DNA of 64,000 bases, taken from an uncultured Alphaproteobacteria bacterium. Its GTDB lineage: Bacteria; Pseudomonadota; Alphaproteobacteria; Rs-D84. The stretch's first letter is position 1; each line of letters begins with the position of its first letter. Made by a program: the position numbers and the translations under genes. The notes under the pieces are model-generated. The model was not told the origin of the DNA and searched no databases. It saw only the letters and a program-made list of their open reading frames with translations. The DNA lies in the NCBI GenBank assembly GCA_944389555.1, contig CALXMU010000001.1, positions 68,676 to 132,675 of the forward strand. The letters are read 5' to 3'. Positions 1 to 64,000 of this stretch are shown here, in pieces.

Positions 1-519
<519 letters not shown>

Positions 520-599
520 CTAATGTAATGATTTTTTTGCACTATAAAACCTGACAAGCAAAAAATCAAGCATACATACATTAAATTTGTGTTTTTTAT

Positions 600-986
600 T
601 TGCTTATCCATATATTGTGGTATTATATGAGAGTTATGAGAAATACCATAAAAAAGCATAAAAATTTTTTAATGGACGATAATGACTTAAACGCTCGTTG
701 CGGAATGTTTTTCGTTCGCGCAAGACCTGCGCGTATTGTCGAAGACCCTCAGTATGGGTTGATAGTTACGAAAAAATTATTCAAACTCGCCGTAGATAGA
801 AATAAAGCGAAACGTTTATTACGTGACTGGATTCGTTTTAACGAGAAATATATGAGTAACGATTTAGACTATATATTCATCGCACGTAATGGGATATTAC
901 AATCGTCACGAGAAGATGGGCGTAACGCGATGCGAAAAGCATTAAATTATATAAAAAAATTAAATGCCGAAAAATCAGAAAACTAA
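600..986 (+). CDS. rnpA: Ribonuclease P protein component. The true start may be an internal Met (e.g. MRNT.. or MDDN..).
   Basis: Motif [10 protein letters not shown]...[27 protein letters not shown] is characteristic of RnpA, and yidD follows it. Confidence 0.8.
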
Positions 987-1218
987 TTTAGTATTTCGCG
1001 TCGTTCGACGTGCTGCCATCGGTTTGGTTAGAATATACCAATCATGTATATCGCCAATAATTGGCGGTCGTGCCGCCTGCCGTTTTACCCCGACTTGCAG
1101 TGAATATACGGCTCAAGCGATTGATAAATATGGTGTTTTTCGTGGAACAATGCTTGGAATACGCAGAATTCTGCGCTGCAGACCAGGTGGAGGTTTTGGG
1201 TACGACCCTGTCCCTTGA
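964..1218 (+). CDS. yidD: Membrane protein insertion efficiency factor YidD
   Basis: ~84 aa with [29 protein letters not shown], and in the conserved position after rnpA. Confidence 0.75.
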
Positions 1219-1303
1219 CAACCGTTTCGATTGTGGTAAAATTCCAGGCACATTGGGTGCTTTGTTACGCACCTGCACAAGATTATATATAAAAGGATAA
1301 AAA

Positions 1304-1759
1304 ATGTCTTTTCGTGCAACCGTTGAATCTATGTCAAAAATCATGGATGAAATGGGTATTACTGAATTAGATTTAGAACGTCAATTCTTATTTGGGGTAT
1401 ATCGTAAACATATTCATCTGTCAAAGCAGCAGGGGACAACAGCTGTTGCGATGCCGAATTTCCCGGTATCTTCGGAATCAAAAAATACGAACAGTGAACC
1501 TGCAGATACAGAAACCGCTATAAATGGTTATGCATTAAAATCTCCGATGGTTGGCGTAGCATATCTGGCACCAGAACCAGGTGCTAAACCATTCACGACA
1601 ATTGGAGCTCAGATTAAAGCCGGTGATACGGTAGCTTTGATAGAAGCCATGAAAACATTCAACCCGATTAAGTCGGATAAAGATGGCGTTGTAAAAGAAA
1701 TTTTAGTTTCTGACGGGCAAGCCGTTGAATTTGATCAACCTATAATTGTTATTGAATAA
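1304..1759 (+). CDS. accB: Acetyl-CoA carboxylase biotin carboxyl carrier protein
   Basis: C-terminal biotinyl domain with the EAMK motif (ALIEAMKTFNPIKSDKDGVVKEILV). Confidence 0.85.
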   Translation: MSFRATVESMSKIMDEMGITELDLERQFLFGVYRKHIHLSKQQGTTAVAMPNFPVSSESKNTNSEPADTETAINGYALKSPMVGVAYLAPEPGAKPFTTIGAQIKAGDTVALIEAMKTFNPIKSDKDGVVKEILVSDGQAVEFDQPIIVIE

Positions 1760-1773
1760 TCAACGAATAAAAA

Positions 1774-3171
1774 ATGTCACAGATAAAAAAAGTTTTAATT
1801 GCCAATCGCGGCGAAATAGCGTTGCGAATAATTCGCGCGTGTCGCGATATGGGAATTCGCACAGTTGCAGTGTATTCAACAGTTGACAGAAGTGCCATGC
1901 ACGTGCAATTGGCCGACGAATCCGTTTGTATAGGGCCGGGACCCTCCAAAGATTCTTACTTAAACGAATCAGCAATTCTGACTGCTGCATTGTTAACTAA
2001 TGCCGACGCCATTCACCCGGGTTACGGTTTCTTATCAGAACGTGCAGATTTCGCACAGAAAGTAGAACAACATGGACTTATCTGGATTGGACCATCTGCT
2101 GCCATGATTGAAAAGATGGGCGATAAAGTAAATGCTAAACAAACTGCTATAAAATGTGGATTACCAGTAGTACCGGGTTCAGACGGTGCAGTTGAATCAT
2201 TAGAAGACGCACTTAGTTGGGCAGAGAAAATTGGTTACCCAGTTATGTTAAAAGCAGCAGCTGGTGGTGGCGGTCGCGGCATTCGTCCAGTTATGTCACC
2301 AGAACAAATGCCAGAGGCTTTCCAGATGACTAAAAACGAGGCCAAATCCGGTTTCGGTGACGATACTTTGTATATGGAAAAATTATTGATGCATCCGCGT
2401 CATATAGAATTCCAAGTATTGGGTGACAAACACGGTAACGTCGTTATATTTGGAGAACGCGATTGCTCTTTACAAAGAAAGAATCAAAAAGTCATGGAAG
2501 AATGTCCAGCAGCAATACTTACCCAGAAACAGCGCGATGATATGATTGAAATCTGTAAAAATGCTGCTAAAAAGATGGGGTATGTAAACGCTGGTACCTT
2601 TGAATTTATGTTTGAAGATGGGAAATTCTACTTCCTTGAAATGAATACCCGTTTACAAGTAGAACACCCTGTAACTGAGATGGTTTATGGCGTGGATTTG
2701 GTTCGCGAACAAATTCGTATCGCAGCCGGTGAAAAATTGGGTTATACACAATCCAACGTTGTTCCACACGGCCATGCAATTGAATTCCGTATAAACGCAG
2801 AAGACCCGGAAAATTTCATTCCTAATCCTGGGAAAATCACATTATATGCCCCTTCTGGTGGCATGGGCGTTCGTGTTGATAGCGCCGTATATACAGGTTA
2901 TACTATACCGCCAACATATGATTCAATGATTGCAAAATTGATAGTTCATGCTACAAGCAGACCTGCGTGTATAATGAGGGCAGGGCGTGCGTTAGATGAG
3001 TTTGTTATTGAAGGTGTGAAAACCACTATACCGTTGCAACAAAAGTTATTAAAAAACCGTGATGTAAAAACATTAAACTTTGATAACCATTGGTTGGAAA
3101 CTTATTTAGCATCTGAACGAGAAAAGTCAGAAAGAAAGAAAGAAAAAGAATCAGAAACTTCAGAAGAATGA
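1774..3171 (+). CDS. accC: Acetyl-CoA carboxylase biotin carboxylase subunit
   Basis: 465 aa; MSQIKKVLIANRGEIALRIIRAC..., ATP-grasp motifs, and adjacent to accB. Confidence 0.95.
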   Translation: MSQIKKVLIANRGEIALRIIRACRDMGIRTVAVYSTVDRSAMHVQLADESVCIGPGPSKDSYLNESAILTAALLTNADAIHPGYGFLSERADFAQKVEQHGLIWIGPSAAMIEKMGDKVNAKQTAIKCGLPVVPGSDGAVESLEDALSWAEKIGYPVMLKAAAGGGGRGIRPVMSPEQMPEAFQMTKNEAKSGFGDDTLYMEKLLMHPRHIEFQVLGDKHGNVVIFGERDCSLQRKNQKVMEECPAAILTQKQRDDMIEICKNAAKKMGYVNAGTFEFMFEDGKFYFLEMNTRLQVEHPVTEMVYGVDLVREQIRIAAGEKLGYTQSNVVPHGHAIEFRINAEDPENFIPNPGKITLYAPSGGMGVRVDSAVYTGYTIPPTYDSMIAKLIVHATSRPACIMRAGRALDEFVIEGVKTTIPLQQKLLKNRDVKTLNFDNHWLETYLASEREKSERKKEKESETSEE

Positions 3172-3177
3172 ACAAAT

Positions 3178-3208
3178 AACCGCGCAAATGCGCGGTTTAT
3201 TCTTTTTT
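3178..3208 (+). terminator. Rho-independent terminator after accC
   Basis: aaccgcgcaaatgcgcggtt hairpin followed by a T-run. Confidence 0.7.
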
Positions 3209-3251
3209 AATATTGCAATCTGATTTTTCTTTGATATAATCGTTGGGCTTT

Positions 3252-3328
3252 GGGTGGTTAGCTCAGCTGGTTAGAGCGTTACGTTGACATCGTAAAGGTC
3301 GTTGGTTCGAGTCCAATACCACCCACCA
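3252..3328 (+). tRNA. tRNA-Val (anticodon GAC)
   Basis: Cloverleaf gggtggt/accaccc acceptor, D-arm agctcagctggttagagc, anticodon loop ttgacat, T-arm ggttcgagtcc, 3' CCA encoded. Confidence 0.85.
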
Positions 3329-3397
3329 GATTTAAATAGAATAAAACAAATGCGAATGTACAACTAATCTTAGATAAAAAATTCTGACGGGATTCCT

Positions 3398-3418
3398 GGG
3401 CGCCCCGTTGGGCGCCCG
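3398..3418 (+). terminator. GC hairpin (gggcgcccc-gtt-gggcgccc) between tRNA-Val and metG; likely the tRNA terminator or an attenuator.
   Basis: Perfect palindromic stem followed by only a weak U-run (gtattatt). Confidence 0.4.
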
Positions 3419-3443
3419 TATTATTAAATTAAAAGGTTTAATT

Positions 3444-5444
3444 ATGACGAACGACAACAAAAAACAAAAATATTTAATTACATCCGCACTGCCTTATGTA
3501 AACGGTGAATTACACTTGGGGCACTTAATTGGATGCTGGCTGCCGTCTGATATATACGCTCGCTTTTGTCGCGCACGCGGACGTGACGTCTTATATATTT
3601 GCGGTGCAGACGAACACGGTACCCCTGTTGTTGTAGGTGCGATGAAAGAAAACATGAAACCTTTTGATTATTCCAGCAAATATTATGAAAAGCATTTACG
3701 CGCAGTAAAAGATTTTAATCTGTCATTTGACCTTTACGGACGTACTCATACGGAATTACAAGAAAAACTGATACATGAGTTATTCCTGCGTCTGGACAAA
3801 GAGGGTTTGATTGAAGAACGTGAAACATTACAACCATTCTCGGTCGATGATAATATGTTCTTAGCCGACCGCCAATTGGAAGGTACGTGTCCAAAATGTG
3901 GATATGACAAAGCCCGTGGTGACCAATGTGATAAATGCGGTGCAACATATGAAGCAACGGAACTTTTAAATCCGCGCAGCAATATATCTGGCGGCACTAA
4001 TATAGAAATGCGCCCAACTAAAAATTTGTTCTTCTTAGCGTCAAAAGTAGAAGGAAAATGGAAAAAATGGTTGGAAACACACGCACCAAAATGGTCAAAG
4101 ACGGCATCAGCAATTGCAAAAGGCTGGTCAAAAGAAGGCCTGCAAGATACATCTATTACACGTGATTTATCTTGGGGAATTCCTGTAAATAAACCAGGTT
4201 ATGAAAATAAGGTTTTCTATGTTTGGTTTGATGCGCCTTGGGGTTACGTTTCTATTTCACAGGCAGCAAATCAAGACTGGGAATCTTGGTGGAAAAACCC
4301 AGATTGTCATTACGCCCAATTTATGGGGAAAGATAACGTAAAATTCCATGCGGTATTTTTCCCAGAACAACAATTGGCTATGAATGATAATTGGAAGACT
4401 GTTGATATGTTAAAGTCAATGAACTTTCTAAACTTTGAAGGCGGTAAATTCTCTAAATCTGAAAATCGCGGTGTATTTTTAGACCAGGCTATTGAAATTG
4501 CACCAGCAGACACATGGCGGTACGCTTTGATTGCTTCTGCTCCTGAAACAGACGACACTGATTTTACGTTTTCACGTTTTGCAGATACTGTAAACAAAGA
4601 CCTGAATGGTATGTTGGGAAACTTTGTTTCACGCGTTTGCAAACTGACAGAAAAAAACTTTGGTTTAAGCGTTCCTAATGCTGGCGCGGCAGATGACACT
4701 TTAATCGCGCAGATAAACGAAAAATTAAAAGAACTGACCGATGCTTTGGATGCTTGCGAATTCCGCACAGCCATTGTTGCCTTACGTTCTCTGTATGCAA
4801 TTGGTAATGAATATATGACAGTCAAAGAACCATGGGCATTGGTAAAACGCGGCGAAATTGATGCGGCAGCAGCGGTGTTAAATCAATGTTTTCAATTGAT
4901 TGACTTGTACGCTCGCGCGTCTGCACCTTTTATCCCAAATGCCGCAGAGAAAATCCGCAACATTTTTACCGCTAATTTAGATTTATCTTGGCCCGAAACA
5001 TATGAACCACGCATTAAAGACGGTACAGAATTTACCGTTCCAGAAAATCTGTTCACTCGCATAGATGATGAAACAGTTACAACATTGACAGAGAAGTATG
5101 CGCCAAAGGTTGACGACAATACCCCGAAACCGATAACAGCAAAAATTATCGCGATAAAAGACCATCCAACACGTGAAAATTTACATATCTTAACGGTTGA
5201 TGACGGAACAAATCACGACTTACAAATCGTATGTGGTGCACCAAACGTTAGAGTAGGTATGGTTGGCGTATTAGCTCCTGTTGGCTGTATGCTGCCTGGG
5301 GCAAAAAAACCTATTTCTCAAAGAACAGTTGCAGGCACAGAATCTTTTGGTATGATGTGCAGTGCCGCTGAACTTAAACAGGGTGATACGGCGGATAAAA
5401 TTATAGAATTAGATGATGATATGGAATTAGGTAAAATAATTTAA
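3444..5444 (+). CDS. metG: Methionyl-tRNA synthetase with C-terminal EMAP/Trbp111-like tRNA-binding domain
   Basis: HLGH-type motif (ELHLGHLIGCW), KFSKS (KMSKS) motif, Zn knuckle CPKCG...CDKCG, C-terminal OB-fold domain. Start chosen at the internal ATG 3444 because it has an AAAAGG ribosome-binding site. Confidence 0.95.
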   Translation: MTNDNKKQKYLITSALPYVNGELHLGHLIGCWLPSDIYARFCRARGRDVLYICGADEHGTPVVVGAMKENMKPFDYSSKYYEKHLRAVKDFNLSFDLYGRTHTELQEKLIHELFLRLDKEGLIEERETLQPFSVDDNMFLADRQLEGTCPKCGYDKARGDQCDKCGATYEATELLNPRSNISGGTNIEMRPTKNLFFLASKVEGKWKKWLETHAPKWSKTASAIAKGWSKEGLQDTSITRDLSWGIPVNKPGYENKVFYVWFDAPWGYVSISQAANQDWESWWKNPDCHYAQFMGKDNVKFHAVFFPEQQLAMNDNWKTVDMLKSMNFLNFEGGKFSKSENRGVFLDQAIEIAPADTWRYALIASAPETDDTDFTFSRFADTVNKDLNGMLGNFVSRVCKLTEKNFGLSVPNAGAADDTLIAQINEKLKELTDALDACEFRTAIVALRSLYAIGNEYMTVKEPWALVKRGEIDAAAAVLNQCFQLIDLYARASAPFIPNAAEKIRNIFTANLDLSWPETYEPRIKDGTEFTVPENLFTRIDDETVTTLTEKYAPKVDDNTPKPITAKIIAIKDHPTRENLHILTVDDGTNHDLQIVCGAPNVRVGMVGVLAPVGCMLPGAKKPISQRTVAGTESFGMMCSAAELKQGDTADKIIELDDDMELGKII

Positions 5445-5454
5445 AAGGTAAAAA

Positions 5455-5718
5455 ATGTTAATTCATGAAAAAATTAAAATTGTTGTTTTAGATAATAATG
5501 TACCAGTATTTGCAGGAAAATTTCCTTGTGCAGATTGTCGCTCTGCTATGCAGTGCAAATCTACAGATAATTGTAAATTATTTAATTATATAAAAGGAAG
5601 ACTTCCAGATAGTCACATTGATGAAACAAACGTCATAACAATACCTACAAATGATTATAATCGTGCGATTACACTTGTTAAACGTGCGATTAAGTTACGC
5701 AAACATCGGGTCAGATAA
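5455..5718 (+). CDS. Hypothetical small protein (87 aa, Cys-containing)
   Basis: ORF fills the metG-queH gap; no recognizable motif. Confidence 0.3.
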   Translation: MLIHEKIKIVVLDNNVPVFAGKFPCADCRSAMQCKSTDNCKLFNYIKGRLPDSHIDETNVITIPTNDYNRAITLVKRAIKLRKHRVR

Positions 5719-5720
5719 AC

Positions 5721-6293
5721 ATGAAACTTGTTCTGATGTCGTGCTGTGCCCCATGTAGTGCAGGAGCAATTAAACAACTAGCCACCGGGGAAATACCCGA
5801 AGTAGAAGATTTTATCGTATTATTTTTTAATCCGAATATTTTCCCGGTCGCCGAATATGATAAACGACTTTCCGAACAAATAAAATATTGTGAAAAACTT
5901 GGCGTAAAATACGCAATTGGTGAATACAATCATTCTTTATGGCTTGATGCTGTACGCGGTTTAGAACAGGAACTAGAACGCGGTAAACGTTGCAGTAAAT
6001 GCTTTCAATTTCGTTTTGATTATGCGAAAAAATGGGCCTTAGAACACGGTTTTGATGCGGTGACTTCTGTATTCGGTGTATCAAAACATAAAGACCAGTC
6101 ACAGGTTGATTGCGCCGGTGAAAAAGCCTTAGGAATAAAATATATCCCAATAAAATGGGACGAGGCTTTAAGGCAAAAAATTGGGCACGAATCTAACTTT
6201 TATAGACAGAATTATTGCGGTTGCGAATTTTCCATTCGGAAAAAAATAACTACACCTACCGAAAAAACATCAAACCCGATACCTATTAGATAA
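5721..6293 (+). CDS. queH: Epoxyqueuosine reductase QueH (DUF208 family)
   Basis: N-terminal LMSCCAPCS motif and conserved Cys pattern (CSKC...CGC) typical of QueH. Confidence 0.65.
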   Translation: MKLVLMSCCAPCSAGAIKQLATGEIPEVEDFIVLFFNPNIFPVAEYDKRLSEQIKYCEKLGVKYAIGEYNHSLWLDAVRGLEQELERGKRCSKCFQFRFDYAKKWALEHGFDAVTSVFGVSKHKDQSQVDCAGEKALGIKYIPIKWDEALRQKIGHESNFYRQNYCGCEFSIRKKITTPTEKTSNPIPIR

Positions 6294-6348
6294 TATTTGC
6301 GATTGCGTCTTTTCAATTCTATAATGAACTCAATTCAAAGGAGTTTAT

Positions 6349-7224
6349 ATGTCATCTATACTTGTTTTCCCAGGTCAAGGCTCGCAAGCAGTCGGTATGG
6401 GGAAAGACCTATATGAAAACAACCCCGAAGCACGCGCGGTATTTGAAGAAGTTGACGAAGCGTTAAATCAAAAATTATCAAATATTATTTTTAATGGTCC
6501 GATGGAAGACCTGACGCTTACAACAAACGTTCAACCGGCAATTATGGCTGTGTCTATTGCTATGTTGCGTGCATCTGGTATTCAACTAACGCAATATGTT
6601 GCGGGGCATAGTCTTGGTGAATATACAGCATTATGTGCGGCGGGTGCGCTATCCGTTGCCGATACTGCTAGGTTATTACGTTTGCGTGGCGACGCGATGC
6701 AGCGTGCAGTTCCTGTTGGTGAAGGTTTAACTGCCGTTATACTTGGTCTAGACATTGAAAAAGTTCGCGAAATTTGTGCGCAGACAGACTGCGATGTTGC
6801 AAATGATAACTCGCCAGGGCAGGTAGTTATATCTGGTGCGAAAGAAGTTGTAGAAGCAACGATGGCACTGGCAAAAGATTCTGGTGCAAAACGCGCAATG
6901 CCTTTGGCTTTATCAGTTCCTGTCCACTGCCGTATACAAGCACCGGCCGCAGAAGAAATGCGCGCAGCATTAGAAAACATAGAAATAAAAACACCTAAAT
7001 CGATTCTTATTTCTAATAAAACAGCGTCCCCAATGTCTGATCCTGCAGAAATAAAAGAAGCATTAGTTTATCAAATTACTCATGGCGTACATTGGAGAGA
7101 ATCCGTATTAAAAATGCATGAACTTGGCATAACAGAAACTATTGAGGTCGGACCGGGAAGCGTTTTAACGGGGCTGACACCAAGAATTTGTCCTGATATG
7201 ACAGCAAAAAAATTGGAGATATAA
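6349..7224 (+). CDS. fabD: Malonyl-CoA:ACP transacylase
   Basis: FPGQGSQ and GHSLGEY active-site motifs. Confidence 0.9.
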   Translation: MSSILVFPGQGSQAVGMGKDLYENNPEARAVFEEVDEALNQKLSNIIFNGPMEDLTLTTNVQPAIMAVSIAMLRASGIQLTQYVAGHSLGEYTALCAAGALSVADTARLLRLRGDAMQRAVPVGEGLTAVILGLDIEKVREICAQTDCDVANDNSPGQVVISGAKEVVEATMALAKDSGAKRAMPLALSVPVHCRIQAPAAEEMRAALENIEIKTPKSILISNKTASPMSDPAEIKEALVYQITHGVHWRESVLKMHELGITETIEVGPGSVLTGLTPRICPDMTAKKLEI

Positions 7225-7225
7225 A

Positions 7226-7954
7226 ATGTTTGATTTAACAGGTAAAGTTGCTTTGATTACGGGCGCAACCGGCGGTATCGGTGGCGCAATCGCTAAAAAA
7301 ATGAAAGAAGCCGGTGCAACTGTCGTTGTATCTGGGCGAAGCATTGAAAAATTAGACGCTCAATTTGATAATTCTTATATCAAAATTCCAATTGATTTAG
7401 CGTCTGATACTGGCGCAATAGAATTAGTTGAATCGACGATAAATACTGCCGGTAAAATTGATATTGTCGTAAATAATGCAGGTATAACAAAAGATACGTT
7501 GTTGATGCGTATGACAGACGAACAATTTGAAGACGTTATAAATACTAATTTACGTTCATGCTTTAAAATGTGCCGTGCGGTAATTATGCCGATGATGAAA
7601 AATCGTTTTGGCCGTATTATAAATATGGCGTCTATCATCGGTGCAATTGGCGGTCCTGGTCAGGCAAACTATGCTGCTTCAAAGGGCGGTATGATTGCAA
7701 TGACAAAATCAATCGCAGCCGAAGTTGGTTCTCGTGGAATTACTGCAAATTGTATAGCACCGGGTTTTATTAAAACGCCTATGACAGACGTTTTATCTGA
7801 TGAATTAAAGAAATCTTATTTGGCGCAAATACCAGCCGGTCGTTTCGGTGAACCAGAAGATATTGCAAATGCTTGCGTATTCTTGGCGTCGGAAGAAGCA
7901 TCTTACATCAACGGTCAGGTGTTACACATCAATGGTGGTATGGGACGTTTTTAA
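7226..7954 (+). CDS. fabG: 3-oxoacyl-ACP reductase (SDR family)
   Basis: GATGGIG Rossmann motif, NNAGI, YAASK catalytic motif; follows fabD. Confidence 0.9.
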   Translation: MFDLTGKVALITGATGGIGGAIAKKMKEAGATVVVSGRSIEKLDAQFDNSYIKIPIDLASDTGAIELVESTINTAGKIDIVVNNAGITKDTLLMRMTDEQFEDVINTNLRSCFKMCRAVIMPMMKNRFGRIINMASIIGAIGGPGQANYAASKGGMIAMTKSIAAEVGSRGITANCIAPGFIKTPMTDVLSDELKKSYLAQIPAGRFGEPEDIANACVFLASEEASYINGQVLHINGGMGRF

Positions 7955-7960
7955 TTAAAC

Positions 7961-9613
7961 ATGACAGAATTTGACGTAATTGTTATCGGTGGTGGTCATG
8001 CTGGTGTAGAGGCTGCGACGGCGGCCGCACGTCGTGGTGCGCGTACTTTACTTCTTACCCAACGCGAAGAAGATTTAGGAGCCGTGTCTTGTAACCCAAG
8101 TATTGGTGGACCGGGTAAATCTCAAATGGTTGCAGAAATTGACGCGTTGGGCGGCGTAATGGGTGCTGCGGCTGATGCTGCTGGCATTCACTTTCGTACA
8201 TTAAATGCGTCACACGGAGCCGCCACACAAGCTTTGCGTGCCCAAATAGACCGAGCTTTATATCATAAAGAAATCGTAAAAATTTTAGATGATTATAATA
8301 ATCTAACCGTACAGTTTGAAACTGTAAAAAGTTTAAACCTTGATAAAAAAATTGTAAATGATACTTATTCAGCCCGCGCAATTGTTTTAACAACTGGTAC
8401 TTTTTTACAAGGTTTGGTTACACGGGGAAATGAAAAGATCCCATCTGGTCGAATCACAGATGATGGAAAATATCAAGAACCAGATAAACACATTTCTGAT
8501 GTATTAAAAAATGCGGGCTTTAATTTAATGCGATTAAAAACCGGTACACCGGCAAGAATTGATAAAACCTCTATTGATTTTTCGGTCTGTGAATTACAAC
8601 CAGGTGACCACCCACATGATTGGTTTTCTGAACCAAATCAAAATAATAATTATGACGCTGTGTGTTATATTACTCATACTACTCAGCGTACTCACGATAT
8701 AATTCGTGAAAACATTTCAAAAGCGCCGATGTACAACGGCGACATTCGTGGTACGGGACCAAGATATTGTCCTTCTTTAGAAGATAAGGTTATGCGATTT
8801 CCGGAACATTTAACTCACCACGTGTTTCTGGAACCAGAAGGCTTAAACAGCGATTTGATTTATCCGAACGGTATATCAACAAGTTTTGGCGCAGACATAC
8901 AAAATATATGGATTCGTACTATACCAGGATTAGAAAACGCAAAAATTGTACGTTATGGCTATGCCATAGAATATGATGCAATTGATGCACGAGCATTACG
9001 CGAAACGCTTGAATCAAAAGATATACCAGGTTTATTCTTTGCTGGCCAAATAAATGGGACTTCTGGTTACGAAGAAGCCGCTGCACAAGGTATAGTTGCC
9101 GGTGCTAATGCGGCCGCCTTCGCACTAAAATTAGATACATTAAATCTGGATAGAACAAATTCTATGATAGGCGTTTTGATTGATGATATAACAACACTTG
9201 GTGTTGATGAACCGTATCGTATGTTTACATCTCGCGCCGAGTACAGATTATCGTTACGCAGTGATAACGCAATTGTTCGTTTAGGTAAGATCGGCACAAA
9301 ACTTGGTTTAATATCCGAAGAACAATATGAAAAAAAATATACACGCAAAGAGTCTATTATTAAAGAAAACGATAAATTTTATGCTGGTTATATCCAGCGC
9401 AACGAAAGAGAAATTGCCGCATACAAGCGAGATGCAGAATTAAAAATACCGGCAAATTTTGAATATAAAAGCCTGCCAGGTTTGACAAATGAACTAGTTG
9501 AAAAACTAACGGCGACAAGGCCGGAAAATATAGCGGACTTATCACGAATTCCAGGGATGACGCCTGCCGGAATAATGGTTGTTTTGCGTAAAATTAAATG
9601 TGGAAATTCGTAG
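7961..9613 (+). CDS. mnmG: tRNA uridine 5-carboxymethylaminomethyl modification enzyme MnmG/GidA (550 aa, shorter than the usual ~620)
   Basis: N-terminal FAD fold [15 protein letters not shown], conserved GPRYCPS, C-terminal [16 protein letters not shown]. Confidence 0.9.
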
Positions 9614-9640
9614 AAACATATATTATGATAAATGTTGCAT

Positions 9641-9716
9641 GCCGGTTTAGCTCAGCTGGTAGAGCATCTCATTCGTAATGAGGGGGTCGTAGGTTCAAGT
9701 CCTATAACCGGCACCA
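9641..9716 (+). tRNA. tRNA-Thr (anticodon CGT)
   Basis: Acceptor gccggtt/aaccggc, D-arm agctcagctggtagagc, anticodon loop ttcgtaa, T-arm ggttcaagtcc, CCA encoded. Confidence 0.8.
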
Positions 9717-9786
9717 TAGGTTTAATTATGAAAAAGGCAATGATAATTATTATAAAATAATTCGGCACCGCGCTTCTGCACGTGGC

Positions 9787-9812
9787 TGGGGCGCATAGGC
9801 GCCCGTTTTTTA
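9787..9812 (+). terminator. Rho-independent terminator after tRNA-Thr (gggcgc-atag-gcgccc + TTTTTT)
   Basis: GC stem followed by a T6 run just upstream of the ileS ribosome-binding site. Confidence 0.7.
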
Positions 9813-9833
9813 TAATGTTAAGGAGTACATAAT

Positions 9834-12800
9834 ATGGCATACCCAAAAACAGACCCAAAGGCTAATTTCCCAGAACTGGAACATCAGGTCTTGGAATTCT
9901 GGCGTAAAGACGATACGTTTCATAAATCTTTACAAAAGACTAAATTAGGACATCCTTTTTCGTTCTATGACGGACCACCGTTTGGTAACGGTTTACCTCA
10001 CTGGGGTCATTTGGGGGTTTCCGCAATTAAAGATATGGTTGGACGCTACCAAACCATGCGCGGAAAGCATGTTGTTCGTGAATTGGGTTGGGATTGCCAT
10101 GGGCTGCCTGCTGAAAACTCGGTTGAAAAGAGGCAAGGTAAACAGGCTAAAGATATCGTGGCAGAGCAGGGCATTGACGCATTCTGTGATATGTGCCGCA
10201 CCGACGTTTTAACATATACAAAAGAATGGGAAAAATTTATTGAACGTATAGGACGTTGGGTCGACGTAGGTGACGGGTATGGTTATAAAACCATGGATAA
10301 AAATTACATGGAATCCATGTTGTGGACTCTGAAATCTTTATATGAAAAAGGGTTATTATATAAAGATTATAGCGTTAATCCTTTTGACTGGGTAAACGGA
10401 ACTGTCGTTTCTAATTCAGAGGCCTCCCAAGATTATCGTGATGTTGTTGACGATGCCGTAACAGTTTGGTTTGAATTAGAAAACGGTGACCGCGTATTAG
10501 CTTGGACCACAACGCCTTGGACCTTACCTGCTAACAGTGCATTGGCAGTAAACCCAAACATGAAATATCTGCGAATGAAGGATGCTGACGGCGCCGTTTA
10601 TATTATCGCAGCCACACGCTTAAAGGCATACGAAAAACAATTTGCAGACGCTGAAAAAATCGGCGAAGTAAGCGGTAAAGATTTAGCCGGTATGCACTAT
10701 AAACCTCTATTTAATTATTATGAAAATACATCTGACTTATTATACCAAGTAATCCCGGCAGAATATGTTTCAGATGAAGATGGTACTGGCATCGTTCATA
10801 TTGCACCTGCATACGGCGCTGATGACTTTTGGGCCGCAAAAAACATAGACCAAAAGTTCCCAGTTCTTTTAAACGTTGATAACTATGGCAATTTTACCAG
10901 TGACGTTACAGACTGGGCGGGTGAAAATATTTTTGAAGCAAACCCAAAAATAATTCAACATTTACGTGATAATGGTCATTTGATAAAAAAAGAACAATAT
11001 AAGCACAGTTATCCGTATAGCGACCGCAGTAAAGAAAAGTTAATCTATCGTGCGACAGATTCTTGGTATATTAATGTACCAAAAATTCGCGATATGTTAA
11101 TTGCTAATAACAAAAAAGTAAATTGGACATCTGCTGGTGAACGTTTCCGTACTTGGATTGAAGGCGCACGCCCTTGGTCAATTTCCAGAAACCGTTTCTG
11201 GGGTACTCCTCTGCCTATATGGGAAAAAGATGGCGAATATAAAGTATTTGGTTCTATCAAAGAACTTGAAGATTTCTTTGGGGTAAAGGTTGAAGACCTA
11301 CATAGACCAACATTAGATAAACTTACTAAAAACGGCTGGCATCGTATAACAGATGTTTTAGATTGTTGGGTTGAATCTGGTTCTATGCCTTGGGCATCTT
11401 TACACTACCCATTTGAAAACAAAGATAAATTTGAAGCCACTTTCCCGGCAGATTATATCATTGAAGGACAAGATCAAACACGTGGCTGGTTCTATTCTTT
11501 AATGGTTCTAGCAACAGCTTTGTTTAACAAACCTGCCTTTAAGACAGTTTCTGCAAATGGTATGGTGGTTGATGAAAATAAAAAGAAATTTTCTAAATCA
11601 TTAAAGAATTTCGTTAATCCAGAAGAACAAATTGAACAATTTGGTGCAGACGCAATTCGCTTGTTTATTCAAGGTTCTAACTTTATGAAGGCAGAACCTG
11701 TTCCCGTTGATAAAGAAGGTAAAGTTTTCACAGAACCCACAAAGACAATTCTGACCCCTTTGTGGAACGCGTATCACTTCTTTACTTTATATGCAAACGC
11801 AGGGAACATAACCGCACGCGATACTGTTGTTTCTAAAAACTCATTGGATAAATATATTATCGCGGAATTAAATGAACTGATATCAGTTGTCGGTAATGCT
11901 TTGGATGAATATAAACCAGATGCTGCTATCAAAGAATTCATACGTTTCTTAGATATATTAAACAACTGGTACATTCGTCGCAGCCGCGAACGTTTCTGGG
12001 ACGAAGATCAAGATGCCTTTGATACTTTGTACTATGTTCTAACAAATATATGTCGTACATTGGCACCGTTTGCACCTTTTATAAGTGATTATATTTATAG
12101 AAACCTAACCGGTGCAGAAAGCGTACATTTGCAATCTTTCCCAGACGCCCAAGAATATGACCATAAAATTGTAGAAGACATGCGTCGTGTACAATTAATC
12201 GTATCTGTTGGTAAGCAACTGCGTGAACAATACAAATTAAGAAATCGTCTGCCTCTTGCAAAAATGACTGTTGCCGGAACAGACTTAACAGAATATGCAA
12301 ACATAATTCGTGATGAATTAAATGTTAAAAGCATAGAATTTACAAATGATATATCTGCAGTTGCAGATTCTTTCGTGTATCTAATTACACCTAAAATTGG
12401 TGCACGCTTAGGTGGGGCTTTAAAAGAAATCATACCAGCCGTGAAACAGGGAAACTATGAAATATCTGATGATAAATTAAACGTTGCTTCTTATTCTTTA
12501 AACTCTGATGAATTTGAAAAACGTTTAACAATAAAAGAGGGTATAACAGGTGCTGCGCTACCAGACAATACGGCTGTAGTAGTTTTGAACACAGAAATAA
12601 ATTCTGAACTTGTTGCAGAAGGTCTTGCCAACGATGCATTACGTTTTATTCAAGACACAAGAAAAACTATCGGATTAGACGTATCTGATCGTATAAATAT
12701 GGAATACAGTGCCGACCCTGCTTTAGCAAATGCGATTGAACAGCACCGCAACCGTATTATGAATGAAGCACTTATAAAAAATCTATCACAAAGTGTTTCA

Positions 12801-12860
12801 GGTGATTATAATACAGAAATAGAAGGGTATAAATTGGCCATATCTATTACAAAAGCATAA
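9834..12860 (+). CDS. ileS: Isoleucyl-tRNA synthetase, eukaryote-like type 2 form
   Basis: 1008 aa; HWGHLG (HIGH) motif, KFSKS motif, long editing domain; it lacks the C-terminal zinc finger, as in the Rickettsia-type IleRS2. Confidence 0.95.
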   Translation: MAYPKTDPKANFPELEHQVLEFWRKDDTFHKSLQKTKLGHPFSFYDGPPFGNGLPHWGHLGVSAIKDMVGRYQTMRGKHVVRELGWDCHGLPAENSVEKRQGKQAKDIVAEQGIDAFCDMCRTDVLTYTKEWEKFIERIGRWVDVGDGYGYKTMDKNYMESMLWTLKSLYEKGLLYKDYSVNPFDWVNGTVVSNSEASQDYRDVVDDAVTVWFELENGDRVLAWTTTPWTLPANSALAVNPNMKYLRMKDADGAVYIIAATRLKAYEKQFADAEKIGEVSGKDLAGMHYKPLFNYYENTSDLLYQVIPAEYVSDEDGTGIVHIAPAYGADDFWAAKNIDQKFPVLLNVDNYGNFTSDVTDWAGENIFEANPKIIQHLRDNGHLIKKEQYKHSYPYSDRSKEKLIYRATDSWYINVPKIRDMLIANNKKVNWTSAGERFRTWIEGARPWSISRNRFWGTPLPIWEKDGEYKVFGSIKELEDFFGVKVEDLHRPTLDKLTKNGWHRITDVLDCWVESGSMPWASLHYPFENKDKFEATFPADYIIEGQDQTRGWFYSLMVLATALFNKPAFKTVSANGMVVDENKKKFSKSLKNFVNPEEQIEQFGADAIRLFIQGSNFMKAEPVPVDKEGKVFTEPTKTILTPLWNAYHFFTLYANAGNITARDTVVSKNSLDKYIIAELNELISVVGNALDEYKPDAAIKEFIRFLDILNNWYIRRSRERFWDEDQDAFDTLYYVLTNICRTLAPFAPFISDYIYRNLTGAESVHLQSFPDAQEYDHKIVEDMRRVQLIVSVGKQLREQYKLRNRLPLAKMTVAGTDLTEYANIIRDELNVKSIEFTNDISAVADSFVYLITPKIGARLGGALKEIIPAVKQGNYEISDDKLNVASYSLNSDEFEKRLTIKEGITGAALPDNTAVVVLNTEINSELVAEGLANDALRFIQDTRKTIGLDVSDRINMEYSADPALANAIEQHRNRIMNEALIKNLSQSVSGDYNTEIEGYKLAISITKA

Positions 12861-12877
12861 AAATAAAGGAGATTATT

Positions 12878-13255
12878 ATGCGTAAATTTATAACTTGGTG
12901 TACATGGGTTATATGTATAGCAGTTGTATTTTGTGCAGGTTTTTATATCGGTACATTAGATACACACGCGAATAAAATAAAAGTATCGTCACAGTGCGCT
13001 GGTATCGGAGTAGAAAAAACATTTTCTGCTAATTACGAACGCGTCGGGGACGAAGTTATAAAAGACGAAAAAACAAATGTCGAAAAATATACGACAAGAT
13101 GTTTATGTTTTGCTTCTAACGCTGACCATAAAGACATTTGGGTAGACACAGTAGAAATATCTGGTGATTCGGAAGAATCTGTACGTGATACTTGTAACGC
13201 AGATTGTCAAAAAATTTGTGAAACTAGATTAGAAAACTTTACATTTCTAGAATAA
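12878..13255 (+). CDS. Hypothetical membrane-anchored Cys-rich protein
   Basis: Single N-terminal TM helix, then a soluble domain with 7 Cys; good RBS (AAGGAG). Confidence 0.45.
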   Translation: MRKFITWCTWVICIAVVFCAGFYIGTLDTHANKIKVSSQCAGIGVEKTFSANYERVGDEVIKDEKTNVEKYTTRCLCFASNADHKDIWVDTVEISGDSEESVRDTCNADCQKICETRLENFTFLE

Positions 13256-13256
13256 A

Positions 13257-13919
13257 ATGGCTTTGACACCCGACGTATATTTTAAGTACGTTCCTAGCGT
13301 AATTGATATGAGTATACGCAGCGAACTGTATCATACCAATGAATTTACTTTTGCCGTAGCGGTTATTTTATCTGCTCAGGCGACAGATAAAAAAGTAAAT
13401 GAAGTAACCCCAGAATTATTTCGCATTGCCGCGTCACCGGCACAGATGTTAGCGTTGGGCGAAGACGAATTAAAAAAACATATACGCGTTTTATCTTTCT
13501 TCAATAATAAAGCTAAAAGTATAATCGGTCTTTCTGCGGCTTTAATGGACGAAGAAAATAATTCTGACGCCAACTATAAATTCCCGATAAAATATCATAA
13601 TCGCGATGCTTTGATGAAGTTACCGGGAATAGGGCAGAAAACGGCAAACGTTATAATGAACGTCTTATGGAACGCACCAAATATAGGTGTTGACACACAT
13701 GTATTTCGTAATTCTCATCGTTATGGGTGGGTTGGCGCAGATGCAAATACACCTGAAAAAGTTGAAGAGCAATTATTAAAAATAATTCCTAAAAAATATC
13801 ACCTAATCGTAAACCATGTCATGGTTTTACATGGAAGGTATATTTGTAAAGCTTTACGCCCGCAATGCGATAAATGCCCAGTTGCAAAATGGTGTAACGC
13901 GTCAGACAGAACCATATAA
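13257..13919 (+). CDS. nth: Endonuclease III (HhH-GPD DNA glycosylase/AP lyase with 4Fe-4S cluster)
   Basis: HhH motif LPGIGQKTANVI, catalytic region, C-terminal C-x6-C-x2-C-x5-C cluster loop. Confidence 0.9.
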   Translation: MALTPDVYFKYVPSVIDMSIRSELYHTNEFTFAVAVILSAQATDKKVNEVTPELFRIAASPAQMLALGEDELKKHIRVLSFFNNKAKSIIGLSAALMDEENNSDANYKFPIKYHNRDALMKLPGIGQKTANVIMNVLWNAPNIGVDTHVFRNSHRYGWVGADANTPEKVEEQLLKIIPKKYHLIVNHVMVLHGRYICKALRPQCDKCPVAKWCNASDRTI

Positions 13920-13920
13920 A

Positions 13921-13947
13921 AAAGCCGGTTTTTACCGGCTTTTTTTA
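13921..13947. terminator. Bidirectional terminator between nth (+) and pheT (-)
   Basis: aaagccggt-ttttt-accggcttttttt. Confidence 0.75.
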
Positions 13948-16248
13948 TTTGTCGCGTATTTTCGCGTTACACTTTTTCTCAACATTCACTATAACCGCAT
14001 TCTGCAATTTCAGCAAATCATCATCAGACATATTTTCTGTCGGTGTAATCGTTATAGTAAACGCGATTGATTTCTTACCGTCACCCATATCAAACGCATC
14101 AAAAACTGTGGTGTCTGTAATATGAGAATCGGTTGAAGCAGCAGAAGAAACCAATTTTTCCGCCGGGAAATCTGCATCTACTATAAACGCGAAATCACGT
14201 GTAATCGGTTGAAAATCGCTGATTACTGGTTCCTTACATTTTTTTGACGTTGGTAAATTTTCTACATCATCTATTATTGCTATCATTACAGGCGTTTTTA
14301 TTTTCAAAGTCTTTGCAACAGATGGATGTAATTCTCCAAATTCCGCTATTTTCTTTTTACCCTGACAAACTGCACCATATCTAAACGGATGTGCCCAAAG
14401 TGGCGCATTTTCAGCGTTTACCGTAAATTTTTGACCATGCATCAATGCAACTATGTCCGACTTTACATCATATATATCACGTACTCGATTTCTATGCATC
14501 CAATGCTTTGGTGACGTATTTCCTGTGCGGGCTATACATATTTGAGTGTGCTGCTGTCCCGGCATATCGCCATCAAAAACAGTACTTAATTCAAACATAT
14601 CTAAATCGGAATAACCACGTTTTTCATTTTCAGAAATAAAACTTAACATGGTACCAAGCAAACTATTTCTTGCCGTATCCATATTATTTATAATCGGATT
14701 TGATATTTTTATTATTGGTTTGTCTGATAAAATAGATTCTATTTTTGAATCGCCGAAACCATAAGATTTCGCTTCATTTAATCCGCGTGCCGCCAACTCT
14801 TTTTTTAACTCTATATAAAAATCTTTGTGCGGTGCCGAATCAGATGCCTGATGTTTGGCAACTTTTGCAATGTTTTCATATCCGTATATTCTTACCAACT
14901 CTGATACAATATTTTCGGGTATTTCAATATCTACACGCGAAGACGTCGGTATTATTATCCAATCTTCTTCTTTACCAGAAACATTGAAACCTAATTTTTC
15001 TAATATTTCACGTTGCTTATTCGCCGGAATGTCTATTCCCGTCTTACGCAAAAACAACTTAGGCGAATATTTTATTTTTCGCGTTTCTTCAGGTATTTCA
15101 CCACCGATACCAGTTCCTACTATTTTCCCACCACATACTTCCATTATAATTTTTGCGGCTTTTGCCAACGCATAACCCGTAATCGTCGGATCTATACCTC
15201 GTTCATATCTATATGAAGAATCCGTAGAAACCCCTATACGTTTTGACGTCTTACGAACAGAAACCGAATTAAAATAAGCACTTTCTAAAATTATATTCTT
15301 CGTGTTATCTGTAGTCATACCGCGCGCGCCACCTATTACACCGGCCAACGCAAGTATTCCTTTTTCATCCGCAATTACAATATCCGTATCCAAAAGTTCA
15401 TGTTCATTACCGAATAAATCTGTGAACTTTTCACCATTCTTGGCGTTGCGAACTGTTATGTCGCCCTTTATTTCATCAGCGTCAAAACAATGCATAGGTT
15501 GCGCCATATCATAACAAATATAGTTTGTTGTATCTATTGGTGCGTTTTTAGGATTTATACCAATTGCCGTAAGACGCGATTTTATAACGCTTGAACTTGG
15601 TGCAATATTTATATCGTGTATTTCACAAAACTGATAAACAGGGCATTTATCTGTTTCTATTTTTACTTTTCTTTCGCCTTTAACTTGTTTTAAAACTTCG
15701 TCTTTTTCTGTAACATATTCCCCTAAACCCGCCGCAGATAAATCACGTGCAATTCCTCGTACGGCTAAATAATCCGGACGATTTGGTGTAATTCCGGCAT
15801 CAAAAACGGTTTCCATATTTGTCACGGGCGTGCCTATTTCAGTATTTTCTGGCAACTCAATTATTCCGCTATGATCATCGTTTATTCCCAATTCACGACC
15901 GCTACACATCATACCGTCAGATAATACACCGCGTAACTTACCGCTTTGAATTTCATGACCTTCTATCACGCAACCAGGTTTTGCCAACGCAGATATTAAA
16001 CCGACCCGTGCATTAGGAGCACCACATACAACTTGACGCAAATTCCCGCTGCCGTCATCTACTTTTAATACGTGTAAATGATCGCTGTTTTCATGTGGTA
16101 CGCATTCGACAATCTTTGCGGCCACAGGTGCAATAGGTTCAATTAAGTCTTCTACCTCAAGCCCGATACGCGTCAAAGTATCTGCCACATGAGACGCATC
16201 AGCATCCGTTCTTAAATAATCTTTTAACCAATCATAAGTCCATTTCAT
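13945..16248 (-). CDS. pheT: Phenylalanyl-tRNA synthetase beta subunit
   Basis: 767 aa; N-terminal tRNA-binding domain, B3/B4 and B5 domains, and directly downstream of pheS. Confidence 0.95.
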   Translation of the reverse strand: MKWTYDWLKDYLRTDADASHVADTLTRIGLEVEDLIEPIAPVAAKIVECVPHENSDHLHVLKVDDGSGNLRQVVCGAPNARVGLISALAKPGCVIEGHEIQSGKLRGVLSDGMMCSGRELGINDDHSGIIELPENTEIGTPVTNMETVFDAGITPNRPDYLAVRGIARDLSAAGLGEYVTEKDEVLKQVKGERKVKIETDKCPVYQFCEIHDINIAPSSSVIKSRLTAIGINPKNAPIDTTNYICYDMAQPMHCFDADEIKGDITVRNAKNGEKFTDLFGNEHELLDTDIVIADEKGILALAGVIGGARGMTTDNTKNIILESAYFNSVSVRKTSKRIGVSTDSSYRYERGIDPTITGYALAKAAKIIMEVCGGKIVGTGIGGEIPEETRKIKYSPKLFLRKTGIDIPANKQREILEKLGFNVSGKEEDWIIIPTSSRVDIEIPENIVSELVRIYGYENIAKVAKHQASDSAPHKDFYIELKKELAARGLNEAKSYGFGDSKIESILSDKPIIKISNPIINNMDTARNSLLGTMLSFISENEKRGYSDLDMFELSTVFDGDMPGQQHTQICIARTGNTSPKHWMHRNRVRDIYDVKSDIVALMHGQKFTVNAENAPLWAHPFRYGAVCQGKKKIAEFGELHPSVAKTLKIKTPVMIAIIDDVENLPTSKKCKEPVISDFQPITRDFAFIVDADFPAEKLVSSAASTDSHITDTTVFDAFDMGDGKKSIAFTITITPTENMSDDDLLKLQNAVIVNVEKKCNAKIRDK

Positions 16249-16266
16249 TTTACGCCTCGTTATATT

Positions 16267-17214
16267 TTAGAAACCGGCACTTTTTAACCAACGGATATCA
16301 CCGTCATAAAGTTTTCTTAAATCGTTTAACCCATACTTTAACATCGCAAGTCTGTCCCAACCAAAACCGAAAGCAAATCCTTGATATTCGTCTGGGTTAA
16401 TACCGCAATTACGCAGAACGTTCGGATGAACCATACCAGCCCCCATCAATTCCAACCATTTATCACCATGCCACTTCATATCTATTTCTATACTTGGTTC
16501 CGTAAAAGGAAAGTATGATGGTCGAATACGCAATTCAACTTTATCCATTTCAAAGAATCTTTTTAAAAATTCTTGAACGTCACCAATTAAATCAGACATC
16601 GTAACATCTTTATCTATATACAAACCTTCTATTTGATGGAACATCGGTCCATGCGTTGCATCCATTTCTTTACGATACGTGGCACCGATACCGAACATTT
16701 TTATCGGTGCACCAACTTTTTCCATACTACGTATCTGTATGGCAGACGTCTGAGTACGCATTACATTGCCGTTATCCAAAAAGAACGTATCTTGCATATC
16801 ACGAGCAGGATGATATTCCGGTGTGTTTAGTGCAGTAAAGTTATGCCAATCATCTTCAATCTCTGGTCCAGTCCACATTTCATAACCAAAAGATTCCAAT
16901 ATACCCGCAATATCCACTAAAGAACGCGTTATAGGATGCAAGGTTCCCACATTTTCCGGTTCCCCGTTCAAAGATACATCTAATTTTTGCTTTTGCAGGC
17001 CTGCCATCAAAACAGCGTTTTCTATTTCTAATTGACGAGTTTTAAACAATTCGCGTAATTCAGCGTTTTCACGGTTTAACGCCGCCCTTGCATCATTATC
17101 AAGATTTTTCATCTCTTTTAATCGTGCGGTCATCGTACCATTTTTACCGAACGTTGCCGTATACAACGCCTGTAATTCTTCAAGAGTATTTATGTTTTTT
17201 ATCTGTTCTTGCAT
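16267..17214 (-). CDS. pheS: Phenylalanyl-tRNA synthetase alpha subunit
   Basis: Class II motifs (RPSYFPFTEPS, GFAFGFGWDRLAML). Confidence 0.95.
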   Translation of the reverse strand: MQEQIKNINTLEELQALYTATFGKNGTMTARLKEMKNLDNDARAALNRENAELRELFKTRQLEIENAVLMAGLQKQKLDVSLNGEPENVGTLHPITRSLVDIAGILESFGYEMWTGPEIEDDWHNFTALNTPEYHPARDMQDTFFLDNGNVMRTQTSAIQIRSMEKVGAPIKMFGIGATYRKEMDATHGPMFHQIEGLYIDKDVTMSDLIGDVQEFLKRFFEMDKVELRIRPSYFPFTEPSIEIDMKWHGDKWLELMGAGMVHPNVLRNCGINPDEYQGFAFGFGWDRLAMLKYGLNDLRKLYDGDIRWLKSAGF

Positions 17215-17239
17215 GACTTTTACCTTAAATTAAAACAAA

Positions 17240-17262
17240 AAGCCGTCATAAGACGGCTTTAT
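17240..17262 (-). terminator. Hairpin + U-run between rplT and pheS (minus strand): terminator or pheST attenuator
   Basis: aagccgtcttatgacggctttttgtttt when read on the minus strand. Confidence 0.6.
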
Positions 17263-17292
17263 AATACAAAATAAATCACCTACCGCCAAGGC

Positions 17293-17661
17293 TTATTTAG
17301 CATCAGCAGAAGTAAATCGTTTTGCAGTTTCAACCAATTTAGCGAAGTTTGCATCACCAGCATAGGCCATTTCAGCCAAAACTTTGCGATCCAATGCAAC
17401 ACCAGCCTTTTTCAGACCGTTCATAAACTGGCTGTATGTCATACCATTACTGCGAACAGCGGCATTGATACGAACAATCCACAAACCACGAAATTCACGT
17501 TTTTTAACGCGACGATCGCGATATGCATACTGTCCCGCTTTTTCTGTTTTTTCACGTGCAGCACGATATGTCGTGCTATGACGCCCCAAATAACCTTTGG
17601 CACGTGCTAATATTTTATTATGCTTTTGTTTTACGGTGGTTCCGCGTTTAACTCTTGCCAT
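17293..17661 (-). CDS. rplT: 50S ribosomal protein L20
   Basis: [18 protein letters not shown]... Confidence 0.95.
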
Positions 17662-17678
17662 AAATCTACCCCCTTAAA

Positions 17679-17882
17679 TTATTTCAAACCATATGGGGCC
17701 AAGATTTTTGCCTGACCGACCATGTTATCATTTAAGTACTGTGGTTTTGACCCAGCGTTATTTGCACGCTTAGATTTGTGACGCAACAGTTTCTTATGGG
17801 CGTTTCTGGCAACACGGATTTTACCGGTCGCTGTCATAGATGCGCGCTTTTTCAAGTACGACTTCGTTTTCAATTTTGGCAT
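17679..17882 (-). CDS. rpmI: 50S ribosomal protein L35
   Basis: MPKLKTKSYLKKR...; infC is not immediately upstream. Confidence 0.9.
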   Translation of the reverse strand: MPKLKTKSYLKKRASMTATGKIRVARNAHKKLLRHKSKRANNAGSKPQYLNDNMVGQAKILAPYGLK

Positions 17883-18022
17883 TTTTCACCTCTTTTAGTT
17901 CACCTGATGGCAATGCCATTGCCATTTCGGTCTTATATAACACGGGCTATATTTTGGCATAATTAAATGAAAAATCAAGTTTTTATTGAATATCTGTATT
18001 TTAGCGTCTAAACTTATCCCCG

Positions 18023-18844
18023 ATGAACCAGAATAAAATATCTTCACGGTTACGTACAATCATAAAATCTGCCTGTGCAGCGGCAGTTTTACCGGTACTT
18101 TTTATATACATAATGATTGCAAAACCAGATTATACCATTATGAACGGTCTGGCTCATATCGTTTTACCGGTCGCAAACTGGGTTGGTGACGTCATCACTT
18201 GGCCTGTACGTGCCGTCGGTTCGACAATAGATAATATTCGTGAACTATCAAAATTACGTACAGAAAACGAGGAATTACGCGTTCGTTTAGATGACGCTTT
18301 GCGGAATAAGAATTTATGTGAAGTCGCAATGGCGGAAAATCAAAAACTATCTCGTGAACTTGATATCGTCCAAAACCAACCCAAAGATTCTGTTGTTGCA
18401 GATGTTACATACGATAATACAGCTTTTCACCACAGTACTTTTTTAATAAACAAAGGTGTAAAAAACGGTTTATCTGAAGGTATGGTCGTCGTATCTTCTG
18501 AAGGTATGTTGGTTGGTATAATAACTGATGTCGCACCATATTTTTCTCGTGTACGGTCTTTAATAGACTCTAATACAAATATTGCGGTACGCATTGCTGG
18601 GTCAGAAGTCTATGGTTTCCTACAAGGTAACGGTTCTGCAACACCAACTATGGGATTTTTTAGCGACCCTGAATTTCAACCTTCTGAAGGAATAAAATTA
18701 GTAACAAGTAATATAAGCGGTGTCTTACCAAATGGTATTTTAGTCGGCGAGATGATGAATGATACAGATGTTAAAGTTACGCAACCGAAAACATTGTCCC
18801 GCGTAATCGTATTAAAATTTGATACGCAAAATGAATATAAATAA
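18023..18844 (+). CDS. mreC: Rod shape-determining protein MreC
   Basis: N-terminal TM helix, coiled coil, C-terminal beta domain; followed by mreD-mrdA-rodA. Confidence 0.8.
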   Translation: MNQNKISSRLRTIIKSACAAAVLPVLFIYIMIAKPDYTIMNGLAHIVLPVANWVGDVITWPVRAVGSTIDNIRELSKLRTENEELRVRLDDALRNKNLCEVAMAENQKLSRELDIVQNQPKDSVVADVTYDNTAFHHSTFLINKGVKNGLSEGMVVVSSEGMLVGIITDVAPYFSRVRSLIDSNTNIAVRIAGSEVYGFLQGNGSATPTMGFFSDPEFQPSEGIKLVTSNISGVLPNGILVGEMMNDTDVKVTQPKTLSRVIVLKFDTQNEYK

Positions 18845-19302
18845 TGAAAGAAAAAATTATAACTTTTTTACGTGATGCGTTCCCTTTCGTCGCCGTAATT
18901 CTTTTATGGCGTCTTTCTGTTGCGTTCTGGAATCCTGCTGGGATATTAGCAATTATTCCTATTTTTTATTGTTCTTTCGTTAAACCTGCACCTTGGTTCG
19001 CGCCTTTTGCAGTTTTATTTTGTTTTTTAATCGATTATCGCTTTGATACAACGTTTTATTGGACAATTATGTATTGCCTATTCTATGCAATAAATGGTTT
19101 CCAAAGCTTTTTTGACTTAACAAGAGTTGATAAAAACGCTGTAAATATATTTATGATATTTTTTGGTACATCAACATTTATATTATCTTTGTTTCATTTA
19201 AACTTTGATAATATTGTACGAGCAATATGGTTGTTTGCTTGGGTATCCACGCTTTACGTTCCGATAACATCTCTTATTAAAAAGGTATACGATGATAGAT
19301 AA
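18844..19302 (+). CDS. mreD: Rod shape-determining protein MreD (polytopic membrane protein)
   Basis: 152 aa with 4-5 TM segments, in the expected position and overlapping mreC/mrdA. Confidence 0.55.
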   Translation: MKEKIITFLRDAFPFVAVILLWRLSVAFWNPAGILAIIPIFYCSFVKPAPWFAPFAVLFCFLIDYRFDTTFYWTIMYCLFYAINGFQSFFDLTRVDKNAVNIFMIFFGTSTFILSLFHLNFDNIVRAIWLFAWVSTLYVPITSLIKKVYDDR

Positions 19303-21067
19303 AGAAGTTGCACGCCTTTTTGATAGACGAAGCGCATTATTTTTAACTGCCGGTGCAGTTTTAACGTCTGCTCTTGTACTCCGTATGCTACAAATGCAAT
19401 TATTTGACTATCGCGAATATACAAAAAAAAGCGAAAATAATTCTTTCAGAATACAGATAAATATGCCGGAAAGAGGAAAAATACTATCTGCTAGCGGTAC
19501 ACCTATATCAAGGGATACTCAAACATATAGAATTTATATAGTTCCAGAAGAAACTAAATATTTAGAAGACACGATTTCCACCGTAGCAAAAGAATTAAAA
19601 TTAAAACAAAAACGCGTGGATAAAATATACAAACAAATAAAAAAGCAAGCACCTTTCCAACCTGTTCTTATAAGTGAAAATTCAAATTGGGAAGAATTAG
19701 CTAAATTACAGGCAAAAAATATTCCTGGTCTTCACGTAAGAAATGGTTTTACTCGTGTATACGAAATGGGGCCCGCAGGTGCGCAAATATTCGGATATGT
19801 TGGTGCGCCAAGTGAACCTGTACCAAATGCCCCTTTTATGACGACTGGTATTACTGGACTTGAAAAAAGATATAACGAAAAGCTTACAGGGACACCCGGA
19901 CAAACTGTTATGATTACTAATGCAGTTGGTAGAGTTACAGGTGAAGATAAATCTCAATTCCGTTCAGCGATTACCGGGCAAAATTTACCGACCACAATAA
20001 ATGATGCAGCACAGCGCGCAATGTACGATGCATTGATGGAACATAGAGCAGGGTGCGGTGTAGCATTAGATATTGAAACAGGTGATATTTTAGCAATGGT
20101 ATCTACGCCAAGTTTTGACCCGAATATGTTTGGCGCAGATGACGGTGAAGAATATATAGATTCACTACGAAACGATTATATGAAACCTTTTATGAATAAA
20201 TCAATTGAAGGTTTATATCCACCTGGATCCACGTTCAAAATAGTTGTTGCGCTTGCTGCATTAGAATCTGGTGCAATAACAGCAAATGAAAAAATATTCT
20301 GTCCAGGTTACTGGGATTATGGAGACAGAAGATACCATTGCTGGGAAGAAGAAGGACATGGTTGGGTGAATTTAGCAGATGCCTTAAAGCATTCTTGCGA
20401 CATATATTTTTATCAATTGGCTTTGCGTATCGGTATAGACTCAATTAAAGAAATGGCTATTAAACTAGGGTTTACGCAAAAATATATGGACGGTATATTA
20501 TCCAGAGAAATGCCGGGCGTTATTCCAGATAGGTATTGGAAAGAAGAAGCAATTGGATATAAATGGGTGCACGGAGACACTATTATTTCTGGTATTGGGC
20601 AGGGTTTTACTTTAGCTAATTGTCTACAACTAGCAATCATGATGGCACGCACAGTATCTAATAAGGTCGTTATGCCACGTTTAATTTTAACAGATGAAAA
20701 ACCGCAATTTGCAAACCTTGGGTTACAGAAAAAAAATATAGCATCCGTTATGAAAGGTTTAGAACAAGTTACGAGAACTGGTGGTACAGCGGCAGGTAGC
20801 GCCATAAATATAAATGGGGCTCGTATGGCAGGTAAAACAGGTACATCTCAGGTACGAAGTATTTCAAGAGCGGAACGTGCAAGCGGCGTTTTAACAAACG
20901 AACAATTAAAGTGGAATATGCGTAATCATGGTTTATTCGTTGGTTATGCACCTACAAATAAGCCCAGATATGCTGTATGCGCAATAACAGAACACTCTGG
21001 TGGCAGCGGTCCCGCAGCAAGAACAGTTGCCGCAACAATGCGGGCTTTATTAAAAGAAAAGAAATAA
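19292..21067 (+). CDS. mrdA: Penicillin-binding protein 2 (elongasome transpeptidase)
   Basis: STFK, SGN and KTGT motifs (PPGSTFKIV; AGKTGTSQV). Confidence 0.9.
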   Translation: MIDKEVARLFDRRSALFLTAGAVLTSALVLRMLQMQLFDYREYTKKSENNSFRIQINMPERGKILSASGTPISRDTQTYRIYIVPEETKYLEDTISTVAKELKLKQKRVDKIYKQIKKQAPFQPVLISENSNWEELAKLQAKNIPGLHVRNGFTRVYEMGPAGAQIFGYVGAPSEPVPNAPFMTTGITGLEKRYNEKLTGTPGQTVMITNAVGRVTGEDKSQFRSAITGQNLPTTINDAAQRAMYDALMEHRAGCGVALDIETGDILAMVSTPSFDPNMFGADDGEEYIDSLRNDYMKPFMNKSIEGLYPPGSTFKIVVALAALESGAITANEKIFCPGYWDYGDRRYHCWEEEGHGWVNLADALKHSCDIYFYQLALRIGIDSIKEMAIKLGFTQKYMDGILSREMPGVIPDRYWKEEAIGYKWVHGDTIISGIGQGFTLANCLQLAIMMARTVSNKVVMPRLILTDEKPQFANLGLQKKNIASVMKGLEQVTRTGGTAAGSAININGARMAGKTGTSQVRSISRAERASGVLTNEQLKWNMRNHGLFVGYAPTNKPRYAVCAITEHSGGSGPAARTVAATMRALLKEKK

Positions 21068-21069
21068 CA

Positions 21070-22215
21070 ATGGCACGACAAACAAGAGTTTCTAATGCAA
21101 GCATGATGAGTTTTCCAGAAAAACTAAGTCGTTTTTCATGGTCTATGTTTATTCCGATGTGCTTAATTTTAGCAATTTCTATTGTCGTATTATATTCTGC
21201 TGGTGGCGGTTCTTGGCAACCATTTGCTTTCTCTCAACTAATCAAAATTATATTAGGTTTCGGTGTGTTTTTCTTTGCCGCTTTTACCAATATAAAAACT
21301 TGGATAAAGTCTGCATATGTAATTTATATTATCGCTCTTATAATGATTGTATTAGTAACTTTCGTCGGTCATACAGGTATGGGCGCTCAACGATGGTTAA
21401 ATCTTGGTTTCTTTCATGTGCAACCATCTGAACTGATAAAAATTGCTTTGGTTTTAGCGCTGGCTCGTTATTTTGCCTGGATGAATTCCGTGGAACTTAC
21501 TCAAATAAAAAACTATGCTGTTCCAGCTGCGATGTTATTGATACCGTTTTTGCTAATTGTCGCACAACCAGATTTAGGTACAGCTTTATCTTTAGGTATG
21601 ATTACAGTCGGAATGTTCTATATTGTCGGCGCCCAAAAAAAATGGTTTGTAATAGCAATTATTCTAGGGTTAATGGCAGCTCCACTTGTTTGGTACGGTG
21701 GCTTACACGATTATCAACGCGATAGAATCATTACATTTATAAATCCTGACCATGACGCGCAGGGTGCAGGTTATCAAATAAACCAAGCAAAAATTGCTTT
21801 TGGTTCTGGTGGAATGCTTGGTAAAGGTTATATGGCAGGAACGCAATCTCAGCAATCGTTTCTACCTGAAAAGCAAACTGATTTTATATTTACCATGCTT
21901 GGCGAAGAATTCGGTTTTATCGGGGCTTTCGCGCTGCTAATGTTATATACAATTATAATATTAGTATTATTCTGGTGCGCAAAAACTTGTCGAAATAGAT
22001 TTGGACAATTAGTCTGCTTTGGTTTTATGTTGAACTTTTTCATTTATTATTTTATAAATATCTCTATGGTTCTGGGGTTAATGCCGACAGTCGGTGTACC
22101 GTTGCCCTTGATGTCTTTTGGTGGCAGCAGTTTACTTTCACTGATGTTCGGATTTGGTTTATGTCAGAACGCACATATTCATAAAGATCAACAATTATCT
22201 GCCAAAGGAAGTTAA
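21070..22215 (+). CDS. rodA: Peptidoglycan glycosyltransferase RodA (SEDS family)
   Basis: ~10 TM segments, FtsW/RodA signature region; start set at the ATG 2 nt after the mrdA stop. Confidence 0.9.
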   Translation: MARQTRVSNASMMSFPEKLSRFSWSMFIPMCLILAISIVVLYSAGGGSWQPFAFSQLIKIILGFGVFFFAAFTNIKTWIKSAYVIYIIALIMIVLVTFVGHTGMGAQRWLNLGFFHVQPSELIKIALVLALARYFAWMNSVELTQIKNYAVPAAMLLIPFLLIVAQPDLGTALSLGMITVGMFYIVGAQKKWFVIAIILGLMAAPLVWYGGLHDYQRDRIITFINPDHDAQGAGYQINQAKIAFGSGGMLGKGYMAGTQSQQSFLPEKQTDFIFTMLGEEFGFIGAFALLMLYTIIILVLFWCAKTCRNRFGQLVCFGFMLNFFIYYFINISMVLGLMPTVGVPLPLMSFGGSSLLSLMFGFGLCQNAHIHKDQQLSAKGS

Positions 22216-22220
22216 AGATT

Positions 22221-24482
22221 ATGAATTTATTGATAGTCGAATCACCTTCGAAAGCAAAAACAATAGAAAAGTACTTAGGTGCAGGTTGGCGCGTAATCGC
22301 ATCTGTTGGTCACGTTCGTGACCTTGTTCCTGAAAACGGTAGTGTTGACCCAGAGCATGACTTTGCGATGCAATGGCAAATTATGCCGGGAAAAGAAAAA
22401 AATATAAAACAAATTATAGATGAATTAAAAAAAGCAGATGCAGTATATCTTGCATCCGACCCTGATAGAGAAGGGGAAGCCATTGCTTGGCATATTCTTG
22501 ATATATTAAAAAGTAAAAAAGCCTTAGAAGGTAAAAAAGTCTATCGTGTTGCTTTCCATGAAATTACTAAAAAAGCTGTAATGGAAGCAATTCAGCATCC
22601 ACGCGAAATAGATAAAGACTTAGTAGATGCATATCTTGTTCGTCGTGCATTAGATTACCTTATCGGTTTTAGTATATCACCTCTTTTATGGCGCAGAAAC
22701 CTTGGACGCAGCGCAGGTCGCGTACAATCTGTTGCTGTTAAATTAGTTGTTGACCGTGAACGTGAAATAGAATCTTTTAAACCTATTGAATATTGGTCTT
22801 TATCAGCCAACTGTAGTATAAATTCGTCAAATTTTAACGCACAATTATCAAACGTTGACGGTAAAAAAATAGAAAAAATGACTATCGAAAACCGTACGCA
22901 GATAGATGAAATTCTTGAAAAAATCGGTACCCCCGAAATAAACTCAACCGTAATAACAATAGATAAAAAGAAAACATCTCGACGTGCGGCTGCACCTTTT
23001 ACGACAAGTACTTTACAACAAGAGGCGGCAAGAAAGTTATATTTTTCTTCTAAACGCACAATGTCTACCGCACAAAAGTTGTACGAACAAGGTTTAATTA
23101 CATATATGCGTACTGATGCAACTAATTTATCTGCTGATGCGGTAAATGAAATTAGAAGTTATATATCAAAAAATTACGGTGATATTTTTGTTCCAAAAAT
23201 TCCGAACGTTTATGTAACAAAATCAAAAAACGCACAAGAAGCGCATGAAGCCATACGTCCGACACATTTTGATTCAAATTCTACCAATCTAACTGGTGAC
23301 GAAGCAAAACTATATGATTTAATCTGGAAAAGAACTATTGCATGTCAAATGACGAACGCAGAATTTGATAGCGTTTCTGCCGATATAGAAACAGATAACA
23401 AACATGCGATATTTCACGCAGTTGGTACGACGCGTACTTTTGACGGATTTATGAAAGTTTATATAGAAGATAAAGATGATGCCGATGACAATAGTGAAAC
23501 GAAATTACCACCTTTATCAGTCGGAGATAAAATAAAAATCAAAGAACTTATACCTGAACAACATTTTACGCAACCACCTGCACGTTATACAGAAGCGTCT
23601 CTTGTAAAAAAACTTGAAGAACTTGGAATAGGTCGTCCTTCTACTTATGCAACAATTATGTCCACTATAGTTGATAGAAAATATGTTGAACAAGATAAAC
23701 AACGACGCTTTCATCCAACACCAGGTGGATGGGTAATTTCTGCATACTTATCAAAATATTTTGATGAACTTGTTGATGTAAACTTTACTGCAAAAACAGA
23801 AGATACATTAGACGATGTTTCAAACGGTAAAAAAGATAAATTGAGTGCTTTACGAAATTTCTGGACCCCGACTTCCGCAATGATAGATAGTGCTAAAGGC
23901 GTTAAAACAACAGAAATAATAAACGCAATAAATGATATTATGCACCAACATTTATTTACCGATGGTAATGATAAATGTCCTAAATGTGGCGGAAAACTTG
24001 GGATAAAATTATCTAAATACGGTGCTTTTATCGGCTGTGAAAATTATCCGAATTGCGATTACACAAAAAGATTAACTGATTTAGATAATGAAAAAACTTC
24101 CGAAGAAAAACCAGAAAAAAAACAACCTATAAATATTGATTTAGGTGATGGTATATCTTTCCGTGTAGGTAGGTTTGGTCCCTATGTTACAGACGGTAAA
24201 AAGAACGTGCCTGCAAAACAATACAACGAAGAAACTATATCATTAGACATTGCAAAAAATTTATTAGAAAACGGTACAAAAAAAGCAGAACCTGTAAACC
24301 TTGGTGATAATCCTGCGACAGGTAAACCTATATTTTATTATTCAACTGGACGTTATGGAGCATATATATCATCAAATCGGGTAAACGTATCTGTAAAAGA
24401 ACAACCTGATTTAGAAACTGCGATTGACTTAATAAATAATAAGAAGCCAACTACTCGTTTTAAAAGGACAACAAAAAAATAA
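22221..24482 (+). CDS. topA: DNA topoisomerase I
   Basis: TOPRIM N-terminus MNLLIVESPSKAKTIEKYLG, and C-terminal Zn ribbons (CPKCGG...CENYPNC). Confidence 0.95.
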   Translation: MNLLIVESPSKAKTIEKYLGAGWRVIASVGHVRDLVPENGSVDPEHDFAMQWQIMPGKEKNIKQIIDELKKADAVYLASDPDREGEAIAWHILDILKSKKALEGKKVYRVAFHEITKKAVMEAIQHPREIDKDLVDAYLVRRALDYLIGFSISPLLWRRNLGRSAGRVQSVAVKLVVDREREIESFKPIEYWSLSANCSINSSNFNAQLSNVDGKKIEKMTIENRTQIDEILEKIGTPEINSTVITIDKKKTSRRAAAPFTTSTLQQEAARKLYFSSKRTMSTAQKLYEQGLITYMRTDATNLSADAVNEIRSYISKNYGDIFVPKIPNVYVTKSKNAQEAHEAIRPTHFDSNSTNLTGDEAKLYDLIWKRTIACQMTNAEFDSVSADIETDNKHAIFHAVGTTRTFDGFMKVYIEDKDDADDNSETKLPPLSVGDKIKIKELIPEQHFTQPPARYTEASLVKKLEELGIGRPSTYATIMSTIVDRKYVEQDKQRRFHPTPGGWVISAYLSKYFDELVDVNFTAKTEDTLDDVSNGKKDKLSALRNFWTPTSAMIDSAKGVKTTEIINAINDIMHQHLFTDGNDKCPKCGGKLGIKLSKYGAFIGCENYPNCDYTKRLTDLDNEKTSEEKPEKKQPINIDLGDGISFRVGRFGPYVTDGKKNVPAKQYNEETISLDIAKNLLENGTKKAEPVNLGDNPATGKPIFYYSTGRYGAYISSNRVNVSVKEQPDLETAIDLINNKKPTTRFKRTTKK

Positions 24483-26098
24483 TGGGAAAGTATGACAGAA
24501 ATTTTACCGACGAATTACGCGAGCGACTGTCAATTGTTGATGTGGTTGGAAGGCGAGTTCCATTGGTAAAAAAAGGTCAAAATTATTGGGGTTGTTGCCC
24601 TTTTCATAATGAAAAAACACCAAGTTTTTCTGTAAATGAAGATAAAGGTTTTTATCATTGTTTTGGTTGCGGTGAACATGGCGATATAATTTCGTTTATA
24701 ATGAAATCAGAAAACGTTGATTTCAAAACAGCAATAACAGAACTTGCTGCACAAGCAGGATTAAAAATGCCTGATTATAAACCCAAACCTGCTGCCCAAG
24801 TTGAACGTGAAGAATCTTATTATCAAATTATGGAAACTGCGTGCGATATATATCAAAAAAAATTATATGAACCAGAAGGTAATATTGCTTTAAATTATAT
24901 AAGAAACCGTGGTTTTACAGACGATATGATAAAAAAATATCGTATTGGATATGCACCTAAAAATAATATTATCGCAAACAAATTCATAAATGCTAAACAA
25001 GATAATTTACTATCAACCGGTATGTGCAGACGCGGTGAATATGGTATGTATGATTTCTTCCGTGATAAATTGATGTTTCCTATATTTAATGCGCATGGAC
25101 AGATAGTTGCTTTTTCTGGTCGCTCATTAGACGGCAGTGAACCCAAATATATAAATACAAGCGACACAGAATTATTCCATAAAAGAAAAACTATTTTTGG
25201 TTTTAATTTTGCACGAGATGCTATTCACCGCGCTAATCGTAGTATAGTTGTCGAAGGGCAAATAGACGCAATTCAAATGCAATGTCACGGTTTTCCAGAA
25301 ACCGTTGCTCCGCTTGGTACTGCTTTAACAGAAGATCATATAGCAATATTATGTAAAGCAAATAGAAATATCGTTTTTTGTTTTGACGGTGATGCAGCAG
25401 GTCAAAAAGCAGCCGCACGCGCATGTGATATAGTAATGCAATTTTTACGTGATACATCAGAAGTTAAATTTGCTTTTGTTTCTGGTGGTAAAGATCCAGA
25501 TGAAATATTAAAAACTGCTGGTGAATCGGCTATGCATAAAATAATTGATGACGCGATACCATTAGTTGATTTTTTATGGAATATTACGAATAGTGGTTTT
25601 AATGTATCTACACCCGGCGGAAGAAGCCAAGCAGAAAAATTCTTAAAACAAAAACTTGATAAAATTACCGATATTGATTTACGTTCAGAATATGAACATG
25701 AATATAATTCTAGAAAATTTAATCAATGGCATAAATGGAAGAAAACGTCACAAAACTCAATAAAAATTGAATTGCCACAAATTGACGATATAACAAAAAA
25801 CACCGTTATTTTTATAGTGAATAACTATCCTGAAATTGCAGAAAGATATGGGGATTTTCTTGCCAACCTTGATATAGATTTTGATTCAAATGTACCAGAA
25901 ATGGTAATGGATGAAAAAGCAGCAGAAAAATATATAGTTTCTCTAAAATTACAAAAATATATAGAACGTTTACAAAAAGAAAAAAAAGATTTAACAACAA
26001 AACTTTTATCTGGTGAAGACACTAAAAAAGAACTTGTTGAAATAGAAGAAAAGATAAATGATGCGCAACAAAAAATGGATACCTTAATATCAATATAA
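24482..26098 (+). CDS. dnaG: DNA primase
   Basis: Zn-binding CPFHNEKTPSFSV...CFGCGEHGD, TOPRIM domain. Confidence 0.9.
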   Translation: MGKYDRNFTDELRERLSIVDVVGRRVPLVKKGQNYWGCCPFHNEKTPSFSVNEDKGFYHCFGCGEHGDIISFIMKSENVDFKTAITELAAQAGLKMPDYKPKPAAQVEREESYYQIMETACDIYQKKLYEPEGNIALNYIRNRGFTDDMIKKYRIGYAPKNNIIANKFINAKQDNLLSTGMCRRGEYGMYDFFRDKLMFPIFNAHGQIVAFSGRSLDGSEPKYINTSDTELFHKRKTIFGFNFARDAIHRANRSIVVEGQIDAIQMQCHGFPETVAPLGTALTEDHIAILCKANRNIVFCFDGDAAGQKAAARACDIVMQFLRDTSEVKFAFVSGGKDPDEILKTAGESAMHKIIDDAIPLVDFLWNITNSGFNVSTPGGRSQAEKFLKQKLDKITDIDLRSEYEHEYNSRKFNQWHKWKKTSQNSIKIELPQIDDITKNTVIFIVNNYPEIAERYGDFLANLDIDFDSNVPEMVMDEKAAEKYIVSLKLQKYIERLQKEKKDLTTKLLSGEDTKKELVEIEEKINDAQQKMDTLISI

Positions 26099-26126
26099 AA
26101 AAGCCGGTAAAAACCGGCTTAATTTT
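26099..26126. terminator. Bidirectional terminator dnaG/ychF
   Basis: aaaagccggtaaaaaccggctt followed by a T-rich run. Confidence 0.7.
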
Positions 26127-26253
26127 CTAAAAAACAGAGCATAATCTCTTTTAGATTTCTCTAAATTGTAGGCGTTCCCAAAAAATTATTTTTTATGTAC
26201 GCCTCGTTATTTATTATGACACGCCCAAATTAAAAAAAATTTAATAAAATGTG

Positions 26254-27333
26254 TCAATTATTAAATAAAAAGTGACATATATCACCTTCTTGCATTATAT
26301 ATTCTTTTCCTACTAGACGCATTTTACCGGCCTCTTTAACAGCAACTTCGCCGCCAAGTTCTATAAAATCCGAAGGTGAAATAATTTCTGCACGTATAAA
26401 ACCCTTTTCAAAATCAGTATGTATCTTACCAGCGGCTTGCGGAGTAGTCATACCTTTTGTTATGGTCCAAGCATGCGCTTCTTTGGGACCAACAGTATAA
26501 AAAGTTTGTAAACCAAGTGTTGAATACCCAGTACGAATTACCTGATCTAAACCAGATTCTTTTAAACCTAAATCTTCAAGAAACATTTTTCGTTCTTCAA
26601 GATCTACTATTTGAGCTATTTCCATTTCTATCTTAGATGAAATAACTAAAACCGCAGCAGTTTTACCATATTTATCGCGAACAGCGTCAGAAAATTTATT
26701 ACCAGTTGCAGCAGATGCCTCATCAACGTTACACACATAAATAACTGGTTTCGCCGTCAATAAATTAAATGGTGATGCATCTACACCAGATGAACGAGCA
26801 GGTATACCGCGCGCCAACCCCTCACGAATTTTTTTTGCGTCTTCTAACTGTTTGATAGCAACCTTGTCCAGACCATGAGCCTTCTTTTCAAGATTTTTCA
26901 TCTGTTTATCAATACTTTCTATGTCCGCCAACATCAATTCTGTTTCAATAGTATCAATATCAGATAATGGGTCTATACGACCATTTACATGGACAATATC
27001 ATCGTTCTCAAAACATCTAACGACATGTATTATCGCATCAGTTGATAAAATATTACCTAAAAATTTATTTCCTAACCCTTCGCCGGCAGATGCCCCTTTA
27101 ACCAAACCAGCTATATCAACTATTTCTAATTGTGTCGGTATTATTTTCTGAGATTTTGCAACATCTGCTAATTTATGTAAAGTCGCATCTGGTACGACAA
27201 CGCGACCAGTATTCGGTTCTATCGTACAAAAAGGATAATTCTGTGCGTCCGCCGCCGCGCTTTGTGTCAATGCATTAAAAAGTGTTGATTTACCAACATT
27301 TGGTAATCCGACAATTCCACAATTGAATCCCAT
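26254..27333 (-). CDS. ychF: Ribosome-binding ATPase YchF (Obg-family GTPase)
   Basis: G1 GIVGLPNVGKST, TGS C-terminal domain. Confidence 0.9.
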   Translation of the reverse strand: MGFNCGIVGLPNVGKSTLFNALTQSAAADAQNYPFCTIEPNTGRVVVPDATLHKLADVAKSQKIIPTQLEIVDIAGLVKGASAGEGLGNKFLGNILSTDAIIHVVRCFENDDIVHVNGRIDPLSDIDTIETELMLADIESIDKQMKNLEKKAHGLDKVAIKQLEDAKKIREGLARGIPARSSGVDASPFNLLTAKPVIYVCNVDEASAATGNKFSDAVRDKYGKTAAVLVISSKIEMEIAQIVDLEERKMFLEDLGLKESGLDQVIRTGYSTLGLQTFYTVGPKEAHAWTITKGMTTPQAAGKIHTDFEKGFIRAEIISPSDFIELGGEVAVKEAGKMRLVGKEYIMQEGDICHFLFNN

Positions 27334-27360
27334 ATTTATTTCCTTTATAATGCTGATAAT

Positions 27361-28041
27361 ATGTCATACATGTGGGACGAATTCAATATAAAAACCTTTC
27401 CTGCGGAAACAGTTGTTTTCCGTGACGGTGTTTTTTGTCCTGAATTATCAACTATCCAAGGAACTGACTTTTATCATGAATATGACAAACCAATACATAT
27501 AATATATATCGGTGAAATTACCGGTAATAACCGGTTAGATATAAATATTTTTACAAATAATCAAAAAATATTTTTAAGCGCGAAAATAAAAAATAAAAAG
27601 CCGGCTTTTTTAAACATTTTTATAAAAAATTCCGGAAAAAAATCTGAATTTCGTGGAAAGGTATTATTAGAAAATTCAAACACATTAAATTTTGATTGTA
27701 CGGGTGAACATGAAAATTCAGAAAATATGATTTTATTAAAAACTAAATTACTAGCACATAAAAATTCTATATCGAAACTTTCCGGTGTCGCGGTAATAAA
27801 CAAAAATTGTAAAAATGTGACCTCTGATATAAGTTTTTCTGCATTAGCAGAAAAAACAGCACGTATAGAATTTTCTCCTTCACAACGTATATCGTCTGTA
27901 CCAAAAACAGCAGACCATAGCGCCTCAATTTATCAACCTACTATACAACAAATAGAATACCTACGCGAAACTGGTTTGTCTGGCGCAGAGGTAAAAGATG
28001 TATTACATGAAGCTTTTATAAATGATTTTTCTTTATTTTGA
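27361..28041 (+). CDS. Truncated SufB/SufD-family beta-helix protein (226 aa) with no suf partners nearby
   Basis: Repetitive beta-helix-like I/L pattern; the C-terminus SIYQPTIQQIEYLRETGLSGAEVKDVLHEAFI resembles the SufB/D C-terminal helix (GxxDEEQLFYLxSRGIxxEEAxxLLxxAF). Confidence 0.4.
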   Translation: MSYMWDEFNIKTFPAETVVFRDGVFCPELSTIQGTDFYHEYDKPIHIIYIGEITGNNRLDINIFTNNQKIFLSAKIKNKKPAFLNIFIKNSGKKSEFRGKVLLENSNTLNFDCTGEHENSENMILLKTKLLAHKNSISKLSGVAVINKNCKNVTSDISFSALAEKTARIEFSPSQRISSVPKTADHSASIYQPTIQQIEYLRETGLSGAEVKDVLHEAFINDFSLF

Positions 28042-28998
28042 TAAACTTTTAGAATTCAAATTTCTTTTCAAAATATTCTTTCCTTTAATAATAATTTTTT
28101 CTTTTCCAAGTCTAAATTTATCAATTCCGTTCTTATTTGAATATTTTTCTTTTAATTTATCAACTTTCTCATAAAAACGTTCTATTCTATCTTTGTAATA
28201 AGCAATCCAACGACGACTAAATCTGGCAACAGACTCTTCTTTACGAGCCGGAATATATGAAATTTCTTTCATACATTTTTCCCAATCATCTTTCGTGGCG
28301 TTTTTTTTAACATAAGTTATATATTTTTTTATTATATCCACTTGTTCCTTACCGCGACTTTTATCTATCTTTCCTCCAGATGCTAAAAATACCTCTATAC
28401 CATTTAAATTAGCGTACATTTCGTCTTCAACCATTGTGTACCCAATCCATTTCATTTTTTGTATAACTTCATTATCTTTATCAGAATCTGGTAAGGTACG
28501 AATATACGACCTGGCGCGTTCCGTTGTTGTATATTTTCTATTTTTAATTTTTCTTTTAAAAAAATCTAATCCAGGAAAAGACCATTTATAATGTCCCGCC
28601 GCAAGTTCTTTACTTTTACGATATGCATGCGTCAATTCATGTGTAAGTATTTCCGCCATCATACTTCTATCAACGGTTACAGTATTACCGTCAACTCTAA
28701 CCGGCATATTTATGTTTAATTCTAACTTTAACTTACCGTTTTTTAAAGAATTACCATTTATAAAAAAAGCGTCTGCAAATTCTTGCGCCTTTCCATCATC
28801 ATATTGTTCCGGTTTCAACCTATAAAAACAAAAGAATACGCGCGAAACATCATCTCTTATAAAATCTGGCGCCAAAGCAGATACATCAGTAGAAGGTATT
28901 CTATATACCGTTTCATCCTGAGGATTTTCTTCTTTCATATATTTATCTATATACTTATCTATAATTGATAATATTTCTTTAGATTTCATTTTGACCAA
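28033..28998 (-). CDS. Hypothetical HExxH zinc-metallopeptidase-like protein (321 aa)
   Basis: AEILTHELTHAY motif with a downstream acidic residue; no signal peptide; Lys-rich C-terminus. Confidence 0.45.
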   Translation of the reverse strand: MVKMKSKEILSIIDKYIDKYMKEENPQDETVYRIPSTDVSALAPDFIRDDVSRVFFCFYRLKPEQYDDGKAQEFADAFFINGNSLKNGKLKLELNINMPVRVDGNTVTVDRSMMAEILTHELTHAYRKSKELAAGHYKWSFPGLDFFKRKIKNRKYTTTERARSYIRTLPDSDKDNEVIQKMKWIGYTMVEDEMYANLNGIEVFLASGGKIDKSRGKEQVDIIKKYITYVKKNATKDDWEKCMKEISYIPARKEESVARFSRRWIAYYKDRIERFYEKVDKLKEKYSNKNGIDKFRLGKEKIIIKGKNILKRNLNSKSLSK

Positions 28999-29047
28999 TC
29001 TATTTTAGATATAAAATAAAAAACCCCATCTTAGGGGTTAAAAATTA

Positions 29048-29182
29048 TTATTTTTTTCTGAAACCCTGTTTTGCCTTTAACTTAGGATTATTAGGGTCAA
29101 TCAATATAACCTGCTTACCACGACGAATTTGTTTTACATTACCGCGTTTTTTCCAGGCTTTTAATGAACTTAAAAATTTCAT
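29048..29182 (-). CDS. rpmJ: 50S ribosomal protein L36, non-zinc (YkgO/RpmJ2-like) type; 44 aa, below the ORF-track cutoff
   Basis: Minus-strand translation MKFLSSLKAWKKRGNVKQIRRGKQVILIDPNNPKLKAKQGFRKK; RBS AAAGGA 8 nt upstream. Confidence 0.7.
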   Translation of the reverse strand: MKFLSSLKAWKKRGNVKQIRRGKQVILIDPNNPKLKAKQGFRKK

Positions 29183-29444
29183 CTCTAAATCCTTTGTTGT
29201 GTGGTCATTATAAACACTTTTTGTTAAAAATCAAATAATATATTAAATATTTGTTGTTTTTATTGGCTCTGTTTATTTTGCTGAAAACAATTTTTAACTA
29301 ATTATTAACAAGTTTTCAACAAATTTTTGTTAGATTTCCGCGGTTTTTTGTAAAAATGTTTATAACTCATGTTAAATAATAAACAGTTGAAAAGTACGGA
29401 TGTTTTTAACATTTTTAACAAAATTTTTAAAATACTTTTTATAC

Positions 29445-29473
29445 TTGTTGAAAATTGTTGAAATTGTTATAAT
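29445..29473 (+). promoter_or_regulatory. Sigma70-like promoter for virB3/virB4 (TTGTTG-17-TATAAT)
   Basis: -35 at 29445-29450, a 17-nt spacer, perfect -10 TATAAT at 29468-29473, 32 nt upstream of the virB3 ATG; it sits in an AT-rich region with repeated ttgaaaa motifs. Confidence 0.5.
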
Positions 29474-29504
29474 TCTAGCAATAGGTGGGAGTAAAAATCC
29501 AAAA

Positions 29505-29801
29505 ATGAAGCAACAAGTATTAAAAGCATTGGCAAATCCGGCGCGAATATTTTACGTGCCTTACTCGCTTGCGGTAATAAATTTTGCGGTACAATTCATT
29601 GTTTTTATTATAGTTTTTGTTTTGGGGTTGATGGTGCAAGGCTCAGATGTAAAGGTCGAACCTATTTACTTTTTGGTGTCCGTTTGCGTTGTTCACATGA
29701 TTTTGGCTTTTTATTCTAAAAAAGAACCTCAATTAGGGCAGATTATATCTGCAAAAATTCAATTATTTAAACAAAAGGTTCCAAGAAGGTTGGCGGCGTA
29801 A
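29505..29801 (+). CDS. virB3: Type IV secretion system protein VirB3
   Basis: ~98 aa, two TM segments, immediately upstream of virB4; start at the internal ATG with a GGTGGGAG RBS. Confidence 0.7.
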   Translation: MKQQVLKALANPARIFYVPYSLAVINFAVQFIVFIIVFVLGLMVQGSDVKVEPIYFLVSVCVVHMILAFYSKKEPQLGQIISAKIQLFKQKVPRRLAA

Positions 29802-29804
29802 GAA

Positions 29805-32222
29805 ATGAATGGATTTTTTGAACACTTTGCTGGCGGAGAATTCCCTTTAACGGCTACGATTCTTGTTATGGCCGTGGTTTTCTTATTTATTATACTTATG
29901 ATGTATCTACCGGTTTTGACGCGTAAAATTTTTCCAAAATTTGGTTATACTCGTTATTCTCAATATTTACCTTTCAAAACGGTCTATACTGATAATTCTA
30001 TGACTTTGTCTGACGGTAGCATTATTAGGGTATATAGAATATCTGGTGTTCAAACAAGTATGCAAGATGATGAACAAAGGGCAAAGTTTTTAGACTTGCG
30101 GTCTCAATTATTTAATCAGATTAAAGACCCTAATGTAGTATTACGTTTTTATACAATTCGTGATGCCGTCGGTGAAAATACTAATTATGAGTTTGATCAG
30201 CCTGTTTTACAGAAAATTTATGATAAGTGGAAATCTCAGGGATTAAAGATTTTTACTAATAATTATTACGTTGTTCTTTCTGTTGGTGGTGCTAATGCAA
30301 GAGATAAATTAAATCAATATGGAAATTACATAGAATCTATACTTGCTGCGTATAAACCTAAGTTATTACGTAATGATTCTTCTGATAATATGGCCAAATT
30401 TTTTGGACGTATTTTATCACCAATTACTAAACCTGCACCAATGGTTTGTAATCAAGATATATCAAACGTTGTTACTGTTGATGATGTTGAGTTTATAAAT
30501 AACGGATTGATAAAATATATCGGTGACGGAAGACAATCTTTTGCTGCTGCTATTTCGTTTAAAATTTCTCCAGATTATTTGGATGAGGATTTCTTTAATT
30601 CTGTTTATACAATACAAACAGAAATGATTTGTATGAACGCTTTCAAGATTATGGGGGCCGCTGATATAGAATCTACGTTACGTCAGCGTCGCGCAACCGC
30701 GGACGAAAAAGAAGTTTCTACATCAGAACAAATATCTGTTGCAGAAACAGCAATGGATGAAAATATTTCAGGTAACCAAAGTTTAGTAAATTATTATCCT
30801 TTGTTTTTAATTTTTGCGGCAAGCGTTGAAGAACTTGAAAAACATATAGATGAATTTAATAAAATTGCTGCGTCTTTCGGTGTTTCACCGATTGTAGAAT
30901 CTTTTGCTTCAAAAGTATCATGGTTTGCACAAATACCAGGTTTTGACGTATTTCCACGTAGTTTCAAAATGCTGTCTCGTACTGCTGCGGTAAGTATACC
31001 TATGTCAAGTACACCACGCGGTGTTTCAAATTGTGATTGGGGTCCTGGACCGCTAGTAATTTTCCCTACAGCGCAAGGAACACCGTATCAATTTCAATTT
31101 CATGTATCAGATAAACCTGCAGCTGTTGCACATACTTTAACTATCGGACCAACAGGTGGCGGTAAGACGACTTTATTTAGTTTCTTGATAGCGCAATCCT
31201 TACGGCATAAGAAATTAAAAGCATTTTTCTTTGATAGAAATAAAGGCGCAGAAATATTTACTTTATCTGTCGGTGGTAAGTATATAACTATGCAGGGTAA
31301 AGATAATAAAAACAAAGAAGAAAATTCTTTTGAAACACATTTAAATCCATTAAAAATGCCGGATACAGCTGCTAATCGTGCTTTCTTGCGACGTTGGTTT
31401 GCTATGATTTCTGGTCAGGAAGATGCTAATTCTGCAGATGAAATAGCACGTGCTGTTTCTGTGAATTTTGATTATCTGAATCAAAATGATAGGTTGTTAA
31501 AGAATTTATGGGAAAGTTGTTTTTCTTCGTCTGGTAATATGCGCGCCGCATTAAAAAAATGGGTTGATCCATTGCAATACGGTGATATATTTAATGAAAG
31601 CTCTGATACGTTAGATTTAAACGCTCGTTTAACTACTTTTGATTTCACGGATATTTTACAAGACGAAACTTTGGCACCAGCAGTAATCTCTTATATTTTA
31701 CATAGAATAAACAATATTACTGTATCTGGTGGAAATCCGTCTTTGATTATGATTGATGAAACTGCACCTATGTTGGAAAATAAGATGTTCCGTGATAATT
31801 TCATTGCGGGATTACAAGAAGGACGTAAAAATAGACAGGCTTATATGGTTGCTTTCCAACGTGCGAATGTTTTAGATAAACTTGGAATAGGTGATGTCGT
31901 TCGCGGTCAAGCACAAACTGTTTTATTCTTCCGTAACCCTGCTGCAGATACTTCGGATTATCAATATTGGAACTTAAATCCTCTTGAAATGGCGTTTATA
32001 CAAGGTAAAGCGTATCCTAACTTAAAAAGAGCGGTTTTATTATCAAGACCCGTTACAGGTGAATCTGTGATATTAAATACAGAATTAGGAGGACTTGGAA
32101 ATTTATTGCGTTTGTTCGAATCTGGACGTTCTTCGGTTTTATTAGCAGAAGAATTATATGCTCAATACGGTAATAATTTCGTTACTGAGTATTTGAAAAA
32201 GCAGGGAGCAGGTGATTTATAA
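29805..32222 (+). CDS. virB4: Type IV secretion system ATPase VirB4
   Basis: 805 aa; Walker A GPTGGGKTT; an N-terminal hydrophobic segment (TATILVMAVVFLFIILMMYLPVL) not typical of canonical VirB4 (start choice uncertain). Confidence 0.9.
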   Translation: MNGFFEHFAGGEFPLTATILVMAVVFLFIILMMYLPVLTRKIFPKFGYTRYSQYLPFKTVYTDNSMTLSDGSIIRVYRISGVQTSMQDDEQRAKFLDLRSQLFNQIKDPNVVLRFYTIRDAVGENTNYEFDQPVLQKIYDKWKSQGLKIFTNNYYVVLSVGGANARDKLNQYGNYIESILAAYKPKLLRNDSSDNMAKFFGRILSPITKPAPMVCNQDISNVVTVDDVEFINNGLIKYIGDGRQSFAAAISFKISPDYLDEDFFNSVYTIQTEMICMNAFKIMGAADIESTLRQRRATADEKEVSTSEQISVAETAMDENISGNQSLVNYYPLFLIFAASVEELEKHIDEFNKIAASFGVSPIVESFASKVSWFAQIPGFDVFPRSFKMLSRTAAVSIPMSSTPRGVSNCDWGPGPLVIFPTAQGTPYQFQFHVSDKPAAVAHTLTIGPTGGGKTTLFSFLIAQSLRHKKLKAFFFDRNKGAEIFTLSVGGKYITMQGKDNKNKEENSFETHLNPLKMPDTAANRAFLRRWFAMISGQEDANSADEIARAVSVNFDYLNQNDRLLKNLWESCFSSSGNMRAALKKWVDPLQYGDIFNESSDTLDLNARLTTFDFTDILQDETLAPAVISYILHRINNITVSGGNPSLIMIDETAPMLENKMFRDNFIAGLQEGRKNRQAYMVAFQRANVLDKLGIGDVVRGQAQTVLFFRNPAADTSDYQYWNLNPLEMAFIQGKAYPNLKRAVLLSRPVTGESVILNTELGGLGNLLRLFESGRSSVLLAEELYAQYGNNFVTEYLKKQGAGDL

Positions 32223-32225
32223 AAA

Positions 32226-32846
32226 ATGGATTTAAAGAAATATTTTTGTTCTTTTTTTATTTTATTATTTTCACCGGCTTTTGCCTATGATGATTGTTTG
32301 CCTTATAAATTTACACCAAAAGTTGTTTTAGACATTCCTGTATGGACAAAAGAAGTTGTTCAACCGTTAAGATTTATGGATTTATTTCATGGTAATGTTA
32401 GCGCGACTATGGTTGATAATTATGACATAGTTGCCGATATAACTAATATAGAAGATGGTTATTGTGTATCTTTGAAATCTATTTATGCAACTGTTGGATA
32501 TAGTAACTTTTTAGTACAGATAGATATAAGAAACAAACCAGAAACATGTTCGTATAATGCAGTTTTAGCGCATGAAGATGAGCATATTAGGGCGTATCTT
32601 TCTGTAATAGATGACTATAAAAAAGAATTACAAGATTCAATATATAGTGCTGCAGATTCTATCACTCCGATATTTGTACGTAGTCGTGATGATATAGATG
32701 CAGCGATAAATGAATTAAACGCAGAATTACAGGCGCATCCAGATTTAATTTTGGTAAAGCAGAAAATAAAAGCCGCCGAAGAAATTCGCAATAAACGTAT
32801 AGATCAGAATAATACTGGTGAATCATTAAGAAAATGTTTTGAATAA
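32226..32846 (+). CDS. Hypothetical secreted protein (signal peptide) co-transcribed after virB4
   Basis: N-terminal signal FILLFSPAFAYDDC; contains an HEDEH (HExxH-like) stretch that may be coincidental. Confidence 0.5.
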   Translation: MDLKKYFCSFFILLFSPAFAYDDCLPYKFTPKVVLDIPVWTKEVVQPLRFMDLFHGNVSATMVDNYDIVADITNIEDGYCVSLKSIYATVGYSNFLVQIDIRNKPETCSYNAVLAHEDEHIRAYLSVIDDYKKELQDSIYSAADSITPIFVRSRDDIDAAINELNAELQAHPDLILVKQKIKAAEEIRNKRIDQNNTGESLRKCFE

Positions 32847-32856
32847 TAAAGGTCAT

Positions 32857-33207
32857 ATGATGAAAAAAATAATATTTTTTATTTTCGGTTTACTTTTAGC
32901 CGCATGCGGTGAAAACGTAAACATAGAAGGTAAATGGGTAGAACCTGTACCTGGTATGCCAGAAATACAGCAGGGTTTTAATTTAGAGCAGGGAGGTAAA
33001 GCTGAATCAATAAACATGGCGACTTTGCAGTATTATGCGTGGGAAGTTAAAGATAATACATTGATATTATCTGGTAAAAGTATAGGTAATCATCAGACGA
33101 TTGAGTTTACAGAAGAATATGAAATCGCAAGTGTTGATGACGATAAGTTAGTATTAAAGAACGGTGATTATGTTCGTGAATTTGTAAAATGTATGGATTG
33201 TGAGTAA
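32857..33207 (+). CDS. Hypothetical lipoprotein (lipobox LLAAC)
   Basis: MMKKIIFFIFGLLLAACGEN signal/lipobox; last gene before the island boundary. Confidence 0.5.
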   Translation: MMKKIIFFIFGLLLAACGENVNIEGKWVEPVPGMPEIQQGFNLEQGGKAESINMATLQYYAWEVKDNTLILSGKSIGNHQTIEFTEEYEIASVDDDKLVLKNGDYVREFVKCMDCE

Positions 33208-33211
33208 ATAA

Positions 33212-33240
33212 AAACCGCCATATTTAATGGCGGTTTAAAA
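33212..33240 (+). terminator. Terminator hairpin after the vir-associated lipoprotein gene
   Basis: aaaccgccatatttaatggcggttt + aaaaatc. Confidence 0.55.
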
Positions 33241-33242
33241 AT

Positions 33243-33289
33243 CTGGTTGCGGAGTGTGGATTTGAACCACAGACCTTCAGGTTATGAGC
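33243..33289. repeat. 47-bp direct repeat = duplicated 3' part of tRNA-Met (attL/attR-type island boundary)
   Basis: Identical to 42972-43018 (tggttgcggagtgtggatttgaaccacagaccttcaggttatgagcc); the sequence diverges immediately afterwards. Confidence 0.85.
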
Positions 33290-33458
33290 CAGTTTTTTAC
33301 CAGGTTGATTAAATTTGTTTTATATTCATTTAATTGAATAAAGTGCTTGATTTCTGCGATTTTTTAGATATTGTGTATTTATATAGATTTATTGATTTTT
33401 ATTTTTATGGTAGCCCCAAGGTAGCCCTGTATGAATAAATCAATAAAAAGGATGATAG

Positions 33459-34607
33459 ATGACAGATTTGAAAAAATTTACAATATCTTACCTTGATGGT
33501 TTAAAGAGTGCAGAAAAGGGCAAACGTTACAGTGTTTATGATAGTATATGTCCGCAATTAGGTTTGCGTGTCACTGATAGCGGTAGTAAATCATTTTTTG
33601 TCATGAAAAAAATGCCAGGCACAATGAAAGTTGTTCGTATAACTTTGGGAAAGTATCCAGTTATGACTATATCGCAAGCACGGGATGCTGCCATGGAAGC
33701 CACAAGATATATTTCACAGGGAATAAATCCAAATGATGATAAAAGGCGTTTCAGAGAGCAAGCGACGTTGGGTGAATTGTATAAAGATTTTATGGAACGT
33801 TATTCTAAGAAAGAGAAAAAATCTTGGAAATATGATGAACGTGAAATAGTAAAGTTTTATGGTGATTGGTTTAATCGTAAAATATCCAGTATTACCAAAC
33901 AGCAGATACAGAAAAGGCATGAAGATATAAGATCTAATCATGGTTTATACCAAGCCAACAGATGTTTAGAGCGTTTGCGTGCTATGTACAATAAAGCTAT
34001 AGAGTGGGGTTGGGATGGCTTAAACCCTACTAATGGCATAAAAAAGTATAAAGAGATAAAACGTGATAGATTTTTGTTGGCTAGTGAGGCTAAAGCTTTT
34101 TTTAGTTCTTTGGATGCGGAAGAGAATACGGTTGCTAGAAATTATTTTTATATGGCGTTGTTTACCGGTGCACGTAAGACAAATGTTCTTGAAATGCGCT
34201 GGGATCAAATAGATCTAAAAAACGCTATATGGCGTATTCCTGATACAAAAAATGGCGAACCTGTTATTGTACCCCTGATACCTGCAGCAGTTGAATTGCT
34301 AAAGCGAATACCAAAAGATTCTGAATGGGTGTTTCCTAATCCACGGTCGACCAGTGGACATTTTGAAGACCCTAAAAAGCCATGGGCAAGAATTCTTGAA
34401 CGTGCTGGGATAACAGATTTAAGAATTCATGACATAAGACGTACACTGGGTTCATGGCAGGCTTTGACTGGTGCAAGTCTTCCGATAATAGGTAAGTCGT
34501 TAGGGCATAAATCTACAGAAGCGACTCAGATATATGCACGGTTAAGCAATGACCCTGTCCGTGACAGTATGACGAAGGCAGTAACGGAATTAATGGGGCA
34601 AAAGTAG
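33459..34607 (+). CDS. int: Tyrosine site-specific integrase (P4-like, with N-terminal arm-binding domain)
   Basis: Catalytic R..HDIRRT..LGHKS..TQIYAR (R-H-R-Y) motifs; N-terminus typical of P4-family integrases. Confidence 0.9.
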   Translation: MTDLKKFTISYLDGLKSAEKGKRYSVYDSICPQLGLRVTDSGSKSFFVMKKMPGTMKVVRITLGKYPVMTISQARDAAMEATRYISQGINPNDDKRRFREQATLGELYKDFMERYSKKEKKSWKYDEREIVKFYGDWFNRKISSITKQQIQKRHEDIRSNHGLYQANRCLERLRAMYNKAIEWGWDGLNPTNGIKKYKEIKRDRFLLASEAKAFFSSLDAEENTVARNYFYMALFTGARKTNVLEMRWDQIDLKNAIWRIPDTKNGEPVIVPLIPAAVELLKRIPKDSEWVFPNPRSTSGHFEDPKKPWARILERAGITDLRIHDIRRTLGSWQALTGASLPIIGKSLGHKSTEATQIYARLSNDPVRDSMTKAVTELMGQK

Positions 34608-34608
34608 T

Positions 34609-35289
34609 CTATTCTTGTGGGGTGGTCCCCCTAGTAAAAAGCGTTAGTTGTTGAAGTTCGAATAAATTTGATTTTTTTATTGAGTTTTTTCGTATCTTAT
34701 TTATGAGAATGTGTAATTTACATTTTCCTAATCTTTCTCCACAACCGCACGGGCATATTTTTTTATTTGCCAATCTTTTTTTTGTACAGATTAGATTTAA
34801 GATTTTTAAGACTTGTTCATTTGTTTTTACATTAAAAATATTTTTGTAGTCTTCTAATATTCCCTCATATCCATGTGTTAATTCACCAAAAACGAATTTT
34901 TCTATGGATATGGAATATAAAAACGGGTCAACACAATTTTTTATAAAACCCTTTATCGTAGGTTCTTTTGCTATTTCAGATAAAATTCTTATTCTTGATC
35001 CCAAGCATAAATTATCTTTGCCTATATTATACCAATTTATATGGTGATCTCCGTCACGCGGTATTCTACCAGCGGTTTCGATTACTGTTGGTATTTCATA
35101 AGGAAAATTATGTGGAACTTCAATTTTTAAGTCATAAAAATCATTTATGTAATGCTGTCCTGATTTGATTGCAATAAGATTGTATTTGCCGGTTAGTGTT
35201 AAACACGTATCGGTTTCTTTCATTATTTTCATGCCTGGATTTTCAAGCAAAAATTCTCGTAGTCCAATTTTATCCCATTTTTTTAGCAT
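34609..35289 (-). CDS. E2-like (UBC-fold) protein, CBASS Cap2 'short' type, with a C-terminal Cys cluster
   Basis: HHINWYNIGKDNLCLG matches the UBC HPN...G.ICL catalytic-Cys region; C-terminus has CPCGCGERLGKCKLH; its start overlaps the upstream CD-NTase gene by 7 nt. Confidence 0.55.
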   Translation of the reverse strand: MLKKWDKIGLREFLLENPGMKIMKETDTCLTLTGKYNLIAIKSGQHYINDFYDLKIEVPHNFPYEIPTVIETAGRIPRDGDHHINWYNIGKDNLCLGSRIRILSEIAKEPTIKGFIKNCVDPFLYSISIEKFVFGELTHGYEGILEDYKNIFNVKTNEQVLKILNLICTKKRLANKKICPCGCGERLGKCKLHILINKIRKNSIKKSNLFELQQLTLFTRGTTPQE

Positions 35290-36434
35290 CTGTGCGGCCT
35301 TATTTGAACGTTATCTAAGTTTGTAGGTTTTTTTAGGTTTTGATTTACGAAATGTTTCGGTGTTAAATTATTTTCATCAATTGTTACGCCAAATTTATTT
35401 TTGGCTTCTTTTAATATAGTGTCGCTATTTAGGTTGTTAATGATTAAATCAAAGTCAATTTGTGCCATATATAGCCATCTTTCAAATTCTTTTTTTAATT
35501 CTTTGTTTTGTTCCCATTTATCTGCGAAGTTTTCTTCGGGAATAGTTGGGTTTTTTACTTTATAATTTGATTCTTGCAATATTTTTTCCATACGATTTAA
35601 AATGCCAATAATAGCTTCGTTTATTGTATTTTCTCCTTGGTAGGCTTTAGCTGCTAATGTCGTTATGATAATAGAAATTGGCTTTAATGACTGATTGTCG
35701 TTTTTGTACATAATATCCCTGTGTCGTTTTAATAGTTGTACGCAGCGTTGTAAAATAGTTTTTTGTAAAAAAGTTGGTACAGGTTTACAATCTTCATTTA
35801 ATATTAAACTCTGTTGAAAGTTTTTTTGCTTTTTCATGCGGCCTTCAAACCATTGCGCATATCCTTCTGGGTTACTTATATTCCAATTTAGTGAAATATT
35901 ATTATAATCCTTGTTTCTGTCGTCGGTTATATTGTATGCAAATTTTACCAAGTTGTTTGCGTCTGTTGTAGGTATGTCGTTACGTAATAGGCTTTCTGTA
36001 AGCAATTTGTTTGTGTCTTCGAGTGTCGGAATTCCTGGCACAATGTCCATATAAAAATTAGGTTTTCCTCTGTACTGTAATCTTATACAACGATGTTTTT
36101 GTTCTAAAGGTTCTATAATTCCGTTTATATCACGGTATTTTTCAATTTGTTTTTGTACTAATTCTTTTAATTGTTTTTGGCTTATGTGTAGGATATCAAT
36201 GTTCTTTTTTAGTTTGCAAGTTAGATCTAAATCATATGGTTCTTCTGGATTTAATGGTTTTATGGCTGTTCCTAATCTGAAAGAGCCTTGAGGAAAAATT
36301 TCTGGTTCATAACTTTTTATTTCAGATTGAAGAGCCAAAAATGAACCTAAAGATTCATATCTTTCTGTGGCAATATCATATTCTGTTTTTGTTAGTTCAA
36401 TTTTTTCTAGTATCAAATTTAAGATGTTAGACAT
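35283..36434 (-). CDS. cGAS/DncV-like nucleotidyltransferase (CD-NTase, SMODS-like)
   Basis: Pol-beta-type motif GSFRLGTAIKPLNPEEPYDLDL (GS...GTA...[DE]hDh) and downstream acidic residue(s); RBS AGGA. Confidence 0.7.
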   Translation of the reverse strand: MSNILNLILEKIELTKTEYDIATERYESLGSFLALQSEIKSYEPEIFPQGSFRLGTAIKPLNPEEPYDLDLTCKLKKNIDILHISQKQLKELVQKQIEKYRDINGIIEPLEQKHRCIRLQYRGKPNFYMDIVPGIPTLEDTNKLLTESLLRNDIPTTDANNLVKFAYNITDDRNKDYNNISLNWNISNPEGYAQWFEGRMKKQKNFQQSLILNEDCKPVPTFLQKTILQRCVQLLKRHRDIMYKNDNQSLKPISIIITTLAAKAYQGENTINEAIIGILNRMEKILQESNYKVKNPTIPEENFADKWEQNKELKKEFERWLYMAQIDFDLIINNLNSDTILKEAKNKFGVTIDENNLTPKHFVNQNLKKPTNLDNVQIRPHRC

Positions 36435-36435
36435 T

Positions 36436-37605
36436 TTATTTTCCTATTGTAATTGTTTTGTGAAATCCTAAGTTGTTTTTTCTGTTTCTGTCAAAAATTA
36501 TTAAGCCTAAGTCTGCTTTTGGCATCCATACGCGGCCAAATTCAATAGCTGTTGAAATTGGCATGGCTGGAAAAACGTTTATCTTTTGGTTTGTGCCGTG
36601 TACTCGCTTTATTTCACGCAACACTTCTTTGATTTTTTCTTTGAAAGCATCTAGGTGTTTTTTGCTTTTTATACAATCGTTATTTGGTTCTTTTATTGTT
36701 AATGTCCAAATAGCAACATTTTCGCCGATTGTTTTTTTTATATCTTCATCAGATATTGAGTCGCTTAGTGAAATTTTAAGTGCTATTCCTGTCCCTGTGT
36801 TTTTTGGGGGAATTATTTTGAAATCTAAATTATTTTCATCTTGTAACCAATTCCATGTTTTAGGTGTTCGGTGTAGCTGAAATATTTCAGCATTCGGTTT
36901 GTCTGTTAGTAGTTGGCCAAGTTTTATCAAGATAGGAATTGGGGCGATTGCGAATATTGATAGATTTTTTATATCGCCGTCTTTTTCTATTCTAGGAAGC
37001 AATTTTTGATAAAAACTTTTTTCAAGTGAACGTTCTGTGATATTCCAAAAATCGGTTTCGCTATCGTTTTCTGAAAGCCCCTGTATTCCAAGTTCTATTG
37101 TTGGTTGTTGGCTTGGAAAATATCCGTTGTTCATGACTGCTTCGTAAGCCATGTTTTCAATAACAGGGGTTCTTGTATTGTTTATGTCAAAAACACATGT
37201 AACAATGTTACTGTATTTGTCTTTTGTAAAACCTGTTAGGTATTCGATTCTATTTTCGTGTTCTTTTTTTATTTTTTTTAGACAATCTTCAGAATATCTT
37301 TTTCTGTTACGGTCTATTTCTCTGTGGCAAGTTGGGCATAGTAATAGAATGTTGTTTATATCTTTTGTTAGTTCTTGTGATCGTAATCTGTCGCCACGCA
37401 CCCAATCTGGGCTATTGGCAACGTTATGTGCTTTGTCTGCGATAGGATATTCAAACGCCTTGTCGAAAGTGTCTCTATAAAGAATTCTGTTGCACCTTTC
37501 ACATCGACCGCCTGCTTTCACCCAAAGAATAAAAGTTGACTGAGATGGTAGAACTGAACGGATGTGTTTTGTTTTGGTATAATTGCTTTTTTTATTTGTG
37601 TCCAT
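36436..37605 (-). CDS. HNH endonuclease-SAVED domain effector (Cap5-like)
   Basis: N-terminal HNH: CERCN...HNV...N...CPTCH; ~250-aa C-terminal domain consistent with a SAVED sensor; 1-nt gap to the CD-NTase gene. Start set at the internal ATG with an AAAAAGGGGA RBS (the ORF could begin at 37638). Confidence 0.7.
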   Translation of the reverse strand: MDTNKKSNYTKTKHIRSVLPSQSTFILWVKAGGRCERCNRILYRDTFDKAFEYPIADKAHNVANSPDWVRGDRLRSQELTKDINNILLLCPTCHREIDRNRKRYSEDCLKKIKKEHENRIEYLTGFTKDKYSNIVTCVFDINNTRTPVIENMAYEAVMNNGYFPSQQPTIELGIQGLSENDSETDFWNITERSLEKSFYQKLLPRIEKDGDIKNLSIFAIAPIPILIKLGQLLTDKPNAEIFQLHRTPKTWNWLQDENNLDFKIIPPKNTGTGIALKISLSDSISDEDIKKTIGENVAIWTLTIKEPNNDCIKSKKHLDAFKEKIKEVLREIKRVHGTNQKINVFPAMPISTAIEFGRVWMPKADLGLIIFDRNRKNNLGFHKTITIGK

Positions 37606-37650
37606 TATAAAATCCCCTTTTTGCGCAATCATATCCATTAAACAAACTGA

Positions 37651-37679
37651 TTGACGCGATTCGCGGGATTTTGTATAAT
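37651..37679 (+). promoter_or_regulatory. Near-consensus sigma70 promoter (TTGACG-17-TATAAT), divergent from the CBASS operon
   Basis: -35 at 37651-37656, 17-nt spacer, -10 at 37674-37679; followed ~40 nt downstream by a hairpin + T-run (37714-37760). Confidence 0.5.
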
Positions 37680-37972
37680 TAGGACTGGCTAGGGTACCTA
37701 ATTATTGGATATCCCGTGGGAATTCGCTCTTTTTTGCGGATTCCCTCTATTTATTTTTTTGTTGTTCGTTACATTTTTTACCCTTCATTAAGGTTTATCG
37801 TACAATAATGAAACTGTTTGTCAATATATTTTATGAATAAAAATAGATTTTTTTGATAAAATATGATAATGTAATATATAAATACAAATTGTATACAAAA
37901 ATATATACTTGACTATTTTATATTTTGTACTATATATTTTTGATATAAAGTGGTTTAAATACGAGGATTGAG

Positions 37973-38314
37973 ATGAGTAATATTTTTGATATTTGTAATT
38001 TGGACGATGTTCCAAAAAGCATAAAAGAAGGTTTGAAACGTGATCATTTTGGGGATGAAATAATCCAATTATTTAAAATAGCAAATCGGCCACTGACTGT
38101 AAATGAAGTGTATATAGCGCATTTTAGGATGTTTTCATCAAGTATGAATTCTGATGGTGAATATAAAATAAAAGAAAATACGAAACCGAAAACAAAACGT
38201 CAAATAATGTTGAAACTCTACAATATGAGCAAAGAAAAAGACGCTATGATAGAGGCTATTGATCGTGGGGTTTATAAATTAAAAAAAAATGAGCCGAATT
38301 TGTTTGATTTGTAA
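37973..38314 (+). CDS. Hypothetical small basic protein (113 aa) in the island
   Basis: Preceded by a TTGACT..TATATA-like promoter and an RBS GAGGATTGAG; no recognizable motif. Confidence 0.4.
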   Translation: MSNIFDICNLDDVPKSIKEGLKRDHFGDEIIQLFKIANRPLTVNEVYIAHFRMFSSSMNSDGEYKIKENTKPKTKRQIMLKLYNMSKEKDAMIEAIDRGVYKLKKNEPNLFDL

Positions 38315-38399
38315 ATTTATATTATCTTCGTATTTTATAATTAATAGCGTAAATATTGCATTTGCAAAATAGAAACTAATCAGTTAAAATTAATATGAA

Positions 38400-38640
38400 T
38401 CCAATGGGAATTGGGTTCGGGACTGTTGCAAGTCCGTCTTGTTCGGTGTGACCTACAATAGGGGCATCGTTAGTGTGATGTCTTTCCTGTAGTTTTGCAT
38501 CGTTATTTATCCCTGACTCTTATGCAAGTCGGGGAGCTGTTTGTTATACAACAGGGGTAACCCGAAGACAGCAGAATCAATAACAAGATGATTTGCAAAC
38601 TCCCCGACCGCCATTCCTTTGGCGGTTTACGTTTTTAGGT
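38400..38640 (+). ncRNA. Unassigned structured non-coding segment ending in a rho-independent terminator
   Basis: No ORF of 60 aa or more on either strand; GC higher than its surroundings; multiple hairpins (ggact-gttgca-agtcc; gtcggggag...ctccccgac; ccgccattcctttggcgg + TTTACGTTTTT). Confidence 0.3.
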
Positions 38641-38653
38641 TAAAAGGGGAAAT

Positions 38654-39079
38654 ATGAGAAAATTTTTAATAACTGTATTGGTATTATTTCTTGTTAATTT
38701 TATATTGGCATATTTTTTCATGTTGGGTTTCAATATAGTTGGAAGAGATTCTTACGGTGCTATAGCAAGTGGTATTACCGGTAGTGTTTTTGGAGGAATG
38801 CTTGTGATTCTTTGGCCGTATTTGATATTTTACAAGCTGTTTACCTGGAAAAAGTTCGTTGTTATTTCGTTAGTATTATTCGCAAATGTTTTTGGCTGGA
38901 TAAATATAATACTTCCTAACACTATGGAAGTTGCACCAAAAACGTCTAATTTTTTATTGCTTTGGTGGGTAGTTATTACGCCATTGATACTTTTGATATT
39001 GGCTATCTTCAAATACCCGGAGTGGTTTGAAATAAAAAAAGATAATACTGATAAGAAAATAGGAAAAACAGATGGATAG
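38654..39079 (+). CDS. Hypothetical 4-TM membrane protein
   Basis: Hydrophobicity pattern; RBS AAAGGGGA. Confidence 0.5.
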   Translation: MRKFLITVLVLFLVNFILAYFFMLGFNIVGRDSYGAIASGITGSVFGGMLVILWPYLIFYKLFTWKKFVVISLVLFANVFGWINIILPNTMEVAPKTSNFLLLWWVVITPLILLILAIFKYPEWFEIKKDNTDKKIGKTDG

Positions 39080-39389
39080 ATTTTATGATTTATTTTTTAT
39101 GAGTTTAATAGTAATTGCGCTGTTAGCAGTATTGTGCTGGCCAGCGCTTATAAAGGTACCAATGCGCTGGTTGTATAAAGCAATTATTAAAACTATAAGA
39201 TTTTTTATACCCAAAAATCTTGGTATTAAAAGGCTGTGTTTGGTTATATCCATATTGTCTGTTTGTTGTGTTCTTTTTGTTGCAGATAAGTTTGTTTTAG
39301 CACTATGTTTGTTAGCGTTTGTTTTGCCCTTTATAGCAGCAAAAACCGTTGAATATATCATCGCTGGGTTTAATGAAAGCAAAAGGTAG
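39072..39389 (+). CDS. Hypothetical 3-TM membrane protein
   Basis: Overlaps the upstream ORF by 8 nt (translational coupling). Confidence 0.45.
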   Translation: MDRFYDLFFMSLIVIALLAVLCWPALIKVPMRWLYKAIIKTIRFFIPKNLGIKRLCLVISILSVCCVLFVADKFVLALCLLAFVLPFIAAKTVEYIIAGFNESKR

Positions 39390-39396
39390 AGTTTTT

Positions 39397-39909
39397 ATGT
39401 TAGGATTTTCTTTATTGTTATTTTTGTTAGTTGGTAATGAAGCTTTTGCGTCTTCTGTTTTATCAAATGTTCCTGATGGAACACTGTTCCATTCTACACA
39501 AGCGCCTAAATCTGAGCCGATTGTTGAATTAAATGATCCTGTTGGACATCCTGATTCTGTTGTTATTGATTCTACACAAAGGGAATGGCAGCAGTTTGAA
39601 GGAGGTTTGCCTGGAGAAAGGGTAAATGCAAATATTCGTACTGTAGGTGATGATGCAAATGGGTTTTATTTAGAAAGCAAAAGTCGTTTTTACCCAGTTG
39701 CTGAATATAAAATAGACAAACCGTGCTTGCCAGAAGTTACTAATGTCGTAACTGATTCTCCAGATCCAGAAAAAATAGCGTCTCAGATTGCGGAACATTA
39801 TCAAGGCATAAATGTAGACAATTTTATTGGATATGATCATATTCCAGAATATTCAGGTGCTCCTTGGTTGCAAAGTTTTTTTGGTGGAATGAGTACAGTT
39901 TTATTCTGA
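39397..39909 (+). CDS. Hypothetical secreted protein (signal peptide)
   Basis: MLGFSLLLFLLVGNEAFASS signal; RBS AAAGGTAGAG. Confidence 0.45.
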   Translation: MLGFSLLLFLLVGNEAFASSVLSNVPDGTLFHSTQAPKSEPIVELNDPVGHPDSVVIDSTQREWQQFEGGLPGERVNANIRTVGDDANGFYLESKSRFYPVAEYKIDKPCLPEVTNVVTDSPDPEKIASQIAEHYQGINVDNFIGYDHIPEYSGAPWLQSFFGGMSTVLF

Positions 39910-39979
39910 TAAACGGTCTATAAACGTTTTTCTCATTTTCTCACCTTTATATATTGTGAGAAAATGAGAATTGGTCGTG

Positions 39980-41023
39980 TTATATTTCAATTTCTTTGTA
40001 AGTTTCTTTTTCTTGTGCAGCTTCTTTTGCGATTTTATCAGGTTTCTTGATTCCTGCATCGTTCAGAATTCTGTATATTGTTGCTGGCGAAATATCTATA
40101 ATTTTAGATATTTCTTTTACGCTTTTACCTTCATATAGCAAGTCCATTATAGGTTTCACCTTTTCTTCTGTTTCTTCCATAGGTGTGTCTTGTAAAACCC
40201 ATGATGATGAAATTATTTTTCCTGTGTCATTATCTTGTTCTGAAATAAGACGTGCCGCAAATGATGCAACAGATTTACCAGCTACACTTCTGCTTTTTGT
40301 GTATCTGGCAATTATTGCTGCGCCATTTTTGGGGTTATGACCTTGTGGAGTTTTTAATAGCAAAGATGTATCTAGCAGTGTTTCTATTGCAGACGATCCT
40401 CGGCCGCCACGTTCGATATCTTTACCTGTATGATGAACCCACATTACAGAACGGTCTTTGTGTCTTTGTTTTAAAGACCATTTGTTAAACTTTTGCCAAC
40501 TTGCAGCAGAGTTTTCGTCTTGGCACTCATATAGAGTGAATACATTATCTACTATTATTAAATCTACATGACCAAGTTTCGTGATGGCTTGCTCTAATAC
40601 ATCCCAATCATTTTCGTTGTAGAAGTTTATCATAGGGTTATCGCCTTGAAAATCTGATCCAAAAATAAAAAGATTATCTCTGTTGACTTTCTTTCCTTCT
40701 TTTTCAAAACCTGCGATTAGTTGATTCATTCTATCCTGTAGTGTTTTTCCATTCATTTCCCCGTCTATGTATAGAACTCTACGTGGTTTATCAGCTTTAA
40801 AACCGAGGAAATTAAATCCTGATGCGGTTGCAATAGCTGCCGCCATTGCAAAATAACTTTTACCTACACCACGTGCAGCAGATACAAGAGAAATCCCTTT
40901 TTGTGGTATTAGTGGGTACAATAGCCACTCTATCTCTGGTATATCCATTTTTAGTAGGGTATCAGCTGAAAAAATGTTAGGTGTGTAGTCAATCTGTTGT
41001 GTAATAATGTCTTCTGTTTTCAT
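39980..41023 (-). CDS. RecA-fold AAA ATPase (RepA/AAA_25-like helicase-loader type) with C-terminal HTH; island replication protein
   Basis: Walker A SAARGVGKSYFA, Walker B DLIIVDNV, C-terminal HTH SVKEISKIIDISPATIYRIL. Confidence 0.75.
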   Translation of the reverse strand: MKTEDIITQQIDYTPNIFSADTLLKMDIPEIEWLLYPLIPQKGISLVSAARGVGKSYFAMAAAIATASGFNFLGFKADKPRRVLYIDGEMNGKTLQDRMNQLIAGFEKEGKKVNRDNLFIFGSDFQGDNPMINFYNENDWDVLEQAITKLGHVDLIIVDNVFTLYECQDENSAASWQKFNKWSLKQRHKDRSVMWVHHTGKDIERGGRGSSAIETLLDTSLLLKTPQGHNPKNGAAIIARYTKSRSVAGKSVASFAARLISEQDNDTGKIISSSWVLQDTPMEETEEKVKPIMDLLYEGKSVKEISKIIDISPATIYRILNDAGIKKPDKIAKEAAQEKETYKEIEI

Positions 41024-41880
41024 GATAGTACTCCTTGAAGTTGATTTTTTACAGTGTCAATACCGTATCTTACGTGAATGTCATTAAAGTCGGATACACC
41101 CCTTATGTTCGGTGGCAGTATCACTTTTAACCTGTGTTGTTTTGCCGCAGATGTTGCTGATTCTTTTCCGACATTTACTTCTTTTTCCCAGTCGTTATCA
41201 GCAGCTATAATGATATTTGCGCTGGGATATTTTTTACTTATTGCATCTACAACAGGTTCAATATTTCCAGCATTCATTGCAGCGATTGTGTATAAACCAG
41301 TTGCTTGATATATTGTGGCGGCTGTGGCAAAACCCTCGCAAACAATGATAGTTGGTGTTAAATCTCCTATTGGGTGAAAACAACCCTTGGTTCTTCCGCC
41401 ATTTAGAAAGTATTTCTTACCATTGGAAGATATAGTTTGCCATGACCATATCTTGCCGTTAGTATCATATAAAGGTATTACTAAATTATCCGTTGGTGCA
41501 TCGTATTTTGCAGACAATGGTAAAATATGTTTCTTTTTCAAATATTCATGTGCCTTAGGTGCATCAAAAAGAGAGGGTGTTCTTTTTGTTACATTGTCAG
41601 AAATGTGAATTTGCTCGATTTTTTGTGCGTTTTTAAAGTGTTGTTGTTCGGTATGTATTTTTTCTTTGATTTCCTGTAGTTGTTGTGAAGTGACAGTTTT
41701 AGCGTTTTTAGGAAATGCAAAAGCACGCGTGTTTTGTGACCAGTCGCCAAAAATATATCCTTCGCCTACTGGAAAAAGCCAATAACGTTTGTTCTTTCCC
41801 CATCTGGTAAAACCGTCAAAGTTTACACATGGAGGGTAAGGAATGTTATTCTCTGTTAGGGCTGTATATAAAAAATCCAT
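41020..41880 (-). CDS. TOPRIM-domain primase (P4 alpha / plasmid primase-like)
   Basis: TOPRIM motifs IIVCEGFATAA and IIIAADNDWE; overlaps the ATPase gene by 4 nt. Confidence 0.75.
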   Translation of the reverse strand: MDFLYTALTENNIPYPPCVNFDGFTRWGKNKRYWLFPVGEGYIFGDWSQNTRAFAFPKNAKTVTSQQLQEIKEKIHTEQQHFKNAQKIEQIHISDNVTKRTPSLFDAPKAHEYLKKKHILPLSAKYDAPTDNLVIPLYDTNGKIWSWQTISSNGKKYFLNGGRTKGCFHPIGDLTPTIIVCEGFATAATIYQATGLYTIAAMNAGNIEPVVDAISKKYPSANIIIAADNDWEKEVNVGKESATSAAKQHRLKVILPPNIRGVSDFNDIHVRYGIDTVKNQLQGVLS

Positions 41881-42080
41881 TATTCTACCTCTTTGTTATG
41901 GGTGTTATCGTGTTGTTGGCGCTTCAGGTAATTCATTATTTCGGTAGTGTCATATAAAACACGTCTTCCGACCTTTACCCATTTAAATGGGCTAGTTCCG
42001 TTTATACGCCAAGTTGCCAATGTGTTCGGTTTGATTTTCAGTAAGTTAGATAGCTCGACCGTTGTTAGGTAGTTATTCAT
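41880..42080 (-). CDS. alpA: AlpA-family phage transcriptional regulator/excisionase-like
   Basis: 66 aa; LSNLLKIKPNTLATWRINGTSPFKWVKVGRRVLY HTH pattern. Confidence 0.65.
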   Translation of the reverse strand: MNNYLTTVELSNLLKIKPNTLATWRINGTSPFKWVKVGRRVLYDTTEIMNYLKRQQHDNTHNKEVE

Positions 42081-42229
42081 ATTTAACCTCCTTTGGTTGA
42101 GCGCAATGTAGGGGAGAAAAAGAATTTTGTCTTGGATAAAGCGGTTTAACCCACTTGGGGTAAACCCATAAAAAAGATTGAATTTCTGGGAAAAATAAGG
42201 ATAAAAAAGATTTGTGTTTTAAATAGGGG

Positions 42230-42808
42230 TTAACCCTTTTTCCAACCACCTTTTTGTGATTCTGGTTTACGAATCATGGTAGCAATTTTGGTTGCCATTG
42301 ATTTGGATTTGGGTAATCCTCGCAATTCCATTTCTTTTTCAATTTCTGCAACTAAAAACTCTTTTTTACCTTGATTAGTATCTGATATGTGTTCCTGTTT
42401 TATAATTTTTTTAGCTATTTCAAGGTAGGGGGTAGTATATTCGTCATTCGCTGTTTTGATTGGATGTTTTGGAGGAAAACCGTCTTTTAGATTTTCTATT
42501 AATACTTCTACTTCTGTAAAAATTGGCATACCAAGTTCGCCTGCATAGTAGAAATCATCTTCATAGGTTATAGAATTGGTACTGTATTCGATTATAGATG
42601 GTGGAGCTATTGTAACTGATGTACGTTTTCCGCTTCTGCTGTTGATTCCAGTAGCGTGTATAGCACCAATTTTTATGGCTTCTAGTAATGTCTCTGTAGC
42701 AGGTTCTAATTCATCACTTCTTTTAAGCCATTCTTCTGTTGTAAGTTTTTCACCGCGAAAAGCAATCCATACAACGGCTTCCTGAAGGGAACAATAGGTT
42801 CGTTTCAT
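42230..42808 (-). CDS. Hypothetical protein (192 aa), first gene inside the right island end
   Basis: ORF only. Confidence 0.4.
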   Translation of the reverse strand: MKRTYCSLQEAVVWIAFRGEKLTTEEWLKRSDELEPATETLLEAIKIGAIHATGINSRSGKRTSVTIAPPSIIEYSTNSITYEDDFYYAGELGMPIFTEVEVLIENLKDGFPPKHPIKTANDEYTTPYLEIAKKIIKQEHISDTNQGKKEFLVAEIEKEMELRGLPKSKSMATKIATMIRKPESQKGGWKKG

Positions 42809-42971
42809 ATTAAAAATCCTTGTTTCTGTTGTTATTCAGTTTATTTGATATGGACGTGTTTGCAATAAAATAATAGTTCTTGGAGTAGCCCCTGGGTAGC
42901 CCCAGAATAAAAGTGATAAAATTAGGGAAAGCTAAAGTAATAAAAAATCCGCAGAATACTGCGGAAAATCT

Positions 42972-43048
<77 letters not shown>

Positions 43049-43192
43049 ACGAACGGCATTAATTATATACCTTTTTTGTCAATTTGTCAAATGTTTTTGT
43101 TCATCTAATTCTTGACTCTTTTCCTAACTGCCTTGAAATGTGATTTTTTTACTGCTAAAATCCTAAAAAATTAAAGGTAAAGAGTTTTAATT

Positions 43193-43984
43193 ATGTATCA
43201 GACGTTTAGAAAATTGTGGAAAGCTTTTTGGGAACCTATTTTACGTTTATCATTCTTTCAATGGGTATTAGCAGGAATGATGGCTGTCTGTATTTGGTTC
43301 GTTTATTTTACGTGCAGAAAAAAAATTACTAACTGGGAAATATTTAAGAAATATCGTAGAAAACCAGCTATTTTTATATTCTGGCACGGACGTAGTATGA
43401 TGTTGTCGCCTATCGTTTGTCTCGGGGGAATGAGAGCCTATGCCGTTGCAAGTCGACATAAAGATGGACGTATGATGGCAAAATTACAACGGCTATTCGG
43501 TCTAAAATCAATTTATGGCAGCACATCAGAAGGAGGTATTTCTGTTTTACGTGAAGGTGTTCGCGTCTTACGACGTGGTGACCATTCTATGTGTTTGTCA
43601 CCAGATGGACCTGGGGGACCTTCTTTACGCGTTCAAGATGGGGCTTTGTATTTTGCAAAAATGACTGGGGCACCTATCATACCTGTATGTTATTCTTGTT
43701 CTCATTCTTGGTTTCAAGATAGATGGGATAGGTATTTAGTCGCGTTACCTTTTTCTAAAATTACATGTAAACTAGCAGAACCTATATTTATTGATTCTAA
43801 AATTAGCGCGGAAGATTTTGAAAAAGTACGTAAAAACATTGAAGATATTATGGTTCAACAGGTTCGTGAGATGGACGGTGAATTTAATCTTTTCCAAGTA
43901 GAACAAGATTTAACTTCATCAGAATTTAAGAAAAAACGTCGTGAAGAACGAGAGGCTAAAAAAGCCGCTAAAAAGTTAAAATAA
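43193..43984 (+). CDS. DUF374-family lysophospholipid acyltransferase-like protein (usually found next to lpxK)
   Basis: N-terminal TM, LPLAT-like core; conserved position upstream of lpxK. Confidence 0.6.
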   Translation: MYQTFRKLWKAFWEPILRLSFFQWVLAGMMAVCIWFVYFTCRKKITNWEIFKKYRRKPAIFIFWHGRSMMLSPIVCLGGMRAYAVASRHKDGRMMAKLQRLFGLKSIYGSTSEGGISVLREGVRVLRRGDHSMCLSPDGPGGPSLRVQDGALYFAKMTGAPIIPVCYSCSHSWFQDRWDRYLVALPFSKITCKLAEPIFIDSKISAEDFEKVRKNIEDIMVQQVREMDGEFNLFQVEQDLTSSEFKKKRREEREAKKAAKKLK

Positions 43985-43992
43985 GGTATGAT

Positions 43993-44907
43993 ATGAAAAC
44001 ACCGTGGTGGTTTTTACATAAAACTCCGTTGGCATTTTTATTATTGCCTATCTCGTGGGTTTATTATTTTTTTGCTCGAGTAGTATATTTATTTAGAAAA
44101 ATTGGTGCGTATAAATCTCGTAGAAAAATAATTTGTATCGGAAATATTATGGCTGGTGGCGTCGGTAAAACCCCAATCGTACGTGCTATTGCAGAATTTC
44201 TTGATGCGCCCGTTGTTATGAGAGGGTATAAAAAAAGTGCAAAAACTGGCAATATCGGTGATGAAGCAGCAATGTTGGCGCGTACAGGGTTACAAGTTCA
44301 TGTCGGTGATAGAAAAAGTAATATCGTATTATTAAATAAACAAACCAAAGATTCTTCACCGATAGTTATGGATGATGGTTTTCAAAATCCTAAAATAGTG
44401 AAAGATATTTCCATTTTGGTTTTTGATCAAGGGTTAGGTTACGGAAATGGTTTTTTATTACCAGCGGGACCTTTGCGTGAACCTCGTCGTGCTGTTCGTC
44501 GCGCTGACGCAATCATAATAGTTAAAAATAAAAAACCTAAAAAACGTTTCAAATTACCAGAAGAATTACCTGTTTTTTATGCGACTAGTAAAACATTTTC
44601 TCCGTATGATGAAGATGAAAAACTATATGCTTTTGCAGGTATAGGTTATCCTAAAAAATTTTTTAATTCTTTGAATAATGTGGTAGGTAAAAAATCTTTC
44701 CCTGATCATTATCAATATACAGATAAAGATTTAGAAAAGTTATTTGAAGCAGCAAATAAAAAAGGCGCTAAACTTATCACTACGGAAAAAGATTGGATAA
44801 GGTTACCAGAAGAATTACGTAGTGATATAAAATATGCTCGTTTAGATATGATTATTGATAATCAGTTTTGGAACTGGTTAGAGGAGAAATTAAAATGCCA
44901 ACGCTAA
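43993..44907 (+). CDS. lpxK: Tetraacyldisaccharide 4'-kinase
   Basis: GNIMAGGVGKTP P-loop typical of LpxK. Confidence 0.85.
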   Translation: MKTPWWFLHKTPLAFLLLPISWVYYFFARVVYLFRKIGAYKSRRKIICIGNIMAGGVGKTPIVRAIAEFLDAPVVMRGYKKSAKTGNIGDEAAMLARTGLQVHVGDRKSNIVLLNKQTKDSSPIVMDDGFQNPKIVKDISILVFDQGLGYGNGFLLPAGPLREPRRAVRRADAIIIVKNKKPKKRFKLPEELPVFYATSKTFSPYDEDEKLYAFAGIGYPKKFFNSLNNVVGKKSFPDHYQYTDKDLEKLFEAANKKGAKLITTEKDWIRLPEELRSDIKYARLDMIIDNQFWNWLEEKLKCQR

Positions 44908-45827
44908 AAAAAGAAGTAAGAATAAAAGGCAAGGGAATTCATTCTGGTTTGCCTGTAAATATGCTTATAAAACCGTCTGATAAACCGGGGATATTTTTTC
45001 ATCGTGTTGATATTGCAAATAGTGATTTAATGCCCGCTTTATATAGTAACGTAGGCGATACAAAGATGCGTAATACCACAATCGGTAATATAAAATCTGC
45101 ACACGTTCAAACGGTTGAACATTTAATGGCGGCTTTGTTTATGGCTGGTGTGGATAGCGCGGTTATTGAAATAGATGGTCCAGAAACACCGATATTAGAC
45201 GGAAGTGCCGCACAATTTTATGATTCTTTTATCAAAACTGGTGTAACAGAAGGTAAGATAAAAAAAATAATAGTTAAGCGTCCTGTAATTGCTTATGCTG
45301 CAGAATTACGTAAAAAATTAAGCGTTTTTACACGTATAAAATGGTGGATTATAAATACACTATCTGGGCGTAAAAGTAATGGTTATGTAAAACTTGAACC
45401 AAATGAAGATGGCTTAGAAATAACTGCGACTCTTATTTACCCAGAAAAAATAATAGGAAATCAAACGTATTCTTATAAATTTAATAATGATAAAAAATCA
45501 GTAGAAGACTTCGTTAAAAACGTTGCACGTGCGCGCACTTTTGGAAAATATTCTGAATGGGAATATTTGAAATCGCATGGAATGGCACGCGGTGCAGATG
45601 AAACAAATGTCATCGCGTTAAACGATAAGGGTGACGATACTTTGAATAAAACTATCTGGCCAGACGAGTTTGTTCGTCATAAAATAATAGATGCAATTGG
45701 TGATATGTATACAAGCGGTGGAATCGTTTTTGGAAAATTAGAGTCTTTTAAGGGAAGTCATGCATTAAATAATCTTGTGCTTAAAAAGTTATTTAGTGAT
45801 AAGGCAAATTATGATATAATTGAATAA
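44895..45827 (+). CDS. lpxC: UDP-3-O-acyl-N-acetylglucosamine deacetylase
   Basis: MPTLKKEVRIKGKGIHSGLPV... LpxC N-terminus; RBS GAGGAG. Confidence 0.9.
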   Translation: MPTLKKEVRIKGKGIHSGLPVNMLIKPSDKPGIFFHRVDIANSDLMPALYSNVGDTKMRNTTIGNIKSAHVQTVEHLMAALFMAGVDSAVIEIDGPETPILDGSAAQFYDSFIKTGVTEGKIKKIIVKRPVIAYAAELRKKLSVFTRIKWWIINTLSGRKSNGYVKLEPNEDGLEITATLIYPEKIIGNQTYSYKFNNDKKSVEDFVKNVARARTFGKYSEWEYLKSHGMARGADETNVIALNDKGDDTLNKTIWPDEFVRHKIIDAIGDMYTSGGIVFGKLESFKGSHALNNLVLKKLFSDKANYDIIE

Positions 45828-45851
45828 AATGATTATAATAAGGTGATTGAT

Positions 45852-46292
45852 ATGAAAAAAACTTTTGCTTTTTGTTCTTTGTTAATGGCTTTGGCAGCTT
45901 GCGGTGGAATGATTAAACCTGAAAACGGTAGTCAATATTTAACTCAACTGGATGCAGAACCTATTGGTTGTACATTCTTATATAAAATTGAATCAGAAGT
46001 TTCTGTTTATGACGCAGACGATGCGCGTGTTTATTTGGAAAATAGAATTGCTGATCAGGCGCGTAGCGGTAATGCATATTGGATAACAAGTCAACGTACT
46101 CGTCCGAACGAGTGGGTAATATTTGGTCCTGAACGTTCGTTTGTTCTGGTTGCGAACGTTTATGATTGTCCGCACCCGAATAATGTTCGTACCGCAAAAG
46201 ATGGCGGCAGCAGCATAACTGCAACACCGATTGTTGTGGAACATCAAATAAATTGTACAGAAAATATGTATGGTGGTCAGGGTGGCTGCTGA
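45852..46292 (+). CDS. Hypothetical lipoprotein (lipobox MALAACGG)
   Basis: Signal/lipobox; Cys-containing C-terminus. Confidence 0.5.
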   Translation: MKKTFAFCSLLMALAACGGMIKPENGSQYLTQLDAEPIGCTFLYKIESEVSVYDADDARVYLENRIADQARSGNAYWITSQRTRPNEWVIFGPERSFVLVANVYDCPHPNNVRTAKDGGSSITATPIVVEHQINCTENMYGGQGGC

Positions 46293-46314
46293 TTAAAGCG
46301 AAAAAACAAAAGAT

Positions 46315-46348
46315 ACCCGCTGTAATTATTATGGCGGGTTTCTTTTTG
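46315..46348 (+). terminator. Rho-independent terminator
   Basis: acccgctgtaattattatggcgggt + TTCTTTTT. Confidence 0.7.
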
Positions 46349-46358
46349 TAATCTGTGT

Positions 46359-46388
46359 TTGCCAAAGATAGTTTTTTTATGTTATAAT
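46359..46388 (+). promoter_or_regulatory. Sigma70-like promoter (TTGCCA-18-TATAAT) for the pil-like operon
   Basis: -35 at 46359-46364, -10 at 46383-46388; RBS AGAGAGAGAAA before a TTG start. Confidence 0.5.
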
Positions 46389-46412
46389 TACTTGAAATAA
46401 CAGAGAGAGAAA

Positions 46413-47684
46413 TTGCCAAGTCAAGTTATAACAGTTGATAGAAAAAAATATGCGGTTGGTTTGTTTTGGCAGCCGACTGGTGCTGGTTATGTTGCGCGTG
46501 CTTATGCGCGTTTGTTAGCGCGCAGCGTGGATAAAAAATTAAACTTATATACGGAATATCGCGCAATGGTTGGGCTGGGCGCAAAAAAATTTGGTCATCG
46601 CGTTGGTATGGACAGCGCTGCCGCAGCAGTTACAGATGCGTTAGGGGAATATACTTCTTTCTTGGCTGTGTTTTCTGCGGATGCAAATTTTTATTTAGTT
46701 GCTGTTCGTAATGGGGTTATTTTAGAAGATAAGTTATTTGAACGTGAAGAAGAGGCTCGCGCAGAGTATTATAAATTATCAGAAATACCAGATTGGGGGG
46801 CTTTGTTTGCACCAGGGGCTTGGGGAATGCCTCGTGCGGTTGAACGTAATTTATCTGATTTAATTATGCGCGGAACAAAAGTGACACGTGCAATTTTACA
46901 TCCTATTAGCAGGCTTGGGGCAGGTATAACTTCTGCAATATTGATGGTTGCTTTCGGTATCGCAATAGCGTGGTTCTTTCGGGTGCCCTTAGAGCAAATG
47001 ATAACACCTCAACCAGAATTATCTCAAGTTTCTCCGGAAGTCGCGGCAGAGTATGAGCGGCAATTGGAAGAAAAAAACAAAGAATTAGATGCTCAGTTTG
47101 AAATACAACGTGCACCGCAACCAGAACCAATAAAATTACCGTATGAATATTTACCTAACCCAGAAAAAAGGGCGGAAGTGTGCTTTCAAGCAATCGCGTT
47201 TTTAATGCAACCTATTACAGGTTGGAACCAGGTTTCTGCAGAATGCGGTGAATCTTATGCAAGTGCAGTTTTTAATAGAGATTTTGGTACGTTAGATGAT
47301 TTTTATATGATTGCCACAGAATTGATGCCTGGGTCTTTTGTTCAAAAAGAAACAGATAACTCTTTATACGTTCGTGCAAAGTTACCAACTGTACCAATAC
47401 AAGCGTCTTTAGATGAGCGCGATGTAGAAACTGTTACGCGTGCTGTTCTTACGGCGTTTCAATATGCTAACGTAAGTGCGGACGTTCAGATGGTTGTAGA
47501 TACGTTAACTAACGGTGTGGATACAGTAAATCTTGATGTGGTTGAAATAGCCGTACAGTCAAAATTAAATCCTATGCAATTTATGAAGATATTTGAAGAT
47601 TTTGGTGGGGTGTATATGACGCGTTGCGCGTGGGATGCATCTGCACGTGTTTGGAACTATGAGGTGATAATCTATGCTAAATAA
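46413..47684 (+). CDS. Type IVb pilus biogenesis protein, R64 PilO-like (TTG start)
   Basis: 423 aa with one central TM; assigned by operon order O-P-Q-R; no strong motif. Confidence 0.4.
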   Translation: MPSQVITVDRKKYAVGLFWQPTGAGYVARAYARLLARSVDKKLNLYTEYRAMVGLGAKKFGHRVGMDSAAAAVTDALGEYTSFLAVFSADANFYLVAVRNGVILEDKLFEREEEARAEYYKLSEIPDWGALFAPGAWGMPRAVERNLSDLIMRGTKVTRAILHPISRLGAGITSAILMVAFGIAIAWFFRVPLEQMITPQPELSQVSPEVAAEYERQLEEKNKELDAQFEIQRAPQPEPIKLPYEYLPNPEKRAEVCFQAIAFLMQPITGWNQVSAECGESYASAVFNRDFGTLDDFYMIATELMPGSFVQKETDNSLYVRAKLPTVPIQASLDERDVETVTRAVLTAFQYANVSADVQMVVDTLTNGVDTVNLDVVEIAVQSKLNPMQFMKIFEDFGGVYMTRCAWDASARVWNYEVIIYAK

Positions 47685-48381
47685 AAAGACTATATTATCG
47701 GTATGTTTATTTTCAATGCTGATATTTGTGCCCATGTACGCAAACGCTGAAGGTTCGCAAGTTGCTGCGACGGAAGAAGACATTGCGACAGAAATGGACG
47801 CTATTTCCGCTGATGCGGTTGCGGCATATGATGCGACTGGCTCATTGTTCCAACAGATTGTTGATTTGGAACAAGAAAAAGTTCTGATGGAATTAGAAAA
47901 AGAACGTGCTCAACTTGATTTAGAATTAGATAAGTTAGCCGCAGAAAAAATTAAACTTCACATGGAAATAGATGAGTTGTCTGGTCGTGCAGAACAGCAG
48001 CAGCAAGAATTAGAAAACGCACAGGCAAAATTAGAAGCCGAAGCCGCTAAACTAGAACGTGAAAAAGAGGCGTTAGAAGCACAAACTGAGGAATTAGCAT
48101 CACGTGCAGCGGCAACAACAAAATCATCTTATTCAACTTCTACAACGTCTAAAGAAAGTGGAGAAGTAAATTTTGATGATATGTATAGGTTGGTAAACGT
48201 TATCGGTGTTGGGTCTCAATTACAGGCTAAAATAGAAAATTTAAGTACAGGTCAAACCAAAACAGTTAGTGTAGGTAAAATGGTTGATGGTTATGTGGTT
48301 CAGTCAATATCTTTGGATGACGGAGTTGTCTTTTATAATGGTCAAGAAACTCAGACGCTGAATATTACGAAATCTAAATAA
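47674..48381 (+). CDS. PilP-like periplasmic protein (signal peptide, coiled coil, C-terminal beta domain)
   Basis: Signal peptide; long EL/AK coiled coil; C-terminal VNVIGVGSQLQAKIENLSTGQTKTVSVGKMVDGYVV beta domain. Confidence 0.4.
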   Translation: MLNKKTILSVCLFSMLIFVPMYANAEGSQVAATEEDIATEMDAISADAVAAYDATGSLFQQIVDLEQEKVLMELEKERAQLDLELDKLAAEKIKLHMEIDELSGRAEQQQQELENAQAKLEAEAAKLEREKEALEAQTEELASRAAATTKSSYSTSTTSKESGEVNFDDMYRLVNVIGVGSQLQAKIENLSTGQTKTVSVGKMVDGYVVQSISLDDGVVFYNGQETQTLNITKSK

Positions 48382-48392
48382 GGCGTATGTAA

Positions 48393-50030
48393 ATGAACGA
48401 AGCGGAAAACGATATCTTAAATAATGTACCTGTTGCTAGTAAACCATCTATACCGGCTGGTTTAGAAAATGCAGATAATAAAGATATTGTAGATTATTTG
48501 TTTTCTAATGGTAATCGTTTATTGACAGCAACTGGTGCAGAACAAGAACTTCCTAAAGATACACAAAGTTTGATTGCGTATTTTTCCGGTGGTGAAATAA
48601 TTATATCTCGTACGCATCGTTATGATGGTAGGGTTTTAGCGTTTTTAGATTTGCTTAAAAAGCGCGCAAGACCGATGCGGGTGCCTTTTTATTCTGATTT
48701 GGGTTTAGTGTCTAGTATTTATAAAGCCTATGAAGGAAGACTTGGTGGTGTTGCTCGTTCACGCCAGGATTATGATAATCAGATGCAAAAGGACTTTGTC
48801 GATATTATAGCAAAGGCTGCGGCACAAAAAGTTTCTGATATTCATATAGAAGTTGCAGATCAAACGACAATATATTTCCGTATTGACGGTAGCATGCAAC
48901 CCGTTTTGGAATATAATTCTGGGTGGGGTGAATCTTTTGTTAGAGCTGCGTTCGCTTCTTCTGATATGTCTAATGCCAACTATGCGCAAAACGAATATCA
49001 GTCGGCACAGAAAGATGGACGTACGCCTTTACGCGGGACAAAAGATTTGTATCTGCCACGCGGCATATTAAGTATTCGTATGCAGTTTAACCCGATTGCC
49101 TTTGGCAGCAGATACGTGGTTATGCGTTTGCTATATGATAACCCATCAGAAGGTCTGAAAACAGAACAAGAGTTCGGTGAATATGAACAAAAATTATTGA
49201 TGCGATTGCGTTCTTTCCCAACGGGTTTGGTAATTGTTGCTGGTCCTACAAGTTCTGGTAAGTCAACGACGTTGGTAAGAAATATGTCTTTGATGCTGAA
49301 AGAGCACCATTACGAAATAAATATGATAACGGTAGAAGACCCTGTTGAACAAAAGATTTTTGGTGCTCATCAGATGCCCGTTGTAAATACTTCTAATGAA
49401 GAACAGCGTGAAGAAAAATATACAGAAGCATTGGCGTCCGCGTTACGAAGTGACCCAGATACGTTAATGGTTGGTGAGATACGTACTTTGGCTGCGGCTC
49501 AGTTGACTGTGCGTGGTGCTTTGTCGGGGCATAACGTTTGGACGACTTTGCACGCTAATTCGGCTATGTCCGCTTTGACCCGTTTATTAGATTTAGGAAT
49601 AGAAGCGTTTAAGTTAAAAGAAGAAACTTTAATGCGCGGTCTGATATCAATGAGGTTGTTTAAAAAACTTTGCCCGTATTGTCGCGAAAGATTGATAGAC
49701 CACCCAGAAGCTCCTGAATATAATCGTGTATTAGAAACATTTGGTGAACTTGGGTTGCGTCAAGTATATATTCGTGGGGCAGGGTGTGAAGAATGTAAAG
49801 GTACAGGAACGCTTGGGCGTATTAAAGCCGGAGAAATAATAATTACTAACAGTGAGTTTTTACGTATGGCTTTATCCGGTAATACAGATGGGGCATATAA
49901 ATATTGGTTGGAAGAAATGGATGGCCGCACGTTGAAAGAAGCCGCTACATCGTTAATGCTGCAGGGGATAATCGGTGTAGATGAACTTGAACGTTGGGTT
50001 GGGTTACTAGACAGACCGGGGGTATATTGA
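48393..50030 (+). CDS. GspE/PilB-family secretion ATPase (R64 PilQ-like)
   Basis: Walker A AGPTSSGKSTT, Asp/His boxes, tetracysteine CPYC...CEEC motif. Confidence 0.85.
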   Translation: MNEAENDILNNVPVASKPSIPAGLENADNKDIVDYLFSNGNRLLTATGAEQELPKDTQSLIAYFSGGEIIISRTHRYDGRVLAFLDLLKKRARPMRVPFYSDLGLVSSIYKAYEGRLGGVARSRQDYDNQMQKDFVDIIAKAAAQKVSDIHIEVADQTTIYFRIDGSMQPVLEYNSGWGESFVRAAFASSDMSNANYAQNEYQSAQKDGRTPLRGTKDLYLPRGILSIRMQFNPIAFGSRYVVMRLLYDNPSEGLKTEQEFGEYEQKLLMRLRSFPTGLVIVAGPTSSGKSTTLVRNMSLMLKEHHYEINMITVEDPVEQKIFGAHQMPVVNTSNEEQREEKYTEALASALRSDPDTLMVGEIRTLAAAQLTVRGALSGHNVWTTLHANSAMSALTRLLDLGIEAFKLKEETLMRGLISMRLFKKLCPYCRERLIDHPEAPEYNRVLETFGELGLRQVYIRGAGCEECKGTGTLGRIKAGEIIITNSEFLRMALSGNTDGAYKYWLEEMDGRTLKEAATSLMLQGIIGVDELERWVGLLDRPGVY

Positions 50031-50031
50031 T

Positions 50032-51105
50032 ATGACAACCAAACTGGATCTGTGGTATGCGAAACTTGTTTTCCGGTTAAATACAGAAAAACGTATGACT
50101 ACGGCTAGAAAATTAGCCTCGTTGCTGAGAAATGATTTTACTTTAATGGATGCGCTGGGGCGTTTAGAAATGATAGAATCGCACGGTGGTGCGAAACCAA
50201 ACGAACCTTTTGCAATCGTTATGCGAGAGTGGCAGAAAAATCTAGAAAGAGGTATGAGTTTTTCTGATGCTACGCGTGGATGGGTTCCACCAGAAGAAAC
50301 GCTTTTGGTTACATCTGGTAATTTATCTGATTTAGTAGTGGCACTGGAAAATGTTAGTCGTGTGGTTGACGGAACTCAGCGTATAAAAAGAGCCATGCTT
50401 AGCGCCATTGCTTATCCTTTGTTTTTATTATTACTGACTTTCGGTATCATTATGTTGGTGGGTATTTATTTGGTTCCACCATTGGCAGAAATTGCTGGTG
50501 ATAATATGATTTGGCGTGGAATGGCGGCTTCTTTAATTTGGTTGTCAGAATTTTCTGTTAAATATTGGTTCGTTTTTCTGTTTGGGTTTATTGCACTGGT
50601 ATCAATTATTTGGTTTACGTTGCCTAACTGGTCTGGGCGTTTGCGTGCTTTTTTTGATAAATTACCGCCATGGAATGTGTATAAAATTCAGATGTCTGTC
50701 GGTTGGTTGATGAGTTTATCTTCTATGGTAGCTGCTGGAATTACTATACCAGATGCAATGCGTATGTTAGCAGATACTTCAAATAAATATTTACGTAACA
50801 TTTTAGAAGAAACCTTACATTACATTGCAAACGGTGATAACTTAGGTAACGCATTAAGGAATACAGAACGTGATTTTCCTAATAAAGAAATAATAGGTGA
50901 TTTGGCTATTTATGCGGATATGAATAATTTTGACGAAAACCTTTCTCGCGTTGCAAATGATTATCTAGAAGAATCTGTTAGGAAAATAGAAACGATATCA
51001 AACGCGATGAATAGCATAGGTATATTACTTGTATCGGCAATTATTGCTTGGGTTGTTCTAGGTACTTTCCAAATGCAGGACCAGATTACAAATGCGTTGA
51101 CATAA
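50032..51105 (+). CDS. GspF/PilC-family inner-membrane platform protein (R64 PilR-like)
   Basis: 357 aa; two GspF-like repeats each followed by TM segments. Confidence 0.75.
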   Translation: MTTKLDLWYAKLVFRLNTEKRMTTARKLASLLRNDFTLMDALGRLEMIESHGGAKPNEPFAIVMREWQKNLERGMSFSDATRGWVPPEETLLVTSGNLSDLVVALENVSRVVDGTQRIKRAMLSAIAYPLFLLLLTFGIIMLVGIYLVPPLAEIAGDNMIWRGMAASLIWLSEFSVKYWFVFLFGFIALVSIIWFTLPNWSGRLRAFFDKLPPWNVYKIQMSVGWLMSLSSMVAAGITIPDAMRMLADTSNKYLRNILEETLHYIANGDNLGNALRNTERDFPNKEIIGDLAIYADMNNFDENLSRVANDYLEESVRKIETISNAMNSIGILLVSAIIAWVVLGTFQMQDQITNALT

Positions 51106-51130
51106 AAAACGCCCGAGTGGGCGTTTTTTT
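51105..51130. terminator. Bidirectional terminator
   Basis: aaaaacgcccgagtgggcgttttttt. Confidence 0.75.
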
Positions 51131-51698
51131 ATACCATAAAAGGTAGGTTTTCTAAAGTACCTTCTGCTACGCGTACATTAACATCCAGCAGCATAAATAT
51201 CGTATCAGATGTATGAGATATATTTTTGTTAAATATTTCTGTTGATAATAAGTGACTTGTATTTACAGATAATTTGGTTATTAAATGGTCGTCATCTAAT
51301 AATGTGTAAATAGGTCCTATATCTCGTGGTGTGTTTTCGCCTATTTCATGTTCATTTTGCGGGCAACGTAAGCCATCTAATATAGTTTTTACTCTATTAT
51401 CAATATCACTGTGAGGCAGTCCAACAATTTCTGGGTGCATCATTTGAATGTCTATTTCTGCCAATAGTTTTAGGTTTGGTGTAATGATTGGGTTCCAGTC
51501 AATGCCACCAACGTGTCTTGTTGTAATGGGGCTTTTTGTTGCCGAAGGCATCATATATTTTGTCATATTATCCCATGGTTGGTGCTCTAATAATTTCTTT
51601 AATTGCGGGTGAAATTGCATACGTATATCTGATATATGCTGAGAGCGCTTTTTAGGATTGATTAAAATATCACCAAAGTATAATAGTTTAAATCTCAT
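51129..51698 (-). CDS. Hypothetical protein (189 aa)
   Basis: ORF convergent with the pil-like operon; no recognizable motif. Confidence 0.4.
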   Translation of the reverse strand: MRFKLLYFGDILINPKKRSQHISDIRMQFHPQLKKLLEHQPWDNMTKYMMPSATKSPITTRHVGGIDWNPIITPNLKLLAEIDIQMMHPEIVGLPHSDIDNRVKTILDGLRCPQNEHEIGENTPRDIGPIYTLLDDDHLITKLSVNTSHLLSTEIFNKNISHTSDTIFMLLDVNVRVAEGTLENLPFMV

Positions 51699-51838
51699 TT
51701 TTACCTTCCTTGGGTTACATTTTTTGCCGATTTTTCGGGATTTTTTCTGATTTTAACTCGGTGTAAAAACATCCCCTTTTTCCTTGATAATTATAGCATA
51801 AATTGCTATGTTTACATAGAAAAAAGAAAGGAATATAA

Positions 51839-54238
<2,400 letters not shown>

Positions 54239-54889
54239 ATGACGTTTTCTGCGAAATGGTTTTTTGATTTAGATTTTCGTCTGCGCGAATTAGGTTTGGA
54301 TTCTGACGCGCAGACGTTTGATGAAATAAAACAAAATTTATCTTGTCATAAAAAATTTACTCCCGACGAATTTGCCTCACAGGTTATTTACGTTATTTTG
54401 GCCGGTGGGTTTTCGCAAAAAACAGCAAAAAAAATACATGAAAAAATCATGAATTTTATAGTTGATAATACATTTAATTATAATGACTTATTGACGATAT
54501 TTAATAATAAAAATAAAGTTAAAGCAATTTGTGAAGTTTGGCAAAATCGGCAATGTTTTTGTAGTGGGTATTATGAATTAGATGATTTAGAATCAAAGAT
54601 AAATTATTTACAGCGCTTGCCTCATATTGGTAAAATTACCGCAAATCATTTAGCAAGAAATCTTGGTGAAGATATTGTTAAATATGATATCTGGATTCAA
54701 CGTTTGGGGGTGTTGTATTCTGGAAATAACTCGTTGTCAGAAAAAATAAATAACGGTAAATTATCTAGCGAGGTAAAACACGTATGTGATGACATGTTTT
54801 CTCATTTAGCAAAAGAAACAGGTTTACCGCGTGGTTATATAGATGTTGTTTTATGGAAGGCGTGCCAAAACGGATTGATAAAGTTATGA
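54239..54889 (+). CDS. HhH-GPD-superfamily base-excision-repair protein (possible DNA glycosylase), translationally coupled to ung
   Basis: HhH-like [17 protein letters not shown]; ATGA overlap with ung. Confidence 0.4.
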
Positions 54890-55548
54890 ATGTAAAAATA
54901 GAACAAACTTGGAAGGATGCATTAGCAGAAGAGTTTGATAAAGATTATTTTATCAAATTGACTGATTTTGTACGTTCGGAATATTTGTCTGGTAAAGCCA
55001 TATATCCGGCACCAGCTAATATATTTAATGCTTTTAACTTATGTCCGTTGGATAAGGTAAAAGTCGTGATAATAGGGCAGGATCCTTATCATGAACCGGG
55101 ACAGGCGCACGGTTTATGTTTTTCTGTATTGCCCCCGACTCCGATACCGCCGTCGTTAGTAAATATATATAAAGAAATTCAAAATGATTTAGGGCATCCA
55201 TCTGTGACCCATGGTGATTTAACAAGTTGGGCAGAGCAGGGGGTATTATTATTAAACGCCACTCTTACCGTACGTGCGCATGCCGCTGCGTCTCATGCTG
55301 GTAAGGGGTGGGAGCAGTTTACAGATGCTGTTATAAGAGCTGTTTCTTCGCGTGAAAATATTGTTTATATGTTGTGGGGGGCATACGCGCAGAGAAAAGC
55401 AGAATTCGTTAATCCAGATAAAAATTTGATATTAAAAAGCGTTCATCCTTCTCCGTTATCTGCTAGTCGAGGTTTTTTCGGGAATCATCATTTTTCCCGG
55501 GCGAATCAATATTTAATGGAACACGGTCAAAAACCGATAGAATGGTAA
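54886..55548 (+). CDS. ung: Uracil-DNA glycosylase
   Basis: GQDPYH motif, HPSPLSA motif. Confidence 0.9.
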
Positions 55549-55577
55549 AAAACACCGGCGTTTGCCGGTGTTTTTTT
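55547..55577. terminator. Bidirectional terminator ung / pagL-like
   Basis: aaaaaacaccggcgtttgccggtgttttttt. Confidence 0.75.
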
Positions 55578-56136
55578 AAAAACTGTAAGTAACGCCAAGA
55601 CCGTAAAAGGCATAGGAATAATTTGCTTGGGCAGTATTTGCGTTTGAAAAGTGCTGCATAAATACTTCTATTCCCCAATTATCTGTAATTCTATATCCGC
55701 CAATTAGTTTGAATTGAAATAACAATTTCGCGCCAAGTCTTTCATTTTGTTGCGCTTGTAATCCCATACCTATACCTGTTGAAAAATACCAATTTTCACC
55801 ATGTGCGATAGCTATATCTTCAGATAAAAATATCATCGGTATAGTATATTTATCCCAATCCCAACCATATTTTTGACCAAAACCTAGCGTTTGACTGATG
55901 TTTATAGATTGCCGTGCAGGAACCTTAAAAAATGTTGTGGGTTGAGAGTACTGAAAATGGGTAAGATAAAAGGGAACCAGTTGTGTTGGTGGCGGAATAA
56001 GAAAACCACTGTTTACACCTTGGCCAATGTTTAGTGCAATTTGGTTTTTATGGTTGCCCATAAAAGGGTTATCACTCGCCGCAAAAGCAGATGTGTAGCA
56101 AAATAATATACCTAAAAATAGCGCGATTTTTTTCAT
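55576..56136 (-). CDS. Outer-membrane beta-barrel protein, PagL-like lipid A 3-O-deacylase
   Basis: Signal peptide, ~8 amphipathic strands, C-terminal Phe, and an HFSNA stretch matching the PagL His/Ser active-site region (HxSN). Confidence 0.45.
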   Translation of the reverse strand: MKKIALFLGILFCYTSAFAASDNPFMGNHKNQIALNIGQGVNSGFLIPPPTQLVPFYLTHFQYSQPTTFFKVPARQSINISQTLGFGQKYGWDWDKYTIPMIFLSEDIAIAHGENWYFSTGIGMGLQAQQNERLGAKLLFQFKLIGGYRITDNWGIEVFMQHFSNANTAQANYSYAFYGLGVTYSF

Positions 56137-56272
56137 ATGTTTAATATATATAAAATGAATCTAACTTTCAATAGTAATTTATTAAAAAACATAATGATTT
56201 TGTTATAAGAATAAATTCTTTGTTATTGTTTCTCTTGCATTTAAGAATTTCTTTGATATAATGCGGGGCATT

Positions 56273-56349
56273 GGCGGGATAGCTCAGCTGGTTAGAGCAG
56301 TGGAATCATAATCCACGTGTCGGGGGTTCAAGTCCCTCTCCCGCTACCA
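56273..56349 (+). tRNA. tRNA with CAT anticodon (elongator Met or Ile2/lysidine)
   Basis: Acceptor ggcggga/tcccgct (G1·U72), D-arm agctcagctggttagagc, anticodon loop atcataa, T-arm gggggttcaagtccctc, CCA encoded. Confidence 0.8.
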
Positions 56350-56357
56350 GAATAAAG

Positions 56358-56388
56358 AAGCGTCTATCATGGACGCTTTATCTTTTTG
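56358..56388. terminator. Terminator hairpin
   Basis: aagcgtctatcatggacgctt + tatctttttg. Confidence 0.65.
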
Positions 56389-56389
56389 T

Positions 56390-57058
56390 TTAGAAAGCAT
56401 CACCGACTTTATCATATCGTTTATGAATACAGCCGATAGCTGTTTTATGAACACCGGCGGTTATGTCGTAGTATATAAATCTTCCGTCGCGACGTGATTT
56501 TACGAAATCGTCATCAGATAATTTTTTTAAGTATTGAGAAACTTTGATTTGTGAAATTCCTGTACCTTCAACTATTTTTGAAACGCATGATTCGCCTTGA
56601 TAGGTAAGATATTCCAGTATTCTCATTTTATCATAATTGGCAAAAAGTTTGATTCTGTTTGCCGCCATGGTCGTGTAATCGGTTGGTAATATTTCTCGAT
56701 AGTTAGAACGTAGAAATTTTAACTGATCCGTCATATGTCCAAATAATTTTCGTAGGCATACGAATATACTAGCTGGGTATTCTTCACATATTTCGTAATA
56801 TATGAATATTCCGCGTCTGTGTGTTTTAACGAGATTGGCTTCACGCATTTTTCGTAGCGATTGTGAAACAATCATTTGTTCTGCGTTTACCCCATGAGAA
56901 ATTGCAGATACAGATGACATTCCATTTACGTCCAGAAATTCAAGAATTCTTAATCTTAAAGGATGGGCTATATAAGTAAGGCCGCGTACAGCTCTTTCCA
57001 TTACATTTTTTGGTAATGTACGCGTTATTTTTACGTTAGGCAATACGTGCTCAGGCAT
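56390..57058 (-). CDS. Transcriptional regulator with two tandem ArsR/SmtB-type winged-HTH domains
   Basis: Two repeats of the HPLRLRILEFL.../...RMRILEYL... pattern. Confidence 0.55.
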   Translation of the reverse strand: MPEHVLPNVKITRTLPKNVMERAVRGLTYIAHPLRLRILEFLDVNGMSSVSAISHGVNAEQMIVSQSLRKMREANLVKTHRRGIFIYYEICEEYPASIFVCLRKLFGHMTDQLKFLRSNYREILPTDYTTMAANRIKLFANYDKMRILEYLTYQGESCVSKIVEGTGISQIKVSQYLKKLSDDDFVKSRRDGRFIYYDITAGVHKTAIGCIHKRYDKVGDAF

Positions 57059-57187
57059 TTTGACCTCTTATTTGTTTTTATGTTTTTAATATAACAGGAT
57101 TTTTTTATTTGGTAAATAATAATTTGACTTTCTTATAGATATAATTTATCATATATATGAATTTTTATATATCGGAAGGGCTTAAAA

Positions 57188-57700
57188 ATGAGAAAGTTTT
57201 TTAAAAATATACCGTTTTTATCTTTGCTTTTTTTACCATCAATATCAATGGCTAATCCCGCATGTGCCGTATGTACTGTTGCAATAGGGGCGTCGCTTGA
57301 AATTGCAAGAAGGCTGGGGGTACCAGATTCTGTTGTTGGTTTATGGGCAGGTGCTTTATTAACGTTGTTGGGTTATTGGACGATAAAGTTTTTTGATAAA
57401 AAAGGTTGGCGTTTTTGGGGACGTAATGCTTTGCTGATAGCTGTTTCGGTTGCAATGATAGGTTTTATTTATTTAGGTGAAGTTCATTATAGTCCAATTT
57501 GGATTTGCGGTTTCTTGTATATAGACCCTGTTTTATTTGGGGCTTTATTAGGGATGATTTTATTCATTTTAGTCGAAAAATTATACGACTGGATGAAAAA
57601 GAAAAATGGGGGACGTGCTCATTTCCCGTTTGAGAAAGTTGTGTTACCGGTAGTTGTGTTGGCTTTAGTCAGTTGGTGGTTATGTGTATGCAGTTTTTAG
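57188..57700 (+). CDS. Hypothetical 4-TM membrane protein with N-terminal CAVC and C-terminal CVC motifs
   Basis: Signal-like N-terminus then ANPACAVCT; divergent from the ArsR-like regulator. Confidence 0.45.
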   Translation: MRKFFKNIPFLSLLFLPSISMANPACAVCTVAIGASLEIARRLGVPDSVVGLWAGALLTLLGYWTIKFFDKKGWRFWGRNALLIAVSVAMIGFIYLGEVHYSPIWICGFLYIDPVLFGALLGMILFILVEKLYDWMKKKNGGRAHFPFEKVVLPVVVLALVSWWLCVCSF

Positions 57701-57710
57701 GGAGGAAGAT

Positions 57711-58274
57711 ATGGAAAAAATAAAAAACGTTAAAGAATTTGTTGAGAAATTAGATAACGCAAAGAAAGTGAATCCGAAAGATTTGTCATCTGACCAGGAT
57801 TTAACTATAGGTATTATGAATTTAATATCGATAGAAGAGCATTTGATGTTTTCTGGTGCAAAGACAGGTAAAAAAGAATTTTATAATTTGATAAATGAAG
57901 TGCGTGAACAGCGCAAACAAATGATGCAAAAGATAATACCGTCGTATGAAGGAGAGGTTTGGTGTATTTCTAAGCATTTATTGGCTTCGTCTATGCGCTT
58001 GTTTGAAGTTGGTACAAAGGCTTTGGCGGCTGGGAATAAAAAAGATGCTTATGATTTATTTGACAGGTCTTATGGTTTGTATTGTATGTTTTGGGGATTA
58101 AATATGGGGATGTTGAACGGTGGTACAGATATGAAGTGGGTTAAAACATCTTCTAAAACGAAAGAAACACGGCAAAGTTTACCTGAAATAGATGAAATGA
58201 AGCAGCCGCAAGAAGGTAAAATGTCTCGATTAAAGAATTGGGTAAAAAACGCTGTAAATTGCTGTATAGAATAA
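57711..58274 (+). CDS. Hypothetical protein
   Basis: RBS GGGAGG before the ATG at 57711. Confidence 0.4.
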   Translation: MEKIKNVKEFVEKLDNAKKVNPKDLSSDQDLTIGIMNLISIEEHLMFSGAKTGKKEFYNLINEVREQRKQMMQKIIPSYEGEVWCISKHLLASSMRLFEVGTKALAAGNKKDAYDLFDRSYGLYCMFWGLNMGMLNGGTDMKWVKTSSKTKETRQSLPEIDEMKQPQEGKMSRLKNWVKNAVNCCIE

Positions 58275-58284
58275 TTTGGTGACG

Positions 58285-58310
58285 AAATCCCGCGAAAAGG
58301 CGGGATTTTT
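58285..58310 (+). terminator. Rho-independent terminator
   Basis: aaatcccgcgaaaaggcgggattttt. Confidence 0.75.
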
Positions 58311-58356
58311 ATTCTTGATTTTTCGTCTAAAGCCCTTATAATTGGCGGGTAATAGT

Positions 58357-58430
58357 GCCCTAATAGTCTAGTGGTAAAACACGTCCTTGGTAAGGACGAG
58401 TCGCAAGTCCGATTCTTGCTTAGGGCACCA
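58357..58430 (+). tRNA. tRNA-Thr (anticodon GGT), atypical and possibly degenerate
   Basis: Acceptor gccctaa/ttagggc-a-cca, anticodon stem cgtcc/ggacg with loop ttggtaa; but a short D-arm with a mismatch and a T-loop tccgatt (C at the Psi55 position). Confidence 0.5.
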
Positions 58431-58600
58431 GGTTTGTATGGGCGCGTCTGCGCAGATGTGACTGACAACCACGGAGCAGATTAAACCTAAGTAAAGTTAT
58501 AAATCAGGGTGGCACCGCGCAATTTATTTGCGCCCCTGAATTGAATCTTTTCGGGTGCCGAAATCTTTCCTCTTTCGACCCCAGAATAATAAAAAGGGAC
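58431..58600 (+). promoter_or_regulatory. Structured GC-rich ~170-nt leader between the tRNA and aspS (possible cis-regulatory RNA or small RNA)
   Basis: Several hairpins (gcgc-gtct-gcgc; gcgcaa-tttat-ttgcgc; ttcgg-gtg-ccgaa; ggcacc...ggtgcc) and no ORF. Confidence 0.25.
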
Positions 58601-58604
58601 CAAT

Positions 58605-60374
58605 ATGTTATCTTTAAAATCTAAGTACAGAACTCATACTTGTGGGGAACTGAATAAGAAAAACGTCGGCGAAGTCGTTACTTTGTCAGGCTGGGTACAT
58701 CGTAAACGTGACCATGGGGCATTGCTTTTCGTTGATCTGCGCGATAATTACGGAATTACTCAATGCGTTTTTGACGGTGGAAATGAGGTTTTGGAAAAAG
58801 TTCGACCAGAATCAGTAATTAAAATTACAGGTACTGTCGTTGCTCGTGACGATGCTGCTGTTAACGATAAAATACCAACCGGTGAAATAGAAGTTAAAGC
58901 TGATGCTTGGGAAATTCTTACGAATTCAGATGTTTTGCCTTTCCAAGTTTTCGGTGACGATGATTCTGTGTCTGAAGATTTGCGTTTGAAATATAGATAT
59001 CTTGATTTACGCCGTGAGTCTTTACATCGTAATATCTTGATGCGTAACAAAATGATTAAATTTATTCGCGATAGAATGTGGGAAATGGGTTTCTCTGAAT
59101 TCCAGACTCCTATTTTAACTGCCTCTAGCCCAGAAGGAGCACGTGACTTTATCGTGCCGTCTCGTTATCATCATGGTATGTTTTATGCTTTACCGCAGGC
59201 GCCACAGCAGTTTAAGCAGTTAATACAAATTTCCGGTTTTGATAGATATTTCCAAATTGCACCCTGTTTCCGCGATGAAGATTTGCGCGCAGATAGATTG
59301 TTAGAATTCTATCAATTAGATTTGGAAATGTCTTTTGTTGATTTGCCTGATATTCAAGCGGTAGGTAATACGTTAATGCCGGCAATCATTAAAGAGTTTG
59401 TACCAGACGCAAAAATATGTCCGGAAATTCCTCATATACCTTTTGATGAAGCGATGTTGAAATACGGAAGTGATAAACCAGATTTAAGAAACCCGATTAT
59501 CATTTCTGATGTAACAGAGATTTTCCGCGGTTCCGATTTCGGTATTTTTGCAAACGCTATAGAGCAGGGGGCTGTAGTTCGCGCAATACCTGCACCAAAT
59601 AGTGCGGACAAACCGCGCTCTTGGTTTGATAAGCTAGGAGATTATGCCGTTAAAGAACTTGGGCTTGGTGGTTTAGGTTATATTGTATTTGCCGATGAGG
59701 CAAAAGGACCGGTTGCAAAGAAGTTAGATGCAGAGCGCATCGCAAAGTTGCGTGAAATATCCGGGAATAATTCTTCGTTGTTCTTTTTTTGCGATAAAGA
59801 AGAAGTTGCAGCTAAAGCGGCCGGTAAATTACGTAATAAATTAGGCGAAGATTTGGGTTTAATTGATCCGAAAGAATTTCGTCTTTGCTGGATTGAATCG
59901 TTCCCGTTCTTTGAGGAAGACGAAGAATCTCCGACAGGTTTAAAATTTACGCACAATCCATTCTCTTTCCCGATGGCAACGTTAGAGGAATTGAAAACGA
60001 AAGATCCTTTATCCATTAAAGCCGCGCAATTTGATATGGTATTAAATGGAGCAGAAATCTGCAGTGGAGGTTTACGTAATTATAATCCAGAAATTATGTT
60101 ACGTTGCTTTGAAATAACAGGTTACGATGAAGAAATCGTAAAGCAGAAATTTGGCGGTATGTATACAGCGTTTCAATATGGTGCTCCACCGCACGGCGGT
60201 TGCGCATTTGGTTTGGATAGATTGGTTCAGATTATGTTGAATGAACCTAATTTACGTGAAGTTGTTATTTTCCCAACTAATCAGCGCGGGCAAGATTTAA
60301 TGATGGGAAGCCCAAGTGAAGTTACGGAAAAGCAATTACGTGAAGTTCATATCCAAGTTCGTAAGAAAGGATAA
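58605..60374 (+). CDS. aspS: Aspartyl-tRNA synthetase
   Basis: N-terminal OB anticodon-binding domain, class II motifs (FRDEDLRADR, GGCAFGLDRL). Confidence 0.95.
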   Translation: MLSLKSKYRTHTCGELNKKNVGEVVTLSGWVHRKRDHGALLFVDLRDNYGITQCVFDGGNEVLEKVRPESVIKITGTVVARDDAAVNDKIPTGEIEVKADAWEILTNSDVLPFQVFGDDDSVSEDLRLKYRYLDLRRESLHRNILMRNKMIKFIRDRMWEMGFSEFQTPILTASSPEGARDFIVPSRYHHGMFYALPQAPQQFKQLIQISGFDRYFQIAPCFRDEDLRADRLLEFYQLDLEMSFVDLPDIQAVGNTLMPAIIKEFVPDAKICPEIPHIPFDEAMLKYGSDKPDLRNPIIISDVTEIFRGSDFGIFANAIEQGAVVRAIPAPNSADKPRSWFDKLGDYAVKELGLGGLGYIVFADEAKGPVAKKLDAERIAKLREISGNNSSLFFFCDKEEVAAKAAGKLRNKLGEDLGLIDPKEFRLCWIESFPFFEEDEESPTGLKFTHNPFSFPMATLEELKTKDPLSIKAAQFDMVLNGAEICSGGLRNYNPEIMLRCFEITGYDEEIVKQKFGGMYTAFQYGAPPHGGCAFGLDRLVQIMLNEPNLREVVIFPTNQRGQDLMMGSPSEVTEKQLREVHIQVRKKG

Positions 60375-60397
60375 AATTGTTCTATGTGCATAAAAAT

Positions 60398-60427
60398 AAG
60401 GCAACATACAGTTGCCTTATTTTTTTG
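60398..60427 (+). terminator. Rho-independent terminator after aspS
   Basis: aaggcaacatacagttgcctt + TTTTTTTG. Confidence 0.75.
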
Positions 60428-60495
60428 TGTGAAATCAAACCTATTAAAAATACTTTTTTAGTCATATATAATCCGATGATAAAAATGAGGCGGGA

Positions 60496-60858
60496 ATGAA
60501 TTCTGATATTGATAAGTTGGCGAATCTTTTGGGGCTTAGTTCTTATCAAAGAAATGTTTTGAAAGCGAACCCTGATATTTATAAGTTATCTGGTTTAATA
60601 AAAAGGGGAAGAGCTTTATACGCCCCACGTAATATAACATCACATAAAATTTTGAATTTCTTATACGTTTTGTTTTTAGGTAAAAGTGCTGATTTGATAG
60701 GTAAAGATAAAATGTTGGTTCGTGATTCTCGAGGAATAGAGTTTTGTGCAGGCGGTTTTTATAGCGCCCCTATCGGGCGCCGTTATAGATATTATGCCGA
60801 TGATGATGGTAATATAATTACACGTGAAACATTCATCAGAGAAACGTATCGAAAATAA
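60496..60858 (+). CDS. Hypothetical protein (120 aa)
   Basis: ORF only. Confidence 0.35.
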   Translation: MNSDIDKLANLLGLSSYQRNVLKANPDIYKLSGLIKRGRALYAPRNITSHKILNFLYVLFLGKSADLIGKDKMLVRDSRGIEFCAGGFYSAPIGRRYRYYADDDGNIITRETFIRETYRK

Positions 60859-60867
60859 TTCCTTTTT

Positions 60868-63342
60868 TTAGAATTTATTATGAGTACTTACAAAATCTCT
60901 CATAAATGTCGGATCAAAGTTTTTCATTATTTCTGATAATGAGTACTTTCTAGAATTATCCGGGTTTATTGTCAATTCTATCGGTGCCGGAATAGGGGAA
61001 GTACCGCGTAAAACTAAATCAAAAGATGCGCTCATCATACCGTCTGTTATTGATAATTCTCCTGTTCCGTCTGTATGGCGCAGGCTTAAAGAAATCGGCT
61101 TCGTTGTTGTGAAGTTGCCGTTATCATATTTTCCTATGACTCGCATATTTTTTATCCGAGATTCTCCTTCTTCTAATGCATAAGACAAAGCGTATTCCGC
61201 ATTAAATGTTGTTATTGTTTCCGCGGCGGCAAAGAAATCGTCTACACCAATTCCGACAAGGTAACCACCTTCAAATGTTAAATCTAAGTCTCCGGTCATA
61301 TTATATTCTAAATCGTGTGCAATATTACCAGATGTATTCATTAGAATTTCGGCCGTAATCATCGTGTCGCGTATATTTAACGGCATTTTTGAAGAAAGTA
61401 ATGTACCGTCAATTATAAAACGATTTAACTGTGCAAATATATCGTACTTACTTCCGTTGCGCTTAAATGTAGCAAGTAAATTTCCACGGTCATTATCTGT
61501 GATAGAAAAAGTTTGTATGTTAGGTTTTAATGAATATACAAACTTTTTAAACATTGTTCCGTTATACATAATTGCATCTGCAGAAAGCGATATATTTACT
61601 GGCAATAAAAATGGTATGGTTATTGGTGCGGCAGTTAAGTAACCAAGTTCTTCATAATTATCCAAGTAATTTTGATTTATAAAAGAATCAATATTTAATA
61701 CATCTGTGTGTAGAGTTATGTTTTTACCGCTGACGCTTCCTGTAAAAGTGTGTCCTGCCAGTTGTATTTGTAGATTAGATACGTTCTCACCTTTATATGT
61801 ACCTGATACTGTATATTCTAAGTCATTAAAAGCTTGTAAATCTATATCGGGAAACCATTCTTTGGCGTTGTTGCCAGATATATAAAAATAGGTTTTTGTT
61901 AAATATAATTCCCATTGCTTTGATTTCGGAACAAAGTGCATCATGTCGCCGTCCCAAGAGAAATCGCCAACGGAGTTTTGCATAAATTTTGGTATCTGTT
62001 TCAAATTCGGGTCTAGCCAAGTTAAGGACTTCCCATAAGCAAATTTATATGTTGGGATAATTTTTTCACCGTCTATATCGTAAGTACCGGCAATATCTGC
62101 AAATTCAAAGTCTATGTGACCACGGGGGGCAAGTTTTAATAATTTTTTTATAATATCACTTCTTTCTGGCATAGTTTTTTTTGAATAAATAAGTAAGTCA
62201 AATTTTTCTGGTGATACGGATATTGCGCCCACGTAATCATCGTAGGAAAATTTCGTACATCTCCACGTTTGTGGCGTACCGTAAAAAGTACATGTCGCTG
62301 GGACGCCATCATAAGGCATGGTTATAAGCAAATCTTGCGCACCATCGGCGTCTATTTTACCACCAGTTATGGCAATATCATCTGCAACAATATTTGTAAT
62401 ATTTAGCGCGTCTTTGGTGCCTGTTGCGTTTATTTTTAAATGTTCAAATACCCGTTCACCAAATTTTAATGCACCGTGAAAATCTAAATCAAATTTAGTT
62501 TGATAGAAAATTCTTGATGGCTCTGTTAAAAAAGATAGGTCGTAAGTTATATTATTACCATAAAGTTGAACAGTCTTTTCGCCATTCGGCATTATAGTTA
62601 TATTACCCCTTATGTTACCCATATCTATATTTTCAAATTTCCAACCACGACCACCATCCCAATCAAAATTCATTGTTAAATCTATCGTACGGTCAATACG
62701 AGGTTCAGAAAAACCAAACCAGTTATTTATGTTATCTGTTTCCATGGATATTTGACCGCGAGCCGCACCATCTGCAAATAATCGACCTGATATTTCTAAT
62801 TTATCGTTTTGATTTCTTACATAAAACTCATCGTTTTCAAAATCAACATCATATTTATGGTTATTAGTGCGTATAACACCGATTAAATGATTATCATAAA
62901 GAGTAGCATTTATTATTTCGAATTCTCGATTCCTAAAATTTACGTTGGAATTATGTACTTCAACAGGAGCGTTAAATCCCTGCGGAATTAAACTGTTTAT
63001 AGAAACATCTGCGTTATATATTGAAACTTTCCCGGTAAGCTTTGCCGATTCCAAATTAAATATGCTTGTAATTGGGATGCTGAACATAATTGAACCGATG
63101 GTTCCTTGTTTTATTGATATATCATTTGCGACTATGGTAGCACGCCCTAATAGGCTAAAATGTATATCCCCGTTTATTTTTGCGGTAATACCAGTTTGTT
63201 CAGTTATTGCTTGTTCTATCTTAGGTTTCAGGTGATTTAATGTAATCATCGGAGGAATTAAAACAATCCCCATCACTAAGACGCCTAGTGTTGCTATTAT
63301 AGACCAAAATATTCTGCGCTTATATCTAGGTTTTAGTGCCAT
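60868..63342 (-). CDS. AsmA-family outer-membrane assembly protein (N-terminal TM anchor + large periplasmic domain)
   Basis: 824 aa; N-terminal TM IFWSIIATLGVLVMGIVLIPPMI; AsmA-like repetitive beta-rich domain. Confidence 0.6.
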   Translation of the reverse strand: MALKPRYKRRIFWSIIATLGVLVMGIVLIPPMITLNHLKPKIEQAITEQTGITAKINGDIHFSLLGRATIVANDISIKQGTIGSIMFSIPITSIFNLESAKLTGKVSIYNADVSINSLIPQGFNAPVEVHNSNVNFRNREFEIINATLYDNHLIGVIRTNNHKYDVDFENDEFYVRNQNDKLEISGRLFADGAARGQISMETDNINNWFGFSEPRIDRTIDLTMNFDWDGGRGWKFENIDMGNIRGNITIMPNGEKTVQLYGNNITYDLSFLTEPSRIFYQTKFDLDFHGALKFGERVFEHLKINATGTKDALNITNIVADDIAITGGKIDADGAQDLLITMPYDGVPATCTFYGTPQTWRCTKFSYDDYVGAISVSPEKFDLLIYSKKTMPERSDIIKKLLKLAPRGHIDFEFADIAGTYDIDGEKIIPTYKFAYGKSLTWLDPNLKQIPKFMQNSVGDFSWDGDMMHFVPKSKQWELYLTKTYFYISGNNAKEWFPDIDLQAFNDLEYTVSGTYKGENVSNLQIQLAGHTFTGSVSGKNITLHTDVLNIDSFINQNYLDNYEELGYLTAAPITIPFLLPVNISLSADAIMYNGTMFKKFVYSLKPNIQTFSITDNDRGNLLATFKRNGSKYDIFAQLNRFIIDGTLLSSKMPLNIRDTMITAEILMNTSGNIAHDLEYNMTGDLDLTFEGGYLVGIGVDDFFAAAETITTFNAEYALSYALEEGESRIKNMRVIGKYDNGNFTTTKPISLSLRHTDGTGELSITDGMMSASFDLVLRGTSPIPAPIELTINPDNSRKYSLSEIMKNFDPTFMRDFVSTHNKF

Positions 63343-63430
63343 TCTCTCTTTCCTTGTATTTTGATTATAATGAATTATATTATAACTTGTGAATAAAAAA
63401 ATATTTGATCTTCAAAGCGATTATAAACCT

Positions 63431-64000
63431 ATGGGCGACCAACCGCAGGCAATATCAGAATTAGTTGCGGGCGTCAATGATGGTCGGCGTAGTCAGGTTT
63501 TACTAGGCGTTACCGGTTCAGGAAAGACCTTTACTATGGCCAACGTCATCGCAAAGTTAGGGCGACCGGCAATGATTATGGCTCCTAATAAAATCCTTGC
63601 TGCTCAGTTGTATACAGAAATGAAATCTTTTTTCCCGAATAATCACGTGGAATATTTCGTTTCTTATTATGATTATTATCAACCAGAAGCATATCTGCCA
63701 ACAACTGATACTTATATAGATAAAGATGCTTCCATAAATGAACAATTAGACCGTATGCGCCACAGTGCAACACGTGCAATGCTGGAAGAAAGAGATGTTG
63801 TTGTTGTTTCTTCTGTTTCGTCTATTTATGGTATGGGGTCACCAGAGCAATATTCTGGTATGAAATTAGTTTTGCATTCAGGTGATAAAATCAGTATTTC
63901 TGACGTGATGCACGCGCTGGTAGATATTCAGTATAAACGTAATGATATGTCTTTTGAGCGCGGTTGTTTTCGCGTTCGTGGTGATACGTTAGATTTGTTC
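63431..64000 (+). CDS. uvrB: Excinuclease ABC subunit B. The N-terminal 190 aa are present; the gene continues beyond the window.
   Basis: GDQPQAI, Walker [21 protein letters not shown] motif. There is an in-frame stop just upstream, so the N-terminus is slightly shorter than in E. coli. Confidence 0.9.

What the first reader, a model, noticed from the sequence alone, without database searches (positions are those of the whole stretch)
34609..37638. CBASS-like anti-phage operon (HNH-SAVED effector, CD-NTase, E2-only Cap2) as island cargo
Three tightly packed minus-strand genes (1-nt gap, then a 7-nt overlap) sit next to the integrase, in the usual defence-hotspot position of P4-like satellites. 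(i) A 389-400-aa protein with an N-terminal HNH nuclease motif (CERC...HNV...N...CPTCH) and a long C-terminal domain, which matches the Cap5 HNH-SAVED architecture. (ii) A 383-aa protein with the Pol-beta NTase signature GSFRLGTAIKP...YDLDL typical of cGAS/DncV-like cyclases. (iii) A 226-aa protein whose HHINWYNIGKDNLCL region matches the UBC HPN...ICL catalytic core, i.e. an E2-only Cap2 ('type II-short'), plus an unusual C-terminal CPCGCGERLGKCKLH Zn-ribbon-like tail. The effector-cyclase-E2 gene order is atypical, and the cyclase ends in ...RPHRC rather than a Gly/Ala C-terminus, even though an E2-only Cap2 is present. Finding a CBASS in this genomic context would be unusual if the lineage assignment is right.
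Basis: partly seen in the sequence, partly recalled or inferred. Interest (0 to 1): 0.8.

Follow-up and report, generated by a model that had tools for sequence, protein, structure and literature searches.

The report
CBASS defence operon on mobile island
Three tightly packed genes on a small mobile island make up a standard "type II-short" CBASS anti-phage system (a signal-making enzyme, a DNA-cutting effector and a ubiquitin-E2-like regulator), so it is a new example of a known defence system whose E2-like part has not yet been studied experimentally.

Summary
In detail: all three minus-strand ORFs, their spacing and the quoted motifs are present. The main interpretation is supported.
- 36436-37638 is a Cap5 HNH-SAVED nuclease (PADLOC 8e-126; AsCap5 7RWK 2e-71).
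- 35283-36434 is a clade-G CD-NTase (PADLOC 3e-110; VcCdnG 9WOO 5e-84; GS and DxD...D invariant).
The operon is cargo of a 9.7-kb tRNA-Met integrative island. The island is absent from sister strains and replaced by a different island in another strain.
- The order Cap5-cyclase-E2 recurs in loci from many phyla.
- The Zn-binding C-terminal motif is invariant across the E2 subfamily, which has about 1,650 clusters at 50% identity.
- The cyclase ending RPHRC is an instance of a conserved [KR]-P-[W/H]+2-4 tail, seen in 110 of 119 homologues and in the biochemically studied VcCdnG.
- The host is an uncultured alphaproteobacterium, where CBASS is not surprising.
One question stays open. This E2 subfamily keeps the Cys/His/His active site of the Serratia E2, but its cyclase partners lack the conserved C-terminal glycine that the Serratia E2 acts on.
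Verdict: a new member of a known kind, of modest interest.

The parts
36436..37638 (-). cap5: HNH-SAVED effector nuclease. The probable true start is 37605 (389 aa). The HNH/Zn-finger region lies at about 37312-37503 and the SAVED domain at about 36445-37023.
   Evidence: PADLOC PDLC00739 'Effector/Endonuclease' 8e-126 and SAVED_HNH 6e-119. Pfam SAVED 6e-49. PDB AsCap5 7RWK 1.9e-71. C46/C49/C101/C104, H71, N96, H105 and D109 (M1 numbering) are invariant in A3. SD sequence before M12.
35283..36434 (-). cdnG: clade-G cGAS/DncV-like nucleotidyltransferase, 383 aa. G50-S51 lie at 36282-36287, D68/D70 at 36225-36233 and D130 at 36045-36047.
   Evidence: PADLOC cyclase PDLC00780 2.6e-110. Pfam DncV-like_NTFase 1.5e-11 and SMODS 3e-8. 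PDB VcCdnG 9WOO 4.7e-84 and SmCdnG 8HSB 1e-34. Catalytic residues invariant in A2. AF2 pLDDT 87.8.
35769..35834 (-). Candidate surface 'activation loop' of the cyclase, residues about 201-222 (KKQKNFQQSLILNEDCKPVPTF).
   Evidence: This is the only internal low-confidence segment of the AF2 model: pLDDT 69/55 for blocks 201-220. It sits between the lid helix and the C-lobe, at the place where Hobbs & Kranzusch map the protease-sensing loop of clade-G enzymes (PMC12991175). The assignment is an inference.
35286..35300 (-). Cyclase C-terminal tail motif R379-P380-H381-R382-C383, an instance of the subfamily motif [KR]-P-[WH]+2-4 residues. It is the proposed E2 recognition/processing site.
   Evidence: 110 of 119 homologues carry xP[WH] in the last 14 residues, against 0.03 expected. 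Almost all E2-linked cyclases in 60 genome loci have it. VcCdnG ends ...DPKPW393+3. The tail is disordered in the AF2 model.
34609..35289 (-). E2-like (UBC-fold) protein, 226 aa, with no E1 or JAB partner. H83 lies at 35041-35043, C95 at 35005-35007 and H139 at 34873-34875.
34711..34755 (-). SEC-C-like Zn-knuckle of the E2 (C179-P-C181-G-C183-...-C190-K-L-H193), preceded by the KKRLANK motif.
   Evidence: C179 and C190 are 100% conserved and C181 96% in 139 members. There is a weak profile match to the SecA Zn-binding peptide 1ozb. Pfam SEC-C hits 2 of 21 members. Some plasmid homologues are annotated as SEC-C metal-binding proteins.
37797..37824 (-). Promoter-like site (TTGACA-16-TACGAT) about 190 nt upstream of cap5. 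The 195-nt leader between them is predicted to be structured.
   Evidence: Consensus scan, 10/12 match; the count of such sites in the region is no higher than in shuffled sequence, so this is only a candidate. The leader folds with z = -3.6.
33459..34607 (+). Tyrosine integrase of the island, convergent with the CBASS operon.
   Evidence: Pfam Phage_integrase 2.9e-25 and Arm-DNA-bind_3 1e-13. PHROG 1 integrase 2.8e-58.
33244..33290 (.). att repeat at the integrase-proximal end of the island: a displaced copy of the 3' 47 nt of tRNA-Met.
   Evidence: Direct repeat D1. Sequence. Comparison with the empty site in L073.
42972..43048 (-). Intact tRNA-Met(CAT). Its 3' 47 nt (42972-43018) form the other att repeat. 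The island spans about 33291-43018, a 9,728-bp unit.
   Evidence: ARAGORN, Rfam, repeat D1.
39980..42080 (-). Island replication/regulation module: an AlpA-like HTH_17 protein (41880-42080), a Toprim primase (41020-41880) and an AAA_25 helicase-like ATPase with a C-terminal HTH (39980-41023).
   Evidence: Pfam. PHROG 2249 DNA primase 3e-56 and PHROG 906 1e-24.

Best explanation
This is an intact three-gene type II-short ('E2-only') CBASS anti-phage operon, cap5-cdnG-e2. It is carried as cargo on a 9.7-kb integrase/primase island inserted in the 3' end of tRNA-Met of an uncultured alphaproteobacterium.

Proposed working:
(1) The three genes are co-transcribed and translationally coupled (1-nt gap, then 7-nt overlap).
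(2) The clade-G CD-NTase is kept nearly inactive until infection. Its disordered C-terminal tail, ending in the conserved [KR]-P-[W/H] motif (here RPH-RC), is the handle for the E2-like protein. The E2 has the same Cys/His/His active-site set as the Serratia E2. By analogy, it trims the residues after the motif and links the cyclase covalently (thioester, then isopeptide) to prime or activate it. A surface loop (about residues 201-222) may additionally be cut by phage proteases.
(3) The activated cyclase makes 3'2'-cGAMP.
(4) 3'2'-cGAMP binds the SAVED domain of Cap5, drives it from dimer to tetramer and switches on the HNH nuclease. The nuclease degrades DNA and aborts the infection.

Shown here: the identities, folds, catalytic residues, operon structure, island boundaries and island mobility. 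Inferred by homology: the product, effector activation and E2 chemistry. The E2 step is the least certain, because the conserved glycine used in Serratia is absent. The confidence given (0.85) is for the identity and overall logic of the system; for the covalent E2 step alone I would give about 0.4.
For: Identity of the parts: PADLOC full-length matches of 8e-126, 3e-110 and 3e-68. Pfam SAVED, DncV-like_NTFase and SMODS are above their cut-offs. NCBIfam SAVED also matches.

Solved relatives: AsCap5 7RWK 2e-71, VcCdnG 9WOO 5e-84 and SmCdnG 8HSB 1e-34.

No E1 or JAB: none is found among the neighbours.

Product and effector logic: AsCdnG, VcCdnG and EcCdnG all make 3'2'-cGAMP, which activates their Cap5 (PMC8568899, PMC12804361, PMC12991175).

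E2 chemistry precedent: SmE2 C101/H87/H152 cleave after G406 and form thioester and isopeptide links (bioRxiv 10.1101/2022.05.25.493364).

Tail motif: found in 110 of 119 homologues against 0.03 expected, followed by a short variable 'leaving' peptide of 2-4 residues. The tail is disordered in the AF2 model.

Mobility: a 47-nt att repeat; an empty site in L073, L074, L076 and L077; a different island in L075.
Against: No experiment exists on this operon or on any E2 of this subfamily. The conserved C-terminal Gly that defines the Serratia mechanism is absent, so covalent conjugation is unproven here. The AF2 monomer does not show the helix plus three-stranded sheet 'E2-binding motif' described for SmCdnG (compared with PMC12948482). 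The E2 gives no sequence-level match to SmE2 or to Pfam Prok-E2 families; only the fold and the active-site residues agree. The promoter assignment is a consensus match only. The host is uncultured, and no phage of it is known.
Confidence: 0.85

Rival explanations
1. The E2-like protein is a non-covalent regulator (UEV-like adaptor or inhibitor). It binds the cyclase's [KR]-P-[WH] tail without cleaving or conjugating it, and the Zn-knuckle domain senses a phage cue.
Against: Cys95, His83 and His139 are 100% invariant across 139 members that are only 25-48% identical. That level of conservation is hard to explain without catalysis, and it mirrors SmE2 C101/H87/H152. The short variable peptide after the motif looks like a leaving group.
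Confidence: 0.2
2. The operon is a decaying or silent passenger on the island and no longer provides defence.
For: The 1-nt spacing to the convergent integrase gene leaves no room for a terminator. No expression data exist.
Against: All three ORFs are intact with every catalytic residue conserved. Identical proteins occur on dozens of contigs from independent samples. The gene junctions are compact and translationally coupled.
Confidence: 0.05
3. The carrier is a true P4-like phage satellite that deploys CBASS against competing phages from its defence hotspot, rather than a plain integrative island.
For: It has a tyrosine integrase with an Arm-DNA-binding domain, an AlpA-like HTH_17 protein and a phage-type primase (PHROG 2249, 3e-56) plus an AAA_25 helicase. 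Its size is about 10 kb, it inserts in a tRNA, and the defence cargo lies next to int.
Against: No psu/delta/sid-like or any capsid, packaging or helper-interaction gene could be recognised. Five ORFs have no hit in Pfam, PHROGs or PADLOC. Nothing related was found in IMG/VR or in the phage collection using the E2. The integrase sits at the end distal to the intact tRNA, unlike P4 (own knowledge of P4).
Confidence: 0.3

Closest known systems
Asticcacaulis sp. and Lactococcus lactis CdnG-Cap5 three-gene type II-short CBASS (Fatma et al. 2021, PMC8568899; AsCap5 7RWK, LlCap5 7RWM)
   Same: It has the same three components. AsCap5 is the closest solved relative of the effector (2e-71). [quoted passage not shown] The product is 3'2'-cGAMP, which activates Cap5.
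   Different: The host and the carrier element differ. I could not retrieve the As and Ll third-gene sequences, so their membership of the same E2 subfamily is inferred and not aligned. The third gene was not studied in that work.
Vibrio cholerae 365-96 VcCdnG-VcCap5 (PMC12804361; PDB 9WOO)
   Same: It is the closest solved cyclase (4.7e-84 over residues 3-358). It has the same K-P-W+3 C-terminal tail motif. It makes 3'2'-cGAMP, which activates its HNH-SAVED Cap5.
   Different: That paper describes Cap5 as downstream of the cyclase, whereas here cap5 is upstream. The window protein has P-H rather than P-W. The E2-like gene and the tail were not addressed there.
Serratia marcescens E2-CBASS, SmCdnG-SmE2 (Yan et al. 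2024; bioRxiv 10.1101/2022.05.25.493364; PMC12948482; PDB 8HSB/9KKB)
   Different: There is no detectable sequence similarity between the E2s. SmE2 is about 160 aa with a Lys-bearing C-terminal loop, while this E2 is 226 aa with a helical extension and a SEC-C-like Zn-knuckle. SmCdnG uses a conserved penultimate Gly and a folded helix plus beta-sheet E2-binding motif. This subfamily has [KR]-P-[WH] and a tail predicted to be disordered. The paper describes the outcome in Serratia as membrane disruption, whereas the effector here is a Cap5 nuclease.
Type II CBASS with the Cap2 (E1-E2 fusion) and Cap3 (JAB), e.g. the E. cloacae CdnD and E. coli CdnG-Cap5 operons (PDB 7TO3; PMC12991175)
   Different: There is no E1 domain and no JAB peptidase here. 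Without an E1 the chemistry cannot be ATP-dependent adenylation. The cyclase does not end in Gly or Ala.
P4-like satellite defence hotspots
   Same: It is a small tRNA-integrating element with an integrase, an AlpA-like regulator and a primase, carrying a defence system next to int. The cargo at the site varies between strains.
   Different: No psu, delta, sid or other capsid-hijacking genes were found. The primase and helicase are separate proteins. The host is an alphaproteobacterium rather than an enterobacterium.

Membership tests
CBASS (cyclic-oligonucleotide-based anti-phage signalling system) | A CD-NTase with the GS motif and the [DE]xD...D catalytic triad | tested here: met
   G50-S51, D68, D70 and D130 are invariant in A2. 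Pfam PF21654 and PF18144 are above their cut-offs. PADLOC cyclase 2.6e-110. 9WOO 4.7e-84.
CBASS | An adjacent effector with a cyclic-nucleotide sensor domain fused to a killing domain | tested here: met
   SAVED (Pfam 6e-49, NCBIfam 3e-46) fused to an HNH domain with invariant catalytic and Zn residues. The gap to the cyclase gene is 1 nt.
CBASS | Synthesis of a cyclic oligonucleotide that activates the effector, and protection against phage | not testable with these tools
   Only inferred from AsCdnG, VcCdnG and EcCdnG, which make 3'2'-cGAMP (PMC8568899, PMC12804361, PMC12991175).
CBASS type II-short (E2-only, 'E2-CBASS') | A stand-alone UBC-fold E2 protein with a catalytic Cys in the operon | tested here: met
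CBASS type II-short (E2-only) | Absence of an E1 domain and a JAB/Cap3 peptidase | tested here: met
   The E2 is 226 aa with no E1 region. No ThiF/E1 or JAB family appears among the island or flanking genes.
CBASS type II-short (E2-only) | The E2 matches Pfam PF14457 (Prok-E2_A), which according to Fatma et al. 2021 was used for the original classification | tested here: not met
   There is no Prok-E2 hit at E<=1 for the window protein or at E<=0.01 for 21 family members. This is a separate E2 subfamily, as Fatma et al. noted for the As and Ll operons.
Serratia-type E2-CBASS mechanism (SmCdnG-SmE2) | A conserved penultimate or C-terminal glycine on the CD-NTase as the attachment residue | tested here: not met
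   The window cyclase ends ...IRPHRC. Only 29 of 119 homologues have any Gly in the last 5 residues and 9 end in G or A. Instead, 110 of 119 carry xP[WH].
Serratia-type E2-CBASS mechanism | A Cys plus His protease-like active site in the E2 (SmE2 C101, H87, H152) | tested here: met
   C95, H83 and H139 are invariant in 139 diverse members. The structural equivalence of H139 to H152 was not checked because no coordinates were available.
Serratia-type E2-CBASS mechanism | A folded C-terminal helix plus three-stranded sheet 'E2-binding motif' on the cyclase | tested here: inconclusive
   The AF2 monomer shows helices up to residue 348, short helical turns to 361 and then disorder (pLDDT 40-47), with no beta-sheet. 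A complex prediction could not be run.
CD-NTase clade G (CdnG) | Closest similarity to CdnG enzymes, and the CdnG lid residues Ser/Tyr (SmCdnG S167/Y172) | tested here: met
   The best PDB hits are VcCdnG, SmCdnG and BdCdnG 7LJN. S187 and Y192 align to S167 and Y172 and are conserved in A2. No clade-wide phylogeny was built.
Cap5 (HNH-SAVED effector) | [quoted passage not shown] | tested here: met
   H71, N96, H105 and C46/C49/C101/C104 are invariant. There are full-length matches to AsCap5, LlCap5 and other Cap5 structures.
SEC-C motif (Pfam PF02810) | A C-x-C-x(8)-C-x(2)-[CH] Zn-binding knuckle | tested here: inconclusive
   The pattern CPCGCGERLGKCKLH is present, and C179, C181 and C190 are conserved. 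However, Pfam SEC-C matches only 2 of 21 members, the match to the SecA peptide has E 0.22 and the fourth ligand position varies.
P4-like phage satellite | Integrase plus AlpA plus an alpha-type primase | tested here: met
   Phage_integrase and Arm-DNA-bind_3, HTH_17, and Toprim_3 / PHROG 2249 primase with a separate AAA_25 ATPase.
P4-like phage satellite | Capsid-size and helper-manipulation genes (psu, delta, sid, epsilon) | tested here: not met
   The five remaining island ORFs (113, 141, 105, 186 and 192 aa) have no hit in Pfam, PHROGs or PADLOC. Divergence beyond detection cannot be excluded.

The most novel reading that the evidence does not exclude
The SEC-C-tailed E2 subfamily found here performs E1-independent, ubiquitin-like trimming and covalent conjugation of its cyclase at a conserved [KR]-P-[Trp/His] C-terminal motif instead of at a glycine. 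Its Zn-knuckle extension acts as the phage-responsive switch. That would be a second, chemically distinct solution to E2-only CBASS regulation, and an example of Ubl-type conjugation through a bulky aromatic or imidazole C-terminal residue. It would be a property of the whole subfamily (about 1,650 clusters at 50% identity, including the studied Vibrio system and probably the Asticcacaulis one), not of this window in particular.
Probability: 0.35. Interest if true: 0.6.

Novelty: new member of a known kind. Interest (0 to 1): 0.3.

Why it matters
As it stands, this is one more CBASS type II-short operon, found in an uncultured alphaproteobacterium. It is useful as a clean, naturally mobile example, because strains with the island, with an empty site and with an alternative island at the same site are all available.

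The wider point concerns the subfamily. The published mechanism for E2-only CBASS rests on a conserved cyclase glycine. The large Cap5-linked subfamily seen here has a different invariant tail and a Zn-binding E2 that nobody in the searched literature has studied. The cyclases and effectors of this subfamily (As, Ll, Vc) are among the best-characterised CdnG-Cap5 pairs. Testing this E2 would show whether E1-independent 'cGASylation' is general or whether E2-fold proteins regulate CD-NTases in more than one way.

Tried and rejected
- Pfam on 21 E2 family members. No Prok-E2 family matched; SEC-C matched only 2 members.
- Phage carriers of this E2. The INPHARED phage collection (tblastn) and IMG/VR gave no match.
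- Other defence genes on the island. The five unknown ORFs, the primase and the helicase gave nothing meaningful against PADLOC, and the unknown ORFs gave nothing against PHROGs. None of the island's other genes accompanies the CBASS trio in 65 related genome loci.
- The many ~9.74-kb Logan contigs carrying Cap5 as evidence for an excised circle. I rejected this. A unitig bounded by a 47-nt repeat is expected to be about 9,681 + 2x30 nt long at k=31 (my recollection of the Logan assembly setting), so the length is not diagnostic.
- Covariation between a P-H versus P-W tail and the E2 active-site loop length. It is real in the data, with 3 of 3 P-H tails paired with long loops and 39 P-W tails paired with canonical spacing. 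It is confined to one clade, however, so it cannot be separated from shared descent.
- The GTDB representative-genome scan. It did not retrieve the window's own species; the best hit was 52% identical. Lineage therefore rests on GyrB similarity to MAGs labelled Alphaproteobacteria.
- A CdnG-E2 complex prediction and inspection of model coordinates were not possible with the tools.


Full report
OBSERVATION. The three minus-strand ORFs exist exactly as described: 36436-37638 (400 aa from the first ATG), 35283-36434 (383 aa) and 34609-35289 (226 aa). There is a 1-nt gap and then a 7-nt overlap. The last gene ends 1 nt from the stop codon of a convergent tyrosine-integrase gene (33459-34607). One refinement concerns the Cap5 start. 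The third ATG (37605, giving 389 aa) is preceded by AAAGGGGA plus a 7-nt spacer, the first ATG has no Shine-Dalgarno sequence, and homology to relatives begins at residue 28.

WHAT THE GENES ARE.

Effector. The protein matches PADLOC 'Effector/Endonuclease' at 8e-126 and SAVED_HNH at 6e-119, both over the full length. It also matches Pfam SAVED at 6e-49 and NCBIfam SAVED at 3e-46. The closest solved structure is AsCap5 (7RWK, 1.9e-71), followed by other Cap5 structures. In an alignment with nine Cap5 proteins taken from related operons, the Zn-finger cysteines (C46, C49, C101, C104) and the HNH residues (H71, N96, H105, D109; numbering from M1) are invariant.

Cyclase. The protein matches a PADLOC cyclase profile at 2.6e-110 and Pfam DncV-like_NTFase and SMODS above their cut-offs. 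Its closest solved relatives are VcCdnG (9WOO, 4.7e-84), SmCdnG (8HSB, 1e-34) and BdCdnG (7LJN), all clade G. G50-S51, D68, D70 and D130 are invariant in a 22-sequence alignment. The CdnG lid residues S187 and Y192 align to SmCdnG S167 and Y172 (PMC12948482). More than 7,600 proteins match at E<=1e-10.

THE CARRIER.
- A 47-nt perfect direct repeat (33244-33290 and 42972-43018) corresponds to the 3' part of tRNA-Met(CAT) at 42972-43048. It bounds a 9,728-bp unit.
- The unit contains the integrase, the CBASS operon, four plus-strand ORFs of unknown function (two of them membrane-like), an AAA_25 ATPase with an HTH, a Toprim primase (PHROG 2249, 3e-56), an AlpA-like HTH_17 protein and a 192-aa ORF.
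- Contigs from other samples that encode the identical flanking DUF374 protein show the empty site in four distinct contexts. There, lipocalin gene, tRNA-Met and DUF374 are directly adjacent, and the sequence equals the window with the island removed, apart from one T in the crossover region.
- In L075 a different island occupies the same site. It carries another integrase, an HTH_17 protein and ResIII and methylase genes.
- Other carriers of the same CBASS island have further cargo between the integrase and the lipocalin gene. This includes a resolvase, an EcoRI-type methylase, GmrSD and a KAP NTPase.

The island is therefore mobile accessory DNA at a variable hotspot. Calling it a 'P4-like satellite' is only half-justified: the integration and replication module fits, but no capsid-manipulating genes can be recognised.

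HOST. The window is chromosomal and carries ileS, pheST, gyrB, topA, metG, aspS, mrdA and mnmG. GyrB is 88-94% identical to proteins from metagenome assemblies, and the named ones are labelled 'MAG: Alphaproteobacteria bacterium'. One of the closest genome-resident relatives of the E2 (49% identity) is in Candidatus Scatocola, a genus filed under Rhodospirillales and known from chicken-faeces MAGs. CBASS with a CdnG is already characterised in the alphaproteobacteria Asticcacaulis and Bradyrhizobium (PMC8568899, PMC12804361). The lineage is therefore not a surprising place for CBASS.

THE SUPPOSED ODDITIES ARE FAMILY NORMS.
(1) Gene order. A scan of one genome per species with the E2 alignment returned 65 loci from many lineages, among them Verrucomicrobia, Desulfobulbaceae, Bdellovibrionota, Spirochaetaceae, Acidobacteriota, Cloacimonadota and Gammaproteobacteria. 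The cyclase lies immediately upstream of the E2 in 58 of them. A Cap5 homologue lies immediately upstream of the cyclase in about 27. A Vibrio gigantis plasmid has the same trio next to a type I R-M system, and RefSeq calls its E2 'hypothetical protein'.
(2) The 'Zn-ribbon' tail. KKRLANK-x2-C-P-C-G-C-x-x-R-L-G-K-C is invariant or nearly so in the family. In 139 diverse members (25-48% identical to the window protein), C179 and C190 are 100% conserved and C181 96%. The motif resembles the SEC-C Zn-knuckle of SecA. The subfamily is large: 1,651 clusters at 50% identity with E<=1e-10.
(3) The cyclase ending. Of 119 homologues, 110 carry x-P-[W/H] within the last 14 residues, against 0.03 expected from the rest of the proteins. 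In 99 of these the x is K or R, and in 95 the motif is followed by just 2-4 residues. VcCdnG, whose structure and 3'2'-cGAMP synthesis are published, ends ...DPKPW393 plus 3 residues.

HOW IT MOST LIKELY WORKS.

Steps inferred by homology:
- The cyclase makes 3'2'-cGAMP, as AsCdnG, VcCdnG and EcCdnG do (PMC8568899, PMC12804361, PMC12991175).
- The nucleotide binds the SAVED domain.
- Cap5 goes from dimer to tetramer.
- The HNH nuclease degrades DNA (PMC8568899, PMC12141522).

Activation is the uncertain part. For Serratia, the E2 is an E1-independent Cys/His protease-ligase. It removes the residue after a conserved Gly406, then forms a thioester (C101) and isopeptide links, leading to poly-cGASylation (bioRxiv 10.1101/2022.05.25.493364; PMC12948482). 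The E2 subfamily here keeps one Cys and two His that are 100% invariant (C95, H83, H139). Its partner cyclases have a disordered tail (pLDDT 40-47 beyond residue 361) that ends in an invariant motif followed by a short variable peptide. This is the arrangement expected of a recognition site plus a leaving group. I therefore think the E2 most likely trims and covalently captures the cyclase at [KR]-P-[W/H]. This is an inference, and the defining Gly of the Serratia mechanism is not met.

A second input is possible. Hobbs and Kranzusch (PMC12991175) report that nearly all clade-G enzymes carry a surface loop whose cleavage by phage prohead proteases activates them. In the model, the only internal low-confidence segment is residues about 201-222, which is the corresponding position.

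COMPARISON AND NOVELTY. Fatma et al. [quoted passage not shown] PADLOC models all three proteins. The window is thus a new member of a known kind. What is not covered in the literature I could search is the function of this E2 subfamily and of the [KR]-P-[WH] tail. The 2026 structural paper on E2-CBASS still describes the terminal Gly as the only conserved tail feature. That gap belongs to the whole subfamily and not to this locus.

VERDICT. The claimed atypical features are explained as family traits. Interest is modest (0.3). The most novel reading not excluded is non-glycine, E1-independent conjugation by a Zn-binding E2, with probability about 0.35 and interest 0.6 if true.

Noticed in passing
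window 33409-33427 and 42895-42902 (a variant lies at 42883-42892): The octamer GGTAGCCC occurs only three times in the 64-kb window (0.35 expected; 0 of 100 shuffles reach 3). All three lie within about 140 bp of the two island ends. They are probably arm-type binding sites for the island integrase.
   Followed up: partly
window 42940-42972: Just inside the island, next to the rebuilt 3' end of tRNA-Met, there is a hairpin (CCGCAG-AATAC-TGCGG) followed by a T-run on the tRNA strand. The island appears to supply a replacement terminator for the tRNA. The original terminator hairpin (33212-33236) stays beside the displaced repeat.
   Followed up: no
window 37606-37800 (minus strand); hairpin at 37718-37745: The putative 195-nt leader of the CBASS operon folds more stably than shuffled sequence (z = -3.6, 0 of 200 shuffles). 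On the plus strand the same region holds the best promoter-like match (TTGACG-17-TATAAT, 11/12) followed by a hairpin and a T-run, upstream of the divergent 113-aa ORF. This may be a regulatory region, but it was not analysed further.
   Followed up: partly
L073, L074, L076, L077 (empty site); L075:1-9634; L004:13165-17470; L003 and L006 about 13500-16690: The tRNA-Met site is a variable hotspot in this species. It can be empty. It can hold a different island with another integrase plus ResIII and methylase genes. The CBASS island can also be followed by extra cargo: a resolvase, an EcoRI-type methylase, GmrSD and a KAP NTPase, or a 1,060-aa ORF with no domain hit.
   Followed up: partly
L016:1910-3613, L022:2733-4436, L033:2060-3613: Some related operons (Krumholzibacteriia, Spirochaetaceae and Proteobacteria MAGs) have four genes. 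A second, longer CD-NTase-like protein (517-567 aa, ending ...SGEFVVRIV with no K-P-W tail) lies upstream of cap5-cdnG-e2.
   Followed up: no
proteins P0144 and P0203 (cyclase homologues): Two close cyclase homologues end in ...DLRGGGRLG, a ubiquitin-like LRGG-type tail, instead of K-P-W. Tail type may therefore switch within this cyclase clade, presumably together with the partner enzyme.
   Followed up: no
window E2 residues 83-95 (35005-35043); L007, L009: The three cyclases with a P-His tail (window, Treponema L007, Scatocola L009) pair with E2s that have a 2-6-residue insertion between the HxN motif and the catalytic Cys. The 39 E2s with canonical H-x-N-x3-L-C spacing pair with P-Trp tails. 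This hints that the tail residue meets the active-site loop, but all the P-His cases belong to one clade.
   Followed up: partly
window 37973-38314, 38654-39079, 39072-39389, 39349-39909, 42230-42808: Five island ORFs (113, 141, 105, 186 and 192 aa; the 141- and 105-aa ones look like membrane proteins) have no hit in Pfam, PHROGs or PADLOC. They are conserved with the island across samples.
   Followed up: partly
window 29400-33207: Immediately outside the island lie VirB3-like and VirB4/TrbE-like type IV secretion genes, a 206-aa ORF with no hit and a Lipocalin_3 lipoprotein. Downstream of the island lie DUF374-lpxK-lpxC and a pilus/T2SS-like cluster (PilO-like, GspE/PilB-like ATPase, T2SSF).
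   Followed up: no
window 60868-63342 (minus strand): An 824-aa ORF has no NCBIfam or PADLOC hit and only a short N-terminal AsmA-family match (6.5e-8, residues 8-80).
   Followed up: no
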